Made by a program: the position numbers and the translations under genes | In this document: piece by piece, positions 1-64,000 of the stretch | Layout: every line of letters begins with the position of its first letter | Numbering within the stretch: position 1 is the stretch's first letter | The notes under the pieces: model-generated | Seen by the model: the letters and a program-made list of their open reading frames with translations, nothing else | Databases searched by the model: none | Told to the model about the DNA's origin: nothing | Origin: Azolla caroliniana | Taxonomy: Eukaryota; Plantae; Polypodiophyta | Length of the DNA stretch: 64,000 nucleotides | Assembly (NCBI GenBank): GCA_043228905.1 | Contig: JBHGNT010000010.1 | Location: 13,950,001 to 14,014,000, forward strand | Reading direction: 5' to 3'

Positions 1-1166
1 TGTATGATGTTTTTAGATGCATTGCTTCCCAAGTTAATGCATCTATGTTCTCCAGTTTGGTCATACCATGTCGTACGGGCAACCACATGTCCTTACATAC
101 CAACATGTCCCTCATTTTGGACTTCCAAATGGGTTAGTTGGATCCCATCAGTTTAATCATCCCGCCTAATGATTCGTCCATATTCCAAGTCTTTGCGGAG
201 GGTATGAACCTCTGCTCTGATACCACTTGTTGGGAATATGAGGCTGAATCGGGATGATTTAAACTTCAAACACAATTAACACTAGATGAAACCACAAGAC
301 GAAAATGAGAGTACACCAAAAATTTTAACGTGGAAAACCCAAAGTAGGGAAAAACCACGGGAACCGTAGGTTCCAAACAACTTCACTATAATTTTGAGTA
401 CAATGGAATACGACCTCACTAGAGGAGTGTATCTACCTCAAGGCAATGGACTTGGTTACAACCTTCACCCAATCGGGTGGATAGAATAACAAAGATTACA
501 AGCTAAGTACGACATCTCTAGGTTTTGACCAGAGGAATGTACAAACCTCAAGGCAGCAGCCTTGGCTACACAATAGTGGGTACAAATGAGTACGGACTCT
601 CTCTAGGTTTTGACTAGAAAAATGTACTAGCCTCAAGGCAACAACCTTGGCAACAATCTTCACCCAATTGGGTGGATATAACAACATTAAGCACAAGAAA
701 TGTGCTAGCCTCAAGGCAACAACCTTGGCTACAATCTTCAGCCGATTGGGTGGATACAACAATGATAAGCACAGGAAATGTGCTAGCCTTAAGACAACAA
801 CCTTGGCTACGATCCTCACCCGATTGGGTAGATAAACCAACAAACAAATAACCTTACAATTCTTCACCCAATTGGGTGGATAGAAAAACAAGCAAAACAG
901 GAAACAAGAAAACAACACGAAACAATTAGGTCCCGCTCTCTTTCCTCCCTATTGTCCAACGTCTATATACCTGTGTTCACACTCACACACACAAAAGACA
1001 CACACCAAAAAACATACAAGGAAAAAGGGATATGTATATATAATTATAAATAATTATCACTTTCTCCTTTTTGGCCCCACTCCCCTCCCAATCGGCTGAG
1101 CAACTCTCAGTCGGCCCTTCGGCCCCCTTCACGTTGTGGGCTCCAGTTAAGTGGATAGACCCAACA
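1..1166 (-). mobile_element. 5' end of a Ty1/Copia LTR retrotransposon (5' LTR 228-1166, Met-tRNA PBS, start of gag running off the window), inserted in the C4H gene
   Basis: GCTCTGATACCA at 214-225 is the reverse complement of the tRNA-iMet PBS TGGTATCAGAGC. The LTR has TG...CA ends at 228 and 1166. Both LTR termini resemble the Copia 3' LTR at 36874-37723. Confidence 0.9.
430..885. repeat. Degenerate tandem repeat (~80-110 bp units) inside the LTR
   Basis: The motif CCTCAAGGCAACAACCTTGGCTACAATCTTCACCCAATTGGGTGGATA recurs about 5-6 times. It explains the repetitive ORFs at 496-918. Confidence 0.85.
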
Positions 1167-2002
1167 CTATTGAGCATATCCTAGATGCGGAGAAGAATGG
1201 CAAAATCAATGAAGACAATGTTCTACACATAATCGAGAACATCAATGTGGCAGGTAGTAATGGGTTTCGTGATCTATGCTTAATACAAGTGTCCATAGTA
1301 TTCAGTGGTTTTAGTGTGATAAATTTAATGCGGAGTCTATATATAAGCGTTTGAGGTAAATTGTTTGGCTCTCTCTCTCTCTCTCTATGTGTCTCTCCAT
1401 GTACACAGCCATTGCGACCACCCTTTGGTCTGTCGAGTGGGGATTGGCAGAACTGGTGAACAACCCTGACATATAGAAGAAGGTACGCGATGAGCTCAAC
1501 ACCATGCTCGGCCAAGGCAATCTCATCTCGGAGCCAGACATCCCAAACTTGCCATATCTTCATGCCTTTATCAAGGAGACTATGAGATTGCACATTGCTA
1601 TTCCTCTGTTGGTGCCTCACATGAATCTAAAGCAGGCAAAGCTTAGGGGTTATGACATCCCGGCAGAGTAAGATGTTGGTGAATGCATGGTATCTTGCCA
1701 ACAACCCGGAGTCGTGGGATAAGCCTGAGGAGTTCCATCCTGACAGGTTTCTAGGCACCGAGAAGATTGAAGCCAATGGAAACGACTTTCGGTTCATACC
1801 CTTTGGGGTTGGGAGGAGGAGCTGCCCTGGTATCATCCTCGCAATACGTATACTGGCTATTGTTCTTGGACAGCTTGGGGCAATCCTTCGAGCTTTTGCC
1901 CACCACCCGGGCAAAACAAGGTGGACATGACAGGGAAGGGAGGGCAATTCAGCTTGTACATCATGAACAAGTCTATTGCGGTTTTGCAAACCTCTACTTT
2001 GA
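1167..2002 (+). pseudogene. CYP73A: Cinnamate 4-hydroxylase (cytochrome P450 CYP73A) pseudogene, 3' half
   Basis: Translates to IEHILDAEKNGKINEDNVLHIIENINVA|AIATTLWSVEWGLAELVNNP...KETMRL...PHMNL...FGVGRRSCPGIILA, with a GT-AG intron at 1254-1408. Lesions are a premature TAG at 1474-1476, frameshifts near 1668, 1880-1900 and 1985, and the LTR inserted mid-exon at 1166/1167. Confidence 0.93.
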
Positions 2003-2573
2003 TCAAGCTAGATCTAGTGATGATTTTAATTGCTATCTTTTTTTTCACTCAATTAATAACGTCGTGATTTTCTTATAGAACACAATACATATACATACAA
2101 ACATTAGTGTTCTAAACTCCCCTTGGGAATGAGTGATTGTAAACTTACCTGTTGTGATGCAATAAAACGTATTGTGTACTCATTCTCTCATGATGATAAT
2201 GATGATGTGTACCCAAAAATGAATGATGTTAATAATAATGATAACAATGTAACAATAGTTCGTCACAGCCACCACAAAAAGCAGTACATCAAAATTTTGT
2301 TATAAAAACAAAATGCAGTGTGTATTGGTGTGGGGGTTGATCTTGGTGTACTAGCTACTACCAAAAAGCTCCCTTTTGGGAGTTCCTTTGATCGATTACC
2401 TATCTATCTAGTTGTTTGCTGTAAATGACTAAGAGTAAGTAAGTCATGGTTGATTGATTAATTTTGCGGGTGGAGTTAAAATTTGGGAGGTGGCTCTTGC
2501 TCCATCCTACATACATACAGACATTACATATTTCGTAAATGAATCTATCCATCTAAAGACATGAATATTATTA

Positions 2574-4044
2574 TTAAAGAAAATAAGGGTGGCTCTCCAA
2601 GCTCTCCCAATTGTCGCAGGGCATATAGAATTTCTCGGCATCCCACAGGATATAAAACGGATCAAAACCCTCTGCTTTGACATGGTTAGACGCATGGTCG
2701 GTGAAGGGACTGAACTCACAATGGTTATTGGTGGTGAAGTCCACAGTGGAAGAATCACAACTCCTGGGTCCATCCAGACAGCTTGTGACACCTAGCATAT
2801 GCATGTATGTATGTACGTATTTTGTAAGTGTGTCAGTATAAATTATTTATACGTGTGTAGGAATTGATTTTGTGTTTACCTGAATCATGATCAACAGTAA
2901 CAGAAGAGACAGAAGGGGTTGTGTCCTGTGTCATTGGTGGTGGTGGTGGCGGTGGCGGCGGCGGCTGGAGGATGGCAGACGCGTTATTTACCAGCTTGGG
3001 GTACTGAAGCCCATACAGGTAGCTGGCAGTGGCCACAGTCCTCCGGAACACATGGTTCATAACTGTACCGGAAGCAGCAGCAGCAGCAGCAGCGGTGGTG
3101 GTGGTGGTGAAAGCACCGGACGCTGGAGGCAATTGCTGTGATAGAACCAGAGCAGGAGCAGGAGCAGCAGCAGGAGCAGCAGTAGTGGGAGGGGAAGCTG
3201 GCGCTGAGTTATAGAATTCATGCATCTCTTGTTTAGGCATTAGAGCAGGTCCAGTATCGGAATTAGATGTGGTAAGCACAGAATCCCTCATCATTGCCAG
3301 CCCAGACCAGCAGTCAAAGCATCTACACGCCGATGACCCTCCAAGCTCATCCCCGGCATGGCTCCACAAAAGCAGATCAGATTCATCCTTTATACTACTA
3401 CTACTACTAGCCACCTCGTGGTCTGCAGCTGCAGCAGTCATGGCATGGGTGGCAGCGGTTAATCCACGACATGCACACGTGCATGTGCATGAGCAGGAGG
3501 CAGTGGTACCCATAATCCCTGGGGTGGTGCCAATATTTCGGAGATAGGTGAAGTAAGCAGGAAGGCAGTTTTCCATCTTGAACGTGATGTGGTTGTAGAA
3601 GAGGCGGCGATGATGATGATGATGCTTGCGAGGAGTGAAGGAGGAGGCGGCAGCAGCAGCGGCATCATGTTTCTCCTGCATGTTGTTATCGTAACTATAT
3701 TGATCATTATGGTTGGACAATATATTATTATTATCATGTGGGAAGGAAGAGGAAGAGGAAGAGGAGGAGGAGGAAGAAGATGAAGATGGAGGAGGAGGAA
3801 GATGGAGAGGTGGGGTGGAGGAGGAGGAGGAGGAGGAGGGGGAGGGGAGGTGTGGGTGGCGGAGGCGGTGCAGATGGTAGAAACGGCCGTCCTCCCCCTC
3901 CACCAAAAGCTGGACTTGGCAGCCGCACATGGAGGCCAGTTCATGAGCTTTCTTGAAGAGGCCCTTGCATCGTTTCGAAAATGTCTCCTTGCGGTCCTGC
4001 TCCTTCCGCCTCAGTTTGCTCGGGCATACCTTCCGCCGCCCCAT
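2574..4044 (-). CDS. MADS-box transcription factor, type I-like (no K-box); exons 4044-2880 and 2791-2574, ~460 aa
   Basis: The N-terminus MGRRKVCPSKLRRKEQDRKETFSKRCKGLFKKAHELASMCGCQVQLLV is a MADS/SRF domain. An 88-bp intron at 2879-2792 (GTAAAC...CTAG, phase 1) joins it in frame to ORF 2574-2804. The remainder is low-complexity. Confidence 0.88.
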
Positions 4045-4065
4045 ACCTACCACCACAGTCGTCGT

Positions 4066-4102
<37 letters not shown>
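4066..4102. repeat. (CTA)n microsatellite just upstream of the MADS start codon
   Basis: About 12 perfect CTA units. Confidence 0.95.
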
Positions 4103-4104
<2 letters not shown>

Positions 4105-4693
4105 ATAATAAAACCGACAAAACAAAGATCAATACATACAATAAATAACACACCTCCTCCTCCTCCTGTCGCCCAACCTTAAAAATCTCCTGCTCCTTCA
4201 CTCTTGTAAGTGTGCGTTTTTCCTTTCCCCTTCCTTGACTTTCTCTCGCTCTTCTCTTCTTTATTTATCTCTCCTCCCCCCTCCCTCCGTGCTTTTTTTC
4301 CTTTTGCTTCCTACTAAAATAGCTATTTCATCCACATCTATACATTATGTCCGACGATAAAAAGAAAACTTGTCATGTCATGCGTCAAACTAGCTAGCTT
4401 TTCGCGTTACAGCTGCCTGGTTGTGGGAGCACGTGCGTGTGTCTAAATTGTAATGAGTGAATTTATCCAAGTATCTGTATGTGTAATGTATGTATCAAAT
4501 CGGTCAGGGCATAATACAAGATGCATCTGAACAGATAAGAGTAAGGGGAACTAACAATGCTGGCTGTGAATCAAGTCACCACGCACTATAGATTTACACT
4601 ATTTCCATGCATAGTCTGTGCATACATTAGTTAGCCTCTCGTTTTATCAGCACTCTCACTTCCCCAAAAACCAACTGAAGAAAACTTGAGCAT

Positions 4694-4770
4694 GTGCCCT
4701 ATCTTCGTATGCAAATCAAGCATTTTCGTCTTGCCCGTGCCCTATCTTCGTATGCAAATCAAGCATTTTC
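4694..4770. repeat. 34-bp direct repeat with a 9-bp spacer in the MADS upstream region
   Basis: GTGCCCTATCTTCGTATGCAAATCAAGCATTTTC occurs at 4694-4727 and 4737-4770. Confidence 0.9.
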
Positions 4771-5959
4771 TCTACTACATGTGTTCCTCGTGAAATACAT
4801 TCAACATGTTGCATTTTCTCCTTATGTAATACCAAACGCCACTATCAGGGAGTGATAATCCATAGACACCTTCAAGAAACAATATAATATGTATCCTTTC
4901 GCTTCCTTCAAGATGTTTATTCATTATTGTGCAAAGAGAGTTGGTTTCCAGGATGTCAACCCAGGGCATAGATTCCTTGTATTCTGATCATGGTGATGAT
5001 CACAAAGTTCTTCAGAACAGAACTTTAATCTATTTTAAGACAATGATTTCTTGCAATGAGTTGAGTATTTCTTACTATAAGTGGATTGCAGGAAGTTGAT
5101 TGAAGGACTGTAATTTGGCATCTAGTACAATGGTTTATAGAGCAGACATAAAAGCCAGGTATACTGTATTATGTGGTTAACGTTGCGTAAGGAGGTGAAA
5201 CAGTGTCCAAAAAGCCAATCGAGGTTAGTATGTTCTAGACAGTTAACATATCATACATATTCTATTTATTCAACAATCCTTTCATGTCCATGACACAAAA
5301 ACAACGAAGAATTTATCAAATGCATGCAATAGATTCTCATATCTCATAAATGCAGAAGAAGAAACATAAATATAATGAAACCTTTGGTATCTCATTTCTT
5401 ATAATTTCTTATATTAAGCACCCAAGGGTCTTTGAAAAGAAGGGCAGACACCATGTGTGCTAATTCCAGGATAGCTAACAAAACTCGCTCAGACAAGTAT
5501 CTGGGAAGCTGTAATAAGAATGTGCCAAAGTTACTAGCAAGACCTTGGCTCATTCTTGAGAAAGGATGTTTTATTTTATCATGAGCTTAAATTAAAGTAA
5601 AGGTTTAAGTTTTATTCGAATCAATTATAGTGAAATCCAATTTGACAAGAAATCACAAAGGCATAAAAATAAAGTTCCCTGGAAAAGCAGAGTCATGCAT
5701 TTTGAGAAACGAAAACCATGATTCCATTGCTGGAACCCTATCGTTCCTCGAAAACTATCTGAAGATGCTGGAGCACAAATGGCATGCTAGATGTCACAAG
5801 CAACCACATCAAAGTCATTTTGGAAACAAACCAACCCTTTCTGATCCAAAACCATTCGTAAAAAGCCTACATGTGACATGTGGTAAGAGCAAAGTGAATT
5901 TGGAACCTCACATACCGTTTATTCAGACTCTTAAACATAGATTGTGTACTGATATCAGG

Positions 5960-7194
5960 CTACTTTCCCCATCTTGATAATATCAACAATCCAATGACAG
6001 AGAAACAGAGAGATGCAAATGTTACAACTACAACCAGAAATGCATAAATTTGTTTTGGCAATTTGAGGACTTCCTGTATTCGTTTTAGGCCTCTATCAAT
6101 AAGTGGAGCAAGGGCTGCAGCTCCAGCAACCCGGAACGGTCTCGTGACATTGTTCCCCGTCCACATCAATACCACAATCTGAACATAATAAGTAGAGACA
6201 AATGATGGGTTTATGAGATGGTATCAATAAATCCAACATAATGTGTATTGTGACATAGCTCTAATAAATCTGTGTAGTTAGCTAAAATATAGTAGTATAC
6301 ATGCACTTACTCCAAGTAGAGCCTGAATATTAGCAGCAGGGTTCTTGCCAGTGCTTTTCTCATAACCCAGAAACGCCAACACAAAGAATGTGGTGTAAGT
6401 TATACCATCAAAGAGACCGTAAGCCAGAATTGCTGCCAATCCCAGCTTAGCAACCTGTTCTTTCATCTTTGCAGCATTGCTCTGTATCCACACTGAGAAC
6501 CATTAATTCTACACATTACATACATCTTCACTGCACAACATCCCAAATATGAGCATATATATATACATGCTGGGTGAAATTTCCTACCATTTCAACACAC
6601 ACAGAGAGTACACCTAGTGTCTATATAGATAGATGTGTGTATACACTATTACTCTATGTGGATGCTACTAAAACTCCATTGGTCCTTCTTTTAAGTTTTT
6701 AGAGCAATTTATGTGTGTTTTTCTTCAATGATTCGGTGATTCCTGAACCATATATGCAAGGGTTCTGTGTATTTACACCACATGGATTACATGAAATTTG
6801 TTTTCTTTTGTACATCGAGTGTGAGTGGCGGAGGTGGAGGTGAGAAAAGAAAACCTGAAGCCCATTAACTTTCGTAAAGAAACTTTGGCGTTTCGTCTCC
6901 TGCAGATGTAATCCGAGAGAAGTTGAGGTTGATAAATTAGCATGAGTTTGAGGAAATGAGGGAAAAGAAATTTACCTGATACAAGTCTGGCTGGGTTGGG
7001 GAAATATATTCATCATCAGGTGCAGAGGAGGAGGAGGAAGAAGAAGATGCATATGGCCGAACAGTCAAGCGAGTACCAGGGAGGCGAACAGAGCAACGTC
7101 GATGATGGAGGCAGACTGGCAAGGAGGGATATTGAGGGGTGCGACTGTGTGAATTTGGTGTGTAGGTCAGCACTGGCAGCAGCCCCGTTGCCAT
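5960..7194 (-). CDS. Uncharacterised, probably plastid-targeted membrane protein; exons approx. 7194-6976, 6899-6855, 6481-6311, 6178-5960
   Basis: Ser/Arg/Pro-rich transit-peptide-like N-terminus and canonical GT-AG introns in phase 0. Hydrophobic core KLGLAAILAYGLFDGITYTTFFVLAF...ALLG|IVVLMWTGNNVTRPFRVAGAAALAP. The exon 3 acceptor is uncertain. Confidence 0.85.
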
Positions 7195-8049
7195 AGCTGC
7201 GGTGTATCAGTAGGTATGTATGTATGTATGTATGTTGGTTGTCTTGGCACAGACTCAGAGTTTGACGCAGCTTCCACATTATCGATATTTGAAGAAGCCA
7301 AGAAAATCATCACACCAACTGGCAACACTCAAAACTTAAATGCTAGCGGAATTCGAATCAGGTGACCAACCACCAAAGGGGTGATGACGATGCTCGACTC
7401 GGTGACACCTACCCAATGCAAGATAGCCCATGTAGAGGCCAAGGTATGTGCTCAAACCAATCACCCGTCTACAACAAAGGTGGTTGTAGCCACGGGCCAT
7501 ACCTAGATTATCGGTCTCTAATCGAGTCGGTCTGACTCCTACATTACGAATTGACACTTGGGTTGCAGGTCATGAATAAAGTCCAAGCTTACGTCCTTCT
7601 TCGGTAAAGTGAACCATCGATTTGAGTGCGGCGCACCGGAAAGTTCGAGGCCTATGTTTACTTGTCCCCTTCTTTCTGGTGTCGCGAAAATACGACGAGG
7701 ACACAAGATCTTAAGGCAAGACCCCGGGGCCTCTGACCAGAGGATATGACATTCATGCGTTTATATTTTTAACAATTAATGGAAAGAAGAAATTTAATAA
7801 TTTTTCATTAGCAAAGGAAAAGAAATTACAATATGTCCTAAGATTGGGATTCAGAAGTTTAGGTTTACTATGTTTAATAGAAAAGAAAAATTAGGGTTTT
7901 TTGAGTGTTATGGTTTCGATCAGATAAGAGAGCTAAGAAGGAAAATAAAAATAAAAAAATATGGAGAGAGGATGAGTGTAAAAAAAAAATGGAATATATA
8001 TGGAGTTCTCCGTTGATCATAGTCTTTCGTGTTACTTTGCATGTCCACT

Positions 8050-8145
8050 TTGAGTTGCATGGCCTCTACTTTTAGTTGCATGGCCTCTACTTTTAGTTGC
8101 ATCCATTTTTAGTTACATGGCTTTTTCTTTTAGTTGCATGCGACC
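8050..8145. repeat. 21-bp tandem repeat inside the Gypsy LTR
   Basis: AGTTGCATGGCCTCTACTTTT-type units, about 4-5 degenerate copies. Confidence 0.8.
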
Positions 8146-8334
8146 GTCCACATGACCTTTACTTTAGTTTTCTTTAAATTACTTTAATTAGCCACATGAT
8201 CCTATCATCTGTCCGTCTCGATCATCGCCCATCCAATCCGTCTGGTCCGCGTCCAGCCTCGTCCGATCACCGGTTCTGTCCGATCGCCGATTATCGGATC
8301 CGCCCGGTTTCCGACACCATCCGATTGCAGATTT

Positions 8335-8610
8335 CGCCGATTCCGGTCCTTTTACCAGTCGGTTCCAGATTGCTTTCCGGCCGATTCCAGTTTGCTCACC
8401 GGCCGGTTCCGGATTGCTTACCGACCGGTTCCGGTTTGCTTACCAGCCGGTTCCGGATTGCTTACCGGCCGGTTCCGGATTGTTGTCCGGCTGATTCCGG
8501 TTTGCTTACCGACCGGTTCCGGTTTGCTTTTCGGCCGGTTTCGAATTACTTACCGACCGGTTCTGGTTTGTTTTACGGCCAGTTCCATTTTATTGCCAAT
8601 CGGTTTTTGG
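8335..8610. repeat. 22-bp GC-rich minisatellite inside the Gypsy LTR
   Basis: CCGGCCGGTTCCGGATTGCTTA-type units, about 12 copies. They explain ORFs 8196-8636 and 8392-8676. Confidence 0.9.
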
Positions 8611-11600
8611 GAACTTGGCCACATTCATCTATCTAGACAAAGTGGCCAAAGTGCTCTTAGCACAAATGAAAAATGAGGGATCTTAATGTGCTTACATAGC
8701 CAGGGCCTTAAGTTTCCTATCTATGTGGGATACTTCAAAATTCTATTTTCCCTATCTTCTCAAGCTTCATGTCCACCTAACTTGATATGTAGTTGTCTAT
8801 TTTGTATGTAGTAAAATGCGTTTTGAAACTCTTGAGTACATCAATATTTCTATAACAAGCTACTAATCTAATCTAAAATAATTAGTTCATTATTTTTTTA
8901 CATAGTGTGTGAAGATTCACACGACATTCGCCCCCACCAAACCTTCACATCCACCGGTATGTGCCAATTTAAGTGAGGCTCCACTTTTGATTACTTTACT
9001 TTTTCGTCGATGCTCAAGACAGAATCGTCAAAAGCTTCGAATCCAATTTCTATTCTATCTCTTCTCTTGAAGATCTTGATTCTTTTACCGGCAATTGGCA
9101 AGTCAAGTGGTGTACCATCCAATTGTACTAAATGATATGTTGCATTTTCTTCCACTTTCTTCACCACATATGGTCCAAACCATCGTTGTGAAAATTTTCA
9201 AGCTGTACTATGTTGGTTGTCTAGGCTACTATCATAGACTAGCACCCAATCTCCTTCAACGATTTTCCTCGGGCAAAGTCGATGTCGTTTATCGAAGTCT
9301 TTCTTGTTCTTTAGTCGCGCTTTAGCCACTTCTATATCTTCCAAATTCCGCTCCAACTAACGAATCCTCAATGCTAGAAGATCTTCTCTACTTATCTCAT
9401 CTTACCATGGCAATGCAAACCATGAAATAATACTTTGTTCTACAGGCATTATCGGCTTTTGTCCGAATATGAGCTCTGTCGGCATGTATCCTGTCACCGT
9501 GCTATGAGTAGTCCTGTCAGCCCATAGTGCAAATGGCAATAGACGCGACCATTCTCCTATTTTCCCATGGCAAGCTTTCACTAGAGCCTTCACAATCGGT
9601 CCATGTCCACGTTCCACTTTCCCATTTGCTTTCGGATTATACGCCATGGTAAGAGATAATTTGATTCCCATCCTAGAGAAGAATTCTCTAGCTTCATTGG
9701 CGTCTAGCTCGCCTCTATCAGCCACTATCTTGCCGACACATCCATATCTGCAAATAACATCTTCAAGAAGGAATCTGCATACCGATGATGTCTCCTTAGT
9801 TCTCAATGCTCGCCCTTCAACTTGATTGGTAAGATCCTCTCTCACGAGCACAAGATACTTCATCTGCCATCCCCCCATTGGCATCATCGCGATGTCCACC
9901 ATCCACTTGTAATGCATAGCCAACGAGTAAGTCGGATGAAGTTCATCTCGATGGCGAATATTCGAAAACATCTGACATTCCTTACATGTTTCCACATAAG
10001 TTGCTACATCTTTGTAAATGCCCGGCCACCAATATTTCTCCTTAGGCTTCGCAAACGTAGCCCATATTCCTCGATGGCCTGCAAAAACACTATCATGAAA
10101 TTCAGACATTAGTTTTTGTCGGTCTTCTAGCTTGCAGACAACTCTCATTGGAGTCCCATTCTTTTTTTTTGCATGCCTCCAAAGAGCTCCATCCTTAAGA
10201 AAATACTTGTATGCCTTCTTCCGAATTCGATGGAAGTCTTCCGGCAAGCAAAAGGGTGGGCGCCACTAGCATGTCTTCCGTCGACCATGATTCATCTTTT
10301 TGGAGAGAACTCAAGTATTTCCCGATCTCCACGAATTCGCCTTCGTAATCCTCTTCTATGAAAGTAGTCAGCACCCGAGCGTAGGAACTTGTAAAGAAAT
10401 CCAAGCCAACATCCTCTTCATTAGAATGTCGATCTTCTTCTCCATTGTATCTCGCTTGTGATAGCATATCTGCAACGACATTACGCTTCCCAGTTATATG
10501 ATGGATCTCTAGGTTGAGTGATTTGAGCCAAAAGCTTTGGCGGAGATTGTTATTTTCCCGATATATGCAATCCAACGCAACATGGCAATATCCAGTGTAC
10601 TACAACCAGATATCATACCCAAAATTGGTAGGCAATCTGTCTCAATTATGACTTCTGCTCCAATAAGGTAATCACGATCATATTTGATTGCTGAGACGAT
10701 TCCCCATAGTTCCCTCTTCACTTGGGCATACCTTCTTTGCCTGTCACTTAACACTTTCACGCCAAACCGAATTGCATATCGGTTGCAATCTTCATCTTCT
10801 TGGTTGATAACCCATCCGATTCCGATTGGACTAGTATCCACGGTCACGAAAATTGACTTGTCATATGAATAGTCCGCTTTCCGTAATGCAGGTGCCTCCA
10901 TCAATAATTTCTTCAGCCTTCGGATGGCGATTGCATGCTCGCTCGTCCATTCGAACATCCGCTTCTTCTTTAGTAGACCATATAATGGCTCAACAATGTG
11001 GGCGTAGTGTGGAATCCAAATATGATAAAATGCGCATGCTCCAAGGAACCTTCAAACCTCCGTTTGGGTTACGCATTCTTCTTTCATGTCTTGGATTGCA
11101 TTCACCTTGGATGGCGAAGGCTTCCGACTGTATGCTCCACACAAGTGACCTACCACCAAGATCTCTGGTTGCCCGAATGTAGATTTTTCTCCCAAAAATG
11201 TCAAATTCGCATATTCGACCCTTTGGAGCACCTTCTCGCAATCTTTCATATGATCCACGACGAACTTTCTACATCCATCCTTATCTTTTGATTCATCCTT
11301 CTCTCATCCGAACATCCTTTTATCGGAATATCATCCAAGAATGGCATCGTGATATCCGGGATGCAATCCTTCAAGACCTTGTTCATGGCGTTCATTATAT
11401 GAGCCACCGAGTTCGTCACACCTTGAGGTAAGGTACACATCCGCACCAACCCGATAGGAGTTCTCATGGTTGTAATGTCACGACTGTCGACCGCCAACTG
11501 GAATTGATCGTAGCCAGAGTAGGGATCACCAATGGAGTAGATCGACCGACCCGCAAACACCTCAGCAATTTCATCCACACTTGGACCGATTCCAGCATTC

Positions 11601-14600
11601 CGAATTGTCACCTTGTTGACAGGTTGAAGATCTTGAATGAATCGCAACGATCCATTCTTCTTTGGCACCATGAACCATCTATTAGAATAAGGAGTGTTCG
11701 ACGGTTCCAAAATTCCCATCCTCACCTTCTCCTTTAAGAGCTCGATCAGCTTCGGTAGGTGTGCTCTCGGAACCTGTATTAGTTTAAATTCCAAGGCACA
11801 TGTGGCACCGTGAAGATCACCATCGGTTCTACCATCCTTGGATTAGCACGTCCGATTTCTTGTGGGAAAAATGTGAAAGCCTTCCCATGTCTTTCAAGCA
11901 TTTCGCAGAACATTTGCTCCTCTTCAGGAAGGAGGAAATCCTCCCTTCCAACTCATAGCTTTCCCTTCGCCTCTTCAGTGAAGACGTGACCAATTGTATT
12001 TGGGTTCCTTAAGCTTGGATCTTTTGCAACTTCCTTCATCTTTTGCCAGCTATCTTCCGATAGTGGAACTGCAACTGGCTTGACCTTCCTATCCACGGTT
12101 TTATATTTTGTGTTGACTTCGGCTTCCTCTATCAAGATGCCTCGATGATATTCATCGATGATAGCATACATGTTGACGGAGTTAATCGAAATCACATGTT
12201 GATGGTGAGGATAGCTCAAGTCCATGACTTCCTCGATTTTGCCGATGGTGTCGTTAAATGAGGCTTCCTCCAGAATATAAGACACGAATTCTTCTTCTTC
12301 GATTATGCTTTCTTCTTTCAGCACCTCCTCGAAGTCTTGTATCAGACACTTTTCCTCCTTGTTGAGTGATCTTAGTTTGCATGCGCCGCTAGGTGTGACG
12401 CATGTTGCTTCTCTTTGCAATCCACGCACTCTGCTTCCTTGTGGGGACTTATGATTGCTCGGACTATTTGTGCCCCATACTTCAATAGTTCACTTTAAAA
12501 ATCTGAGGATTCACCTCCAAGGCTATCTCAGTTCCTTTCGTGATTAGCTCGCACCATTAGGAATTGAACAGATCTTTTACTATCAAGACTCTTGACGCGC
12601 ACGAAGGTTGCTCCATTATCGAACACCTTGGTCTCCATCCGGGACGATGTTATATACGGTTGTCCTAGGATGACAAGATGCGAAGCCGAGTCTTGCACGA
12701 AGAAGTGTTGATCAATCTCCACATCCCCGATCGTGACTTTAACGTTGGGGCAAGCTCCGTACAAGTCCTCCGTAGCCTTCGTCGCCGCTCGAATCTTCCA
12801 TCCGTGGTTTGTATTAATCGGCCATCTTCCTTTCTTGTAGAACTCGGTCAACATGAGGTTAATCTCCGAGCCATGGTCAATCAAGGCTACCACGGTTTCT
12901 TTCTTCTCCCTGATCTTCACCGGCTTCTACGTTGTCGCTCTTGCCCAATGAGGTCGAGAGTAATGGCTATCTGCCACCACTTCTTCTTCCTCCTCCTCTT
13001 CCAATCTTTCCATGGTTATGGCACTTGTTTTCACCTCCTCTTCATCAGATTGTTGCCGCTTCCTTTTAATAAGGTCCACAATAGTATCATGGAACTCCTT
13101 CTTCACGATCCCAAGCAGTTCTCTCAAAGTAAGGTCAACATGACTGTCTAAAACCTTCTCCTCAAGGATCTTCCGCAAGTCAGTTGTTTGTTCTATGTCC
13201 GATCTTAACTTGTAAGTCGGTGCCACTCGTTCTTTTCCTTTCTTCGTTGATTCTTCGACCTCGTTCTTTTCCTTGCTTCTCCTCAAAGCCTTCAGGTTGT
13301 TGCATGTAAATTTCTTCTTCTAGCTCCCCGTGCAGAAATGCGGTTTTGACATCCAACTGTTCAATCTCTAGGTCCAAACTGGCCGCAATGCTAAGAACAG
13401 TTCGAATGGATGTCATCTTCATGACTGGTGCGAATATTTCGTCAAAGTCGACACCCTTCTTCTGTTGGAAACCCTTCACCACTATGCGGGCTTTATACCT
13501 AGGCTTGTTGTCGACTTCTCCAGTCTTCACCTTGTAGACCCATTTATTCCTGAGTGCTCTCTTACCTTTCGACAGCTCTACTAAGTCGTAGGTGTAATTC
13601 ACGTGCAAGGGTTCCATCTCCTCTTGCATCACGCTCAGCCATTTATCTTTGCTCTTGTCGGCAATGGCTTCTTCATAGCACTCCGGTTCACCGTCATCAG
13701 TCAAGAGGACGTATTGATTGGCATATGTAATCGGTGCCTTCCTTTCTTTGAGTGGGTATCTTCGTCCACTCGTTGTTGGCTCCAGTTTGGATGTCTCTGC
13801 CAACTCTTCTCTCTGCTCGGGATTCTGTTCGTCAATCGGCATCTCTAGGTTGGATAACTCCAACTCATATTCATCAATTGACTTCAACAGTTCTACCGAC
13901 TCTGACTCATAGTCTGTCGGTCTTTCCGAGTCGACCGACTCAGATTTGGCTCTGTCAGCCATTTGTCTCCTTATAGCTATCGGTGACGACTCACTTGGCC
14001 TTGTAAAGATTCAAACTCTTGACACGACCATGTTATAATCTAGTATTATGAGTTAACCAAGATATCTAGTACATAGTTATGTATGTAATTGGTCCTTATT
14101 ATTTTGCTAGCATCATGTGCATAGTTGCTCCCTTGTAGTATTTACACTTGGCACATGCATACATACCTACATGCTCTATTGTAGATTCACATGTGTGCAA
14201 CAATTATGCATGCCATGTAGTATAAATAGAGGAGTTCACCTTGAAGGAATTCAAGGTGAACAACACCAGTTATGGAGTCTTTCCTTTAATACTATCTTCT
14301 TTCTTGTCCATTTGGTTATCTTCTTGCTTGTCTCTTGAGCTTATGATCCGTGACACTTTGTTCACCTTCCCATCCTCATAGCTCTTCCCCTCATAAGCCA
14401 TAGCTATGTCCGACTCAACTAGTGAGTTAGGCCAAATAATGGTAGCCTTACGACAACTACAACTTGAAAATGAAGCTCTTCGAAATTCTTTACAAGAACT
14501 TCAAGTCAGTACCTCCCTATCCTCACAACCCCCGAACCCTAGTCTCCCACAACAACCTAGCCTAGAGCCCGATCTTCTACCAACATCTAGCCTAGCTTCG

Positions 14601-17600
14601 TCACAGTTTCTTGAGCCTAAGGTTAGCCTCCCAGAAAAATTTGATGGAACGAGGTCGCGTTTCCGAGGGTTCATCAACCAAGTTCGACTTATCATTCGGC
14701 TACAACCTCAACGTTATGGAGATGGTCTTTGACAAGTCGGCCTTGTGGGCACCCTTCTCTCCGGTCCGGCCCAAGCTTGGTTTGCACCATTGGTAGAAAC
14801 CTCGTCACCTCTATTGGAGAACTTTCCCGCCTTCCTCGCCGAGTTAGAGGCCACATTTGGAGAGACGGACCGACGATGTACAACTCTTAACAAGATTTAT
14901 GCACTCGAACAAGGTTCGCGTGCAGCTTCGGTCTATGCTTTAGAATTTCAACAACTAGCATGTGACGTCAATTGGGATGATCAAGCTTTAGCTGATCACT
15001 TTCAACGCGGCCTTCAAAGCAATGTCAAGAATCTTCTCTTAAACTTTCCGAAGCCCACCTCGTTATCCCAAGTGATTTCACAAGCAATCCATTGTGACAA
15101 TCGTCTTTTCGAATTTCGCCAAGAAGAGCGCCGGACTTGGGTTCCACCTCATTCACTTCCACGCCACGCCCCGGTCATACAACCCCAGGCATCCTCACAC
15201 TCGCCTACTTTGGCAGATGCTCCTATCCCCATGGAAATTGATCAAGCCCGATTTTGGCCATTGACTGATGCTGAACGACAATTTCGGCGGGCTAATGGCT
15301 TGTGCATGTATTGTGGCGCCTCCGGTCATGTCGTTCGCCATTGTCCTAGGAGTACTCGCCCACAATTCCATCGAGCTAACGGACCCCAACATCCGGAAAA
15401 CGACATCATTCGATTGCAGTAGGAGCCATGTAACTGGACATCTCCCGTCGCCCACATTCTCTTGGTTCCATTGCCGGACCATCAGGCAATTTCACATTGG
15501 AGGTATGGCTTTCGTTTAACTCTAGTTCCATTCAGTCTGTTGCTTTACTTGATTCTGGGGCATCTTCTTGCTTCATCGACGTCGCATTTGCCCAAGCACA
15601 TGGCGTACCTATCGTTGGCCTCTCAAAACCTATTCCAGTTCAAGCCATCGACGGGTGCGTCCTCTCGTCAGGTGCAATTACTCAAGCTACAATCCCATTA
15701 GGGCTTCGGGTGGGCTCACACCAGGAGGAGCTCGCCTTTTACCTCATCGCATCTCCTCGATATCCGATTGTCTTAGGACTAACGTTGTCATGATATGGCA
15801 AGACTCGAACCCATGACCTTATACTACATGGGTCGAGCTCTTGACCATTAGACTATACATTGTAATGCATAGAATATTATTTTCATTTATGTTTTATTAT
15901 AGAAAATTGATGTATATTCCAGATTTCTCTGGAACATTCTAGAAACTTCAGGAGTATTCCTTAGAACACTATAAAAGGAGGCACAAGGCATTATTTCGAA
16001 CCAAATCGGTTCAACGCCAGTCTTAAGCCTCCTAGCTATTGTACATTTTCTTCACATAATATATATCTTTTCTTATCATCACTCTCTCTCTCTCTCTCGA
16101 TCTCTCTCTCCCTCCCTCTCACTCACTCTTTCCTTCTCTCGAGAGTTCTTCACCTCTCTTAGTACTAATACTTCTTTTAGTACTAATTCCTTCTCTGTCT
16201 TAGTACTATTCCTGACAGTTTGAACCGATTTGCCTACCTTCTATCTCTCTTATTTCCTACTAATATCTTATTCCTCTTTTCTTTCATCCCATGGCCACTG
16301 TTAGCACTTAAGAATATCAATATGTTTTCTCGGAATTTCAATGCTTGAAAGAGAAGTTCCATGCTTTGGAACAAGAAAACCAACGGTTGCTGGGGGATCT
16401 TCAGCAAATCTCCTTAGAAAAGCAGCAAACGCAACAACAACATGGGGAACTTGCGTTACGCGTGCAACAACTCGAAGCAACCATCGTAGCGATGCAACAA
16501 CAAGGGCCCAAAACACAAGGGATTCATAAAGAACCCAAGATTGGCCTTCCCACGAAGTTCGATGGAACGCGATCGCAGTTTAGAGGGTTCCTTAACCAGG
16601 TACGATTAGTTATTCAAATGCATCCTTCCCGGTATCCCACCGATGCATCACGAGTGGGTTTAGTAGGCACTTTGTTAAGTGGCTCAGCGTTGGCATGGTT
16701 CGCTCCACTATTAGAAAAGGAATCCCCGTTACTCAACAATTTTGAAGAGTTTCTAGGTGAGTTTAAAGCATGTTTCGGAGATACTGACAGCATCAGGACC
16801 GTAATCAACAAAATTCGGCGATTACGCCAAGGTGACCGTCCAGCCTCTGCATATGCTGCAGATTTTCACCTACTCGCCGCCGATATCCCTTGGGATGATC
16901 AAGCGTTGATGGAGCAATTCCGTTATGGTTTACGCAACGATGTCAAGGATTTACTCTTGACCTTCCCCGAAGAGCCAAAGTCCTTAGGAGAAGCAATTAG
17001 TCGCGCGGTGAGATGTGACAACCGCCTCTTTGAGCGACGTTCGAAACGACAACTACAGATGCCGAGGGCAAGATCAGAGCCCACCTACGCCTCAGTGGTA
17101 GCAAGACCTTTTCCGAGGGAGTCATATAATGCTCCTCCAACGAATACTCCGACTCCGATGGAGATTGACACTACACGTCGTTGAGGGCCATTATCCGAAG
17201 AAGAAAAGCAGTGACGCCGTACAAATCGACTATGTCTTTACTGCGGTGGACCAGGACATATTGCAATAAATTGCCCCCATAGGCCAAGAAGACAGGTAAA
17301 CCAAATAGTCGCTAGTTCTAATTGTACTAAACCCGAGCCTATTTCAGTAGGGATATCTGATAGTCCTAATAGTACGAATAGCCCAGATCTAGCAAACAGA
17401 TTTGATGTCCTTAGTCAGTTAGAAGAAGAGTTAAACGACTAAGTCCAGCCAAAATAGGAGCCGTTTGGTTGGACAACCCTAGATCTGTGCAACCCATTAG
17501 TGGTTCCATTCCCTCTAAGCAAGTTAGTGATGTGTTCGTAGCCCAAGTAATAGTTAGTACTAAAAGTACCCCTCCAGTACATGTCCTAGCACCCCTAGAT

Positions 17601-17773
17601 TCCGGAGCTAACTCTTGCTTTATGGATAAGAAATTTGCTCAAGCTCATAAGATATCCCTAAGAAAACTCTAGTGTCCAGCCTCTGTAGTAGTCATTGATG
17701 GACGTCCCATTGCTTCCGGAAATATCATAGAAGAGTTAGAGCCCATTAATATTGTCCTAGATAACTTAGCATG

Positions 17774-20700
17774 TGTTGGGAGACAGGTCCCTCCGGATGG
17801 GAAGGGAGAAGAACAGTGCCGATGAACAAACTCGGCCGAGGCCGAAACGGTACGAGGAGCACCCGGCTACGGAGAGCCGGATGATACAGGCCCGGTATGA
17901 ACCGGATGAGGAGTACCCGGCTACCGAGAGCCGGATGATACAGGCCCGGTATGAACCGGATGAGGAGTGCCCGGCTACGGAGAGCCGGATGCCGGATGAG
18001 GAGTACCTGGCTACGGAGAGTCGGATGGTGCAGACCCGGTATGAACCGGAGGAAGAGACATATTCGTAAATATGTTTCTGAGAGCCCATTCTGGCTATAT
18101 TTGTAAATAGCCGAAAAGTCATATTAGTATAAATATGACTTAGGGCAAAACTAATTGTGTTGTTGTTACTTTTCTTGTTGGTGCAAGAAGAAGAGAGAGC
18201 ACGTAATAGTGTACAGAGTGAGAGAGAGAGAGAAAGAGGTCGTTGCCTCTGTTGTAACCGTCGCCTACGGCGAAGATCGTGAGCACGAGGTCGTTGCCTT
18301 TGTGAACTCACTGTTTTGTACATTCCAACTTAGTGATAGTTTGCAGCCTGTGGGCTGCCGTAGTTTTTCCCTCTTTGGGTTTTCCACATAAACCTCCTGT
18401 GTAGTGTGTGTATATCTTCCTCTCCTTTGTGTCGTGTTTTACTTCCCGTTTTCTGTGTATCATTCTACGCTCGGTTGTGGCCGAGCGTCGTGCATAAGGA
18501 ACGTTAGGTCCCCGTCAAGTGGTATCAGAGCAAAATCGACACAGAAAATGGACAAATCATTTGGCGGCATGTTCAAGCTCACCGGCTCCAACTATTCAGT
18601 ATGGAAGTCGAAGATGAGGGACATGCTCGTTGTTAAAGACCTTTGGCTGCCGGTTCAGTTCGGGGACAAGAGACCGGACAAAATCGACGCCGCGATATGG
18701 GAGGTGATGCACATGAAGACAACGGCGTACATACGGTGCTTCATCAACATGAGCCTATACAACAACTTCAATGAAGAGAGCAAGGCTGATGAGCTCTGGG
18801 AGAAGATCGGCATAATGTTCCAAAACAAAAATGTTGTTAATCAGGTTTCGGTATTCCGGAAGCTAGTAAGACTCCGGTACCAAGATGGCTCCAGCATGGC
18901 GGAGCACATGAATGCCTTCCAGGGGCTGATACACCAGGCAACTTCATTGGAAGTACCTCTCGTGGATGAGGTACTTGCGCTACTTCTGCTCGGTTCCCTC
19001 CCGGATAGCTGGGAGACGTTGGTTGTCACTTTGGGCAACACCGGGCCGGAAGGAAAACGGTTATCCCTAGCAAGAGTAAAGTCGAGCTTGCTAGATGAGG
19101 AGGCGCGTCGGAAAGACAAAGATACGAGCTCCGACTCCAAAGCGCTTCTTACCAAATCGGAACGTGGAAGACATAGAAACCGTAGTCCCCAGAACCGGGA
19201 GAAGTCGGGGACACGGTCAAAGTCAAGGGGGAGGCCTACTTGCTTCTATTGCGGCAAGCCGGGACACTTCCAAAAGAACTGTCGGCATTTCCGTAAAGAC
19301 AAGGAAACCGACGGTACCGATTCGAAGCAAACCTCAGACCAGAACGGTAAAGACCGAAAGGGGCCGGACCGGAAGGGAACGACGGCAATCGCGGCAAGTG
19401 AAGAAGAGTTGATGCTCATCACCGAGGAGTGTGAGATAAACCTTGCCGGCGACGAGATGACCTGGGTGGTAGACTCCGGAGCATCGTTCCACCTTACCCC
19501 AGACCGGAAATGCTTCTCATCCTACTCAGCCGGTGACCACGGTTGTGTCCAGATGGGGAATGAAGGTACATGCCGGATTATCGGCATAGGAGACGTGTGG
19601 CTGTCAACACCAACCGGATGCAAGTTGCTGCTGAAGGACACGTTCCGGAAGTTCGTCTGAACCTGATATCAGCCGGTCGGCTAGATGATGAAGGCTACAC
19701 AGGTAGCATCCGGAATGGTGTCATGAAGTTCAGCAAAGGGAGCCTGATTGTGGCTCGGGCCCGGAAGGTAAACACACTGTACCTGATGAATGCCCGGTTA
19801 TGTCCGGAAGAAGTGAACGTGGCATCCGACACTGCCGGTGAGCTGTGGCACAAGAGGCTGTGTCATATGAGTGAGAAGGGGATGAAGAGGCTTGCAGACG
19901 ACAACCTTATTCCAGTGAAGAACGTGCACTTAGAGAGGTGCACTGATTGTCTGGCCGGTAAGCAGAACCGGACCTCCTTCCGACCAAGGCCACCGATGAG
20001 ACGTAATGCACCACTGGAGTTGGTGCATACGGATGTGTGTCAAGTAGACACGAAGTCACATGCCGGAGCGCAGTACTTCGTAACGTTCATAGATGACCAC
20101 AGCCGGAAGCTGTGGGCCACACCGTTGAAGACAAAGGATCAGGTGTTATCCGTCTTCAAAGAGCTCCACGCGAGAGTGGAAAGAGAAACCGGCCGGAAGC
20201 TGAAGGCGGTTCGAGCAAATAACGGAGGAGAGTACCGGGGGCAGTTCGAGGAGTACTGCCGCTCGAAGGGAATCCGACTCGAATTTACCGTGCCGAAGAC
20301 GCCGGAACTAAACGGACTGGCCGAGAGGATGAACCGAGAGGATGAACCGGCACTGTCGACGGCGACATACGTGATAAATAGATCACCCTCAGTACCCTTG
20401 GACGGAGACACGCCACACAGAGTGTGGACCGGTAAGGAAGTATCCTACCGGCATCTGAAGGTGTTCGGGTGTCTCGCTTACGTGCATGTAGCTAAGGACC
20501 GGAGAGGTAAGTTAGATCCAAAGACCCGGCCATGCATATTCCTCGGTTACGGTGACGATGAGTTCGGCTACTGAGTGTGGGACCCGGTCGACAAGAAGGT
20601 ATTCCGGAGTCAAGATATTATCTTCATGGAGGACAAGACGCTCGCCGACTGGGAGTCGGAGAAGAAGATAATGAACTCCGAGTCGACCGGTAAGGATAGA

Positions 20701-23244
20701 CTCTACGATGAGCAGACCCAACCAGCAAGAGACCAGTTAGCACTCGAGGAACCAGCCGGTTACGGTGAGGATACCGAACCGACAGAAGAAGAAGAAGAGG
20801 AAGCTGAGACCGGAACCGGCCAAGACCCCGAATCGGATTCGGATGAAGAGCACATGGATGAGCCGGTCACCGAAGCCCAAAGACGGAGATATCCTCTCAG
20901 AGAGAGAAGGCCCCCCCGGAGATTTCCGGATGCAGAGCATGTTCTGCTGACCGATGAGGGGGAGCCGGAAAGCTTCGAAGAAATGAAGGAAGACACCTAC
21001 ATGGGAACCATACATACGAATTGGTGGACCTGCCGAAAGGAAAGCGGGCACTCCGAAACAAGTGGGTGTACAAGTTGAAACCGGGAGATGCCGGCAACCC
21101 TCCGAGATACAAAGCAAGGATCGTGGTGAAGGGGTTCCAGTAGAAGAAGGGCGTGGACTTCGACGAGATATTTGCCCCTGTAGTAAAGATGACCTCCATC
21201 CGGACGGTGTTGAGTATAGCAGCAAGCATGGACCTTGAGGTAGAGCAGCTGGACATGAAGACGGCATTCCTTCACGGCGACCTTGAAGAAGAGATCTACA
21301 TGCAGCAACCGGAAGGATTTGTGGAGAAAGGGAAGGAGCACCTGGTATGCCGGTTGAAGAAGAGCCTGTACGGAATTGAAGCAGGCTCCCCGGCAATGGT
21401 ACCGGAAGTTCGACTCCTTCATGACCGATCAAGGGTACCACAAGACACAGGCCGATCACTGTGTGTTTGTGAAGAAGTTCGAAGGAGGCGACTTCTTAAT
21501 ACTCCTCCTGTACGTAGATGACATGTTGATCGTCGGACGTGACCAAGTCAAAATACGGATGCTGAAGAAGGCTCTCAACCGGACCTTCTCAATGAAAGAC
21601 TTGGGTCCGGCAAGACAGATGTTGGGGATGCACATCATTCGGGACCGGTTAAAGAAGCAACTATGGCTGTCACAGGAGAAGTATGTGACAAAGGTGCTTC
21701 ACCGGTTCAACATGTCAGAAGCGAAACCTTTCGGATCGACACTTCCGGCAAACTACAGGCTATCCGGCAAGCAAAGCCCGAAGACGAAAGCAGAGAAGGC
21801 GGATATGATGAAGATTCCATATGCCTCTGCCGTCGGGAGCTTGATGTATGCTATGGTGTGTACCCGACCGGATATAGGATACGCAGTCGGAGTGGTGAGC
21901 CGGTTCATGAGTAATCCCGGCAAGGAGCATTGGAACGCGGTCAAATGGATACTCCGGTATTTGAAGGGCACTTCAAATATGTGTCTCCGATTCGGCTCCG
22001 GAAAACCTCAACTGGACGGTTTCACCGATTCGGACATGTCGGCTGATGTGGATACCAGCCGGTCTACATCCGGGTATGTGATGACATATGCAGGGGGAGC
22101 TGTTTCGTGGCAGTCGAGGCTGCAGAAGACGGTTGCATTGTCAACCACAGAGGCGGAGTACATGGCGGCTGTGGAAGCCGGCAAGGAAATTTTATGGATG
22201 AAGGACTTCATTGGAGAGCTCGGTATACGGCAAGAGGAATACCGACTCTACTGCGACAGTCAAAGTGCCATCCACCTTGCTAAAAATGCGGCCTACCATT
22301 CCCGGACGAAGCATATCCAGCGGAGGTATCACTGGATCCGGGAAAGAGTAGATGACCAGGAGTTCGCACTGACGAAGATCCACACGGACGAGAACGGGTC
22401 AGATATGCTGACCAAAGTGTTGACACCCGACAAGCTGGATGCATGCCGGAAGAGAATCGGACTGGAAAGACACCCCATGCCGGAGTGAAGGGGGAGTTTG
22501 TTGGGAGACAGGTCCCTCCGGATGGGAAGGGAGAAGAATAGTGCCGACGAACAAACTCGGTCGAGGCCGAAACGGTACGAGGAGCACCCGGCTACGGAGA
22601 GCCGGATGATACAGGCCCGGTATGAACCGGATGAGGAGTACCCGGCTACCGAGAGCCGGATGATACAGGCCCGGTATGAACCGGATGAGGAGTACCCGGC
22701 TACCGAGAGCCGGATGCCGGATGAGGAGTACCTGGCTACGGAGAGCCGGATGGTGCAGACCCGGTATGAACCGGAGGAAGAGACATATTCGTAAATATGT
22801 TTCTGAGAGCCCATTGTGGCTATATTTGTAAATAGCCGAAAAGTCATATTAGTATAAATATGACTTAGGGCAAAACTAATTGTGTTGTTGTTACTTTTCT
22901 TGTTGGTGCAAGAAGAAGAGAGAGCACGTAATAGTGTACAGAGTGAGAGAGAGAGAGAGAAAGAGGTCGTTGCCTCTGTTGTAACCGTCGCCTGCGGCGA
23001 AGATCGTGAGCACGAGGTCGTTGCCTTTGTGAACTCACTGTTTTGTACATTCCAACTTAGTGATAGTTTGCAGCCTGTGGGCAGCCGTGGTTTTTCCCTC
23101 TTTGGGTTTTCCACGTAAACCTCCTATGTAGTGTGTGTATATCTTCCTCTCCTTTGTGTCGTGTTTTACTTCCCGTTTTCTGTGTATCATTCTACGCTCG
23201 GTTGAGGCCGAGCGTCGTGCATAAGGAACGTTAGGTCCCCGTCA
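17774..23244 (+). mobile_element. Full-length but mutated Ty1/Copia element D nested in the protease of C; LTRs 17774-18517 and 22499-23244
   Basis: LTRs of ~745 bp with about 13 substitutions and TSD GCATG on both sides. PBS TGGTATCAGAGC at 18520-18531, PPT GAAGGGGGAG. The gag-PR-IN-RT-RNaseH region 18548-22488 has stops, frameshifts and small deletions. Confidence 0.97.
17845..18055. repeat. 54-bp tandem repeat in U3 of the element D LTR (also at 22570-22780)
   Basis: CCGGTATGAACCGGATGAGGAGTACCCGGCTACGGAGAGCCGGATGATACAGGC, about 4 copies. Confidence 0.9.
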
Positions 23245-23685
23245 GCATGTGTAGTATCATTTGATATTATTAGTATCCCAGAACATCCCATAGTTTTAGG
23301 ATTACCGTGGTTCGAGTTACATAACCCAAACATAGATTGGAGAACAAGAGAAATCCGGTGTCGACAAACCCAAGGGTCAACTCAGAAGATGGCAACCATT
23401 TCGCTACGTCAGTTGCGTAAAGAAGGGCACAAGGTGGAAATGTTCCTCTTTGCAATATCAATAAACCCCTCCAACACCACTAAAGAAGGATCCACCGTTC
23501 AACTTCCCGAGAAATATTGTCATCACGCCGATGTGTTCGATAAAGTACAAGCCAACACACTTCCTCATCATCAACCGTACGATTGCCCCATCGATTTACA
23601 GCCGGGAAAAGAGCCGCCATGGGGACCGATCTACAATTTGTAACCAACCGAGCTGGAAGTCCTTCGGGCCTATATAGGGGAGAAT

Positions 23686-26502
23686 TTGGAAAATGGTTTC
23701 ATCCGGCATTCGAAATCTCCAGCCGGCGCGCCCATTTTCTTCGTCAAGAAAAAGGATGGATCGCTTCGTCTTGTTGTAGATTATCGTGACCTGAATAAGG
23801 TTACAATCAGGAATATGTATGCTCTTCCCCTTATCTCAAGTCTTTTAGAACGGATCAATGGTGCCAGGTTCTTCACGAAGATCGACTTACGGGGAGCATA
23901 TAACCTTGTACGGATCCGACCAGGAGACGAATGGAAGACCGCGTTTCGCACCAGATATGGGCACTTCGAGTATACGGTCATGCCGTTCGGCCTCACTAAT
24001 GCACCAACAGTCTTCCAGCACATGGCTAATGATATATTCCGAGATCTATTGGATGATTGTTTGATCATCTATTTGGATGATCTACTGGTTTATTCAAAGA
24101 CCCAAGAAGAACATGATTCTCATGTACTATTAGTACTAAAACGACTTCGAGAACATGGTCTGTATGCAAAGCTGGAAAAATGTAGTTTCGGGTGCAACCA
24201 AGTGGAATTTCTCGGCTACATCATTTCGTCAGAAGGCATCTCCATGGACCCAGCTAAGGTCAAAACGGTGGTAGAATGGCAGACTCCACGTTCGGTGCAG
24301 GATGTGCAATGCTTCCTAGGCTTTGCCAATTTTTACCGGAAGTTCATACAAGATTACTCAAAGATCGTTCTACCTCTCACACAACTTACCAGGAAGGGAC
24401 AACCGTTCATTTGGTCTGAAGAAATGGACGTGCCTTTCGAGAGTCTTAAAAAGGCATTTACATCGGCTCCAATTCTAGCTCATGTCGATCCGGAAAAACC
24501 ATTTATTATCGAAGCTGACGCATCGGATTTTGCATTGGGGAGCATTCTGTCACAACAGGGGAATGATGAGAAGCTACATCCTGTGGCTTTTCACTCCCGC
24601 AAGTTTGACGCCACCGAAATCAACTACGAAATTCATGATAAGGAGCTATTGGCAATAGTGGATTCTTTTATGCAATGGAGGCATTTTTTGGAGGGATCCT
24701 CTCATCCGGTCACCGTATTTAGTGACCACAAGAACCTTGCCTACTTTCAGGATGCTCGTGTGTTGAATCGACGTCAAGCTCGGTGGGCCCACTTCCTCAC
24801 GCGTTTCAACTTCAAAATTACATATCGTCCGGGGAAGCACCAAGGGAAGGCAGATGCATTATCACGACGTTCGTATCTAGCACCCCGTCCTGGCGAGCCA
24901 GCTTTCGATAACCAAAAACAAGTCATCTTGGGACCGGCACGACTAGAAGCAACAAAGATCTTTGACATGCCCATGGATTCCCGCGTTATCGATACCATAT
25001 GCGAAGACTTGAAGACAGATGCATTCGCCCAAGCTATACTAGCACAAATTGATCCCTCTCGAGCCTCGTGTTCACAATCGCAACCACCAGGTACGGACTA
25101 TCGGCAATTCAAATACCATGATGGATTACTCTTCTTTAAAGAACTTTTGTATCTTCCTAATGGTTTTTGCCGCCTTCAAGTAGTACAAAACTGTCATGAC
25201 ACATATACAACTGGGCATTTTGGTAGTACTAAAACACTACATTTAGTACAACGATCATTCTGGTGGCCCTGTATGCAACAATTTGTCGAGGATTTTGTTC
25301 GGATTTGTGATACATGCTGCAGAGCAAAAATGCCAAGGCATCATCCATATGGTTTATTAGAACCATTACCAATTCCAAGCAAGCTGTGGCAATCCATTGC
25401 TCTAGACTTCATCACAGATCTTCCAGTCTCTAAGGGGTTCAATGCGATTCTAACGGTGGTCGATCGATACACAAAGATGGCTCATTTCTTGCCATGTACT
25501 AAGGAGATCTCCAGTGAAGACACTGCCGAAATTGTCATGCGTGAAGTATGTCGGCATCATGGACTTCCCGATAGTATCATCAGCGACCGTGGACCCCAGT
25601 TCGTGTCAAAATTCTGGAAGCACCTTTTTAACATGCTCAAGGTCACTTGTAACCTCTCCTCCAGCTACCACCCACAAACCGACGGCCAAGCTGAACGAAC
25701 CAATCAAACGCTGGAGCAGTATCTGGGGTGCTTTCTCAGCTATCATCAGGATGACTGGGCAGATATTCTCCACTTCGCCGAATTTGCCTATAACAACTCT
25801 ATCCACGCAACCATGAAAGTTACGCCATTTTATGCTTATACAGGATGTCACCCCCGGTGGTGTGTACTTAAAACCCCAGAGGTGTCCACAAATCCTTGCG
25901 CAGAGGATCGTTTGGAGAGGTTACGCAAGATACAAGCGGATTTATCTACTCATCTCCAACAAGCTCAACAAACACACAAGGTTTATGCGGATCGTCATCG
26001 ACTCCCATCTAGTTTTAACATTGGAGATCGGGTATGGCTACTCCGACGACACATCAGCACTACTCGCCCATGCGAGAAGTTGGATTATCGACGATTAGGT
26101 CCTTTCCGTATTATCGGAAAGATTAATGATGTCTCTTTTTGTCTTGATCTACCTCCACAACTTCGGATACATCCGGTGTTTCATAGTTCTCTCCTCGAAC
26201 CCTATCAAGAAAGCACCATCCTAGGACGTATTACACAACCTCCACCCCCGATCGAGCTTGAAGATGGTCCTGAGTACGAAGTTGCCACCATCCTTGATTC
26301 CAAGCTTGTTCGCAACAAGCTCTACTATCTAGTCGACTGGCTAGGATATAGTCCCAGCGAGCGTACTTGGGAACCGATAGAGAATGTCACCAATGCTCGT
26401 GTTCTTCTTGAAGACTTCCATCGTCAATATCCAGCCAAACCGGGTCCTCAATCCAAAACGACTCGTTACACTAGTCGTTTTAAAGGGGGGATAGTGTCAT
26501 GA
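23686..26502 (+). CDS. Pol region of element C (RT-RNaseH-integrase-chromodomain), 938-aa open stretch
   Basis: YLDD, DASDFALG, HHCC zinc finger, DDE core, GPF motif and chromodomain YEV..IL..YYLVDWLGY..TWEP. In-frame stops upstream make the element defective. Confidence 0.9.
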   Translation: MENGFIRHSKSPAGAPIFFVKKKDGSLRLVVDYRDLNKVTIRNMYALPLISSLLERINGARFFTKIDLRGAYNLVRIRPGDEWKTAFRTRYGHFEYTVMPFGLTNAPTVFQHMANDIFRDLLDDCLIIYLDDLLVYSKTQEEHDSHVLLVLKRLREHGLYAKLEKCSFGCNQVEFLGYIISSEGISMDPAKVKTVVEWQTPRSVQDVQCFLGFANFYRKFIQDYSKIVLPLTQLTRKGQPFIWSEEMDVPFESLKKAFTSAPILAHVDPEKPFIIEADASDFALGSILSQQGNDEKLHPVAFHSRKFDATEINYEIHDKELLAIVDSFMQWRHFLEGSSHPVTVFSDHKNLAYFQDARVLNRRQARWAHFLTRFNFKITYRPGKHQGKADALSRRSYLAPRPGEPAFDNQKQVILGPARLEATKIFDMPMDSRVIDTICEDLKTDAFAQAILAQIDPSRASCSQSQPPGTDYRQFKYHDGLLFFKELLYLPNGFCRLQVVQNCHDTYTTGHFGSTKTLHLVQRSFWWPCMQQFVEDFVRICDTCCRAKMPRHHPYGLLEPLPIPSKLWQSIALDFITDLPVSKGFNAILTVVDRYTKMAHFLPCTKEISSEDTAEIVMREVCRHHGLPDSIISDRGPQFVSKFWKHLFNMLKVTCNLSSSYHPQTDGQAERTNQTLEQYLGCFLSYHQDDWADILHFAEFAYNNSIHATMKVTPFYAYTGCHPRWCVLKTPEVSTNPCAEDRLERLRKIQADLSTHLQQAQQTHKVYADRHRLPSSFNIGDRVWLLRRHISTTRPCEKLDYRRLGPFRIIGKINDVSFCLDLPPQLRIHPVFHSSLLEPYQESTILGRITQPPPPIELEDGPEYEVATILDSKLVRNKLYYLVDWLGYSPSERTWEPIENVTNARVLLEDFHRQYPAKPGPQSKTTRYTSRFKGGIVS

Positions 26503-29500
26503 TATGGCAAGACTCGAACCCATGACCTTATACTACATGGGTCGAGCTCTTGACCATTAGACTATACATTGTAATACATAGAATATTATTTTCATTTATG
26601 TTTTATTATAGAAAATTGATGTATATTCTAGATTTCTCTGGAACATTCTAGAAACTTCAGGAGTATTCCTTAGAACACTATAAAAGGAGGCACAAGGCAT
26701 TATTTCGAACCAAATCGGTTCAACGCCAGTCTAGTACAATCTAGTACGCATCAAACCGGGGGATGAATGGAAAACCGCATTTCGAACACGGTATGGGCAT
26801 TTCGAATACAAGGTAATGCCTTTTGGTCTTACTAATGCTCCCGTAGTTTTTCAACATATGATGAACGATATATTTCGGGAATATCTTTATCTTTTTGTTG
26901 TCATTTACCTCGATGATATTCTCATTTTCTCGCCAAACATGGAGGAGCACACTCGCCAAGTCCGATTAGTTCTTGCCAAACTTCGCGAGCATGGCCTTTA
27001 TGCCAAAGGCGAGAAATGCGAGTTCGACCGTACCTCGATCGAATTTCTGGGCTACATCATCTCGCCCACTGGCATCACCATGGATATGAAGAAGGTCTCT
27101 GTCATTTAGGCGTGGGCGACTCCAAGGCAACTTAAAGATGTGCAATCCTTCCTCGGCTTCGCGAATTTTTACCGTCGCTTCAATAAGGGGTTTTCCACCC
27201 TAGCACAACCTCTTATCACTCTCACCCATAAAGGCACTCCATTTTTATGGACCTCGGAGGCGCAAAATGCGTTCGACTCACTCAAACACGCATTCATCAC
27301 TGCCCCGGTGCTGCTACATGCCGACCCCACAAAACCCTTCCAAGTCGAAACCGATGCCTCTGACTTTGCCATTGGCACCATCTTATCCCAGGCAGATGAC
27401 AACAACCTAATGCACCCAGTGGCTTACTATTCCCGAAAATTTACGGCATCCGAAATCAATTATCCCATTTACGACAAGGAGCTTGCTGCTATCATTGTTG
27501 CCTTTGAAGAATGGCGACCCTACTTGGCCGGCGCACAACATCGTGTCCAAGTAGTCGTTGATCATAAAAATTTAGTTTATTTTTCCACCACTCGTACTTT
27601 GAATCAAAGGCAGGCCCGTTGGTCGACATTTCTCGCCGATTACGATTTTGAGATCGTATTTCGACCTAGTGGCCAACATGGGAAGGTTGATGCCCTTTCT
27701 CGCCGAGCTGACCTTGCACTCTGCCCTGGGGATGCTGCTTATGCTCAACAATCTAGACGTTTGTTGAAACCCGACCAATTGCATCTTTTTGCCACTTGTA
27801 TGTTGCAGGATGATTCTTTACTCCAACAAATCACTGATGCATCCAAGACCGATGTGTTCGCCAACGAGATTCGAGATAGTCTACAAAACCCCTCCAAGGT
27901 GACCAAAAGGAAGGATCTTGACACCTTCACCATACAAGAGGGTTTGTTGTTAAGAGATCATCTCTTATACGTCCAAGAGGGCCCATGTTGCACCCGGGTG
28001 TTGCGGGAATGCCACGATGACCCACTTGCAGGTCATTTCGGGGTCGCGAAAACCCTCGAGCTAATCTCTCGGGGGTATTGGTGGCCACAACCATGGAAGT
28101 TGATCAAAGAATACATAAAGAGTTGTGAGGTTTGTGCTCGCTCCAAAACCATTCATCATCGGCCATACGGCTTACTACATCCGCTTCCATGTCCTCGTCG
28201 TCCTTGGGCCTCTATCTCTATGGACCTGATAACTGATCTACCCTTGGTCAATAACTATGACTCGGTGTTGGTCGTTGTCGATCAGTTTACGAAGATGGCT
28301 CACTTCACTCCATGCTCCAAAACCATTTCCGAAGAAGGAATGGTGCATCTACTACTCAACAATGTGGTATGCTTGCATGGACTACCCGATGATGTCATCT
28401 CGGATCGCGGACCCCAGTTTGTCTCTCACTTTTGGCAGCGCCTGCTACAAACTTTAGGTATCTTTGTCAAGTTGTCCTCTGCTTATCACCCCCAAATTGA
28501 CAGGCAAACGGAGCGTGTCAACCAAATCCTTGAGCAGTATCTTCGATGCTCGGTTAGTTACCAACAAGGTGATTGGGTCAACTTACTTTCGCTCGTGGAA
28601 TTCGCCTATAATAATTCTCTCCATGCATCGACTAGCGTCACTCCCTTCTTTGCCAACTATGGTTTACATCCTCGCTTCAACATTTCCCTTCCTACCACTT
28701 CCGTGAACCCTTCGGCGGAGGATCATGCCCGCATTTTGGAAGAACTACATCATGATTTATCCTTCGAGCTTAGTCTTGCTAGTGAACGATACAAGAAGCA
28801 GGCTGATCGCCATTGATCTTCCACTCCACACTTTGTCATTGGAGACATGGTCTGGTTGTTACGTTGACACATCTCTACTACTCCTCCATGTGCGAAACTT
28901 GATTACAAGAAGTTGGGACCATTCCGTATCATCGAGTGCATCAATCCCGTCGCCTTCCGGCTCGCCCTTCGATCCCACTTCCGGATTCACGATGTTTTTC
29001 ATGTCTCCCTCCTCGAACCCCATTATGTTTCACAACTCCCAGGACGTCAGGCCCCACCACCACCACTTGTGCAATTGACGACAGGTGAGGAATACGAGGT
29101 CGACCAAATCCTTGACTCGCATTGGCACCATCGACACTTGCAATACCTCGTCCTATGGAGGGGTTACCCCATGTCTGAGGCCACGTGGGAACCATCGGCA
29201 AATTTACAAAATGCCCCAGAGGTCGTCCAAGATTTTCATCACCGATATCCCCACAAACCAGCGGCCGATATGGGAAGGCGACGTAGGAGGGGGGATAATG
29301 TCAAGATTCGAACTCTTGACACGACCATGTTATAATCTAGTATTATGAGTTAACCAAGATATCTAGTACATAGTTATGTATGTAATTAATCCTTATTATT
29401 TTGCTAGCATCATGTGCATAATTGCTGCCTTGTAGTATTTACACTTGGCACATGCATACATACCTACATGCTCTATTGTAGATTCACATGCGTGCAACAA

Positions 29501-30612
29501 TTATGCATGCCATGTAGTATAAATAGAGGAGTTCACCTTGAAGGAATTCAAGGTGAACAACACCAGTTATGGAGTCTTTCCTTTAATACTATCTTCTTTC
29601 TTGTCCATTTGGTTATCTTCTTGCTTGTCTCTTGACCTTATGATCCGTGACAGGCCTTAAGTTGATGGTAGTCGAGGTTGACTAGGGAGTCGGTTCCGAC
29701 TTCTGTTGCTTCCAGTCTTCAATTGTCTTGTCTTCTAGAAAAACTACATCCCGACTTCTCACTACCTTCTTGTCGACTAGGTCCCATAGCCTGTAGCCGA
29801 ACTCATCTTCTGAGTATCCCATGAATATGCATGCTTTCGACTTGCTGTCGAGCTTTGATCTCTGATCCTTTGGTACATGCATATACGCTAAACATCCAAA
29901 CACCCTCAGGTGTTGGTAGGAGACATCCTTCCCTGTCCACATCCTTTGTGGGACATCACCCTTTAATGGCACTGAGGGAGACCTGTTGATCAGATAAACA
30001 GTTGTGTAGAACGCCTCAACCCAATAGGATTTTGGCAATTTCGCATGAGCGAGCATGCTCCTTACTCTCTCCATGATCGTTCGATTCATCCTCTCTACAA
30101 GCTCGTTCAACTCTGGGGTCTTTGGTACTGTGTATTTGATTCGAATACCTTGGCATTTGCAGTATTCTTCGAACTGCCCTTTGTATTCGCCACTGTTGTT
30201 GGTTCGGACAACCTTCAGTTTTTGACCCGACTCTCTTTCAGTTCTTGCCTGGAATTCCTTGAAAACCGACAGTACTTGATCCTTTGACTTCAGTACGAAG
30301 GCCCATGTTTTCCGATTGTAGTTGTCAATAAACGTTACAAAGTACTGTCCTCCTCGATGCGATGGAGGATCCACATAGCACACATCCATGTGCACTAGTT
30401 CCAGTGCAGCTTCTCTTCTCCTCGGTGGTCTCGTGTGGAATGTCGTCCTGTTCTACTTTTCGGCTAAGCAGTCGACACACTTCTCCAGGTGAACTCCCTT
30501 GATTTCTGGTAGAAGTTTCTGGTCGGCTAACAGGTGCATTCCCTTCTCACTCATGTGGCCTAGCCTCTTATGCCATATCTCCCCAGCCGAGTCGGCTGCC
30601 ATGTTTACTTAC

Positions 30613-31513
30613 GATTTGCACAGTCGGGCATGCATCATGTACAATGTGCCTCTTTCTGTGCTCGTGCCATTGTGAGGTTTCCTTAGCAGAACTTCCACTT
30701 GCCATTCCGAAAACTACCATTGTAGCCTTCGTCGTCAAGCCTTCTAGTCGATATCAGATTCAATCTGATATTGGGGACGTGTCGAACATCCTTCAACGTT
30801 AGTCGACACCCTGTCGACATCGTTAAGCACACACTTCCGACTCTGGTTATCTTGCACTCTCCACTATCACCCATCTTTACATAGCCATGATCCCTAGCTA
30901 TGTAAGTTGAGAAATACTCTCTCGACGGAGTAATATGGAAGGATGCGCCGGAGTCGATCACCCAAGTTTACTCTTCGCTTGGAAGGTTTGCACTTGTCTG
31001 TTCACAGATGAACAGGAGTTCCTCATTGCTCGTCGCAATGGCCGAAGTGTTCTTTTCATTCGGAGATTTGCACAATCGGGCATGCATCATGTACAATGTG
31101 CCTCTTTCTGTGCTCGTGCCACTGTGAGGTTTCCTTGGCAAAACTTCCACTTGCCATTCTGAAAACTACCATTGTAGCCTTCATCGTCAAGCCTTCTAGT
31201 CGATATCAGATTCAATCTGATATTGGGGACGTGTCGAACATCCTTCAATGTTAGTCGGCACCCTGTCGACATCGTTAAGCACACACTTCCGACTCTGGTT
31301 ATCTTGCACTCTCCACTATCACCCATCTTTACATAGCCATGATCCCTAGCTATGTAAGTTGAGAAATACTCTCTCGACGGAGTAATATGGAAGGATGCGC
31401 CGGAGTCGATCACCCAAGTTTACTCTTCGCTTGGAAGGTTTGCACTTGTCTGTTCACAGATGAACAGGAGTTCCTCATTGCTCGTCGCAATGGCCGAAGT
31501 GTTCTTTTCATTC
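30613..31513. repeat. 452-bp tandem duplication of the protease region of Copia A
   Basis: 30613-31061 repeats at 31065-31513, giving the duplicated ORF MIDSGASFHITPSREY... Confidence 0.95.
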
Positions 31514-32896
31514 AGAATTTTCCGGGGTTCGACATTATTTCCAACACTCTTGTATTTTCTCATGTTTTGGCAGTCCTTCTGGAAGTGTCCAGTTTTTCCA
31601 CAATAAAAGCACACAGGCTTACCTCTAGACTTCGATCTAGCGTGGGATTTGTCCATTCGCTGTGGACTTCTTCTTTGTCGATCCCTTCCTCTGTCCATAT
31701 GGTGAGTCAGATTCGACTCCATTTGGGGCAGGACTCCTTTGTCTTTCCTCCTTGCCTCCTCATTTAGGATGCTTGTCTTCACCGTCTGTAAAGACAAGTT
31801 CTCTTCTTGATAGGAGGTGCTGAGAGTAACCACCAGGTTCTCCCGGCTTTCCGGCAGTGTGCACATTAGTAGAATGGCCTGCATTACATCATCCAAGGGA
31901 AACTTGGTCGCATCAAGTTGATTTACATACCCCATAAACGTGCTGATGTGTTCGACGATACTCTCACCGTCCCTGTATTTCAGCCGTACGATTTTTCTCA
32001 TCAGCGAGCTTCTATTGAGCGCGTTCTTCCTCTCATAAAGACCCGATAGCTTCTGCCACATGTCATAAGCATTTGTGTTGTTCGCAACATGCTGAAGGAC
32101 ACTTACATCAACGCATTGTCGGATAGTGTCCACGACCTTTCTGTTTAGGAGCTTCCTGTCCGACTCCAATACCCCCTTGGGTATTTCTGCTCGGTCGACT
32201 GCCTCGTACAAGTCTTTTACTGTGAGAAGGTCTTCCATCTTTATCTTCTAGTCTGCATAGTTCTGAGAGTTTAGAACTATCATACCTGGGAATCTGCTCA
32301 CACCTCCTTCCATGCTTGCACCTCAAGCTCTGATACCAGTTTGTTGAGAAATCGTTGCGGAATTAATCACAATAATCAGACGAAGCTGAAATACGAATCA
32401 CACCAAGATGCGAGAAAGACAAGATAGACGAATATACACAGAGATTTACGTGGAAACCCTAAAGCGGGGAAAACCATGGGTGAACAGATTCTTCACTATA
32501 ACTAGTGGATATACAATACAGAGATGATTACAACACTCTCTCATGAGTGCATTAGCCGCACAGGGCTCTTCGCATTTGCTATTACACACATAGCTATGGC
32601 GCGGCTCACACTTCTCTCTCACACGCTCACTCTTGTTCTACACACACAGTAGCTTCTGTTCATCACTCACTATCTAAGAGTTTTCCCTAGTTGCATATAT
32701 ACTCCCGCAACTTTCTAGTTATTTACATACGTAGCCCTCGTGGGGCGCACACTTAGACTATTTACAAAATATAGTCTCCCGAATTGGTTATTTATACGAT
32801 TATGGTTTCGGCTGAGGCCTATCAGCCTCGGTCGAGTCCCTCATCAACTCGGCTCCTCTCTCTCTCTCCCCATCCGAAGAGACCTATTTCCTAACA

Positions 32897-33028
32897 TCAT
32901 CATTATTATTACCATAATAATAATAATAGTCGAATTCACAAACAATTGACTCACTGTTTTCGACTCTTCGACAGTCGGCTTTCCGAACAGTCACATCATC
33001 CTCCCATTGGAGGGACATATTCCCAACA
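32897..33028 (-). mobile_element. 5'-terminal remnant of another Copia LTR (F), host of A and itself inserted in the gag of E
   Basis: The minus strand begins TGTTGGGAATATGTCCCTCCAATGGGAGG, similar to the LTR starts of A, D, G and H. The gag of E resumes at 33029. Confidence 0.7.
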
Positions 33029-36000
33029 AGCTCTAGTATGGCAAAGCATCTAAACATGTTTCAATAACTAATAAGTCAAACCATCTCTCTAGATATACCT
33101 CTAGCAAATGAGGTGTTGACCTTGTTATTGATAGGCTCTCTCCCAGATAGTTGGGAGACCCTTGTGGTGACGCTTGGGACTGCAACACAACAAAAGGAGC
33201 TAACATTGGACATGCTTAAGTCGAGTCTTTTACATGAAGAAGCACGACGAAAGGAGCTTGAGTCCAACTTTGACCATAAAGCCTTAGTCATAGAAAACAA
33301 CTCCTCAAGAGGAAGAAGCCATGCTAGGGTTCCACAAAATCACAGAAATAATTCTAATGGGAGGTCTAAATCTAGAAGTAGAAAAGACTTCAAGAAAGAT
33401 TTTTCATGCCGTTATTGTGGTGGTCCAAACCATTATGAGAGAGACTGTTGAAAGAAAAAGAAAGGAACCAGCAACAATAAGAGCAATGACCCCACTACAA
33501 CCACTTGTGACGGTGACCTTGTCATTGCCTGTGATGATGCGTATGTTAGCTTAACATGCCAATAGTCTGATTGGATTGTTGACTCAGGAGCCTCGTATCA
33601 CATTACTCCATATCGGGAGATGTTCTCGTCATATGCCGGTGGTGACTTTGGCAAAGTCAAAATGGCTAACCACGACATAACAGAGGTTGTTGGCATAGGT
33701 AATATAGTTCTAACCATGGACACCGGTTGCAAACTAGTATTAAACAATGTTAGGCATGTGCCGGACATTCGGTTGAATATTATTTCGGCTGGTAAGCTTG
33801 ATGATGAGGGTTACACAAATTCCTTTGGTGAAGGAAAATAGAAGCTCATCAAAGGCTCGTTAGTATTAACAAGATGCCTAAAATAGAATTCTCTCTATGT
33901 AATGTGTGCTATGGTGTCTAGTGGAGAGGTGAAGGTAGCCAATAAGGAAGTCCCTGTTGAATTGTGGCACAAGAGACTTGGGCACATGAGTCAAAAAAGA
34001 CTCAAGGCTCTAGCTAGAAAGAACATCCTACCTGAGATAAGAGGTATGCACTTGGAGACTTGTTTTGATTGTTTGGGCGGCAGACAACACAGAGTTGCTT
34101 TTCAGCATTTGCCCCCAAAAAGAAAATCTCAGCCACTAGAATTAGTGCACATTGACTTGTGCTATATGAAAGATAAGACTCTAGAGGGGGCATTGTACTT
34201 TGCCACATTCATTGATGACTTCTCAAGGAAATTGTGGTGCTTTGCATTGAGGACTAAAGATCAAGTCTTTGAGATCTTTAAAAACTTCCATGTAAGTGTG
34301 GATAGGGCCGGGAGAAAACTTAAATGCATCCGTGGGATATTTTTAGCATATGGCTATGAGGAATTCGGCTATAGACTATGAACCAGTAGAGAAGAAGGTC
34401 ATTAGAAGCAGGGATGCGGTATTCCTTGAGGATCAGACCTTGCATGATCTGGATCCGAAGGAGATGCCAAAGATCACCCCTGATCCTACGATCACCAACA
34501 ATCCAACTCCTACCCACGACATACAAGGTCAAGGGTGAGACATAGAGGATTATCAGGATACGGTTGATGATGTAGTTATTGATGCTCCTGATGAGGAAAA
34601 TGAACAAGAGCGTGATCATCAAACCCTAGGTGACCAGACTAATGATGTTTCGGAAGTGGAAGGGGTGAGAAGGTCTATAAGACAAAGACGCCCTTCAACC
34701 AGATATAGTCCACATGAGCATGTATTGCTTACAGACGGAGGAGAGCCATAGAGATTTCGAGAAGCTATGGTACATGATCATAAGGAGAAATGGCTTGAGG
34801 CCATGAATGATGAGATGAGGTGTTTGTAAGACAATCATACCTATGATCTAGTAAAGTTCCCTAAGGGAAAGAGAGCGTTGAAAAACAAATGGGTTTTCGG
34901 GCTCAAAGCCGAGGAACATTGCTCACAACCAAGATACAAGGAAAGATTGGTTGTGAAGGGGTTTAGTCAGAAAAAGGGCATTGATTTCGAGGATATTTTC
35001 TCACCAGTAGTAAAGATGTCCTCTATTAAAGTTGTGCTCGGGATTGCAGCTAGTCTCAATCTAGAAATCGAACAACTCGATGTAAACATTGCCTTCTTTC
35101 ACGGTGAGTTGGAAGAGGAAATCTACATGGAGCAACCTAAGGGATTTGGAGTCAAAGGAAAGGAAAACCTGGTATGCAGGTTAAAGAAGAGCTTGTATGG
35201 CCTAAAACAAGCTCCCAGACTCTGGTATAAAAAGTTTGACTCCTTCATGCTGAGTGTTGGGAAATCGGTCCCTCCGAATGGGATCCGGTTATGAATGGAG
35301 ATGGACCCAGTGAGAATCGGAAGAGATCCGGAAACCGGATTGGATGGACCTGGTGAGAACCGGAAGAGAAGACATATTTGTAAATATGTTGTGAGTAAGC
35401 CTATTGAGGCTATATTTGGAAATAGCCCTAAGTTCATATAAGTATAAATATGACTTAGGGCAAACACTTTAGTGTGGTTGTTATTGTTGTATGTATAACT
35501 GTTGTATAGAGAGAGAGGAAGAGTGTGTGTGAGAGAGAAACAGAGCGATACTTTGTTGTAACCACTGGCTGGCGAAGATATAGAGCTCGAGGTCATTGCC
35601 TTTGAGTCTCTATTTGTACCTTTTCCTATATAGTGATAGTTTGGAGTCTGTGGGCTCCCATGGTTTTTCCCTATTAGGGTTTTCCACGTAAACATCCTGT
35701 GTACTTTCTATTGTCTGTGTGGGTACGTGCGTTCTCTCCCCATTTCCCGTTTCTGTGTTTGATTTTCATTGAAGTGATTCATTACTCGGTTGTGGCCGAG
35801 CTATATTCCGCGCTTTTCTCTACACTGAGCCATGGGTATAACAGGACAAACATAGATCACTGTGTGTTTTTTAAGTTCTCAGATAATGCCTTTTTTATTC
35901 TACGTCTATGTGTAGATGATATGTTGATTGTTGGTTCAGACACCAACAAGATTGAAAAGTTGAAAAGAGAGTTGAGTCAACCTTTTGCTATGAAAGACTT

Positions 36001-37220
36001 TGGACCAACCAAGAAAATCCTTGGGATGAAGATAACTAGGGATAGAGTGAGCAAAAGGTTGTGGTTATCTCAAGAACAATATATTAAGAAAGTTCTTGAG
36101 AGATTTAACATGGCCAAGTGTAAGCCGGTTAACACTCCACTCGTGGGCCACTTTAAACTCAGTTCAGCTCAATGCTCCACGAGTGAGGAAGAGCAAGAGA
36201 GAATCAAACAAATACCATATGCATCTGTAGTCGGCAGTTTAATGTATGCCATGGTATGCAGTCGGTGTAGTGAGCCGTTTTCTCTCGAACCCTAGCAAAG
36301 ATCATTAGGAAGCAGTGAAATGGATTCTGAGATATCTGAGAGGTACCGCAAGATTCTGTCTAAAATTTTGTGAAAGCCAAACTGTATTAGATGGGTATAT
36401 AGATGTAGATATGGTTGGTGATATGGACTCCGAAAAATCTATAGTAGGGTACCTAATGATCTTTGTAGGGGGAGCGGTCTCTTGGCAGTTGAGATTGCAA
36501 AAATGTGTGGCATTATCCACAATGGAGGCTGAATATATTTCTGCCACAGAAGACAGTAAGGAATTGCTATGGCTGAAGAAATTCCTACAAGAGTTGGGGC
36601 TGATTCAAGAAAGATACATCCTGTATTGTGACAACCAAAGTGTTATACATTTAAGCAAGAATTCTTCCTTTCATTCTAAGTCAAAACACATAGATGTTAG
36701 GTACCATTGGATTAGAGATGTGCTTGAAGAAAAGTGGATGCACATTGAAAAGATTCACACAAATGTGAATGTCTCCGACACGATGACAAAATGTTTGTCA
36801 AGGGAGAAGCTTGAAGTTTGCAAACAAAAGGCAAACCTATTTGCTCCCCCCACTTGAGATGGAGGGGGAGAATTGTTAGGTCTATCCACTCAAGTGGAGC
36901 CCACGACATGGAGTCGGTTTACAGTTGACTGTTGACTTAGTGCTGAAGAAGCTCAGCCTCGGCTAAAAAGTAAAATCATTATAATTATTTTTAACTATAT
37001 ATATATATATATATATATACGTTACGTATGTTTTTTTTCGTATGCTGTTTTTGGGTGTGTGTGAGTGTGTACAGGGACAAAGAGAGATGTTACTCTACAA
37101 GGCTCATAAAAGGTTGCAACAACAACAAGACAAAGGGTTGAGAGATAGAGAGGAAGAACAGAGCACGACACAGAGAAAACAACATATGAAAAACAGAAAT
37201 AAGGCTGAAAAATAGAGATC

Positions 37221-37265
<45 letters not shown>

Positions 37266-37723
37266 ACTGTGACGATTCTGTAGAAAGAGAGCTCAAGAAA
37301 AGGGCAATCGAGAGCAAAGAACCCGTTGCAGAAGTGAAGATGAGATCTCACGAGGTGTTGTCTGGACTACCCAAAGAGTCGACAACAACTCTTCTGTCTA
37401 TTTGTAACAAGTTTATTTGTTCTGTGTTTTTTGCTTTCTTCTTGTTGTTCATTTCGTCCGTTAGGGTGAATATTGTAACCAAGGTTGTAGCCTTTAAATA
37501 TGTGTGTATTCCTCTAAAATGTTAGCTCTAGAGGTTGTCAACACCTTGTATACTCAGAAAATAGTGAATCTGTTTCGGAACCTAAGGTTCCCGTGGTTTT
37601 CCCCATTTTTGGGTTTTCTACGTTAAATTTAGGTGTACTCTCATTTTTGTCTTGTGGTTTCGTCTATTTGGAAACTTGTGTTGGTAGTGTAAATCATCCC
37701 GATTCGGATCCATATTCCTAACA
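33029..37723 (+). mobile_element. Decayed Ty1/Copia element E, 5'-truncated; 3' LTR 36874-37723
   Basis: Gag SLPDSWETL and CRYCGGPNHYERDC, GAG-pre-integrase LWHKRLGH, RT and RNase H YCDNQS..KHIDVRYH. The integrase core is deleted near 34333. PPT GGAGGGGGAG; the LTR has TG..CA ends with (TA)n and (GA)n runs. Confidence 0.9.
35255..35824 (+). mobile_element. Copia solo LTR (G) inserted in the RT of E
   Basis: 570 bp with TG...CA ends and TSD CTGAG at 35250-35254 and 35825-35829. Same family as the LTR at 60975-61523. Confidence 0.95.
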
Positions 37724-38214
37724 GAATCAACCCATCATTTTGACGACCGACTCTATGGCCTAGTCTAGGTCACTCGTGTTCTCTCTCTCACAAAATTGGT
37801 CCATGGCCACCGCCATCATATTGGCGAGATCTTTGCCTAGCATCTTTACCTCTCCCTTGTCGCTCTTTCATGTAGGGTTCACCAAATATGTGATGTTATT
37901 CCAACAGAACCATAGGGATGTTGGACAAGGGAGGATGTGAATGAAGGTGGACTTGAACATTAAGGGGATTCCAACATTCGAAGGACTAGAACGCTCACAT
38001 GACTGGAACATTGGCAAGGACTCAAATTTAGACAACATGAATGTTGATGAAGATGTGAATGTAGACAACAATGATCGAAAAGCGATAGTGATCACATGGT
38101 TAAGGGTTTAATGCATGAGATTAGCACGTGATTAATAACATGCACCAAGATTAACATCCAAATCATGCTATTAGGCAAAATGAGTTTATTTTACAAAATG
38201 ATGAGACTCAGTCA

Positions 38215-38448
38215 GCATCACTAGTTAATGCCACGAGTGTGGTGGCTTTTACAAGGTGTAAAATAAACAAAATACAAAAATGGTAGGATGATGGCGGCCA
38301 GTTGGAGCTTTCAATTAGGGTGAGTCAAGCGGCATCACTAGTTAATGCCACAAGTGTGGTGTCTTTTACAAGGCGTAAAATAAACAAAATACAAAATGGT
38401 AGGATGATGGCGGCGAGTTGGAGCTTCCAATGAGGATGAGTCAAGTGG
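38215..38448. repeat. ~118-bp tandem duplication in unclassified sequence
   Basis: GCATCACTAGTTAATGCCAC...GTTGGAGCTT..TGAGTCAAG occurs twice. Confidence 0.85.
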
Positions 38449-38570
38449 ATCACCAAGACTGCGACTACTACCAATGGCTCGGTGCAACGATGTTGGAATA
38501 GTGTCTTTGGGCCACTCTATACTCCCTTCAAATGACTAGTAAGTGAGCTAGCCAAATATGGTCACGAAGT

Positions 38571-38965
38571 CGTCCACGCATAACGAGCTCGGTAGTGATG
38601 AAAACTGCAAAGACCTCCGAGGTAGAGGAGGAAGTCAAGAAGAGGAAATGAAGGAGAAAAATGTACCTTCGTGCCAAATCCCAATATCGAGCTCCAAAAT
38701 ATACAAAGACCAACTTTGAGAAGAAAAGCTCCCCCGTTTTCCCAAACCAACTTTGAATGTAAAAAAAAATGAAGAATAAAGCAAAATCGAAAGACAAAAC
38801 GTCATCCACGCATAACGAGCTCAGCGGCGATGAAGACCATCAAGACCTCCTAAGTTGAAGAGGAGGTTGAGAAGAAGTGAAGGAAAAAAATATACCTTGT
38901 GCAAAATCTCGATATCAAGCTCCAACATATTCAAAGACGAACATTGAGAAGAAAAGCTCCTCCTC
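38571..38965. repeat. Diverged ~230-bp-period duplication
   Basis: TCCACGCATAACGAGCTC...GAGAAGAAAAGCTCC occurs near 38573 and 38805. Confidence 0.7.
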
Positions 38966-39349
38966 CTCCCCAAGCTAACTCTGAAAGCAAAATAAATGAA
39001 AAACAAATAAAAATCGAAGAACCCCTAAATGAGTCCCCTTCCCCTACTTTTATAGGGAGAGAGGCACCTCATTTTGTGTTAAATTCAAATAATCCCACTA
39101 TGTACTAAAAAATAGAAAATAGAGATTAACTTATTAACTTGCTTTGAAAGAGATTTAAACTATAGAGCCTAGCCTCTCTATATAGTCAATGGCCCTAACC
39201 ACCAGACTATTTACTTATTATATTATATTATTATTTTTAATATATATTTACATATTTGTGGCTCCCAAATTCTTCCATTACACATTTACACTCTAACATA
39301 ATGTTGCTCGTTATTCCTTTTATTGGAGCAATTGTTCCCATATCAATGT

Positions 39350-39815
39350 TGTAAAAGTTTAAGTGTGGAAGCTTACCCAAGTAGTAAGTTCAGTCGAGAA
39401 ACAATCAACAGTTAGGTAAACACAGAGAATGTGAGTGGAGAGCAAGTACACAATGAGAGAGACGTTGAGTTGTGTAGATAGAACAACTTTTAAGTCAAAA
39501 CAATAATACCCAATACATACAAATGTGCTCACAGAGCACTTTATATACAAGCCCCTGACAGTGGGTTAACACAAGTACTAACAAGTACTTTAATGCTCAC
39601 TATGAGCTTTGACATTAATTTTCCTAGTATAATATTCTTATTACTAAAATAGGAATATAGGCCCTAACTGCCTTTCGACTTCCATAGCCTATCGGCTTCT
39701 TCAGATGACTCTCCTCAACCAATCTGGCTTTCAACTTCTTCAACTGACTCGGCCTTTCGGTCTTCAGCCGATACGGCTCATGTTGAGCTTGTCACTCAAC
39801 ACTCCCCCTCAAGAT
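39350..39815 (-). mobile_element. Copia-type 3' LTR (39350-39801) plus PPT, related to element J
   Basis: TG...CA ends followed by CTCCCCCTCAAGATCAACTTGAGG, nearly identical to the PPT region of J at 42186. The terminal sequence resembles the J LTR. Confidence 0.75.
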
Positions 39816-40149
39816 CAACTTGAGGTTCCTCTCATCCGCTTCAATCGATCCTTCACTCCGACTCCTCTTGCCAGCTTGCCTCCGATTTTACTCGGTCATT
39901 GTATAGGTATCTTTATTGTATGTTGCAGTAATCGAACACATACTTGTGGGTCAATCTCTATGTCTGTCTTATTTTCGATCTATCTTTACTTGCTTATGTT
40001 CAATCTATAAGGTGTATGTACCAATCGGTTGTAGCCGATTGTCGAAGTGTCAATCTAAATCGGTCGTAACCATCTGACCCCTACTCGGGCTCCTAAGTCC
40101 CTTTGCGCCACGATTATTCCAAAGAAGTAATTGACGGTGTTCTCTAGGA

Positions 40150-41717
40150 AGAAGAAACACAATTTGGCACACCCGATTCACCTTGTGAGGCCACAACGAA
40201 CAACACCATGATTGGTACTGATAGTGGCACGTATTCTAGGGTTTCCGGCAGTAATCGTGGCGATTGGTGTTCGGTGGCCTCCGTCGATCGTCGTCCGGGT
40301 TGTCATCTCATGGGCAAGGGTTGTGAAGTTGTCGGTCGCCCCATAGTCCCGTGGTTTGACTTGTCCACCTCTATTGTGTATAGAATGCCGATCATCGTAA
40401 TCGGTTCTATATTTGTTGTCATACCGATCACTTCGGCCATAGTCGTCTTCTTGACGGTCCTCCTCATCCCAGTACCGGTTGTCTTGTCACGGTCGCTCAT
40501 TATAGCGGGGAAATTCCACGTTCCTGTATCACTCCCTTGTCTTAGCGGACTCGATCATTTGACTGCCGTTGTGGTTCGATTCGCTGAACCGGCGCTGTGG
40601 GTCAATGTAGGAGGTTATACTCATATTGTCCCACTGTATGCGCCCGAGAGTGGTGTATTGGGCAGTGCGCCCATGTTGTTGTCGACGACCGAGTGCCCTG
40701 TGTTGAGGCAGATGGTGCATTGGATAGCCTACCGGAATCTGAGTTCGCCGTCTGTTGGCAGGGCTTGCTATAAGGAAGTCATCTACATGCTTCCGCTTGT
40801 TTCTTCAGTGTCGAATCAAAGTACTCGGTCTATCACGTTGTCGACTGTCTGGCCCGTGATGTCTAGCATCCGGAGAGTCATTCGCATTGGCTCACGCAAG
40901 GTGGCTAGAAAAGTTTCTTTAGCCTCATCTTCAGTGGACAATTGCGTTAACTGGCTCCAGAGATTCTAGAAGTGGATCACATAGTTGGACATGGGTTCAT
41001 GGCCATACTGCCGAATCGAGTAGCATTGACTAAGGATTTCATGTTGTGGCATGTGGCGATGGAACAGGCGAAGGAACGTCGTTCGTAATTGCTCGAAGGT
41101 TGTCATCATGGCCAAGTCAACCTGCAAATGTGAACTTTCTGTCCTACCGTCTAGAGTGAGCCCGAACTTTGCGATTTTGGACGCGTTAGCGTCAGCTTCC
41201 GCCAGTCATTGAGACACGTGATTGGCTTGCCACGTGTTGAGGAATGACCTTACATGTGCCTCTACATCAGGTTCACCATTGTGGCAGGATACAAAAATGT
41301 CATGGTGTCGGAGTTGTAAAGGCTGATGATATTGTCATAGTGATCCGTCGTAAGTGGTGTGTGATTACCATTGTGGTTGGCCTCGAAACCACTTGCGCTT
41401 GTGGTTTTGATGTCTGGTTGAACTCCGGACATGATCTCTTGTCCTACGGAGCTATGTTCAGTGGGTGTGGACTCGACCGTGCTTTTGTCAAGATCTGGTA
41501 AGAGAACATCTAGTCGCGACTTTTCCAAAGCGACCTCCGCCGCACGTCGGGATTCCGCCTGCATCTGAGGTTTACCATGTCACATTGTCTCCTTACGGCC
41601 TCATCGACTAGATGGCATCCATTCCCCGATGTTCTTCTGTGTGCTCATAGATCAACCAAACTTGCCAAAAGTGTTATCGGATTGGATAACACAATGTCGA
41701 ATATCTGGTCCTTTGTT
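40150..41717 (-). mobile_element. Decayed Gypsy-type gag fragment (M) homologous to the gag of element K
   Basis: The minus strand at ~41280-40950 reads DVEAHVRSFLNTWQANHVSQ*L...SKIAKFGLTLDG...TFEQLRTTFLRLFHR, matching K's DAEAYVRDFLTTWEINH...SKIAKFVLSLDG...TFEQLNTKFLQLFHR. Confidence 0.75.
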
Positions 41718-44700
41718 GTAAAAGTTATGTGCAGAAGCTATGTGTGAAAGTTAGCATGCGGAAGCTTGACAAAACTAGTTTAGTTGGGCAACAACAGAGA
41801 ATAGAAAACACAGGTTCAATGGAAGCTTGAGAATATTTAGCATATACAGGAGAGACCGAGAGAGATCAGAACATAAAACTCTATTCTAAAATAATAATCC
41901 TCAGTGTCACTCTATATAACGTGCTAAACATCACTATTTATACAAGTCCTCAAAAGGACTGACAGAAGTACTGAAAGGTACTTCAATGCTCATAGGAGCA
42001 ACTGTCACTGACTCCCAAAAGTATACCTACGTACTAGGCTGGATCCATAGGCCTCTAACGGCCTACCGGTTTCAATCTGATCCGGCTCCTGGTTCCGGAC
42101 ACCGATCCTATTCTCTGTTCCAGATACCGATCCGGCTCTGGTTTATTCAGCCGATCCGGATCCGGTTGAGCTTGCTCGCTCCACACTCCCCCTCAAGCTC
42201 AACTTGAGGTTGGATCGTGGTGTAAATGTCTGCAATAGCCAGTCCTTTCCTCTGGCTCCTTTTGACATCCTCCCACCTTGCTCGTGCTCCTCGTCCGGTT
42301 CTGTGCACCTCGTCCTGCTTGGTCGGCTTGTATGCTCAACAGACCCATCTCAGCTCCTTCGCTGCTATGACTCTGGTGCTTGTCGACCCATCGCTTACTT
42401 CGTGTCGGTGTCGACTTCGACAGCCTTCTCGTCTGCTTGGCCTTTAGTTGATCCGGCTCTTCTGAATCCAACTATTGAACCGAATCGGCTTCCTCCGATT
42501 CGTTCCACCTCTTGTTTGAGTTGGTAGTTTCCAACTCGTCTTCCGTTTTTAGGCCCTTCACCAAATCCGGGTCTTGGCCTTCTTTCGGTCGGCTCTATCC
42601 TTCTTGACTCTGCGACCGGTACCGCTTGATCCGACTTGTTTGGATGTGCCAACTCCTTCGGTCAGCTTGGCTTCGTTTATCTGGTCATCTCTCCCCTTGG
42701 TTCTCTCTTCCTCTCTGGCTCCTTGTTTGGTGCCATCCGTTCCCGTTTCTGTTTTCCCCCTCAAGTGCGGCACATCGAGATGTTGAATGCCGAGCATCTC
42801 CGAAAAATGTTGCAACTTGTCTGATCTGAGCAGCTTGGTGAAGATGTCGGCAACCTGCCGCTCCATGTGAACATACTGAAGTTCAACTTCACCGCTCAAG
42901 ACCCGCTCACGAACAAAGTGATAATGCACTTCTATGTGCTTTGTCTAAGCATGGAATATAGGGTTCTTGGCGAGTTGTATGCTTCTTATGTTGTCACAAT
43001 AAATCAAGATCGAGGTCGGCACCTCAATCTGGAGGTCTCGTAGCAGTCGCCGAAGCTAGATGGCTTCACAGGTGGCAATGGTAGCGCCCCGATACTTAGC
43101 GTTAGTGCTCGACAGAGCCACTATTGGCTGCTTTTTGCTGCTCCATGCAACAACCGTGCTACCAAGAGAAAACATGTAACCGGAGGTGGATCGGCAATCT
43201 AATGCATCACCAGCCCAGTCGGCATCGGTATACCCGACCAGCTTCCCAACTATACAGTGTCGGTATGACAGTCCCCGGTCCTTCGGTTGCTCACATATCG
43301 CAATAGTCGATGCGCGCACTAAAGGTGCTCCACGATTGGCTTTTGCATAAACTAGCTGATCACCTCGACTGGATAACTGATGTCGAGTCGGGTGAACGTC
43401 AAGTATATAAGGCTTCCGACAATTTTTCGGAACCATTTCTCATCGCAGGCCAGGCCGGGTCGGAGGGATGTAGCTTCAAGTTCCGGTCCAGGGATGTGGA
43501 GATCGGTCGACATTCCGTCATGCCGAACTTGTACAATATATTCAACACATAGTGTCTTTATGAGAGCAATATGCCATCGGGGGTCCGGATCACCTCAATG
43601 CCAAGAAAATAATGAAGGTCCCCCATGTTCTTCATTTCAAATGCGTCCAACAACTGGGACTTCACTCTGCCGATTTCATCTAGTCCAGGTCCGGTGATGA
43701 CTAAATCATCAACATATAGCAGGATACAAACCAGACTGTTCGGACCTTTCTGGATGAACAGTGAAGAGTCGGACTTTGAGGCTGCAAACCCCATCTTACA
43801 CAACCGGGTGTGTGATCTTCGCTTTCCAAGATCGGGGGCTTGCTTTAGACCATAAAGCGACTTCTTGAGTCGGCATACTGCCAACTTGTTCATCTCCCTA
43901 AACCCTAAACCGGGAGGTTTGATCATATAGACCCGTTCTTCAAGGTCACCTTGAAGAAACACATTCTTCACGTTCATTTGGTGAAGATGACATCCCCTTG
44001 CCGTAGCAACAACCTGTACCACATGAACCGTCGTCATCTTCGCTACCGGAGCGAAGGTCTCGTCGTAGTAAATTCCATGGGTCCGTGCGTAGCCCATTGC
44101 CACTAATCGGGCCTTGTACAGGTTGACTGAACTGTCGGCATTGTACTTCACGTTATATACCCATTTGCAACCGATCGGTTTACACTGTCGAGGAGGGTCA
44201 ACCAGGTCCCATGTGTCGTTGGCATCAAGTGCCCGCATTTCTTCCTCCATAGAAGCACGCCAATTTGCGTCTTTTGCTGCTTCTACGTAGCTCTCCGGTT
44301 CAAGCACTTCCGCCACCTTAGTCATGTACACATAGTGATGCGTCATGTACTCATTGTATCCATACCTCTAGACGGGGTTCTTTTGGCGGATTGAGCGGCG
44401 TAACTTTTCGTTAGCTGGTTTGAGGTCCTTCTTGGCCGGTTCAGACTTCCTTTCTGAAGATCCACCTTCTTCCTTTCCGGGGTCAGATTCGTTCCGATCC
44501 GACCCTTCACTACTAGTATCATATTTTGGCATCTTCTTCTTCCACTTCTCTTTGCACGTGAACCGTCTCCTCGGTTCCTTGCGCGGGGAGAGCATGGCAG
44601 AGTCTCCACTACTCGCCAACTCTTCATCCGAGTTGTCATCCCGACTTGGCCGCTCATTCAGTGCACTTAGCCGGAATGAGATTGGACTCTCATCTAGAGT

Positions 44701-46499
44701 ATCGAATCCTTCATCTTCTTCTTGAACCTCTTCGAGTTCACTAGCCTCATCCTTCGGAATTGGTTCTTTGCCGGGAGTTGGAGTCAGTAGGGAGTACCAT
44801 GATGCCGACTCATCAAACTCAAAATCTTGACTTACTCGTACTTGTTTAGTCTGGGGGTTATAACACTTATACCCCTTTTGTTCATGCGAGTAGTTGACGA
44901 GTATGCACTTCTCTGATCTCGGATCCTGCTTCCTCCGCTTCTCATCCGGTACCAACACATATGCTATGCTACCGAATATCCGAAGGTGTCTCAAATTTTG
45001 CTTCCGCCCAAAATCAACTCATGTGCTGACACCTCGTTCCCGATCCCATTTTGGATGTAGACGGCCTCCATACTGCCTCAGCCCAGTAGAATTTGGGCAT
45101 GCTCTTCTCCTCCAACATTGCGCTTGCCGTGTCGACAATCGATCAGTTCTTTCTTTCGGCCACACCGTTTTGTTCCGGTGTATATCCGCAGCTGAATTCT
45201 CTCTGAATTCCTTTTTGCTGCAGATGACTATTGAACTGGCCGAAAAAGTATTCTTTTCCACCATCTGACCGCAGTCACTTTATCTTCCTCTCCGTTTTGC
45301 TTTCGACTATGCTTTGAAGGTTCTGAAAACAGTCGAAGACTTCTCTTTTCTTCTCGATGAGGTAGATCCACGTGTGCTGGCTGTAGTTGTCGATGAAGGA
45401 GATGAAATATCGACTCCCACCAAGACTAACATTTTGTGCCAGTCCCCATACATCCGAATGGATTAGATTGAGCTTGTTACGGCTCCAGTTTCGTTCGGTG
45501 GGGAATGGAAGCCGGTGTTGCTTCCCAAGTTGGCAGGCTTCACATATTTGGGCCTTCCGGCCAATCCGAACACAACTTGTTTCGATTGCAGATCTTGAAG
45601 CCTCTAAGAGTTGAGGTGGCCAATCCGCTTATGCCAGAGATCGATGTCCAATTCAATCTTCTGTCCTTTGGAAAACATGGCGGTGACGACGTCATTTGTG
45701 TGGAGGATGAACATTCTCCCTTCCCTGCACCCTTGCTCGATTATCCGGCCTTCTTCCTCGATGAAGCACCCAAGCTGTGTAAACCATACCTACATTCCCT
45801 GGTCGACGATTTGTCCGACTGACACCAGGTCCTTTGTGATTGTCGGAACGTGTAGTATGTTCATCAGCTTTCCTTTTTTTCCAACATGGCTTAAAGGGAC
45901 TTCTCCGACATGCACAATCGGGTGAGGGGTGCCGTCTCCGGTGTTGTTCGGTCGACAATAACTATTGTCGACACAGTATAGGATGCACGTTGCTCACCAA
46001 ACGTTCTATCAATGAATTGTGGTTTAGACGAATAGATACTAAACTGGTTGTAAACTTATCAATGTTTAGTAGGCATCGAGATCGCTATTTACGTAATAAG
46101 TTATAACAGAAAGGAAATTGATTGACAGAGTGTTTTGTACACAGAGTTTTCCTAAACTAACTTTATATTACTAAATAAAACGATGTCTCTTTACACTGCC
46201 TTCGGTTCCTTTTATAGGAAACCAGAAGGACTTCCTCATCAAGAAAACATATTGCCAAACATGGCAAGAACTACAAAATCTTTAACTAACTTATAATTTC
46301 AATTTTACTTCGGCCATATGCTGACTCATCGATCCTCTATACTGATCCGACTCCGACTCCGACTCCGAACCTTCTTCATTTCCGACTCCGACACTTCCCC
46401 ACTTGTTCGGGTAACACTTGGCATGTCCGTGGGCCAGGTCTTTGTCCGGCGAACCCCACGGCATCCTTCTATTCCTGTTGTTCCAAAGGAAGGTCCTCA

Positions 46500-48948
46500 T
46501 CTAATTCATCCTCTGCGTCATCCTGTAGAATATCAAACAATGAAGGTTCAGGTTGCTGCATGTCTTCTTCATCTTCGTCTTCGGATTCTGTAAACGTGTT
46601 TGTATCTGCGGTCGACGGTCTTGGTTTCTCTATTGTTGGCGCTTCAAGTCCTGGGGTCTGATCTCACCTTTTGGATTCAAGGTTATCTAGCTGGACAGCT
46701 GTGTCCACATCATGTTTGTCAAATTCTTGCATAATTCGATTAACTTCCTCTCGGTGACACGCTGCTATCTCATACAAGTCTTTAGCAATATCCTCCTGAA
46801 CGGTTGATATTGCTTCTTCCATCGTTTTGAAGAAACCTTGGCCATGAGCCTTCCTATTCTCTCTGTTAGCCCGTAACAATTGAAGTTCGGCTGCTTGTGC
46901 CGACCAGGTTTTCTAGCCCTTATCAATGGACTCATTCACCATTTTCAAGGTGTTAAGTTTATGGCATGGTAGTATATCTCGAATTCATTCCTCGGTTATA
47001 CTTGACTGAAACTGGGTTGCTGCCAATGTTCTTCGTAAATCATCAATTTGAGCATTATTTTTTGCTTCTGTTTGCAACAGCTTGTTTTGCGCGAGTAATA
47101 GGTCAAGTCGCCTTCCGACACAACTTCCACTTCTGAACACCTTGTTTCCAAAGTTGCCCTAGCTGCTTCCCATTCTTCCTACTGTTTATTATATTTTTCG
47201 TTTATTTCATTTAGCAAGGTGTCCTTTCCGACTATCTCTTCTGCAAAATATTCTGTTTGTACATTTACATACTCTTCAAGCTCCTCCACTTGCTCAACGT
47301 TTTGGCACGTGGCTTCTTGTTGCTGTGCTAACTTTCGGCGTAGCTGTTGAATTAATTCGTCCTTTGCATCGAGCCATTTTCCGATTTCTGTCTTTGCAAG
47401 TTGTATCCTATCCTCTAGTTTCTTGGATCGGATTTCAGTTTTTTCGGCTCTAGCTTCCGCCGCCTTGAATGCTGCTTCTACCTGTTGTAGCTTTTGTTGC
47501 CATTCTTGATCAGCCTCTAAAGGTCTGTTGGATTCCTTCTGCAACAGTTCTTCCCTTGTTTTCTGCAGTTGTTCTTCACTTTGTCGGAGTTGTTCCGTCA
47601 ACTGCAGGTTTTCGACATTCATGTTTGTACATTGTGCGTTTAGTTCTTCCGACGCCATTGATGATTTTTTGTATAAATCAGCCATATCTTTGGTTGCTCG
47701 ACTGGCCTTTTCATATTTTCGATGTACTTCCACCAAGGCCTCATGTAATGGTGGCATGTGGATAGCCTCGCCTTTATTTCTTGCACTACGTTGTCGACCG
47801 ATTCAATCCAATTCGTGTTGTTCTTCCGGTTCGACAACTCCACTTAATGACTTTTGGATCATTATCTGATCTTGGTGTTCCTGTGCCATTCTTTTTTATA
47901 CCTCTTGTAATCTTCGTGCTAACCATTCTACTAGCTCGTACGATGTGCCAAATTGTAGAATAGCTGCCAGTTCATGTGCTATTGGAGGAATGTCGGCAAA
48001 GCCTACTACTTCTCGCACTGTTGTTATTGACGATTGCCCTTTTTGAACTTTGGTCGTGTCATTAGGATTGACACGAGGTATTTGTGCAGTCTATGTGGCT
48101 TGATCGTCGATTCTTTGTTTCTTCTGTGCAGGTTCCTCTTGCCGAGGCTGAAAAAATCGTTGGCATTTTTGTTGAATCATCTTTCTTGGTCGTTGTCTCG
48201 ACTGCTCAGCTCCAACAATTGTTGATTTTTGTTGTGATTTTGACTGTAGTGGTGTAGTATTCCTAGGGTTCGATTGTTGTCCAAATTTTGGCTGCGTGGT
48301 CTGTTGTTTTTGAGGTTGTGGTGAGGCCGGTTGCTGTTCAGGTTCTGATTGAGTGGTGTCGACATGCGTCGAGTCTTCTTCCTGCCACTTTTCTCGTTGC
48401 ACTTGTCTTCGGGGTCGGGGTGCTTGTGGCCATGGCGGCCTTTGTTCTGGCGGTTGGCTTTCTGATCTCTGAGATGGAAACAATACTAACAACCACCGAG
48501 CAAATATTGGTTTCATGGGTTTCCCTTGCTGCACCCCATACAGTTGCTCTCGGAGAGCGTTTGCTGACAACAACCCCCAATCAAAAATTTCACCCTCATA
48601 TGTGGCGATTATGAATCCGGCTCGCTTCTTGGGCATACAATAAAACCTGGGACTAACAAACCCTACTTCCAACAAAAATTTTGCAACTTCATGAAAACAT
48701 TCATTTGCGCCGCCTTGCATTTGAAAAGCCTTCGTAGAGGGAGAATATTCCCCAAAATACGACCTAAGCACATCCTTGTCCATTTTCTGGACAACATTGA
48801 GACCTTCTCTTTTTAATTCCAAAACAAAACATGCCTTTTTATTGGTGATTTTGGATACGTCGATTTGCTGCAGAATTTCTGCAGCATGAAGGTGCGGTTC
48901 TGCCTTTGCAACTTTGATGAACCCTTGCAGATTTTTGTTGGCGAGCCA
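46500..48948 (-). pseudogene. Fragmented additional (env-like position) ORF of element K: globular N-terminal domain, Gln/Pro linker, long coiled coil
   Basis: Collinear ORF pieces 48822-48091, 47757-47179 and 46879-46664 lie between the integrase and the 3' LTR on the pol strand. Confidence 0.7.
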
Positions 48949-49720
48949 TTATCGCACGTTGTCAAAAACATAAATCACCATATTCTCTTCATCGACTGAT
49001 GATTCAAAGTTCTGTGTTGGAGATAAATCAAAGCAGAGTTTTAGGTTAGGGCGAGAGAGAGCAAAAGCACAAAATCTTTCAGCACGTATACGCTTCTGTT
49101 TCTGTGGTGAAACAAACTTTGCAGAAATAGGTTTTAAGGAAATAATGCGTTGCATGATGCCTAGGGAATAGAAAAGATACTATTAATGAAAAAGTTAAGA
49201 ATAGCAATAATGAGTGTTAGTTGCATGTCTCCACTAGTCCTTTAATTATAGTCTGTCAGACTAAGTCTTTTCCAAGATTTTCCTTTCGACAGTTAGTTGT
49301 TTTGGCCAAGATTTTCTATAGTTAGTTAGTTGTTTTTATTTTTATTTTTATTTTTTTATGTGTGTGACGTATGCCACCTCACTTTGCATCAGTTTTGAGT
49401 TGAAATGGGTTTCCCGGCATTGGCCCGTGATACGGTTTAAGTTGGAAACCATTTACCCATTTTGGTAAAATGTCGCATGATAATGTACCCACTTGATATG
49501 TCCCATTCTTGCTGTTGACAATCCACACTAGTCCTGTCCACCGAAATTGTAATTTTCCCGACATTGCCCCCATCTTAGTTTGGAATACTAGTACCGGTTT
49601 GCCGATTTCGAACTGTATTTCGTTCTAACGTCTGTGATGATTTACAAATGCCTTTGTTTGTCTTTGCTTGTGTTCCAAAGCTAACATGGCATGTATTATT
49701 TCTTCCTTTAACAGTAATAA

Positions 49721-51449
49721 TGTCAAGATTTGAACTCTTGACATAACCATGTTGTAATCGAGTGTTATGTGTTAACCACACATCTAGCATATAATCATGT
49801 ATATACTTCCTCATTGTAGGTTTTAGCTAGAATCATGTGCATAATTTCTCCCTTGTATTATTAACACTTGGCACATGCATGCGTACCTACTGCCTACATG
49901 CTCTATTGTATCACATGCGTGCAACAGGTATGCATGCCACTTAGTATAAATAGTTGAGTTCACCTTGAAGGAATTCAAGGTGAACAATGCCAGTCATGGT
50001 CATATCAATCTAGTATTCCCATTTCACCCATCCTCTCTCCTTGATCTTCATCTCTATCTTTATGCTCTTGTGTCATTCTGTCATCGCTCCGTCATAGCCT
50101 CATCATCTGTGCTCCGTCTTAGTCCGCACTTGGTGTGTCCGTGACAGTTTGTTCACCTTCCAACTAGAAGCATCACCCGTCTCCGTGATCGCCTTTGCTT
50201 CTAGAGTTACCATCTTCACCGTACCATCATCAACATCGCTTCATTTCCTATCTTCCTCGCCATTTCTATCTCCTAGTTTCTTCTCATAATTTTTATTGGC
50301 TTTTAGTTCTCCTCATCATTGTCTCTATTTTTTAGTTTCTTTCCCGTTCGTGTTCGTGTTCTAGTTCCCGATGAGGGCCGCACAAGGCCGCTCACTCCCA
50401 TTGGTGTTCGTGTTCCAGTTCCCGGTGAGGGCCGCATGGTCGCTCATGCCCATTGCGGCTCATGTTCCAGTTCTCGGTGAGGACCACACATGGTCACTCA
50501 CTCCAACTATTGTTTGTGTTCCGGATCCCGGTGAGGACCGACATGGTTCCTCATGCCCGTTGTTGCTCATGTTCTAGTTCCCGATGAGGACCACACATGG
50601 TCGATTAATCCCGTTTGTGTTCATGTTCCTGCTGAGGGCCACATGGTCGCTCACTCGTTCGTGTTCCATTTCTCGGTGAGGACAACATGGTTGCTCACGC
50701 CCGTTGGTGTTCGTGTTCCAACTCTCAACGAGGACCGTTCCAGTTCCCGACAATGACCCCACATGGTTACTCATGCCCCTTGGTGTTCATGCTCCCCGTG
50801 AGGACTGCACATGGTCGCTCACACCCGTTGATATTTGTGTTCCAGTTCTAGGCGAGGACCACACCTGGTCACTCATGCCCGTTGGTGTTAAATACCTCGT
50901 CTTGTGGAAGGGTTACTCCTTGTCTAGAATTTACAAAATACTTTTGAGGTGATCTAAGATTTTCATCAACAATATCCCCCAAAGTCGACAAACAATTTGG
51001 GATAATGTCAAGATTCGAACTCTTGACATAACCATGTTGTAATCGAGTGTTATGTGTTAACCACGCATCTAGCATATAATCATGTATATACTTCCTCATT
51101 GTAGGTTTTAGCTAGCATCATGTGCATAATTTCTTCCTTGTATTATTAACACTTGGCACATGCATGCGTACCTACTGTCTACATGCTCTATTGTATCACA
51201 TGCGTGCAACAGGTATGCATGCCACTTAGTATAAATAGTTGAGTTCACCTTGAAGGAATTCAAGGTCAACAACGCTAGTCATGGACATATCAATCTAGTA
51301 TTCCCATTTCACCCATCCTCTCTCCTTGATCTTCATCTCTATCTTTATGCTCTTGTGTCATTTCCCGTCTTAAGTTCCTCATGTCATCGCTCCGTCATCG
51401 CTTCATCATCCGTGCTCCGTCTTAGTCTGCGCTTGGTGTGTCCGTGACA
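49721..51449 (+). mobile_element. Non-autonomous (TRIM-like) derivative related to family B; LTRs 49721-50146 and 51006-51449
   Basis: TSD AATAA on both sides. The LTRs share U3/R with B and use the same PBS TTGTTCACCTT. The 860-bp interior has no gag/pol except a chromodomain scrap (KYLVLWKGY). Confidence 0.93.
50345..50890. repeat. ~55-57-bp tandem repeat inside the non-autonomous element
   Basis: GTTGGTGTTCGTGTTCCAGTTCCCGGTGAGGACCACACATGGTCGCTCATGCCC-type units, about 10 copies. Confidence 0.88.
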
Positions 51450-54400
51450 AATAAGGCTTCTTTCCGAATTTGTTCTGACTGCAGTTCATTTAATTTTTCA
51501 GTTGCTTGTATTCGGAGTGACGGAATCTGAAATTCTACTGGCATTATGGCTTCTAATCCGAAAGCCATTCGGAAAGGAGTTGATTTAATAGATGTTTTAT
51601 AAGACGTTTGATATGCCCATAAAGCACTCTAAAGCTTTTGATCCCAATTTGTATGATTTTCATTGACTATCTTTTTTAGTAATTTCTACAGTGTTTTATT
51701 TGTCGATTCTGCTAATCCATTTGCTTGTGGATAGTACGGAGTGCTCTTTTTATGAACAACCGCGTAATATGTGGATAGCTCATGTACAATTTTATTAATA
51801 AAATGGGTACCTTGATTGCTTACTAATTCTATCGGACACCCAAATCGACACCATATATTTTCGTACAAAATTTTTGCTGCTGATGCTGTCGTATTGTCCC
51901 TGAGAGTTTTAGCTTCTACCCACTTTGTACAGTAATCTGTGGCCACTATAATGTAACGATTACCTGTGTGTATGGCTGCTGGTTTAAATGGACCGACAAA
52001 ATCCAATCCCCATTTTTGAAATGGCTCCAAAGGCAAAACAGGTTGAAAAGGCATTCTGTCCTTTTCTGTGGGTTGCCCCAGTCTTTGACATAAATCACAT
52101 TTTCGACAATAGTCCACTGCATCCTTCATTACTTTCGGCCACCATAGGCCACTGTTCCATATTTTTCGGGCTGTAGTTTCTCCGGCATAATGACCACCTC
52201 CAATACCACAATGAGATTCTCGCAGAATTATCGATTTCTCAAATTGTCGTACTGTCCTTCTCCAAATTCCGTCTACACCTTTATGATAGAGAGTATCATT
52301 CAAAAAACAGAAATTCCGACTACGAACAACTAACCTTTTCCTTTCATCCGCCGATAGATGCTCGAGTGGTAGCCTTGTCGTAAGAAAGATTGTCATCTCA
52401 GAGATCCAAGCATCATTGCCTTCCTCATTTATTTCTTGTACCCATACTGCTTCCACTGGAAAGAGTTGGCCATCCGGAAAATCATCTGGCACACCTATAC
52501 CTTCTTCTCCCGACTCTAGTCGGCTAAGATAATCAGCAATCGCATGTTGTGATCCTGGTCGATGTAAAATGTCAAACTCGAATTCTTGCAATATCGTGCT
52601 AGTTTACCGGTTAATTCTTGTTTAGAGACCAAATAGAGAAGAGCAGAATGATCGACATGGAATGTAAATTTCTTGCCCAAAAGGTAGTAGCGAAATTGAT
52701 TGATACTATAAATCATTCCTAACGCTTCCCTCTCAGTTGTTGAATAATTTCTTTCCACTATCGAGAGTTTCCGACTAGCGTAATACACTGTTCTATACTA
52801 GTTTGGTTCGGATAACTGCATGAGTGCACTACCGATTGCTATATCAGATGCATCAACGAACACATGGAAGGGTTTATTCCAGTAAGGTGGTTGAACCATC
52901 AGAACTTTAGATAGCATTTTCTTGAGACACTCATACGCATCCTGTTCCACACTTGTCCATTGAAAAGGAACTTTATGCACCGTTGTGTGTAGAGGAATGG
53001 CCACATCCGCAAGATATCTAATCATCCTATTATGCCATCTAATCTGTCCCAAGAACCAACTAAGGCCCTTATCTGGGTCAACTGCAATTCCTTCTTGGCC
53101 GACAATATGGCCTAATAGTGTCCCATTAGTAAGCCGGACGCGCATTTTGCCGGATTCAAACTAAGCCGACCTTTCCGACATTGCTCCAAACATAGTTGTA
53201 AATGTTCGAAATGTTCCACTTTCCCGCTATACACGGCGAAATCATCCAGGAAAACTTGCATAAATGCAGGAATGTATTCTGCAAAGATTTCCTGTATAAC
53301 CCTTTGAAATGTGGTTTTTAATCCGAACATCATTACTACTGCCACAAATACTCCCCATTTAGTAACGAGGTTGTCTTCTCTTGATCCTTCGGATGCATCC
53401 TTACCTGATTATATCCACTAAACCCATCCAGGAAACTATATATTTCATGACCAACGACTGCATCTAAATTCCCATCCGTAAACGGTAATGGAAATGTGTT
53501 CGTTACTGTTGCTACATTTAGATTCCGATAGTCGACACATACTCGAATTTTTCCATTCTTTTTCAGAACAACTACAATCGGACTTAGCCATGTAGCTTTT
53601 TTTTACCGGTCGAATAAACCCTACCTTCAGGAGTTTATCTATTTCCTCTTTAACTTTAATTGCATAATTAGGATTTAAACGATACCTACGTTGTTGAACC
53701 GGTTTCACATCTTTCTATAAGTTAATTTGGTGTTGGCAAAAACCTAGATCTAGCCCTTTCATGTCTTCAAAAGACCACGCAAAAACATCTTTATATTGCT
53801 TTAGTAACCCAAGTAACCTTTGTTTATCCGCCATGCTCATATCTTTAGCCACCAACACTGTTTTTGGTTCACACTCCTTATCATCTTCTGCCAAATTTAC
53901 TTCCTCCAATGCCGAAGCCTGAACCTGTTGAGATACCTTCATTTCTCTTTCGGTAGCTTCCTGCTGCATTCGGATTTCATTCATTGTTTGCTCATCTAAT
54001 GGTAATTCCTCTTGTGCATCCATATACGGTGTCAAGGTTTGTAATATGTCTACTTCGAACAAAGGGATAATTGGGTTATCATTAAAATAATGATTTTCTT
54101 CGACCTCATCTAGTCCTTCCATCATATTTACGGCCTCTGCATGAATTGGCAAACATTGTTTACTCGTCGTAATCTTATTATGAATAGACACCCTGATTTT
54201 CGTCTTGCCTTTCCGGAATGTTAATAAATTTTGATTCCAGTTTTGCTTAATATTAGTAGTTTTTAACCATGGTCTACCTAATAGCAAAGGATATGCTCCA
54301 GAAGCTTCCAAATGAAGCACCACTGCTGATATTTGAAAAGTGTGACCTCCTAATACGACATTCAACTGCCACAGTAACCCAATTGGTCATACCATACTAG

Positions 54401-57400
54401 TATAAGTCATCCTTAGCCAAAATGGACATGCTTCCCATTTGGTAATGCCAAGCTTATCACAAGTAGTTCTATTAATTACATTCACGCCTGAGCCACCATC
54501 GACAATAGCACCTTCTATTTCTTGCCCATGGATTATTACTTTAATAGAAGGATTTTGCTCATCCATAATTGAAGGATTATTACTCGGCTGATTATAGTGA
54601 ATGTCTACATGTTCCGTCCCTTTTTGGGCAATTAAAGTTGCCACTTTCTTTGTGAACCTAGGAACTAATTTGAGTAATCCCGTCAAAGGTAATGATACTT
54701 GGCAATCCGCCAAGATTTTCCAAGTTTCTGCTTGTTCTGGTACGACCATAACTTCGGCCAATTCATTAGCTTGATTAATCTCATTATCTTGGAGCATTCG
54801 GGACACATTGTTTTTATTCACTTCTTCTACCCATTCCTTGGTTGCTTTCCGAACAGCTTCCTGAATTTCCCACTCTCATTGTTTACTTTTACTTCTGGTG
54901 GTCACTTGCTGAATTTCCAGCATTACCATATGCACAGCCGGTGTTTTTCCTTTTCCTTTAGACGGACATTGATTTGCATAATGGCCCTCCTGTCGGCAAA
55001 TATAGCAGGTAGGAACAAATGTTCCACTCCCTTCGCCTTGCGCAAACCGATGATTTCCATCTTCATTAGAATATGAGGGTTGTTGAAATTGTCGTGACAC
55101 TTTTTGCTTATAGAATTTTTTATTCTTATAGCAATTTTGTTTAAACCGTCCTCCATTGTTTTGTTGATAGTCGTTATCTTGTGCCATCGAAAAATCTTGA
55201 TTCTATTGATAATTATTTTGTCGAGCGGTTTCTTGGTACCCATTATTGAATATATGTCGATTATTCTGGTACCCATTTTCCGGAAAAATTTGCCATATTG
55301 GTGTCGCTGTTTTGTTAAGAAGATTATATTCACATTGCTCGACCGAATGAAGTTTAGAATGACATATTGTGCAATGTGTTCGCAAACTACATTCTATTGC
55401 CGAATGCACAGTATTCAAACATGTCGTACATTGAATTGCTTGCCAAAACTGCAACTCCTCCCGAGTCGGCAACGTATGATGTAATGACGACATATCCATA
55501 CTCTCTATATTTTTCGGATTCCAGCCCATAGCGATTGCTTTATCAATCACTTGCTCGATCGTTTGATTCCAGAAATCGAACACTACTAATTTTGTTTGTA
55601 ATGGTTCACGAATTGCTTCAAGGAATATGTATCCTTCAATTCGTTGTCCGGAATAGACCTGGAAATCTGGAGTTGTAAATTCTAAAAATGGATGACAAAT
55701 TGAGACACCGTTTCATGTGGCTCTTGATACAACGCATAAAATTGCACTATCAGATCCTTTTGAGGAATCTGACGATGAAATAATTGCAGAAATTTGGTAT
55801 TTAATTGTTCAAATGTTTCGAACGCACGAAAACCATTTTGCGCAAACCAATTAGCGGACTGACCATCTAATGACAAAACAAACTTAGCAATTTTAGATTT
55901 ATCTTCGGCTACTACTGATAGCCTCTGAGCTCCATGGTTAATTTCCCATGTTGTCAAGAAATCCCTAACATACGCTTCTGCATCATCACCTTCCCGAAAT
56001 TTAGAATACGGGTAAGGCATATTGTCTTCACTCCAGATATCATAAAATGATATCTCCTCCTCCTGATTCTCGTATGACTGATTATCAGTTAAATCAGGGA
56101 GCGCAGACCACCTTCTACTTGTTTCTGGCTGTAACTCTATAGCCGAATCTTTTTCTAGTGTCTTCGTAATCGAACGTATACGAGGATGTTTACAACTGAC
56201 TAGTGTATCTGGACCAGACGACATCCATTCGACTTGTTCTCTGCTAGCTACAGATGTAACCAGGTGTGCCAAAATTATACTGTGTTGTTCGGTCGACAAT
56301 AACTATTGTCGACACAGTATAGGATGAACGTTGCTCACCAAACATTCTATCAATGAATTGTGGTTTAGACGAATAGATACTAAACTGGTTGTAAACTTAT
56401 CGATGTTCAGTAGGCATTGAGATCGCTATTTATGTAATAAGTTATAACAGAAAGGAAACAGATTGACAGAGCGTTTCATACACAGAATTTTCCTAAACTA
56501 ACTTTATATTACTAAATAAAATGATGTCTCTTTACACTGCCTTCAATTCCTTTTATAGGCAACCAGAAGGACTTCCTCATCAAGAAAACATATTGCCAAA
56601 CATGGCAAGAACTACAAAATCTTTAACTAACTTATAATTTCAATTTTACTTCGGCCATATGTTGACTCATCGATCCTCTATACCGATCCGAATCCGACTC
56701 CGAGTCCAAACCTTCTTCATTTCCGACTCCGACACTTCCCCACTTGTCCGGGTAACATCTGATTTCGACGATTCTCGGTTGTTCCGGTTTCTCCAAAAAC
56801 CAGAACCACTCTTCGTGGCTCGTCATGTGGTTTGACACTCTGGAATCAACATACCATACTTCCTCCGATCCGGAAGTGGTCTTCTTCATTGAGTTCACCT
56901 TGTGCTTCATCATGAAGGTTGGCCCTTTTCCGGTCTTCTCGGTTCCGGATCCTTCCGATCGTTCTATGTAGTGCAAGCTTTGTCGGTTCCCTTGTCCGGC
57001 CTTGCCAGATCTGGATTTATCTGAATCGGCATGCTTCTTCCAGCACTCGCTCTCTCTGTGGCTTTTTTTGCCACAGTACTAACATTTCGTATCAATTTTC
57101 GACTGTCAGTTTCTGTCTCTGACTTGACTCCCCCTACTTGTGGAGGGTCCGGAATTGCTGTCAGCATCGTCTCTATGCCGGCCGCCTCCATTGCGTGCCG
57201 ACCCACCTCGTCCTCCACGCCCACCGGGTCAATCCGCCTCCGTGTACAACATCCGGTTGAGTGGTGCTCGACCCACTCGCGTGGTTCTCTTCGACCATCA
57301 ATATGGATTGTAAATCGAAGAAGGACGGTGGCTTCTCCCGGGTGCAAATTGTCGTCCGGATTGGCCTGTACCGTTGTGCTAGACCACCAAGACAGATCTG

Positions 57401-58174
57401 GACCATCTCGTCTTCTTCCACCGTTACGTTGATGGATCCGAGTGCATCAGAGATCTCCTTAATCTTGGTGGTGTAGTTCGTAACCGACATATCTCTCTGC
57501 CGGATGTTGTTCAACTCTTGCCAGAGCTACAACTTACGGGTTGTGGTACTTGTGGCCTCCTTTGGCGTTTTTGCATCCTTGACGTAGCCGAGCATCTGAT
57601 CATGCACACTGGACGAGAGGCAGTACAATACTCGGCTCGCTCCTTGCTCCCATGCCTAGAAGTCTTTGTGTGCCTACTCCGATGTTACCTCGTTGGTTCC
57701 TTCCACATAGCTGCAATATCCATGCCCCAGCAGGTACTGGTGCATTTTATATGACCAGGATGCATAGTTGCTCCGGTCGACCTTTTTTGTGGGAAGCGAA
57801 CTTGCCATACCTCTGTCCATTTCGGTTCTCTACTGTTCTTCACCGGGTGTTAGGGTTTGTCTTCGAAAGCGTTTGTCGGCTGCAGAAGAGTCTCAACCCT
57901 CGCACTCTAATACCATGTGAAAGTTAGTGTGCGGAAGCTTGACAAAACCGGTTTAGCCGGGCAACAACAGAGAATAGAAAACACAGGTTCAATGGAAGCT
58001 TGAGAATATTTAGCATACACAGGAGAGACAGAGAGAGAAAGCAGAACATAAAACTCTATTCTAAAATAATAATCCTCTGTGTCATTCTATACAACGTGCT
58101 AAACATCACTACTTATACAAGTCCTCAAAAGGATTGACAGAAGTGCTGACAGGTACTTCCATGCTCATACGAGC

Positions 58175-58679
58175 GCTGCGACATAAATTAACTGATCAAG
58201 CCGACCGGGTAATTGAGATCCGGCCGAGTGATCGTGAAATAAATTAGGCTTTCGACAATTTGTTGGAACCGTGTTAGGTCGCACGCCTTTCCTTAATCTC
58301 GGCGAAGCTTGACGTTTCTGTCTAGAGGAGTTGAGATGGACTTATAGTTTGCGATCCTGAATTTGAAGAGTATACCCAGCATGTAATGCCGTTGGCTGAT
58401 CAGTATGCCTTTGGGTATGCGGATCACATCGATCCCTCGGAAGTAATGAAGGTCCCCTAGGTCCTTCATGTCGAATGATGCATCGAGTTGGGACTTTACG
58501 CGGCCAATTTCATCTAGGTCCGCGCCGACGAGGACTAAATCATCAACACAAAGTAAAATACTAACCGGTCCATGTTGACCTTGCCGGACTAACAATGAAG
58601 AGTCCAATTTGGACGTCGCAAACCCCATCCGACACAGGCATTGCGTGATCTTCGCATTCCACAGTAGCGTTCCACGTGC
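58175..58679 (-). mobile_element. Copia RT fragment (L), J-like
   Basis: WNAKITQCL..ILLCVDDL..MKDLGDLHYF..TITRPDL. Confidence 0.85.
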
Positions 58680-59314
58680 TGTTGTGAAGATTTTCAACAA
58701 CGGTGTGAAAATAAGATGGAACGGAGAAAATCGAGAAGCTACAATGTGCACACGAATGAATGGGGTGATGGTTACACTTGTACATTAGCATGTTGTAAAT
58801 ATGAATGAAATGAGAACCCCTAAGGCCTAGTAGCATTTTCTTGCATACCAAGGAGTGCAAGTAGGGTTTGAACCTTACACCTCCAAGTTAAGACACAATT
58901 GACTTACCATTAAGCTAAGTTGTTACTTGTACTTTTATCATTGTATTTTTCACATGTAAATGCTCATACATGAGAGCTTGAATGAGTGACATGGTCATCA
59001 TGCATCACATGCGATGCATGAGCACCAAATGGCAATCATGCATTGCATGCATCTCATGGATTGTATGCATGTCTTACACCCTCACATGCATCATATGCAT
59101 GGGGGCATCTATACAAGAAAGAAAGGAAGGGAAAAAGGGGGGTGATCAATCTATGCATCAATCAAGCTATGTATTGAATCAACATCTTAATATTAAAAAA
59201 CCTATTTATCTTATTTGTGACTTGTCTAGTTTCTCAACATTGATGTCAAGGGTTCAAACCCGGAAGTGGAATTTCCATCCATCTATCTATCTATCTTAAA
59301 CACTTCCTCAATTC

Positions 59315-59362
<48 letters not shown>

Positions 59363-60974
59363 GCCACATTAGTGCGTAATTTTGGCTACTACAATTTCAT
59401 TTCGTGTGATCGTTCACTCTATCTCTGGAATTCTCATCAAGAAGGAAATAGCACCGGCAAAGATCATTTCACCATCGTCGTCGCCTGCTGAATGTTGCAC
59501 ACAACCACATTACTGCCGCCTACACATCAATCCACCAAAGAACAACCCGACAATAAACCTAAAACGGCTAATTTGTCTGCTCCATAACCACTAGCGGATA
59601 GAGGCCAGATGCTTATCCGCGCCTGTGTGACACGCACATTGTGACTTTTGGCACGTCTGTCACGCGCCACACGACATCTATTTGGTGAACCCGACATGAA
59701 CAACACAAGGTGGTAATGGAGGCAATGCGAATGATGGATGTGGTCTTGCTTGCTTACAACTTAGAGCAGTCGATTAGAATAGAAGGTGGTGCAAGGTTCG
59801 TAATCCTTCTATTTGTAAGGAAGGCCATCAAAATGTTGTTGCGTGAAGATAAGGATAGAGCGATGGAGTATCTCAAGCTGGCAAGGAAAGTCAAAAGACT
59901 ATATCAAGAAGTTCCGGATTGGTACGAAGTGGTTACGACGTCAAGATTCGGGCCTCAACCTTTTTATGGTTTACTCAACAATGACGAAGATGAAGATGAT
60001 CGAGATGATTGTGATTATTGTCATAAAGAGACTTTCAATGTAGAATGTGGGCTCGTAAGGAAAGATGGAGATATTCGAGGATGCGGTTGTGAAGAGAGAC
60101 ACGATGAAAAACGTGGGCTCAAGAGGGAAGATCAAGATATTCGAGGATGTGATCATGAAGAGACATACGACAAAGAATGTGGGATCAAGACAAAAGATCA
60201 AGATATTTGAGGATGTGATAGTGAAGAGACATGCGATGAAGAACAAGGGCTCAAAACGGAAGAACGAGATATTCAAGGATGCGGTCATGAAGAAGAACGT
60301 GGGCTTGACAAGACAGATCGACATGCCTATGGTCATTACGAGGATTGTTGCAAACTCGACAAAAGAAAAACATGTGACGAAGAACACGATCTTGAAGGGA
60401 GAGATTGTGATTGTCATCATGAAGATCATTGCAAACTGAAGAGAAGAGAGAGATGCACTGAAGAAGGATACAATAATGAAGAGAGATGCGATGAAGAATG
60501 TGGGCTCAAGAGGGAAGATCGAGAAGGATGCGATCATGAAGAGACATGCAGTGATGAAAGTGGGCTAGAGGGGAAAGACCAAGATACTCAAGGATGTAGT
60601 CATGAAGAAACATGTGACAAAGAACATGGGCTTGAGGAGAAAGATCAAGATCTACACGGTTATGATAAAGACAAAGATCATTACAAACTCACAAAGAGAG
60701 CTCGAGATCTACAAGGTTATGATCATGACAAAGATTACTATAAACTCAAGAGGAGAAATCAAGGTTGAGCTCTTCATGGTTGTGCTACACTCGAAAGTCG
60801 TGATGGTGAGAGAAGTTGGAATCTAGACTCTCATGGTTTAAATTGTGATGATGAGTCTCATAGGTTTAATGAAGGCCTCAAACAAGAGGAGAAGTTAGAC
60901 AGAGATGAAAACTTTACATTTAAACGTGATGACAGTGACGATAATAACGATAAACATGATTTAGGGCTTGATGA
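58680..60974 (+). mobile_element. LTR element O: 5' LTR 58680-59676, tRNA-Trp-like PBS, repeat-rich first ORF, interrupted by H
   Basis: Termini TGTTGTG...CACGACA. TGGTGAACCCGACATGA at 59683-59699 resembles the complement of the tRNA-Trp 3' end. It interrupts RT fragment L at 58679. Confidence 0.7.
59716..60974 (+). pseudogene. ~420-codon reading frame with 20-aa Cys/His/Asp/Glu-rich repeats and two in-frame TGA
   Basis: The frame is continuous except for TGA at 60208 and 60766. The unit is approximately RGCDHEETCDEERGLKREDQDI with 60-nt periodicity. Confidence 0.65.
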
Positions 60975-63365
60975 TGTAGAGAAAAGTGCGGAATATAGCT
61001 CGGCCACAACCGAGTAATGAATCACTTCAATGAGAATCAAACACAGAAATGGGAAATGGGGAGATAACGCACGTACCCACACAGACAATAGAGAGTACAC
61101 AGGATGTTTACGTGGAAAACCCTAATAGGGAAAAACGATGGGAGCCCACAGACTCCAAACTATCACTATATAGGAAAAGGTACAAATAGAGACTCAGAGG
61201 CAACGACCTCGAGCTCTATATCTTCACCAGCCGGCTGTTACAACAGAGTATCGCTCTGTATCTCTCTCTCACTCACACACTCTTCCTCTCTCTCTATACA
61301 ACAGTTATACATACAACAATATGACAACATTTGTGTGCATTAAAGTGTTTGCCCTAAGTCATATTTATACTTATATGAACTTAGGGCTATTTACAAATAT
61401 AGCCTCAATAGGCTTACTCAAAACATATTTACAAATATATCTTCTCTTCCAGTTCTCACCGGGTTCCATCGGGTCCTCTTCATTCAACATCGGATCCCAT
61501 CCGGAGGGACCGATTTCCCAACAATCTCCCCCTTCACTCCGGCATGGGATGTCTCGCCAGCCCGATCCGCTTTCGGCATGCATCCAGCTTGTCGGTTGTA
61601 AACACCTTGGTTAGTTAGCATATCCGACTCGTTCTCCTTCGTGTGGATCTTCATCAGCATGAACTCTTGATCTTCTACTCTCGCCCGGATCCAGTGGTAC
61701 CTCCGCTGGATCTGTTTCGTCCGGGAATGGTAGGCCACGTTCTTTGCAAGGTGGATGGCACTTTGATTGTCGTAGTAGAGCCAATATTCCTCCTATTGGA
61801 TCCTTAGCTCTCCGATGAAGTCCTTCATCCATATTATCTCCTTATCGGCTTCTACAGTTGCCATGTACTCTGACTCCGTGGTTGACAACGCAACCATCTT
61901 CTGCAACCTCGACTACTATGATACAGCTCCCCCTCCATAAGTCATGACATATCCGGATGTAGATTGGCTGGTATCCGCATTAGCCGACATATCTGAATCC
62001 GTGAATCCGTCAAGTTGGGGATTACCGGAGCTGAACCGGAGGCACATACTCGAGGTGCCTTCAGATACTAGAGTATTCACTTGACCATGTTCTAGTGCTC
62101 TTTTCCAGAATTGCTCATGAACCGGCTTACCACTTCGACTGCATATCCAATATCCGGCTCGGTACATACCATCACGTACATCAAGCTTTCGACGGTAAAG
62201 GCATATGGTATCTTCATCATATCCGTCTTCTTGGCCTTTGTCTTAGGGCTTTGCTTTCCGGACAACTTACAATTTGCCGGAAGTGTCGATCCGATCAATT
62301 TCGCCTCCGACATGTTGAACCGTTGAAGCACCTTTGTCACGTACTTCTCCTGTGACAACCACAATAGCTTCTTCAACCGATCCCGGATGATGTGCATTCC
62401 CAATATCTATCTTGCCAGACCCAAGTCTTTCATTGAGAAGGTTCGGTTCAGAGCCTTCTTCAGCATCCGAATCTTGCCTTGGTCTCGTCCGACGATGAAC
62501 ATATCATCCACATATAGGAGGAGTATTAGGAAATCTCCTCCGTCAAATTTCTTCACAAACATGCAATGATCAGCTTGCATTTTGTGGTATCCTTGGTCGA
62601 TCATGAAGGAGTCAAACTTCCGGTACCATTGCCAGGGGGCTTGCTTCAATCCATATAAGCTCTTCTTTACTCGGCACACCAAGTGCTCCTTCCCTTTCTT
62701 CTCAAATCCTTCCAGTTGATGCATGTAGATCTCTTCTTCGAGATCGCCATGTAGGAACGCCATCTTGATGTCCAGTTGCTCTACCTCGAGGTCCACGCTT
62801 GCCACTACTCCCAATACCGTCCGGATGGATGTCATCTTTACTACCGGGCAAAGATCTCATCAAAATCCACTCCTTTCTTCTGGTGGAACCCCTTCACCAC
62901 GATCCGAGCTTTGTATCTCGGTGGGTTTCCGGGATCTCCCAGTCAGCTTGTACACACACTTGTTCCGAAGTTCTCTCTTCCCTTTTGGCAACTTCGGCAG
63001 TTCATATGTGTGGTTCTCATGTAGGGAATCCATCTCGTCTTGCATGGCACTCAACCACTTGCGGCTGTGGGTGTCTCTCTTTGCTTCTTCGAAGCTTTCC
63101 GGCTCCCCATCATCGGTTAGCAACACGTGCTCTGCATCTGAAAATCTCCGGGGGTCTCTTCTCTGTCTGAGAGGATATCTCCGTGCTTGGTTTTTGATTA
63201 CCGGTTCCTCTGTTTGTTCCGAATCTGAATCCGATTCGAGATCTTGTCCGGTTCCATTGTCTTCTTCTTCTTCTTCTTCAGTCCGTTCGGTTTCTTGTCC
63301 GTATCTGGCCGGTTCGTCGAGTGTCATCCGGTTGCTGGCCAACATCCGGTTTTCAACCGGGTAGG
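60975..63365 (-). mobile_element. 3' part of Copia element H (RT-RNaseH, PPT, 3' LTR 60975-61523), 5'-truncated
   Basis: RT/RNase H closely match element D, the PPT is at 61524-61536, and the LTR matches solo LTR G. Confidence 0.92.
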
Positions 63366-63529
63366 TCCTTGTGTCTTCCTCGAGGGCTCCACTATATATA
63401 AAGAGGTTGTATCACGTGCGTTGACGACATCTTTTATAAACCCCTTCTGTAAAAAAACAGTTAATAAAAATACTACTTAGTGCAAATATATATTTTGACA
63501 ACAACTCATTTTAAATGCCCTTACATAGA

Positions 63530-63895
63530 AAACACATGTATGTTCAATATATGTATTTATGTATTTATGTATATATTGTATTGTATTGCATGTGTTGTAT
63601 ATATTTTATGTATGGGTTATGTGTATGTATGTTCGCATGTATGTATTGTATTGCATGTGACTGTACATATGTAGTGTATTGTATTCCATGTTTATATATG
63701 CATGTATTGTACTGTATTGCATGTGTTGTATATATTTTATGTATATGGCATGTGTGTATGTATCTATGTGTTATATGTGCATGTGTGTGCATGTAAGTGT
63801 AATGATATATGTGTGTGTGTATATGTACGTATGTTTGTGTATGTGTGTGCATGTGTTCTATATATTTGCATGCGTGAAAGTGTTTTATACATGTC
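63530..63895. repeat. Degenerate TG/TA-rich simple repeat
   Basis: TATGTG/TGTA/TGCA mosaic with a repeated TTGTATTGCATGTGTTGTATATATTTTATGTAT block. Confidence 0.9.
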
Positions 63896-64000
63896 GCTAC
63901 AACAAAATAAGCTAGTAGTGATGCCAAAACACATTGCTATTGGCACTGCATATATACCATCATTGTGCAACACCTTTCGAAAAGATTAAATTTTGTTTTT

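Follow-up and report, generated by a model that had tools for sequence, protein, structure and literature searches.

Pol III promoters within LTRs have been described in non-autonomous TRIMs, where they transcribe the element (PMC10886601), and in foamy viruses, where they make miRNAs (PMC3993851, PMC7693620). Cassandra (like Ajax) has an internal Pol III promoter in the LTR of a plant LTR retroelement, but this promoter is 5S-derived (A, IE and C boxes), and the element is non-autonomous and transcribed from 5' to 3' LTR (PMC10886601, PMC10946416). Helenus (TRIMp3; Kojima 2024, PMC10886601), which has a member in Selaginella, carries a tRNA-derived sequence in both LTRs, with conserved box A and box B in a segment that is not a functional tRNA; in the portions of that paper available to us, Helenus elements are short, non-coding and tRNA-primed, their boxes lie in sense orientation (Helenus-1_SMo) and are proposed to transcribe the element, and their autonomous partners must use Pol II. 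Foamy viruses are autonomous and have A/B-box Pol III units with hairpins in the LTR (in the bovine virus, in U3), with their own terminators and proven small RNAs (PMC3993851, PMC7693620). Outside transposons, the boxes that bind the same factors serve as host boundary elements, namely as tDNA/TFIIIC barriers in yeast and as tRNA/MIR insulators in animals; barriers of TFIIIB/TFIIIC are established in yeast, and the review consulted, as far as it was available, gives the barrier for yeast and animals only (PMC9540200).

We analyzed a 64,000-nucleotide stretch of Azolla caroliniana DNA (the window), which contains an LTR retrotransposon, element C, whose 5' LTR (TGTCA...TGACA, 432 bp; 15786-16217, plus strand) and 3' LTR (26495-26732, plus strand; truncated after R) are 99.2% identical over 238 nt. 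The element has a gag ORF with Retrotrans_gag and Ty3_capsid domains (16312-17184, plus strand), in which reading runs on with stops, a pol ORF (23644-26502, plus strand) that encodes RT, RNase H, integrase and a chromodomain, and a polypurine tract (PPT) with spacer (26482-26494, plus strand). The domain order is that of Ty3/gypsy elements with a C-terminal chromodomain, and in the translation we found by eye the aromatic cage residues Y, W and Y, at what we take to be the cage positions. The primer-binding site (PBS; 16220-16232, plus strand), 2 nt past the 5' LTR, is a 13-nt perfect inverted match to a putative self-primer in R (16002-16014, plus strand), as in the self-priming PBSs defined by Neumann et al. 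(10 bp or more of complementarity to the 5' LTR, placed 0-5 bp behind the LTR; PMC6317226), who give Tcn1, of mosses and club-mosses, as the only self-priming group among plant chromoviruses. Thus, element C shares with the Tcn1 clade (Tf1/Sushi group) the RT-RH-INT-chromodomain order, the aromatic cage and self-priming, and its LTR of ~430 bp compares with 440 bp in SM-Tcn1; a tRNA-derived segment in U3 is not mentioned in the available portions of these sources (PMC6317226, PMC2864245). Judged by these sequence features, element C is a self-priming Tcn1-type chromovirus; the integrase tree described below contained no named Tcn1 member.

Element C is inserted in the protease region of another chromovirus, D, and itself carries a nested Copia element (17774-23244, plus strand); therefore, this copy is disrupted. 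Chromovirus D spans 14002-29653; its target-site duplication measures 5 bp and its self-priming PBS 11 nt, and a single deletion cut the 3' LTR of element C and removed the protease-to-RT region of D. Elsewhere in the window, an intron-less minus-strand ORF of 410 codons (2833-4065) encodes a MADS (SRF-TF) domain, for which one search at a cutoff of E 1e-10 yielded no homologue of the ORF.

On the minus strand, the outer edge of U3 in element C bears an A box (15855-15845, tRNA positions 8-19) and a B box (15811-15802, tRNA positions 52-61; position 62 is T, not C), at precisely the coordinates given in the initial annotation. As it also stated, both boxes are identical in the 3' LTR (A, 26564-26554; B, 26520-26511; cassette 26564-26511, minus strand), where the first 70+ bases are the same. 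For the tRNA numbering and for the A-box consensus and its invariant letters, we followed the motifs quoted by Kojima and otherwise what we take to be common usage. The claimed distance of 44 nt is from start to start; from T8 to G53 it is 45 nt, compared to 43-57 nt (mode 44-45) in 34 real tRNAs, and the A and B boxes thus stand at the spacing of a plant type-2 Pol III unit. When reversed, the outer 70 bases of element C correspond to tRNA positions 8-72 with a canonical A-to-B spacing and a tRNA-like variable loop, and numbering from T8 gives a gapless fit to a standard tRNA up to position 61. The order of elements in U3 is the outward-pointing cassette, a minus-strand TATA-like tract, a GAA/TTC repeat of four alternating units (15932-15949), which we take to be heat-shock-element-like, and an inward-pointing Pol II TATA box (15970-15976, plus strand), assigned by its position. 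An alternating GAA/TTC array is also found in L002, a sister of D from outside the window (4260-4350), between its cassette and its Pol II TATA box.

This arrangement resembles that of Helenus in that boxes are present in both LTRs and the segment is not a functional tRNA, but element C differs in coding for gag and pol, in being self-priming with a Pol II TATA box, and in having its boxes antisense at the outer edge of the LTR (compare PMC10886601). The initial annotation had named Cassandra as the analogue; this holds for the presence of a Pol III promoter in the LTR, but the promoter of Cassandra is of 5S type, whereas Rfam gave no 5S match in element C and its boxes are of tRNA type, such that Helenus is closer. 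Foamy viruses share with element C the A/B boxes and hairpins in the LTR of an autonomous element, but in element C the LTR has no terminator and an RNA is hypothetical. The antisense boxes of element C cannot make genomic RNA, and since an outward antisense promoter is unfit to transcribe the element, they suggest that transposons put host Pol III factors to a different use. In the literature that we covered, which included portions of PMC2864245, PMC13578239 and PMC10946416 but few subscription papers and Repbase reports, we found no account of tRNA boxes placed antisense in U3 of a coding plant LTR element, and the available text of Kojima 2024 (PMC10886601) does not describe such an arrangement. 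According to Kojima, likeness to part of a tRNA is seen in "not a few" Repbase LTRs (PMC10886601), and therefore similar cases may be present there without a description.

To judge the likeness to tRNA, we scored the A+B pair with a profile of 28 phage and bacterial tRNAs from which those chosen by likeness to the query had been taken out; a first profile (31.6 bits) was discarded, its score being inflated by training tRNAs that had been picked in that way. The pair in element C scored 22.0 bits, which is within the range of real tRNAs (for a profile that is phage and bacterial, not plant). In simulated 64-kb windows, the best score averaged 15.4 bits and 22.1 was reached once in 100, and in simulated 120-nt LTR heads 19.4 bits was reached in 0 of 20,000. 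In contrast, the B box alone was at chance level (3 matches compared to 0.85 expected, with at least 3 in 9 of 100 shuffles). Thus, the A+B pair is beyond chance, unlike the B box alone. BLAST against phage and plasmid records gave only exact matches of 18-19 nt in the stretch from the variable loop to the T arm, in 10 phage records and 1 plasmid, each insignificant on its own (E 2-7). Three of the phage records annotate a tRNA at the match and one has the match between two annotated tRNAs, itself uncalled; six Lactococcus records have no annotation at the match (ARAGORN, applied to one of them, made no call), and the plasmid match is a tRNA-Asp, such that all matches with a call are tRNAs.

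The check with a tRNA caller proposed by the initial annotation came out negative: neither ARAGORN nor Rfam called a tRNA anywhere in the window, the two cassettes included, and a cloverleaf is absent. Relaxed settings of ARAGORN yielded only low-threshold, inconsistent calls. Among viral and genome contigs, pattern scans found 4 matches, 3 of which lie at real tRNA genes and none of which had a pol match; exact scans for the LTR head gave zero matches, and E. coli genomes had no match. Nevertheless, the sequence, spacing and antisense orientation support the proposal of a tRNA-derived segment that points outward, and the outer segment of U3 is very probably of tRNA origin; it would have been captured from a tRNA gene or a tRNA-derived SINE.

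The cassette also recurs in other LTR families of the window, which the initial annotation did not report. The five best profile sites in the window are all antisense in LTRs: one in E (58917), two in C and two in D2. The E cassette (58865-58917, minus strand), at 24.7 bits the best in the window, lies in an LTR-like repeat of ~1 kb (58680-about 59676) that is followed by a PBS of tRNA-Trp type at 59683 (type according to the supplement of PMC10886601), and 59 nt of it match a phage tRNA at 78.7% (E 0.01). Since this repeat is unrelated to the others and has a tRNA-Trp-type PBS, an independent capture is likely; its partner LTR is outside the window. The E repeat has a second B-box-like site on the plus strand at 59252. 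In D2, the two LTR heads (51006-51071, minus strand, and 49786-49721) carry antisense A/B cassettes of 19.4 and 15.9 bits. D2 (49721-51449) is a complete non-autonomous element of 1.73 kb that is related to family D. It has a target-site duplication of 5 bp, a self-priming PBS, antisense boxes in both LTR heads, internal 53-bp tandem repeats and a chromodomain remnant; it is non-coding-like, as Helenus is, but is larger than Helenus elements at 1.73 kb. The LTR head of family D (29299-29365, minus strand; 10.8 bits) has an antisense B core (29313) in the loop of a terminal hairpin and a weak A-like motif (29365), the A box being weak in this family, and the 5' LTR of D is decayed (4.7 bits). 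Overall, we scored 18 LTRs or LTR-like repeats in the window: six of the seven from C, D, D2 and E reached at least 10.8 bits antisense, and the remaining 11 had at most 9.2 bits on either strand.

We then turned to the LTR heads of chromoviruses in metagenome and viral contigs, using the 49 (of 86 loci) in which the PPT-TG junction could be placed and excluding the rest. An antisense B core was present in two of these 49 heads, that of L007, from the same family as C (18.8 bits), and that of L002 (10.1 bits), while the other 47 had at most 0.8 bits antisense. L007 is 81% identical to C in amino acids, and its A box is different yet matches the consensus. A distant chromovirus head, L032 (5355-5475), has A/B boxes on the sense strand (16.7 bits). 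The B core sits in a stem arm in C, in a loop in D and D2, and in a small hairpin in L002, and the folds of the D2, E and L002 cassettes are not significant; thus, the families have in common the sequence of the boxes, together with their spacing and orientation, and not the RNA shape. In a quick integrase tree, C with L007 and D with L002 fall on separate branches, and L001 and L012, which lack a cassette, fall near D, such that two changes are needed; a single gain with losses may also account for the distribution, since tree rows known as proteins only have no defined cassette status. Thus, the cassette is a real, non-chance and lineage-restricted feature that occurs in three LTR families and in each of them lies antisense within U3.

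We examined variation across copies of the element C family, which is abundant (3971-6394 contigs per run on 533 nt) and part of which occurs in runs labelled as six organisms. The main analysis used four DNA runs with four organism labels from two studies (31 rows; 790-2517 contigs each, at least 80% alike to element C); contig depth is not copy number, and we took conservation from variants, not from depth. RNA-labelled runs were excluded, as contigs give neither strand nor ends. This analysis covers 26516-26579 and reports no substitutions within ~30 nt of the ends of the stretch (known variants at 26581-26582 are missing from it), such that it assesses B-box positions 52-56, and positions 57-61 rest on the 40 of 132 rows listed in the 533-nt analysis, none of which falls in 26495-26531 and 18 of which fall in the remaining LTR. 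Averages computed for the B box and the 5' arm were discarded, since they score 26504-26515, which this analysis does not cover, as invariant.

Within the A box, position 9 varied between A and G (41-81%), position 11 between T and C (1-21%), position 16 between T and C (0-11%), and position 12 had all three alternative bases. Minor shares averaged 15% at such degenerate positions and 12% over the adjoining 15 nt of U3, compared to 1% at positions 8, 10, 14, 18 and 19, of which 8, 10 and 14 lie outside the hairpin described below. Subfamilies that break position 8, 10 or 14 were found in loose-end rows of 1, 10, 13 and 19 contigs, among the 48 of 1090 rows listed. Since the permutation p was 0.056 for all 11 positions and 0.11 for the 7 unpaired ones, conservation of the A box is suggestive, not proof. 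Within B-box positions 52-56, only the CpG at position 56 varied (C56T, 5-10%), although in C the conservation of the B box is inseparable from that of a hairpin stem and of the nearby LTR end. The initial annotation had held that boxes no more conserved than neighbouring U3 would speak against it; on the sequence side this is not what we found, since the boxes vary less than neighbouring U3, but with a borderline p and a confounded B box. We consider it fairly probable that the boxes are kept by selection for Pol III factors.

Signals outside the boxes agree in part with a Pol III unit. In plant tRNA genes, the position of TATA-like sequences peaks near -35 and a CAA occurs at -7 to -3 of the tRNA start (PMC3082873, available portions). 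Element C has a TATA-like tract (15901-15892, minus strand), also present in L007, at -39 to -30 from pseudo-tRNA position 1, which is a candidate TFIIIB site; this evidence is weak since the region is AT-rich. Its CAA lies 5-7 nt before the A box at pseudo-positions 1-3, rather than at -7 to -3. The short minus-strand CAA block (26569-26575; 15860-15866) varies little, has variable flanks, and is possibly a start-site element. In the cassette-bearing LTRs, T4 is absent between the B box and the LTR edge, and the first T4 lies 36-250 nt past the edge (36 nt in the 3' LTR of element C; none within 300 nt in one D LTR). With no T4 inside the LTR, 5' LTRs and solo LTRs would therefore give no defined RNA.

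The imperfect hairpin claimed in the initial annotation does overlap both boxes, but it is larger than described there, a rod of ~22 bp and 54 nt with an 11-nt loop (15795-15848), in which bases following the B box are paired to the 3' end of the A box. Its z is about -5 on either strand, and 0 of 200 shuffles were as stable. Six of the 11 loop positions are listed as variable, and no variant is listed at 17 of the 22 positions of the 3' arm; since this arm has no promoter role yet is mostly invariant, the hairpin itself is constrained. A variant of the bulged base, present at 2-32% across runs, would complete a 4-bp D stem, but tRNA position 12 varies without its partner and therefore the D stem is not maintained. 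At the paired base 26552, substitutions or deletions account for up to ~15% of depth, and we saw no compensatory double changes in the hairpin among contig variants. Terminal hairpins with an inverted copy of the LTR end head many LTRs (L001, L002, D, D2; 58680-58700), with or without a B box.

We considered several other accounts of the cassette. If the segment did come from a tRNA or SINE, selection might now act on the rod hairpin, for plus-strand priming, strand transfer or RNA 3'-end structure, with the boxes as passengers. The stability of the rod, its variable loop and bulge next to a 3' arm mostly without variants, and the terminal hairpins of LTRs that lack boxes (L001) all speak for this idea. 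However, A-box letters 8, 10 and 14, which lie outside the stem, stay constant among variable neighbours, families that fold differently retain the B core, and the boxes of the unrelated E LTR are not part of any significant fold. In addition, the paired base 26552 does change, and no compensatory double change was seen. Thus, we find this account doubtful, although it is the strongest of the alternatives. We regard as less likely still that the cassette is a working Pol III gene. Its product from the 3' LTR would be an antisense RNA of ~115-120 nt, with a PPT-complementary stretch between two hairpins and a T4 end, and could act as a small-RNA precursor or as a silencing decoy or copy-number brake, like the dumbbell RNAs of foamy viruses. 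Indeed, foamy viruses produce dumbbell pri-miRNAs from U3 by Pol III (PMC3993851, PMC7693620), and 26575-26452 has a dumbbell fold (z -4.1), the second hairpin of which, just upstream of the PPT (26453-26485; z -3.2 to -3.9), contains the first minus-strand T4 (26458-26455) in its 3' arm. Against this, that hairpin overlaps the last codons of pol and lacks significance in D, in L002 and in L007 (z +0.5), the fold changes from one family to another, and with the terminator outside the LTR, half of the cassettes and all solo LTRs are without it.

Two further accounts seem to us highly improbable. The boxes might turn the LTR into a mobile landing pad for Ty3-like integrases, which seek out Pol III start sites, those of the element's own family included, but upstream of the A box all 7 LTRs with a cassette in the window are uninterrupted, nested insertions are located in coding regions, and the 48 of 1090 loose-end rows listed show no common insertion junction upstream of the A box. 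Alternatively, a hairpin with TCGA-containing arms might match the degenerate boxes by chance, as the silence of Rfam and ARAGORN, the insignificance of the B box alone and the one simulated window in 100 that reached 22.1 bits would allow; this is largely refuted by the canonical spacing and tRNA-like variable loop, and by cassettes in three families in the same orientation that are absent from 47 of 49 other heads.

The reading that we prefer, at a probability of roughly 0.4, is that element C carries an inverted tRNA-derived segment that has lost its cloverleaf and kept its boxes, which would serve as a TFIIIC/TFIIIB site that keeps the Pol II promoter open. Since the LTR has no terminator and the RNA fold is family-specific, a site that works at the DNA level is likelier than an RNA product, and we tentatively put forward such a DNA-level role as the reason for which the boxes were retained. 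TFIIIC would bind the A and B boxes, and TFIIIB would sit on the TATA-like tract, ~70 bp upstream of the Pol II TATA box, in a back-to-back arrangement. Heterochromatin is the reported target of chromodomain integrases (PMC7466625, available portions), and the resulting barrier or open chromatin might limit silencing of an element that its chromodomain steers there; an outward Pol III transcript, if any, would be a by-product. The proposed effect is the same as that of the yeast and animal barriers, which use the same factor-binding boxes, but here the site is carried by a transposon at its own promoter (compare PMC9540200). It is a bolder and rather unlikely extension that tRNA promoters were captured more than once by unrelated coding LTR retrotransposons of this plant lineage, which would have fixed them in reverse at the outer margin of U3 as their own TFIIIC/TFIIIB insulator, an anti-silencing device that would shield the Pol II promoter from heterochromatin and be the first tDNA-type barrier in plants.

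The family is very abundant in several related species and, if this reading is true, each insertion and each solo LTR would seed a TFIIIC site. The family would then provide a natural high-copy test of tDNA-type barriers in plants, as well as a test of how elements that seek out heterochromatin stay transcribable.

Follow-up and report, generated by a model that had tools for sequence, protein, structure and literature searches.

Priming of the plus strand from a polypurine tract (PPT) is regarded as a step shared by retroviruses and LTR retrotransposons. The locus described here raises the question of how a retrotransposon without such a tract starts its second DNA strand. The window, the whole 64,000-nt stretch of DNA analyzed, contains a Ty3/gypsy element (K) on the minus strand, probably of fern origin, whose sense strand enters the 3' LTR as CCCACGGACATGCCA-AG-TGTTACC, with the purine tract absent. 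From the sequence, the LTRs, and the strand of gag, RT, RNase H, and integrase, we confirmed the claim of the initial annotation that K is a minus-strand element reading CCCACGGACATGCCA-AG-TG without a purine run. On sequence evidence, we lean toward the view that in this PPT-less Ty3/gypsy lineage a second tRNA-Arg primes plus-strand DNA, in addition to the tRNA-Arg that primes the minus strand.

Anatomy and coding content of element K

K has the ends of a Ty3/gypsy element: two LTRs with TG...CA termini and a target-site duplication. Its main features are as follows.

45937..45941, plus strand, and 56758-56762: target-site duplication of K (left copy TCCGG, right copy TCTGA)
45942..46416, minus strand: 3' LTR of K (TGTTA...CAACA, 475 nt; 453 of 475 positions identical with the 5' LTR)
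46469..49155, minus strand: extra ORF after pol (sense orientation; carries stops and a frameshift here; ends about 50 nt before the LTR)
49382..56020, minus strand: gag-pol of K (gag, CCHC knuckle, protease-like region, RT, RNase H, integrase; decayed and broken by a nested element)
49721..51449, plus strand: nested non-coding LTR element in the integrase gene of K (AATAA target duplication; tandem-repeat interior)
56283..56757, minus strand: 5' LTR of K (475 nt; TATA-like CCTATAAAAGG inside)

The insertion site is a copia-type pol region. Empty-site copia contigs pass from a single TCCGG directly to the right flank of K, with loose ends at 45942; the target duplication is thus 5 bp and the LTR limits are correct. 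A plus-strand orientation of K was considered and rejected because the TATA-like box, gag-pol, and the conserved 5' primer binding site (PBS) all lie on the minus strand.

Pfam matches place gag, the CCHC knuckle, RT, RNase H, and integrase in Ty3/gypsy order, all on the minus strand. No Pfam match to a chromodomain was obtained in the integrase tail (49382-49624), although another element of the window does give one. Likewise, searches of the K pol pieces and P0001 for an additional RNase H with Pfam returned only RT_RNaseH families. The closest named integrases are from Adiantum (about 45-59%). The extra ORF has 41 homologues, of which five are intact at 883-898 aa, giving a length of about 890 aa in relatives. 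These proteins have a conserved domain at the N terminus as well as an acidic tail and a long coiled coil; none of the Pfam families scored above cut-off, and an Atlas search gave only leads under 0.9.

A tRNA-like module in place of the PPT

No PPT was identified at the 3' junction of K, where the nearest purine run of at least 8 nt lies 145 nt upstream, within the ORF. An ordinary G-rich PPT does occur 2-3 nt before the 3' LTR of three other LTR elements in the window. On the plus strand beyond the LTR edge of K is CT (46417-46418), then TGGCATGTCCGTGGG (46419-46433). The PBS-shaped motif that had been proposed 2 nt from the LTR on the opposite strand is therefore present, and its spacing is fixed. 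We also found the tRNA-like element that had been noted here, but it is larger than first described, reaching 46459 with a hairpin and a piece of the T arm.

46417..46418, minus strand: AG dinucleotide between CCA and the LTR (AG in 23 of 23 distinct junctions)
46419..46433, minus strand: T-stem/acceptor strand, tRNA-Arg-like, ending in CCA (1 nt shorter than the tRNA; PBS-like on the opposite strand)
46434..46449, minus strand: 16-nt spacer hairpin, in the place of three T-loop nt of the tRNA
46450..46459, minus strand: T-arm 5' strand plus TTCG (GTGGGTTCG in the family; one extra G in the K copy; 7-9 of 9 positions matching in 23 of 23 distinct junctions)

The module of about 42 nt thus consists of the T-arm strand (GTGGGTTCG), the 16-nt hairpin, the T-stem/acceptor strand to CCA, and then AG, as in a relative (L004) that reads GTGGGTTCG-CCGGGCAAGGCCCTGG-CCCACGGGCGTGCCA-AG-TG. 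We infer that the AG is a 2-nt end extension that would be removed by integrase. The module of K in the window is a decayed copy. Contigs from four public DNA runs, representing four studies and possibly including the source of the window itself, have C at 46424 in most cases (83-100% of depth) and C at 46426 in many (9-89%). Contig depth in the four runs is highest over 46409-46436, and at 46417-46423 no alternative letter reaches 2%.

Relatives were retrieved with the extra-ORF protein rather than with the motif. The search yielded 40 loci (58-88% amino acid identity in the best segment), all from a single series of metagenome assemblies. The module is present in 25 of 25 loci that reach the LTR and a PPT in 0 of 25; the conservation that the initial annotation had proposed as a check thus held, and the ordinary purine tract that it had named as contrary evidence did not appear. 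Fifteen of the 40 loci were not counted: 12 stop before the module, two (L001 and L037) stop inside it with a matching start, and in L002 unrelated sequence intervenes. L003 retains the module and AG with a short deletion at the LTR start; it is one of the 25 but was left out of the 24 that entered the column statistics. Those 24 loci and the window provide 23 distinct junctions after merging of L004/L020 and of L010/L018, which do not differ in this region.

Over the 23 distinct junctions, purine runs in the last 20 nt before the LTR reach at most 3-5 nt. The CCA block has a mean column agreement of 0.92, the T-arm block 0.88, and the hairpin 0.87, versus 0.55 just upstream of the module and 0.50 at LTR positions 12-29. 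Similarly, mean pairwise identity (120 pairs, 16 loci) is 0.87 for the module, 0.60 for the first 200 nt of the LTR, and 0.58 for the last 200 nt of the ORF region. A candidate purine patch upstream, considered as a relict PPT, is not conserved across the 23 junctions. Given its conservation in 25 of 25 related junctions, the tRNA-like motif is beyond chance. The 3' module is real, family-wide, and under selection, and the K family has lost its PPT.

Among viral contigs, alignment with the extra ORF and a search with the long motif each returned 0 loci. The short motif gave 14 matches, all without the T-arm block and without an RT or integrase match, and integrase alignment gave two distant loci at 28%.

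Similarity to tRNA-Arg and the 5' primer binding site

To define the tRNA, the module was converted into a search pattern in which the hairpin is swapped for three free bases and one free base is added. Across 185,579 prokaryotic genomes this pattern matched 31 loci, against about one expected from a hand estimate with equal base frequencies. ARAGORN called a tRNA-Arg at 25 of the 31 matches, a tRNA-Val at one, and a tRNA-Asp at one; four had no call there. A bacterial tRNA-Arg(TCT) served as proxy in the pairing analyses. It may differ from the tRNA of the host, and as it was chosen with an element-derived pattern, the duplex scan described below is partly circular. We take a plant tRNA-Arg(UCU) to have the same 3' end as these bacterial tRNAs. 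ARAGORN detected no tRNA genes in the window, searches of paper text for plant tRNA-Arg or PBS strings returned only unrelated primer matches, and Rfam gave three weak matches on eight loci, none of them on the module.

The window copy pairs with the proxy in a manner that is only moderately unusual taken alone (13 of 500 shuffles pair equally well); for L004 the count is 0 of 500. The 3' site also has the geometry of a tRNA PBS, that is, a complement starting with TGG near the CA of the LTR, on the minus strand, with 1 nt missing relative to the proxy. The initial annotation had compared the site with a tRNA-Arg 3' end, allowing G-U pairs and a gap. The match stands, but the G-U pairs are largely unnecessary because most contigs have C at 46424 and many at 46426.

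At the other end of K, two further features were recognized.

56259..56271, minus strand: 5' PBS of K (TGGCACACCTGGT; TGGCAYGCCYGGT in five relatives, with a sixth contig ending after TGGCAC)
56272..56282, minus strand: spacer between the 5' LTR and the PBS (11 nt; predicted by folding to pair with U5)

The initial annotation had correctly placed TGGCACACCTGGT at 56271-56259, but the distance from the LTR is 11 nt rather than 2. The spacer is 11 nt in the window and in six of six relatives that show the junction (L004, L012, L013, L023, L024, and L038), and it would leave a long end extension for trimming. The PBS is of the tRNA-Arg type in five of the six relatives whose assembly runs through the LTR into the 5' region. 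In L013, a single case from a collapsed assembly, it is the exact complement of the proxy tRNA end (17 of 17 nt) and is followed by a small hairpin and a complement of the T arm. The L013 5' PBS thus has the same split design, and at 5' PBSs priming by a tRNA is well established. In K itself (56244-56258, minus strand) and in L012, L023, L024, and L038, a small conserved hairpin and then GAAC directly follow the 13-nt 5' PBS, which is possibly a reduced form of the split design.

Predicted structure and pairing

The structure named above was scored in an alignment of 22 mutually related rows, separately from RNAalifold. In the sense RNA, 88.8% of its cells are paired. For the spacer hairpin the value is 90.8%, and at one pair 11 of the 22 rows have G-C and eight have A-U, a clear compensatory change. 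No compensatory change was found in the five tRNA-matching stem pairs in these rows. Two outer pairs, whose 5' side is unlike the tRNA, are each broken in five of 22 rows. RNAalifold, given the same rows, chose a different and weak structure in which the module pairs with the LTR start; only the inner hairpin core is common to both.

We also cofolded the last 30 nt of the proxy with the minus-strand site, using RNA-RNA energies throughout in place of RNA-DNA. All nine 3' sites (9/9) form two helices around the hairpin, a three-way junction in which one base of the tRNA bulges out and the T-loop triplet is partly or entirely unpaired. This shape is also predicted for the L013 5' PBS; in the remaining five 5' PBSs, pairing is confined to the first 12-13 nt. 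Among 4308 windows covering both strands of K, the 3' site is the best for pairing with the tRNA (-37.4 versus a mean of -15.2, sd 4.4). Wobble-compatible changes comprise 23 G>A and nine C>T on 10 G and eight C sites, in related rows, and CpG partners are without clear asymmetry.

Proposed mechanism of plus-strand priming

The absence of a PPT, and the presence in its place of a conserved hairpin-split tRNA-Arg end, suggest that a host tRNA likely starts the second strand too. We consider it reasonably probable that this plant lineage without a PPT starts both strands from host tRNA-Arg, by way of a mirror-image hairpin-split PBS on its own cDNA. Specifically, the complement of the module on the minus strand is a predicted tRNA-Arg binding site, with two blocks around a small hairpin, and we infer priming by the tRNA at this 3' site.

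In the proposed scheme, the minus strand would be primed conventionally by tRNA-Arg at the 5' PBS. RT would then copy through U3, and clearance of the RNA by RNase H would expose the second site on the minus DNA. A second tRNA-Arg, or its 3' fragment, could anneal there by its last 16 nt, with one nt bulged. Nine nt of the T-arm 5' side would pair as well, leaving three T-loop nt, including A58, unpaired opposite the hairpin. A58 of tRNAs is usually methylated. Extension of the CCA by RT would write AG-TG, starting where a PPT primer would end and producing an ordinary 2-nt end extension for trimming by integrase. The tRNA would finally be removed by RNase H; speculatively, early cleavage by this activity may be hindered by the bulge and the junction.

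We count in favor of priming by tRNA-Arg in trans the module in 25 of 25 loci and the PPT in none, the conservation peak, the tRNA-Arg matches, the split PBS of L013, and the nine of nine cofolds. Several observations fit it less well. The aligned modules are one nt short of the tRNA, which is odd if they were optimized only for pairing, and the full split design occurs in only one of six folded 5' PBSs. The excess of wobble-compatible changes is weak. A tRNA/DNA hybrid is normally a substrate for RNase H, according to the available part of the source (PMC5371799). Lastly, the module folds on itself in the sense RNA, as would be expected if K supplied its own primer.

Alternative explanations

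Such a primer in cis is the foremost alternative, though we think it unlikely. Here the module of K's own RNA, resembling a T arm, would resist RNase H, be cut between CCA and AG, and prime as a non-purine substitute for the PPT. The geometry is identical, the primer would already be annealed, like a PPT, and the sense RNA has the hairpin fold; moreover, the one-nt gap relative to the tRNA would come without cost. PPT sequences are also reported to vary among elements in the accessible portion of one source (PMC5371799). However, it is not readily explained why the tRNA sequence is preserved in the unpaired TTCG and the acceptor strand while the outer pairs of the self-hairpin break, nor why the same split design recurs in the opposite sense at the L013 5' PBS. 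The hairpin-split T-arm part favors a tRNA in trans over a self-mimic.

Rather improbable, in our estimate, is a role of the module as RNA, such as pairing with the 5' PBS that draws the two RNA ends together, or a tRNA-like processing or packaging signal, with the plus strand primed elsewhere, either from a purine-rich patch 45-60 nt upstream or from internal tracts. The module and the 5' PBS are complementary over 11 nt, and purine runs of 3-9 nt occur at -62 to -43 and of 11-16 nt inside K. Yet the upstream patch is poorly conserved (0.55 versus 0.92 for the CCA block) and overlaps the last ORF codons, and at the gap position the 5' PBSs match the tRNA rather than the module. The fixed CCA-AG-TG register would also be left without explanation.

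It is very doubtful that tRNA-Arg primes instead on an antisense RNA begun in the 3' LTR, with the resulting plus strong-stop DNA then annealing to the minus strand. That strand does present textbook PBS geometry (CA, 2 nt, TGG), and an RNA-RNA duplex would escape RNase H, but both RNAs must be packaged together, and an antisense transcript is not known here. A non-functional relic of one old insertion, derived from a tRNA or a PBS, would fit the single origin of all copies, but it is largely refuted, and we give it almost no weight, as the module is conserved far above both flanks, contains a compensatory pair, and has no PPT left beside it.

Priming by tRNA-Arg in trans would have consequences beyond K. 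If a tRNA primes on DNA, the RT of K would have to cope with a kind of RNA/DNA primer destroyed by related enzymes, and tRNA fragments would gain a second target in the element. Under any of the leading explanations, a many-copy family without a PPT implies that the plus-strand priming step is replaceable. Such elements could be overlooked, or annotated in reverse, by tools that search for a PPT or infer orientation from the PBS.

Other features of the window

The nested element at 49721-51449 has TTGTTCACCTT 2 nt after its 5' LTR, an exact 11-nt complement of the LTR about 30 nt after the TATA box, and likely uses self-priming of the Tf1/Tcn1 type. A related element is bounded by LTRs at 14002-14355 and 29299-29652. 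Another Ty3/gypsy-type pol, unrelated and with RT, RNase H, and integrase, occupies 8900-13200 on the minus strand, with a 22-nt tandem array after it (about 8290-8610). A chromodomain-bearing element is represented at 15786-16023 and 26495-26732; the repeat match ends ...GTCT in both copies, so the LTR end may be non-canonical or lie elsewhere. Also encoded is an intronless 410-aa frame with an SRF-type (MADS) domain (2836-4065, minus strand). A host exon at 6311-6481 has its best matches in ferns, namely Adiantum capillus-veneris (95%), A. nelumboides (91%), and Ceratopteris (89%), with Sphagnum at 82% (57 aa only).

Comparison with known systems

Taken together, the available portions of six sources describe plus strands primed from a PPT and split PBSs for the minus strand (PMC6317226, PMC1142308, PMC5371799, PMC11963269, PMC7197481, bioRxiv 10.64898/2026.03.20.713144). 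A PPT adjoining the 3' LTR is the usual arrangement, found in "most" elements according to the accessible text of one of them (PMC6317226). A literature search that covered subscription journals thinly, with supplementary element lists outside its scope, found no description of a missing PPT or a second tRNA site.

K belongs to an Athila-like but unplaced Ty3/gypsy lineage, compared here with Athila by described features. In the source portions at hand, the Athila group (non-chromovirus|OTA|Athila, including Diaspora and Calypso) shares with K the Ty3/gypsy order and the lack of a chromodomain and an additional RNase H. It also shares a 5-bp target-site duplication, a spacer between LTR and PBS, and, by position, an extra 3' ORF (PMC6317226, PMC1142308, bioRxiv 10.64898/2026.03.20.713144). 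As described in those portions, the spacer is 3-6 nt in Brassicaceae ATHILA and 5 nt in Diaspora and Calypso, versus 11 nt in K; the LTRs are about 1.5-2.5 kb, versus 475 nt; and in Athila elements the 3' junction includes a conserved PPT and the PBS is of the tRNA-Asp/Asn type, whereas K has no PPT and a tRNA-Arg PBS. Athila ORF-1 occurs in a minority of Athila elements, and the extra ORF of K has neither a Pfam family nor an Atlas lead that reaches 0.9.

In the Tat clade, as in K, tRNA-Arg is a common PBS (TatIII 64%, Ogre 89%, Retand 30%; PMC6317226 Additional file 5). However, Tat elements are defined by the additional RNase H that K is without, and the parts of the sources available describe no replacement of the PPT in them. 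Phygy and Selgy have a 4-bp target-site duplication, no extra ORF, and a tRNA-Trp or tRNA-Ala PBS, in contrast to the 5-bp duplication, extra ORF, and Arg-type PBS of K. Chromoviruses carry a chromodomain after integrase, and none was detected in K by Pfam.

Known variations in priming concern the minus-strand primer, within the source text available. Tf1/Tcn1 self-priming and half-tRNA priming, like the scheme proposed for K, depart from standard LTR-element priming (PMC6317226, PMC5371799), but there it is the minus-strand primer that is changed, and the available text describes no replacement of the plus-strand primer. The closest parallel in design is with the bipartite PBS of Ty1 and Ty3, where, in the portion of the source available, the tRNA is bound in two blocks that include the T arm, separated in Ty1 by a small loop (PMC5371799). 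In Ty1 and Ty3, according to the same text, the two blocks are parts of the genomic RNA used to prime the minus strand, with a PPT as the start of the plus strand. In K, by contrast, the second site complements the tRNA solely as minus-strand sequence, and it stands at the position of the PPT.

What the first reader, a model, noticed from the sequence alone, without database searches (positions are those of the whole stretch)
58861..58920. Second, unrelated LTR family (O) with the same antisense A/B-box architecture
Seen: the minus strand has TAGCTTAATGG(TAAG) at 58917-58907 and GGTTCAAACCC at 58874-58864, 43 nt apart, with a residual T-arm GTA(A)GG-TTCAAAC-CCTAC. A second B-box GGTTCAAACCC lies on the plus strand at 59251-59261. 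The sequence differs from the C cassette. Inference: independent capture or long-term retention, suggesting a shared function for tRNA-like modules in these LTRs.
Basis: partly seen in the sequence, partly recalled or inferred. Interest (0 to 1): 0.7.

Follow-up and report, generated by a model that had tools for sequence, protein, structure and literature searches.

The report
Twin tRNA relics flank LTR promoter
A family of plant jumping genes carries two back-to-back tRNA-like promoter relics, one on each side of its own start signal, and these likely serve as landing sites for a host factor that would keep the element's promoter open, an arrangement unlike the single forward-facing tRNA piece of the known Helenus elements.

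Summary
The motifs are at the stated places and beyond chance. They lie in U3 of a 997-bp plus-strand 5' LTR (58680-59676) of a Phygy-like Ty3/gypsy element, so 'antisense' is right. The module is not a private SINE: 8 of 11 independently anchored copies carry it complete at 43-nt spacing, 2 keep only the A half, 1 lacks it.

The 'lone' second B box is the end of a second, decayed, sense tRNA-like module 141 nt past the TATA box. The two modules point outward and bracket the Pol II promoter. A published extended B-box motif hits 6 sites in the window (0.18 expected), all in gypsy LTRs: O, C and B/B2.

The spacer differs from C's, but one O subfamily has a C-like module, so 'unrelated' holds only partly. 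B boxes are better kept than A boxes; no cloverleaf or fixed terminator is seen. Best reading, inferred and untested: TFIIIC binding sites that shield the promoter (0.42). Neutral hitch-hiking is the main rival (0.3).

tRNA-bearing LTRs are known (Helenus), and the scan's index lists 240 Helenus-worded notes in at least 29 genomes; none of the notes shown had this layout.

The parts
58680..59676 (+). 5' LTR of element O (997 bp, TGTTG...CGACA), Phygy-like Ty3/gypsy
   Evidence: Left end aligns with LTR starts in L004, L006, L008; right end CGACA is followed by the same PBS as in L001 and L006
58676..58679 (+). Left junction 4-mer GTGC, read as an NCGN target site after CpG decay (inferred)
   Evidence: 7 of 8 host junctions in the loci are NCGN, against an NCGN frequency of 0.039 in the window
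58864..58917 (-). Module O1: antisense tRNA-like A box (58917-58907), 32-nt spacer, B box (58874-58864), in U3, A box 193 nt upstream of the TATA-like box
58960..59105 (+). CATG/RY-rich block of U3, the best-conserved long stretch of the LTR family (likely Pol II enhancer region)
   Evidence: (column identity 0.82-0.85)
59110..59117 (+). TATA-like box (TATACAAG here; TATATAAG, TATAAAAG or TATAAAAA in all 11 loci)
59207..59261 (+). Module O2: sense, decayed tRNA-like module; A-box-like 12-mer at 59207, B box at 59251 (44 nt), matching the extended B-box motif from 59245
59683..59699 (+). Primer-binding site TGGTGAACCCGACATGA; assignment to tRNA-Trp is recalled, not checked against a tRNA library
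   Evidence: same motif after the 5' LTR in L001 and L006
59716..60768 (+). Internal ORF of O with acidic 22-residue repeats, broken by a stop at 60208-60210; no Pfam family at cut-off; not similar to the L006 gag-like ORF. The element is cut by a Copia insertion at 60975; no pol or 3' LTR of O in the window
58183..58661 (-). Copia reverse-transcriptase fragment into which O inserted (host site)
   Evidence: Pfam RVT_2; other copies continue as RT beyond 58661 (loose ends)
15801..15855 (-). Module in chromovirus LTR C (5' LTR), antisense, at the LTR start; A-B spacing 44
26510..26564 (-). Same module in the 3' LTR of C
29305..29320 (-). Extended B box at the start of chromovirus LTR B (also 49727-49742 and 51012-51027 in the related B2; decayed at 14002); no convincing A box
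   Evidence: A+B score not above shuffles

Best explanation
Element O is a Phygy-like Ty3/gypsy retrotransposon whose LTR carries two outward-facing tRNA-like A/B-box modules, one on each side of its TATA box, which are likely kept as DNA binding sites for TFIIIC that would shield the Pol II promoter between them from silencing. Steps. (1) Shown: the modules are family features at fixed spacing (43 and 44 nt), without cloverleaf, poly(A) tail or shared TSD. (2) Inferred: an ancestral LTR captured a tRNA- or SINE-derived head, and a second related copy came to lie in the opposite orientation; LTR copying during reverse transcription spread both. (3) Shown, modestly: box positions, mainly the B box, are better kept than spacer or AT-rich flanks, and one subfamily has a different spacer between boxes at unchanged spacing. 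(4) Inferred from yeast ETC/IR sites: B-box-dominated sites bind TFIIIC without needing Pol III transcription and act as barriers or insulators. (5) Inferred: genomic RNA is still made by Pol II from the TATA box; O1 lies upstream and points away, so it cannot make it.
For: Family status: 8 of 11 loci found with an anchor outside the module carry complete O1 at 43 nt; these fall into 5 sequence groups. Contigs of 4 runs with 4 coded organism labels cover O1 (173, 122, 72, 88 records); all 6 listed variant sites are in the spacer. Constraint: column identity at defined B-box positions 0.92, A-box 0.80, degenerate box positions 0.66, spacer 0.68 across 6 copies (P 0.006); without L003 0.95, 0.84, 0.67, 0.82 (P 0.08). 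A-to-B spacing is 43 in the window and all 8 complete loci, while A-to-TATA distance runs 163-206 nt and TATA-to-B2 113-141 nt. L003 keeps the boxes (17/22 identical to the window) around a spacer only 12/32 identical. O2: GGTTCA is kept in 8 of 11 loci and in the window; offset 44 gives the best summed A-box score of 116 offsets; O1 and O2 spacers resemble each other (z up to 4.7). The motif GTCnnnnGTTCRAnYC (PMC3159450) has 6 hits in the window against 0.18 expected (maximum 2 in 300 shuffles), all in gypsy LTRs, none in 3.8 kb of Copia LTR. Against an RNA product: no ARAGORN or Rfam tRNA hit, T4 runs inside the module in L002 and L003, first T4 after the B box at 32-210 nt. Yeast precedent for B-box-only barriers: PMC3395662 passages.
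Against: No binding, chromatin or expression data were obtained. L004 lacks O1, L009 and L007 keep only its A half, and L001/L005 have a decayed O2, so neither module is universal. A-box invariants are changed in L002/L006, L008/L011 and L003, and the B-box C is changed in L010. A-box conservation (0.80-0.84) is no higher than that of the RY block (0.82-0.85), and the test loses significance without L003. One search is biased: contigs had to be 80% alike, and A-box variants appear as loose ends rather than listed differences (all 10 loci with an A box differ from the window at 58910, which one search does not list). Only 2 of 11 LTR families in the window have a significant A+B pair, and the plain core B box is only weakly enriched (16 against 8.8, shuffle maximum 18). 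I had noticed the GTC pattern before reading the published motif, which comes from Dictyostelium tRNA genes. O1 itself does not match that extended motif. [quoted passage not shown]
Confidence: 0.42

Rival explanations
1. Neutral passengers: old SINE or tRNA fragments landed in an ancestral LTR and are copied with it, decaying like the rest of U3; recurrence in several families reflects an abundance of tRNA-derived sequence in this lineage.
For: Module loss or damage in several copies (L004, L007, L009 for O1; L001/L005 for O2). A-box conservation equals the RY background; P 0.08 without L003. Kojima 2024 notes that 'not a few' Repbase LTRs hold tRNA-like parts. A weak O1-like stretch also lies at 39209-39151.
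Against: Invariant 43-nt spacing amid indel-rich flanks; boxes kept around a replaced spacer in L003; extended B boxes confined to gypsy LTRs of three families, at the very start of two.
Confidence: 0.3
2. O1 is a working Pol III gene that makes a short antisense RNA over U3, tuning the element's own promoter by interference or small RNAs, like the Pol III units in foamy-virus LTRs.
For: Full-consensus A and B boxes in the window and L001/L005 (score 27.9); AT-rich sequence upstream; Pol III units inside LTRs are known in foamy viruses (PMC3993851 passages).
Against: No fixed terminator, T4 runs inside two modules, A-box invariants changed in three sequence groups, no conserved fold beyond a bulged T-arm.
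Confidence: 0.15
3. The sense module O2 acts in the RNA (5' leader or R region), for example in packaging, dimerisation or template switching onto tRNAs, and O1 is a by-product of an inverted duplication.
For: O2 lies 113-141 nt past the TATA box and would be transcribed; its B-box end is well kept while its A box is decayed; the replaced spacer in L003 could come from a template switch (inferred).
Against: No conserved pairing partner for the O2 T-arm is seen in the aligned copies (read); the C and B motifs are antisense at the LTR start, outside a Pol II transcript's 5' end.
Confidence: 0.09
4. A Helenus-type Pol III promoter that transcribes the element, or a chance match, or a private SINE insertion.
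For: An 8-bp direct repeat flanks O1 in the window copy.
Against: That repeat is at chance level (P 0.08) and absent from the 6 loci tested; no A or T run of 6 or more within 250 nt downstream; O1 faces away from the element, which has a TATA box and a 2.2-kb coding interior in L006; 0 of 300 shuffles reach the score.
Confidence: 0.04

Closest known systems
Helenus / TRIMp3 (Kojima 2024, PMC10886601; parts 1-4 of 6 of the text, passages and one supplement passage read), incl. Helenus-1_SMo of Selaginella
   Same: tRNA-derived A and B boxes inside LTRs, conserved boxes, usually no functional tRNA, proposed origin by SINE insertion into an LTR
   Different: Helenus elements are 311-1263 bp and non-coding, and the module is proposed as their promoter; the LTRs seen in the supplement passage carry one sense module in a short LTR. 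O has 0.8-1 kb LTRs with a TATA box, a coding interior, an antisense module in U3 and a second decayed sense module; C is a coding chromovirus.
Phygy clade, non-chromovirus Ty3/gypsy (Neumann et al. 2019, PMC6317226; passages and supplement row read)
   Same: NCGN junction 4-mers; PBS read as tRNA-Trp type (81% of Phygy); TG...CA LTRs; PPT in L006
   Different: No RT was available to place O by phylogeny; the copies seen are short or gag-only (Phygy average 8.6 kb); the passages read report no tRNA-like LTR modules
ETC sites and S. pombe IR/COC boundary elements (PMC3395662, passages read)
   Same: B-box-dominated sites that bind TFIIIC without Pol III and insulate Pol II promoters; the functional model proposed here
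   Different: Host chromosomal sites in yeasts and mammals, not parts of a mobile LTR; not described in plants according to PMC13578239; binding untested here
Foamy-virus LTR Pol III miRNA units (PMC3993851, passages read)
   Same: A/B-box Pol III units inside an LTR that is otherwise read by Pol II
   Different: Those make defined hairpin RNAs with terminators; O modules have no fixed terminator or conserved hairpin and are tRNA-like in register
Cassandra and Ajax TRIMs (as described in PMC10886601)
   Same: Small-RNA-derived Pol III promoter in plant or animal LTRs
   Different: 5S-derived, short non-autonomous elements

Membership tests
Helenus (TRIMp3) | tRNA-derived A and B boxes within the LTR | tested here: met
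Helenus (TRIMp3) | Short non-coding TRIM (311-1263 bp in total) | tested here: not met
   LTR alone 814-997 bp; L006 interior about 2.2 kb with a 694-aa ORF
Helenus (TRIMp3) | Module oriented so that Pol III could transcribe the element | tested here: not met
   O1 is antisense in U3; O2 is sense but has a decayed A box and lies before a multi-kb interior
Phygy (non-chromovirus Ty3/gypsy) | 4-bp TSD with NCGN preference | tested here: inconclusive
   7 of 8 host junction 4-mers in the loci are NCGN; the eighth (ATGG) and the window's (GTGC) fit CpG decay; the one copy with both ends (L008) has unequal 4-mers, so no TSD pair was shown
Phygy (non-chromovirus Ty3/gypsy) | PBS complementary to tRNA-Trp | tested here: inconclusive
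   Conserved PBS in window, L001, L006; its match to tRNA-Trp is recalled, no plant tRNA library was available
Phygy (non-chromovirus Ty3/gypsy) | RT-RH-INT phylogeny | not testable with these tools
   No pol linked to an O LTR in the window or in the 11 loci; one gag-like homologue carries PF13352
tRNA-derived SINE insertion | TSD and poly(A)/simple-repeat tail flanking the head | tested here: not met
   one chance-level 8-bp repeat in the window only, no tail
tRNA gene | Cloverleaf, ARAGORN or Rfam RF00005 match | tested here: not met
ETC/TFIIIC barrier site | TFIIIC bound without Pol III; barrier or insulator activity | not testable with these tools
   Needs ChIP and reporter assays; only sequence conservation was tested

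The most novel reading that the evidence does not exclude
Several gypsy lineages of a non-seed plant (Phygy-like and Tcn1-like) have separately recruited, and exchange, tRNA-derived TFIIIC sites as portable chromatin barriers that bracket their Pol II LTR promoters. This would be the first Pol III-factor barrier in plants and an anti-silencing device carried by the transposon itself.
Probability: 0.25. Interest if true: 0.8.

Novelty: new variant of a known kind. Interest (0 to 1): 0.52.

Why it matters
[quoted passage not shown] LTRs that carry such sites on both sides of their promoter, in many natural variants with and without the modules, give a direct test, in reporters and by comparing subfamilies. 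If functional, thousands of dispersed LTR copies would also seed TFIIIC sites across the host genome. If neutral, the finding still extends tRNA-bearing LTRs from miniature elements to long-LTR coding gypsy families.

Tried and rejected
No genome is held for this window, so no genome-wide LTR scan was possible. A self-search found no second O copy in the window. ARAGORN and Rfam found no tRNA in the window or the loci (with 10 of 11 loci, 33 with all 11). Viral contigs gave 0 hits for two patterns and no relative of the L006 ORF; prokaryote genome contigs gave 0 hits. No RNA holder was listed; this says nothing about expression. The ESM Atlas search did not run. My first guess of a 560-bp LTR ending at 59240, and the idea that the purine run at 59115-59142 is a PPT, were rejected when other copies showed a TATA box there and an LTR running to 59676. 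A minus-strand LTR, which would make the module sense, was rejected by PBS and PPT positions. My first guess of a fern host rested on one 49% MADS hit; the Phygy-like and Tcn1-like elements point to a moss or club-moss, and the host is unresolved. Summed contig depth is far higher over the RY block than over O1, but depth is no copy number, so I drew nothing from it. A tRNA isotype was not assigned: a CTT triplet sits in anticodon register in L001, L005, L006, L011 and the window, but other copies differ. The B/B2 and P families do not score above shuffles for an A+B pair. Literature: 9 searches listed no paper on this layout; Repbase itself and subscription journals could not be searched.

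Full report
Observation. The A box (58917-58907), B box (58874-58864, 43 nt apart, minus strand) and second B box (59251-59261, plus strand) are as described. The strict pair occurs once in 64 kb and in 0 of 100 shuffles. A consensus score built from recalled A/B-box motifs gives it the maximum, 27.9; 0 of 300 shuffles of the LTR reach it. The window is a nest of plant Copia and Ty3/gypsy elements. It holds no second copy of O, and no whole genome is held.

What O is. A 24-nt anchor taken from the CATG-rich block, outside the module, found 11 metagenome loci, which align to the window at 75-82%. They define a plus-strand LTR that starts at 58680, has a TATA box at 59110 (TATA[TA]AA[GA] in all 11 loci) and ends at 59676, followed by a primer-binding site at 59683 that L001 and L006 also have after their 5' LTRs. 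L006 holds a near-complete short copy with a 694-aa ORF, a purine tract and a 3' LTR. Of 8 host junctions in the loci, 7 are NCGN; the other and the window's fit CpG decay. Neumann et al. list a 4-bp NCGN TSD and an 81% tRNA-Trp PBS for the moss clade Phygy. The Trp reading of this PBS is recalled, no TSD pair was seen (L008 has unequal ends) and no pol was found, so O is Phygy-like, not a proven member. In the window O inserted into a Copia RT fragment and is cut at 60975 by another Copia; its ORF is unlike that of L006.

Module O1 is a family feature. It is complete at 43-nt spacing in 8 of 11 loci (L001, L002, L003, L005, L006, L008, L010, L011), which form 5 sequence groups. L007 and L009 keep only the A half and L004 lacks it. 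Contigs of 4 runs with 4 coded organism labels cover it. There is no tail, and the single 8-bp flanking repeat in the window is at chance level and absent from 6 loci tested. It is not a tRNA gene and does not fold as a cloverleaf.

A second module. The plus-strand B box is kept as GGTTCA in 8 of 11 loci, with one mismatch in L007 and decayed in L001/L005. An A-box-like 12-mer sits 44 nt upstream. Offset 44 has the best summed A score of 116 offsets over 6 copies (18.6, next 11.6), and four of those copies score 5.0, a level reached by 0.5% of LTR positions; the window copy scores only 1.2 and L007 -2.6. In the window, L002, L007, L008, L010 and L011 a Y-T-N-N-N-A-A heptamer lies in anticodon-loop register; L003, L004 and L009 do not show it. 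O1 and O2 spacers are alike beyond shuffles (z up to 4.7), though part of this may be general tRNA character and many pairs were tested. The LTR thus reads: antisense module, CATG block, TATA, sense module, with both modules pointing outward.

Relation to C and other LTRs. C (15786, 26495), a chromodomain gypsy, has an antisense module at its LTR start (score 24.1). Its spacer is unrelated to the window's O1 (z -0.1) but resembles that of L003 (z 3.3; 19/22 over the B box and the 11 nt before it) and some O2 copies (z up to 4.2). Only C and O, 2 of 11 LTR families, have a significant A+B pair. The published extended B-box motif GTCnnnnGTTCRAnYC (PMC3159450) hits 6 sites: O2, both C LTRs, and three B/B2 LTR starts; 0.18 are expected and 0 of 300 shuffles reach 3. 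The six are 3 to 4 independent families, all gypsy. I had noticed the GTC pattern before reading the motif, and the shorter core B box is only weakly enriched (16 against 8.8).

Constraint. Over 6 copies, defined B-box positions have column identity 0.92, defined A-box positions 0.80, degenerate box positions 0.66 and the spacer 0.68 (P 0.006). Without L003 the values are 0.95, 0.84, 0.67 and 0.82 (P 0.08). The RY block is at 0.82-0.85, though loci were selected by an anchor next to it. Module spacing is invariant where flanking distances vary by tens of bases, but those flanks are repeat-rich. One search lists 6 variant sites, all in the spacer; this is biased, because A-box variants show up as loose ends. 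Several groups have changed A-box invariants, T4 runs fall inside two modules, and terminator distance varies from 32 to 210 nt. The pattern, B kept better than A and no RNA signature, fits a DNA-level TFIIIC site better than a Pol III transcript, but the sample is small.

Mechanism. Most likely (0.42): captured tRNA/SINE heads are retained as TFIIIC sites that bracket the Pol II promoter and protect it, as B-box sites do in yeast (PMC3395662). Presence, orientation and conservation are shown; capture, binding and barrier action are inferred. Rivals: neutral passengers (0.3), antisense Pol III RNA as in foamy-virus LTRs (0.15), an RNA-level role of O2 (0.09), and a Helenus-type promoter, chance or private SINE (0.04).

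Comparison and novelty. tRNA-derived boxes in LTRs are known from Helenus, which are short non-coding TRIMs; the LTRs I saw in its supplement carry one sense module. That paper also says many Repbase LTRs hold tRNA-like parts, without analysing them. O fails the Helenus size and orientation tests. Passages of PMC13570524, PMC2864245 and PMC13578239 and 9 literature searches showed no antisense or paired modules in long gypsy LTRs. The scan's index showed Helenus-type notes from other genomes and, in this genome, notes on a different tRNA feature, but none on this layout among those displayed. Verdict: real, a new variant of a known kind, function plausible but untested; interest 0.52.

Noticed in passing
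window 14002, 29299, 49720, 51005: Chromovirus B/B2 LTRs begin with a short hairpin that is an antisense extended B box, 15/17 identical to the O2 B-box region; a weak A-box-like stretch lies about 50 nt away.
   Followed up: partly
window 39209-39151, minus strand: A weak tRNA-like module resembling O1 of L001 (spacer z 3.8) lies upstream of a TATA-like box of a second element with the same PBS type (PBS near 37888). It is in sense orientation, with 48-nt spacing, and does not score above shuffles.
   Followed up: partly
L003:1620-1760 (oriented to the LTR): This O subfamily has a short U3, a C-like module, and an LTR start (TGTCATGA) identical to the first 8 nt of C, which hints at module exchange between gypsy lineages.
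   Followed up: partly
L003, about 2400-2460 (oriented to the LTR): Another antisense A/B-box-like stretch lies just past the O LTR, in a different sequence; read by eye, below the scan threshold.
   Followed up: no
window 16218-16232 and 14357-14370: C and B have no tRNA-type PBS; the sequence after the 5' LTR is complementary to a stretch inside the LTR (13 and 11 nt, read), as expected for self-priming Tcn1-type chromoviruses.
   Followed up: partly
window 46417-46440: The minus-strand gypsy M has no purine tract before its 3' LTR; a TGG-starting motif lies 2 nt outside it, like the inverted tRNA site noted in other windows of this genome.
   Followed up: no
window 2833-4065, minus strand: 410-codon open frame with an SRF-TF (MADS) domain amid the repeats; nearest named relative 49% identical.
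   Followed up: partly
window 58654-58675: A 9-bp near-duplication in the Copia RT fragment next to the O insertion point (read).
   Followed up: no
window 59716-60768: The O ORF has an N-terminal helical-looking part and acidic, cysteine-containing 22-residue repeats (66-nt period), with no family hit.
   Followed up: partly
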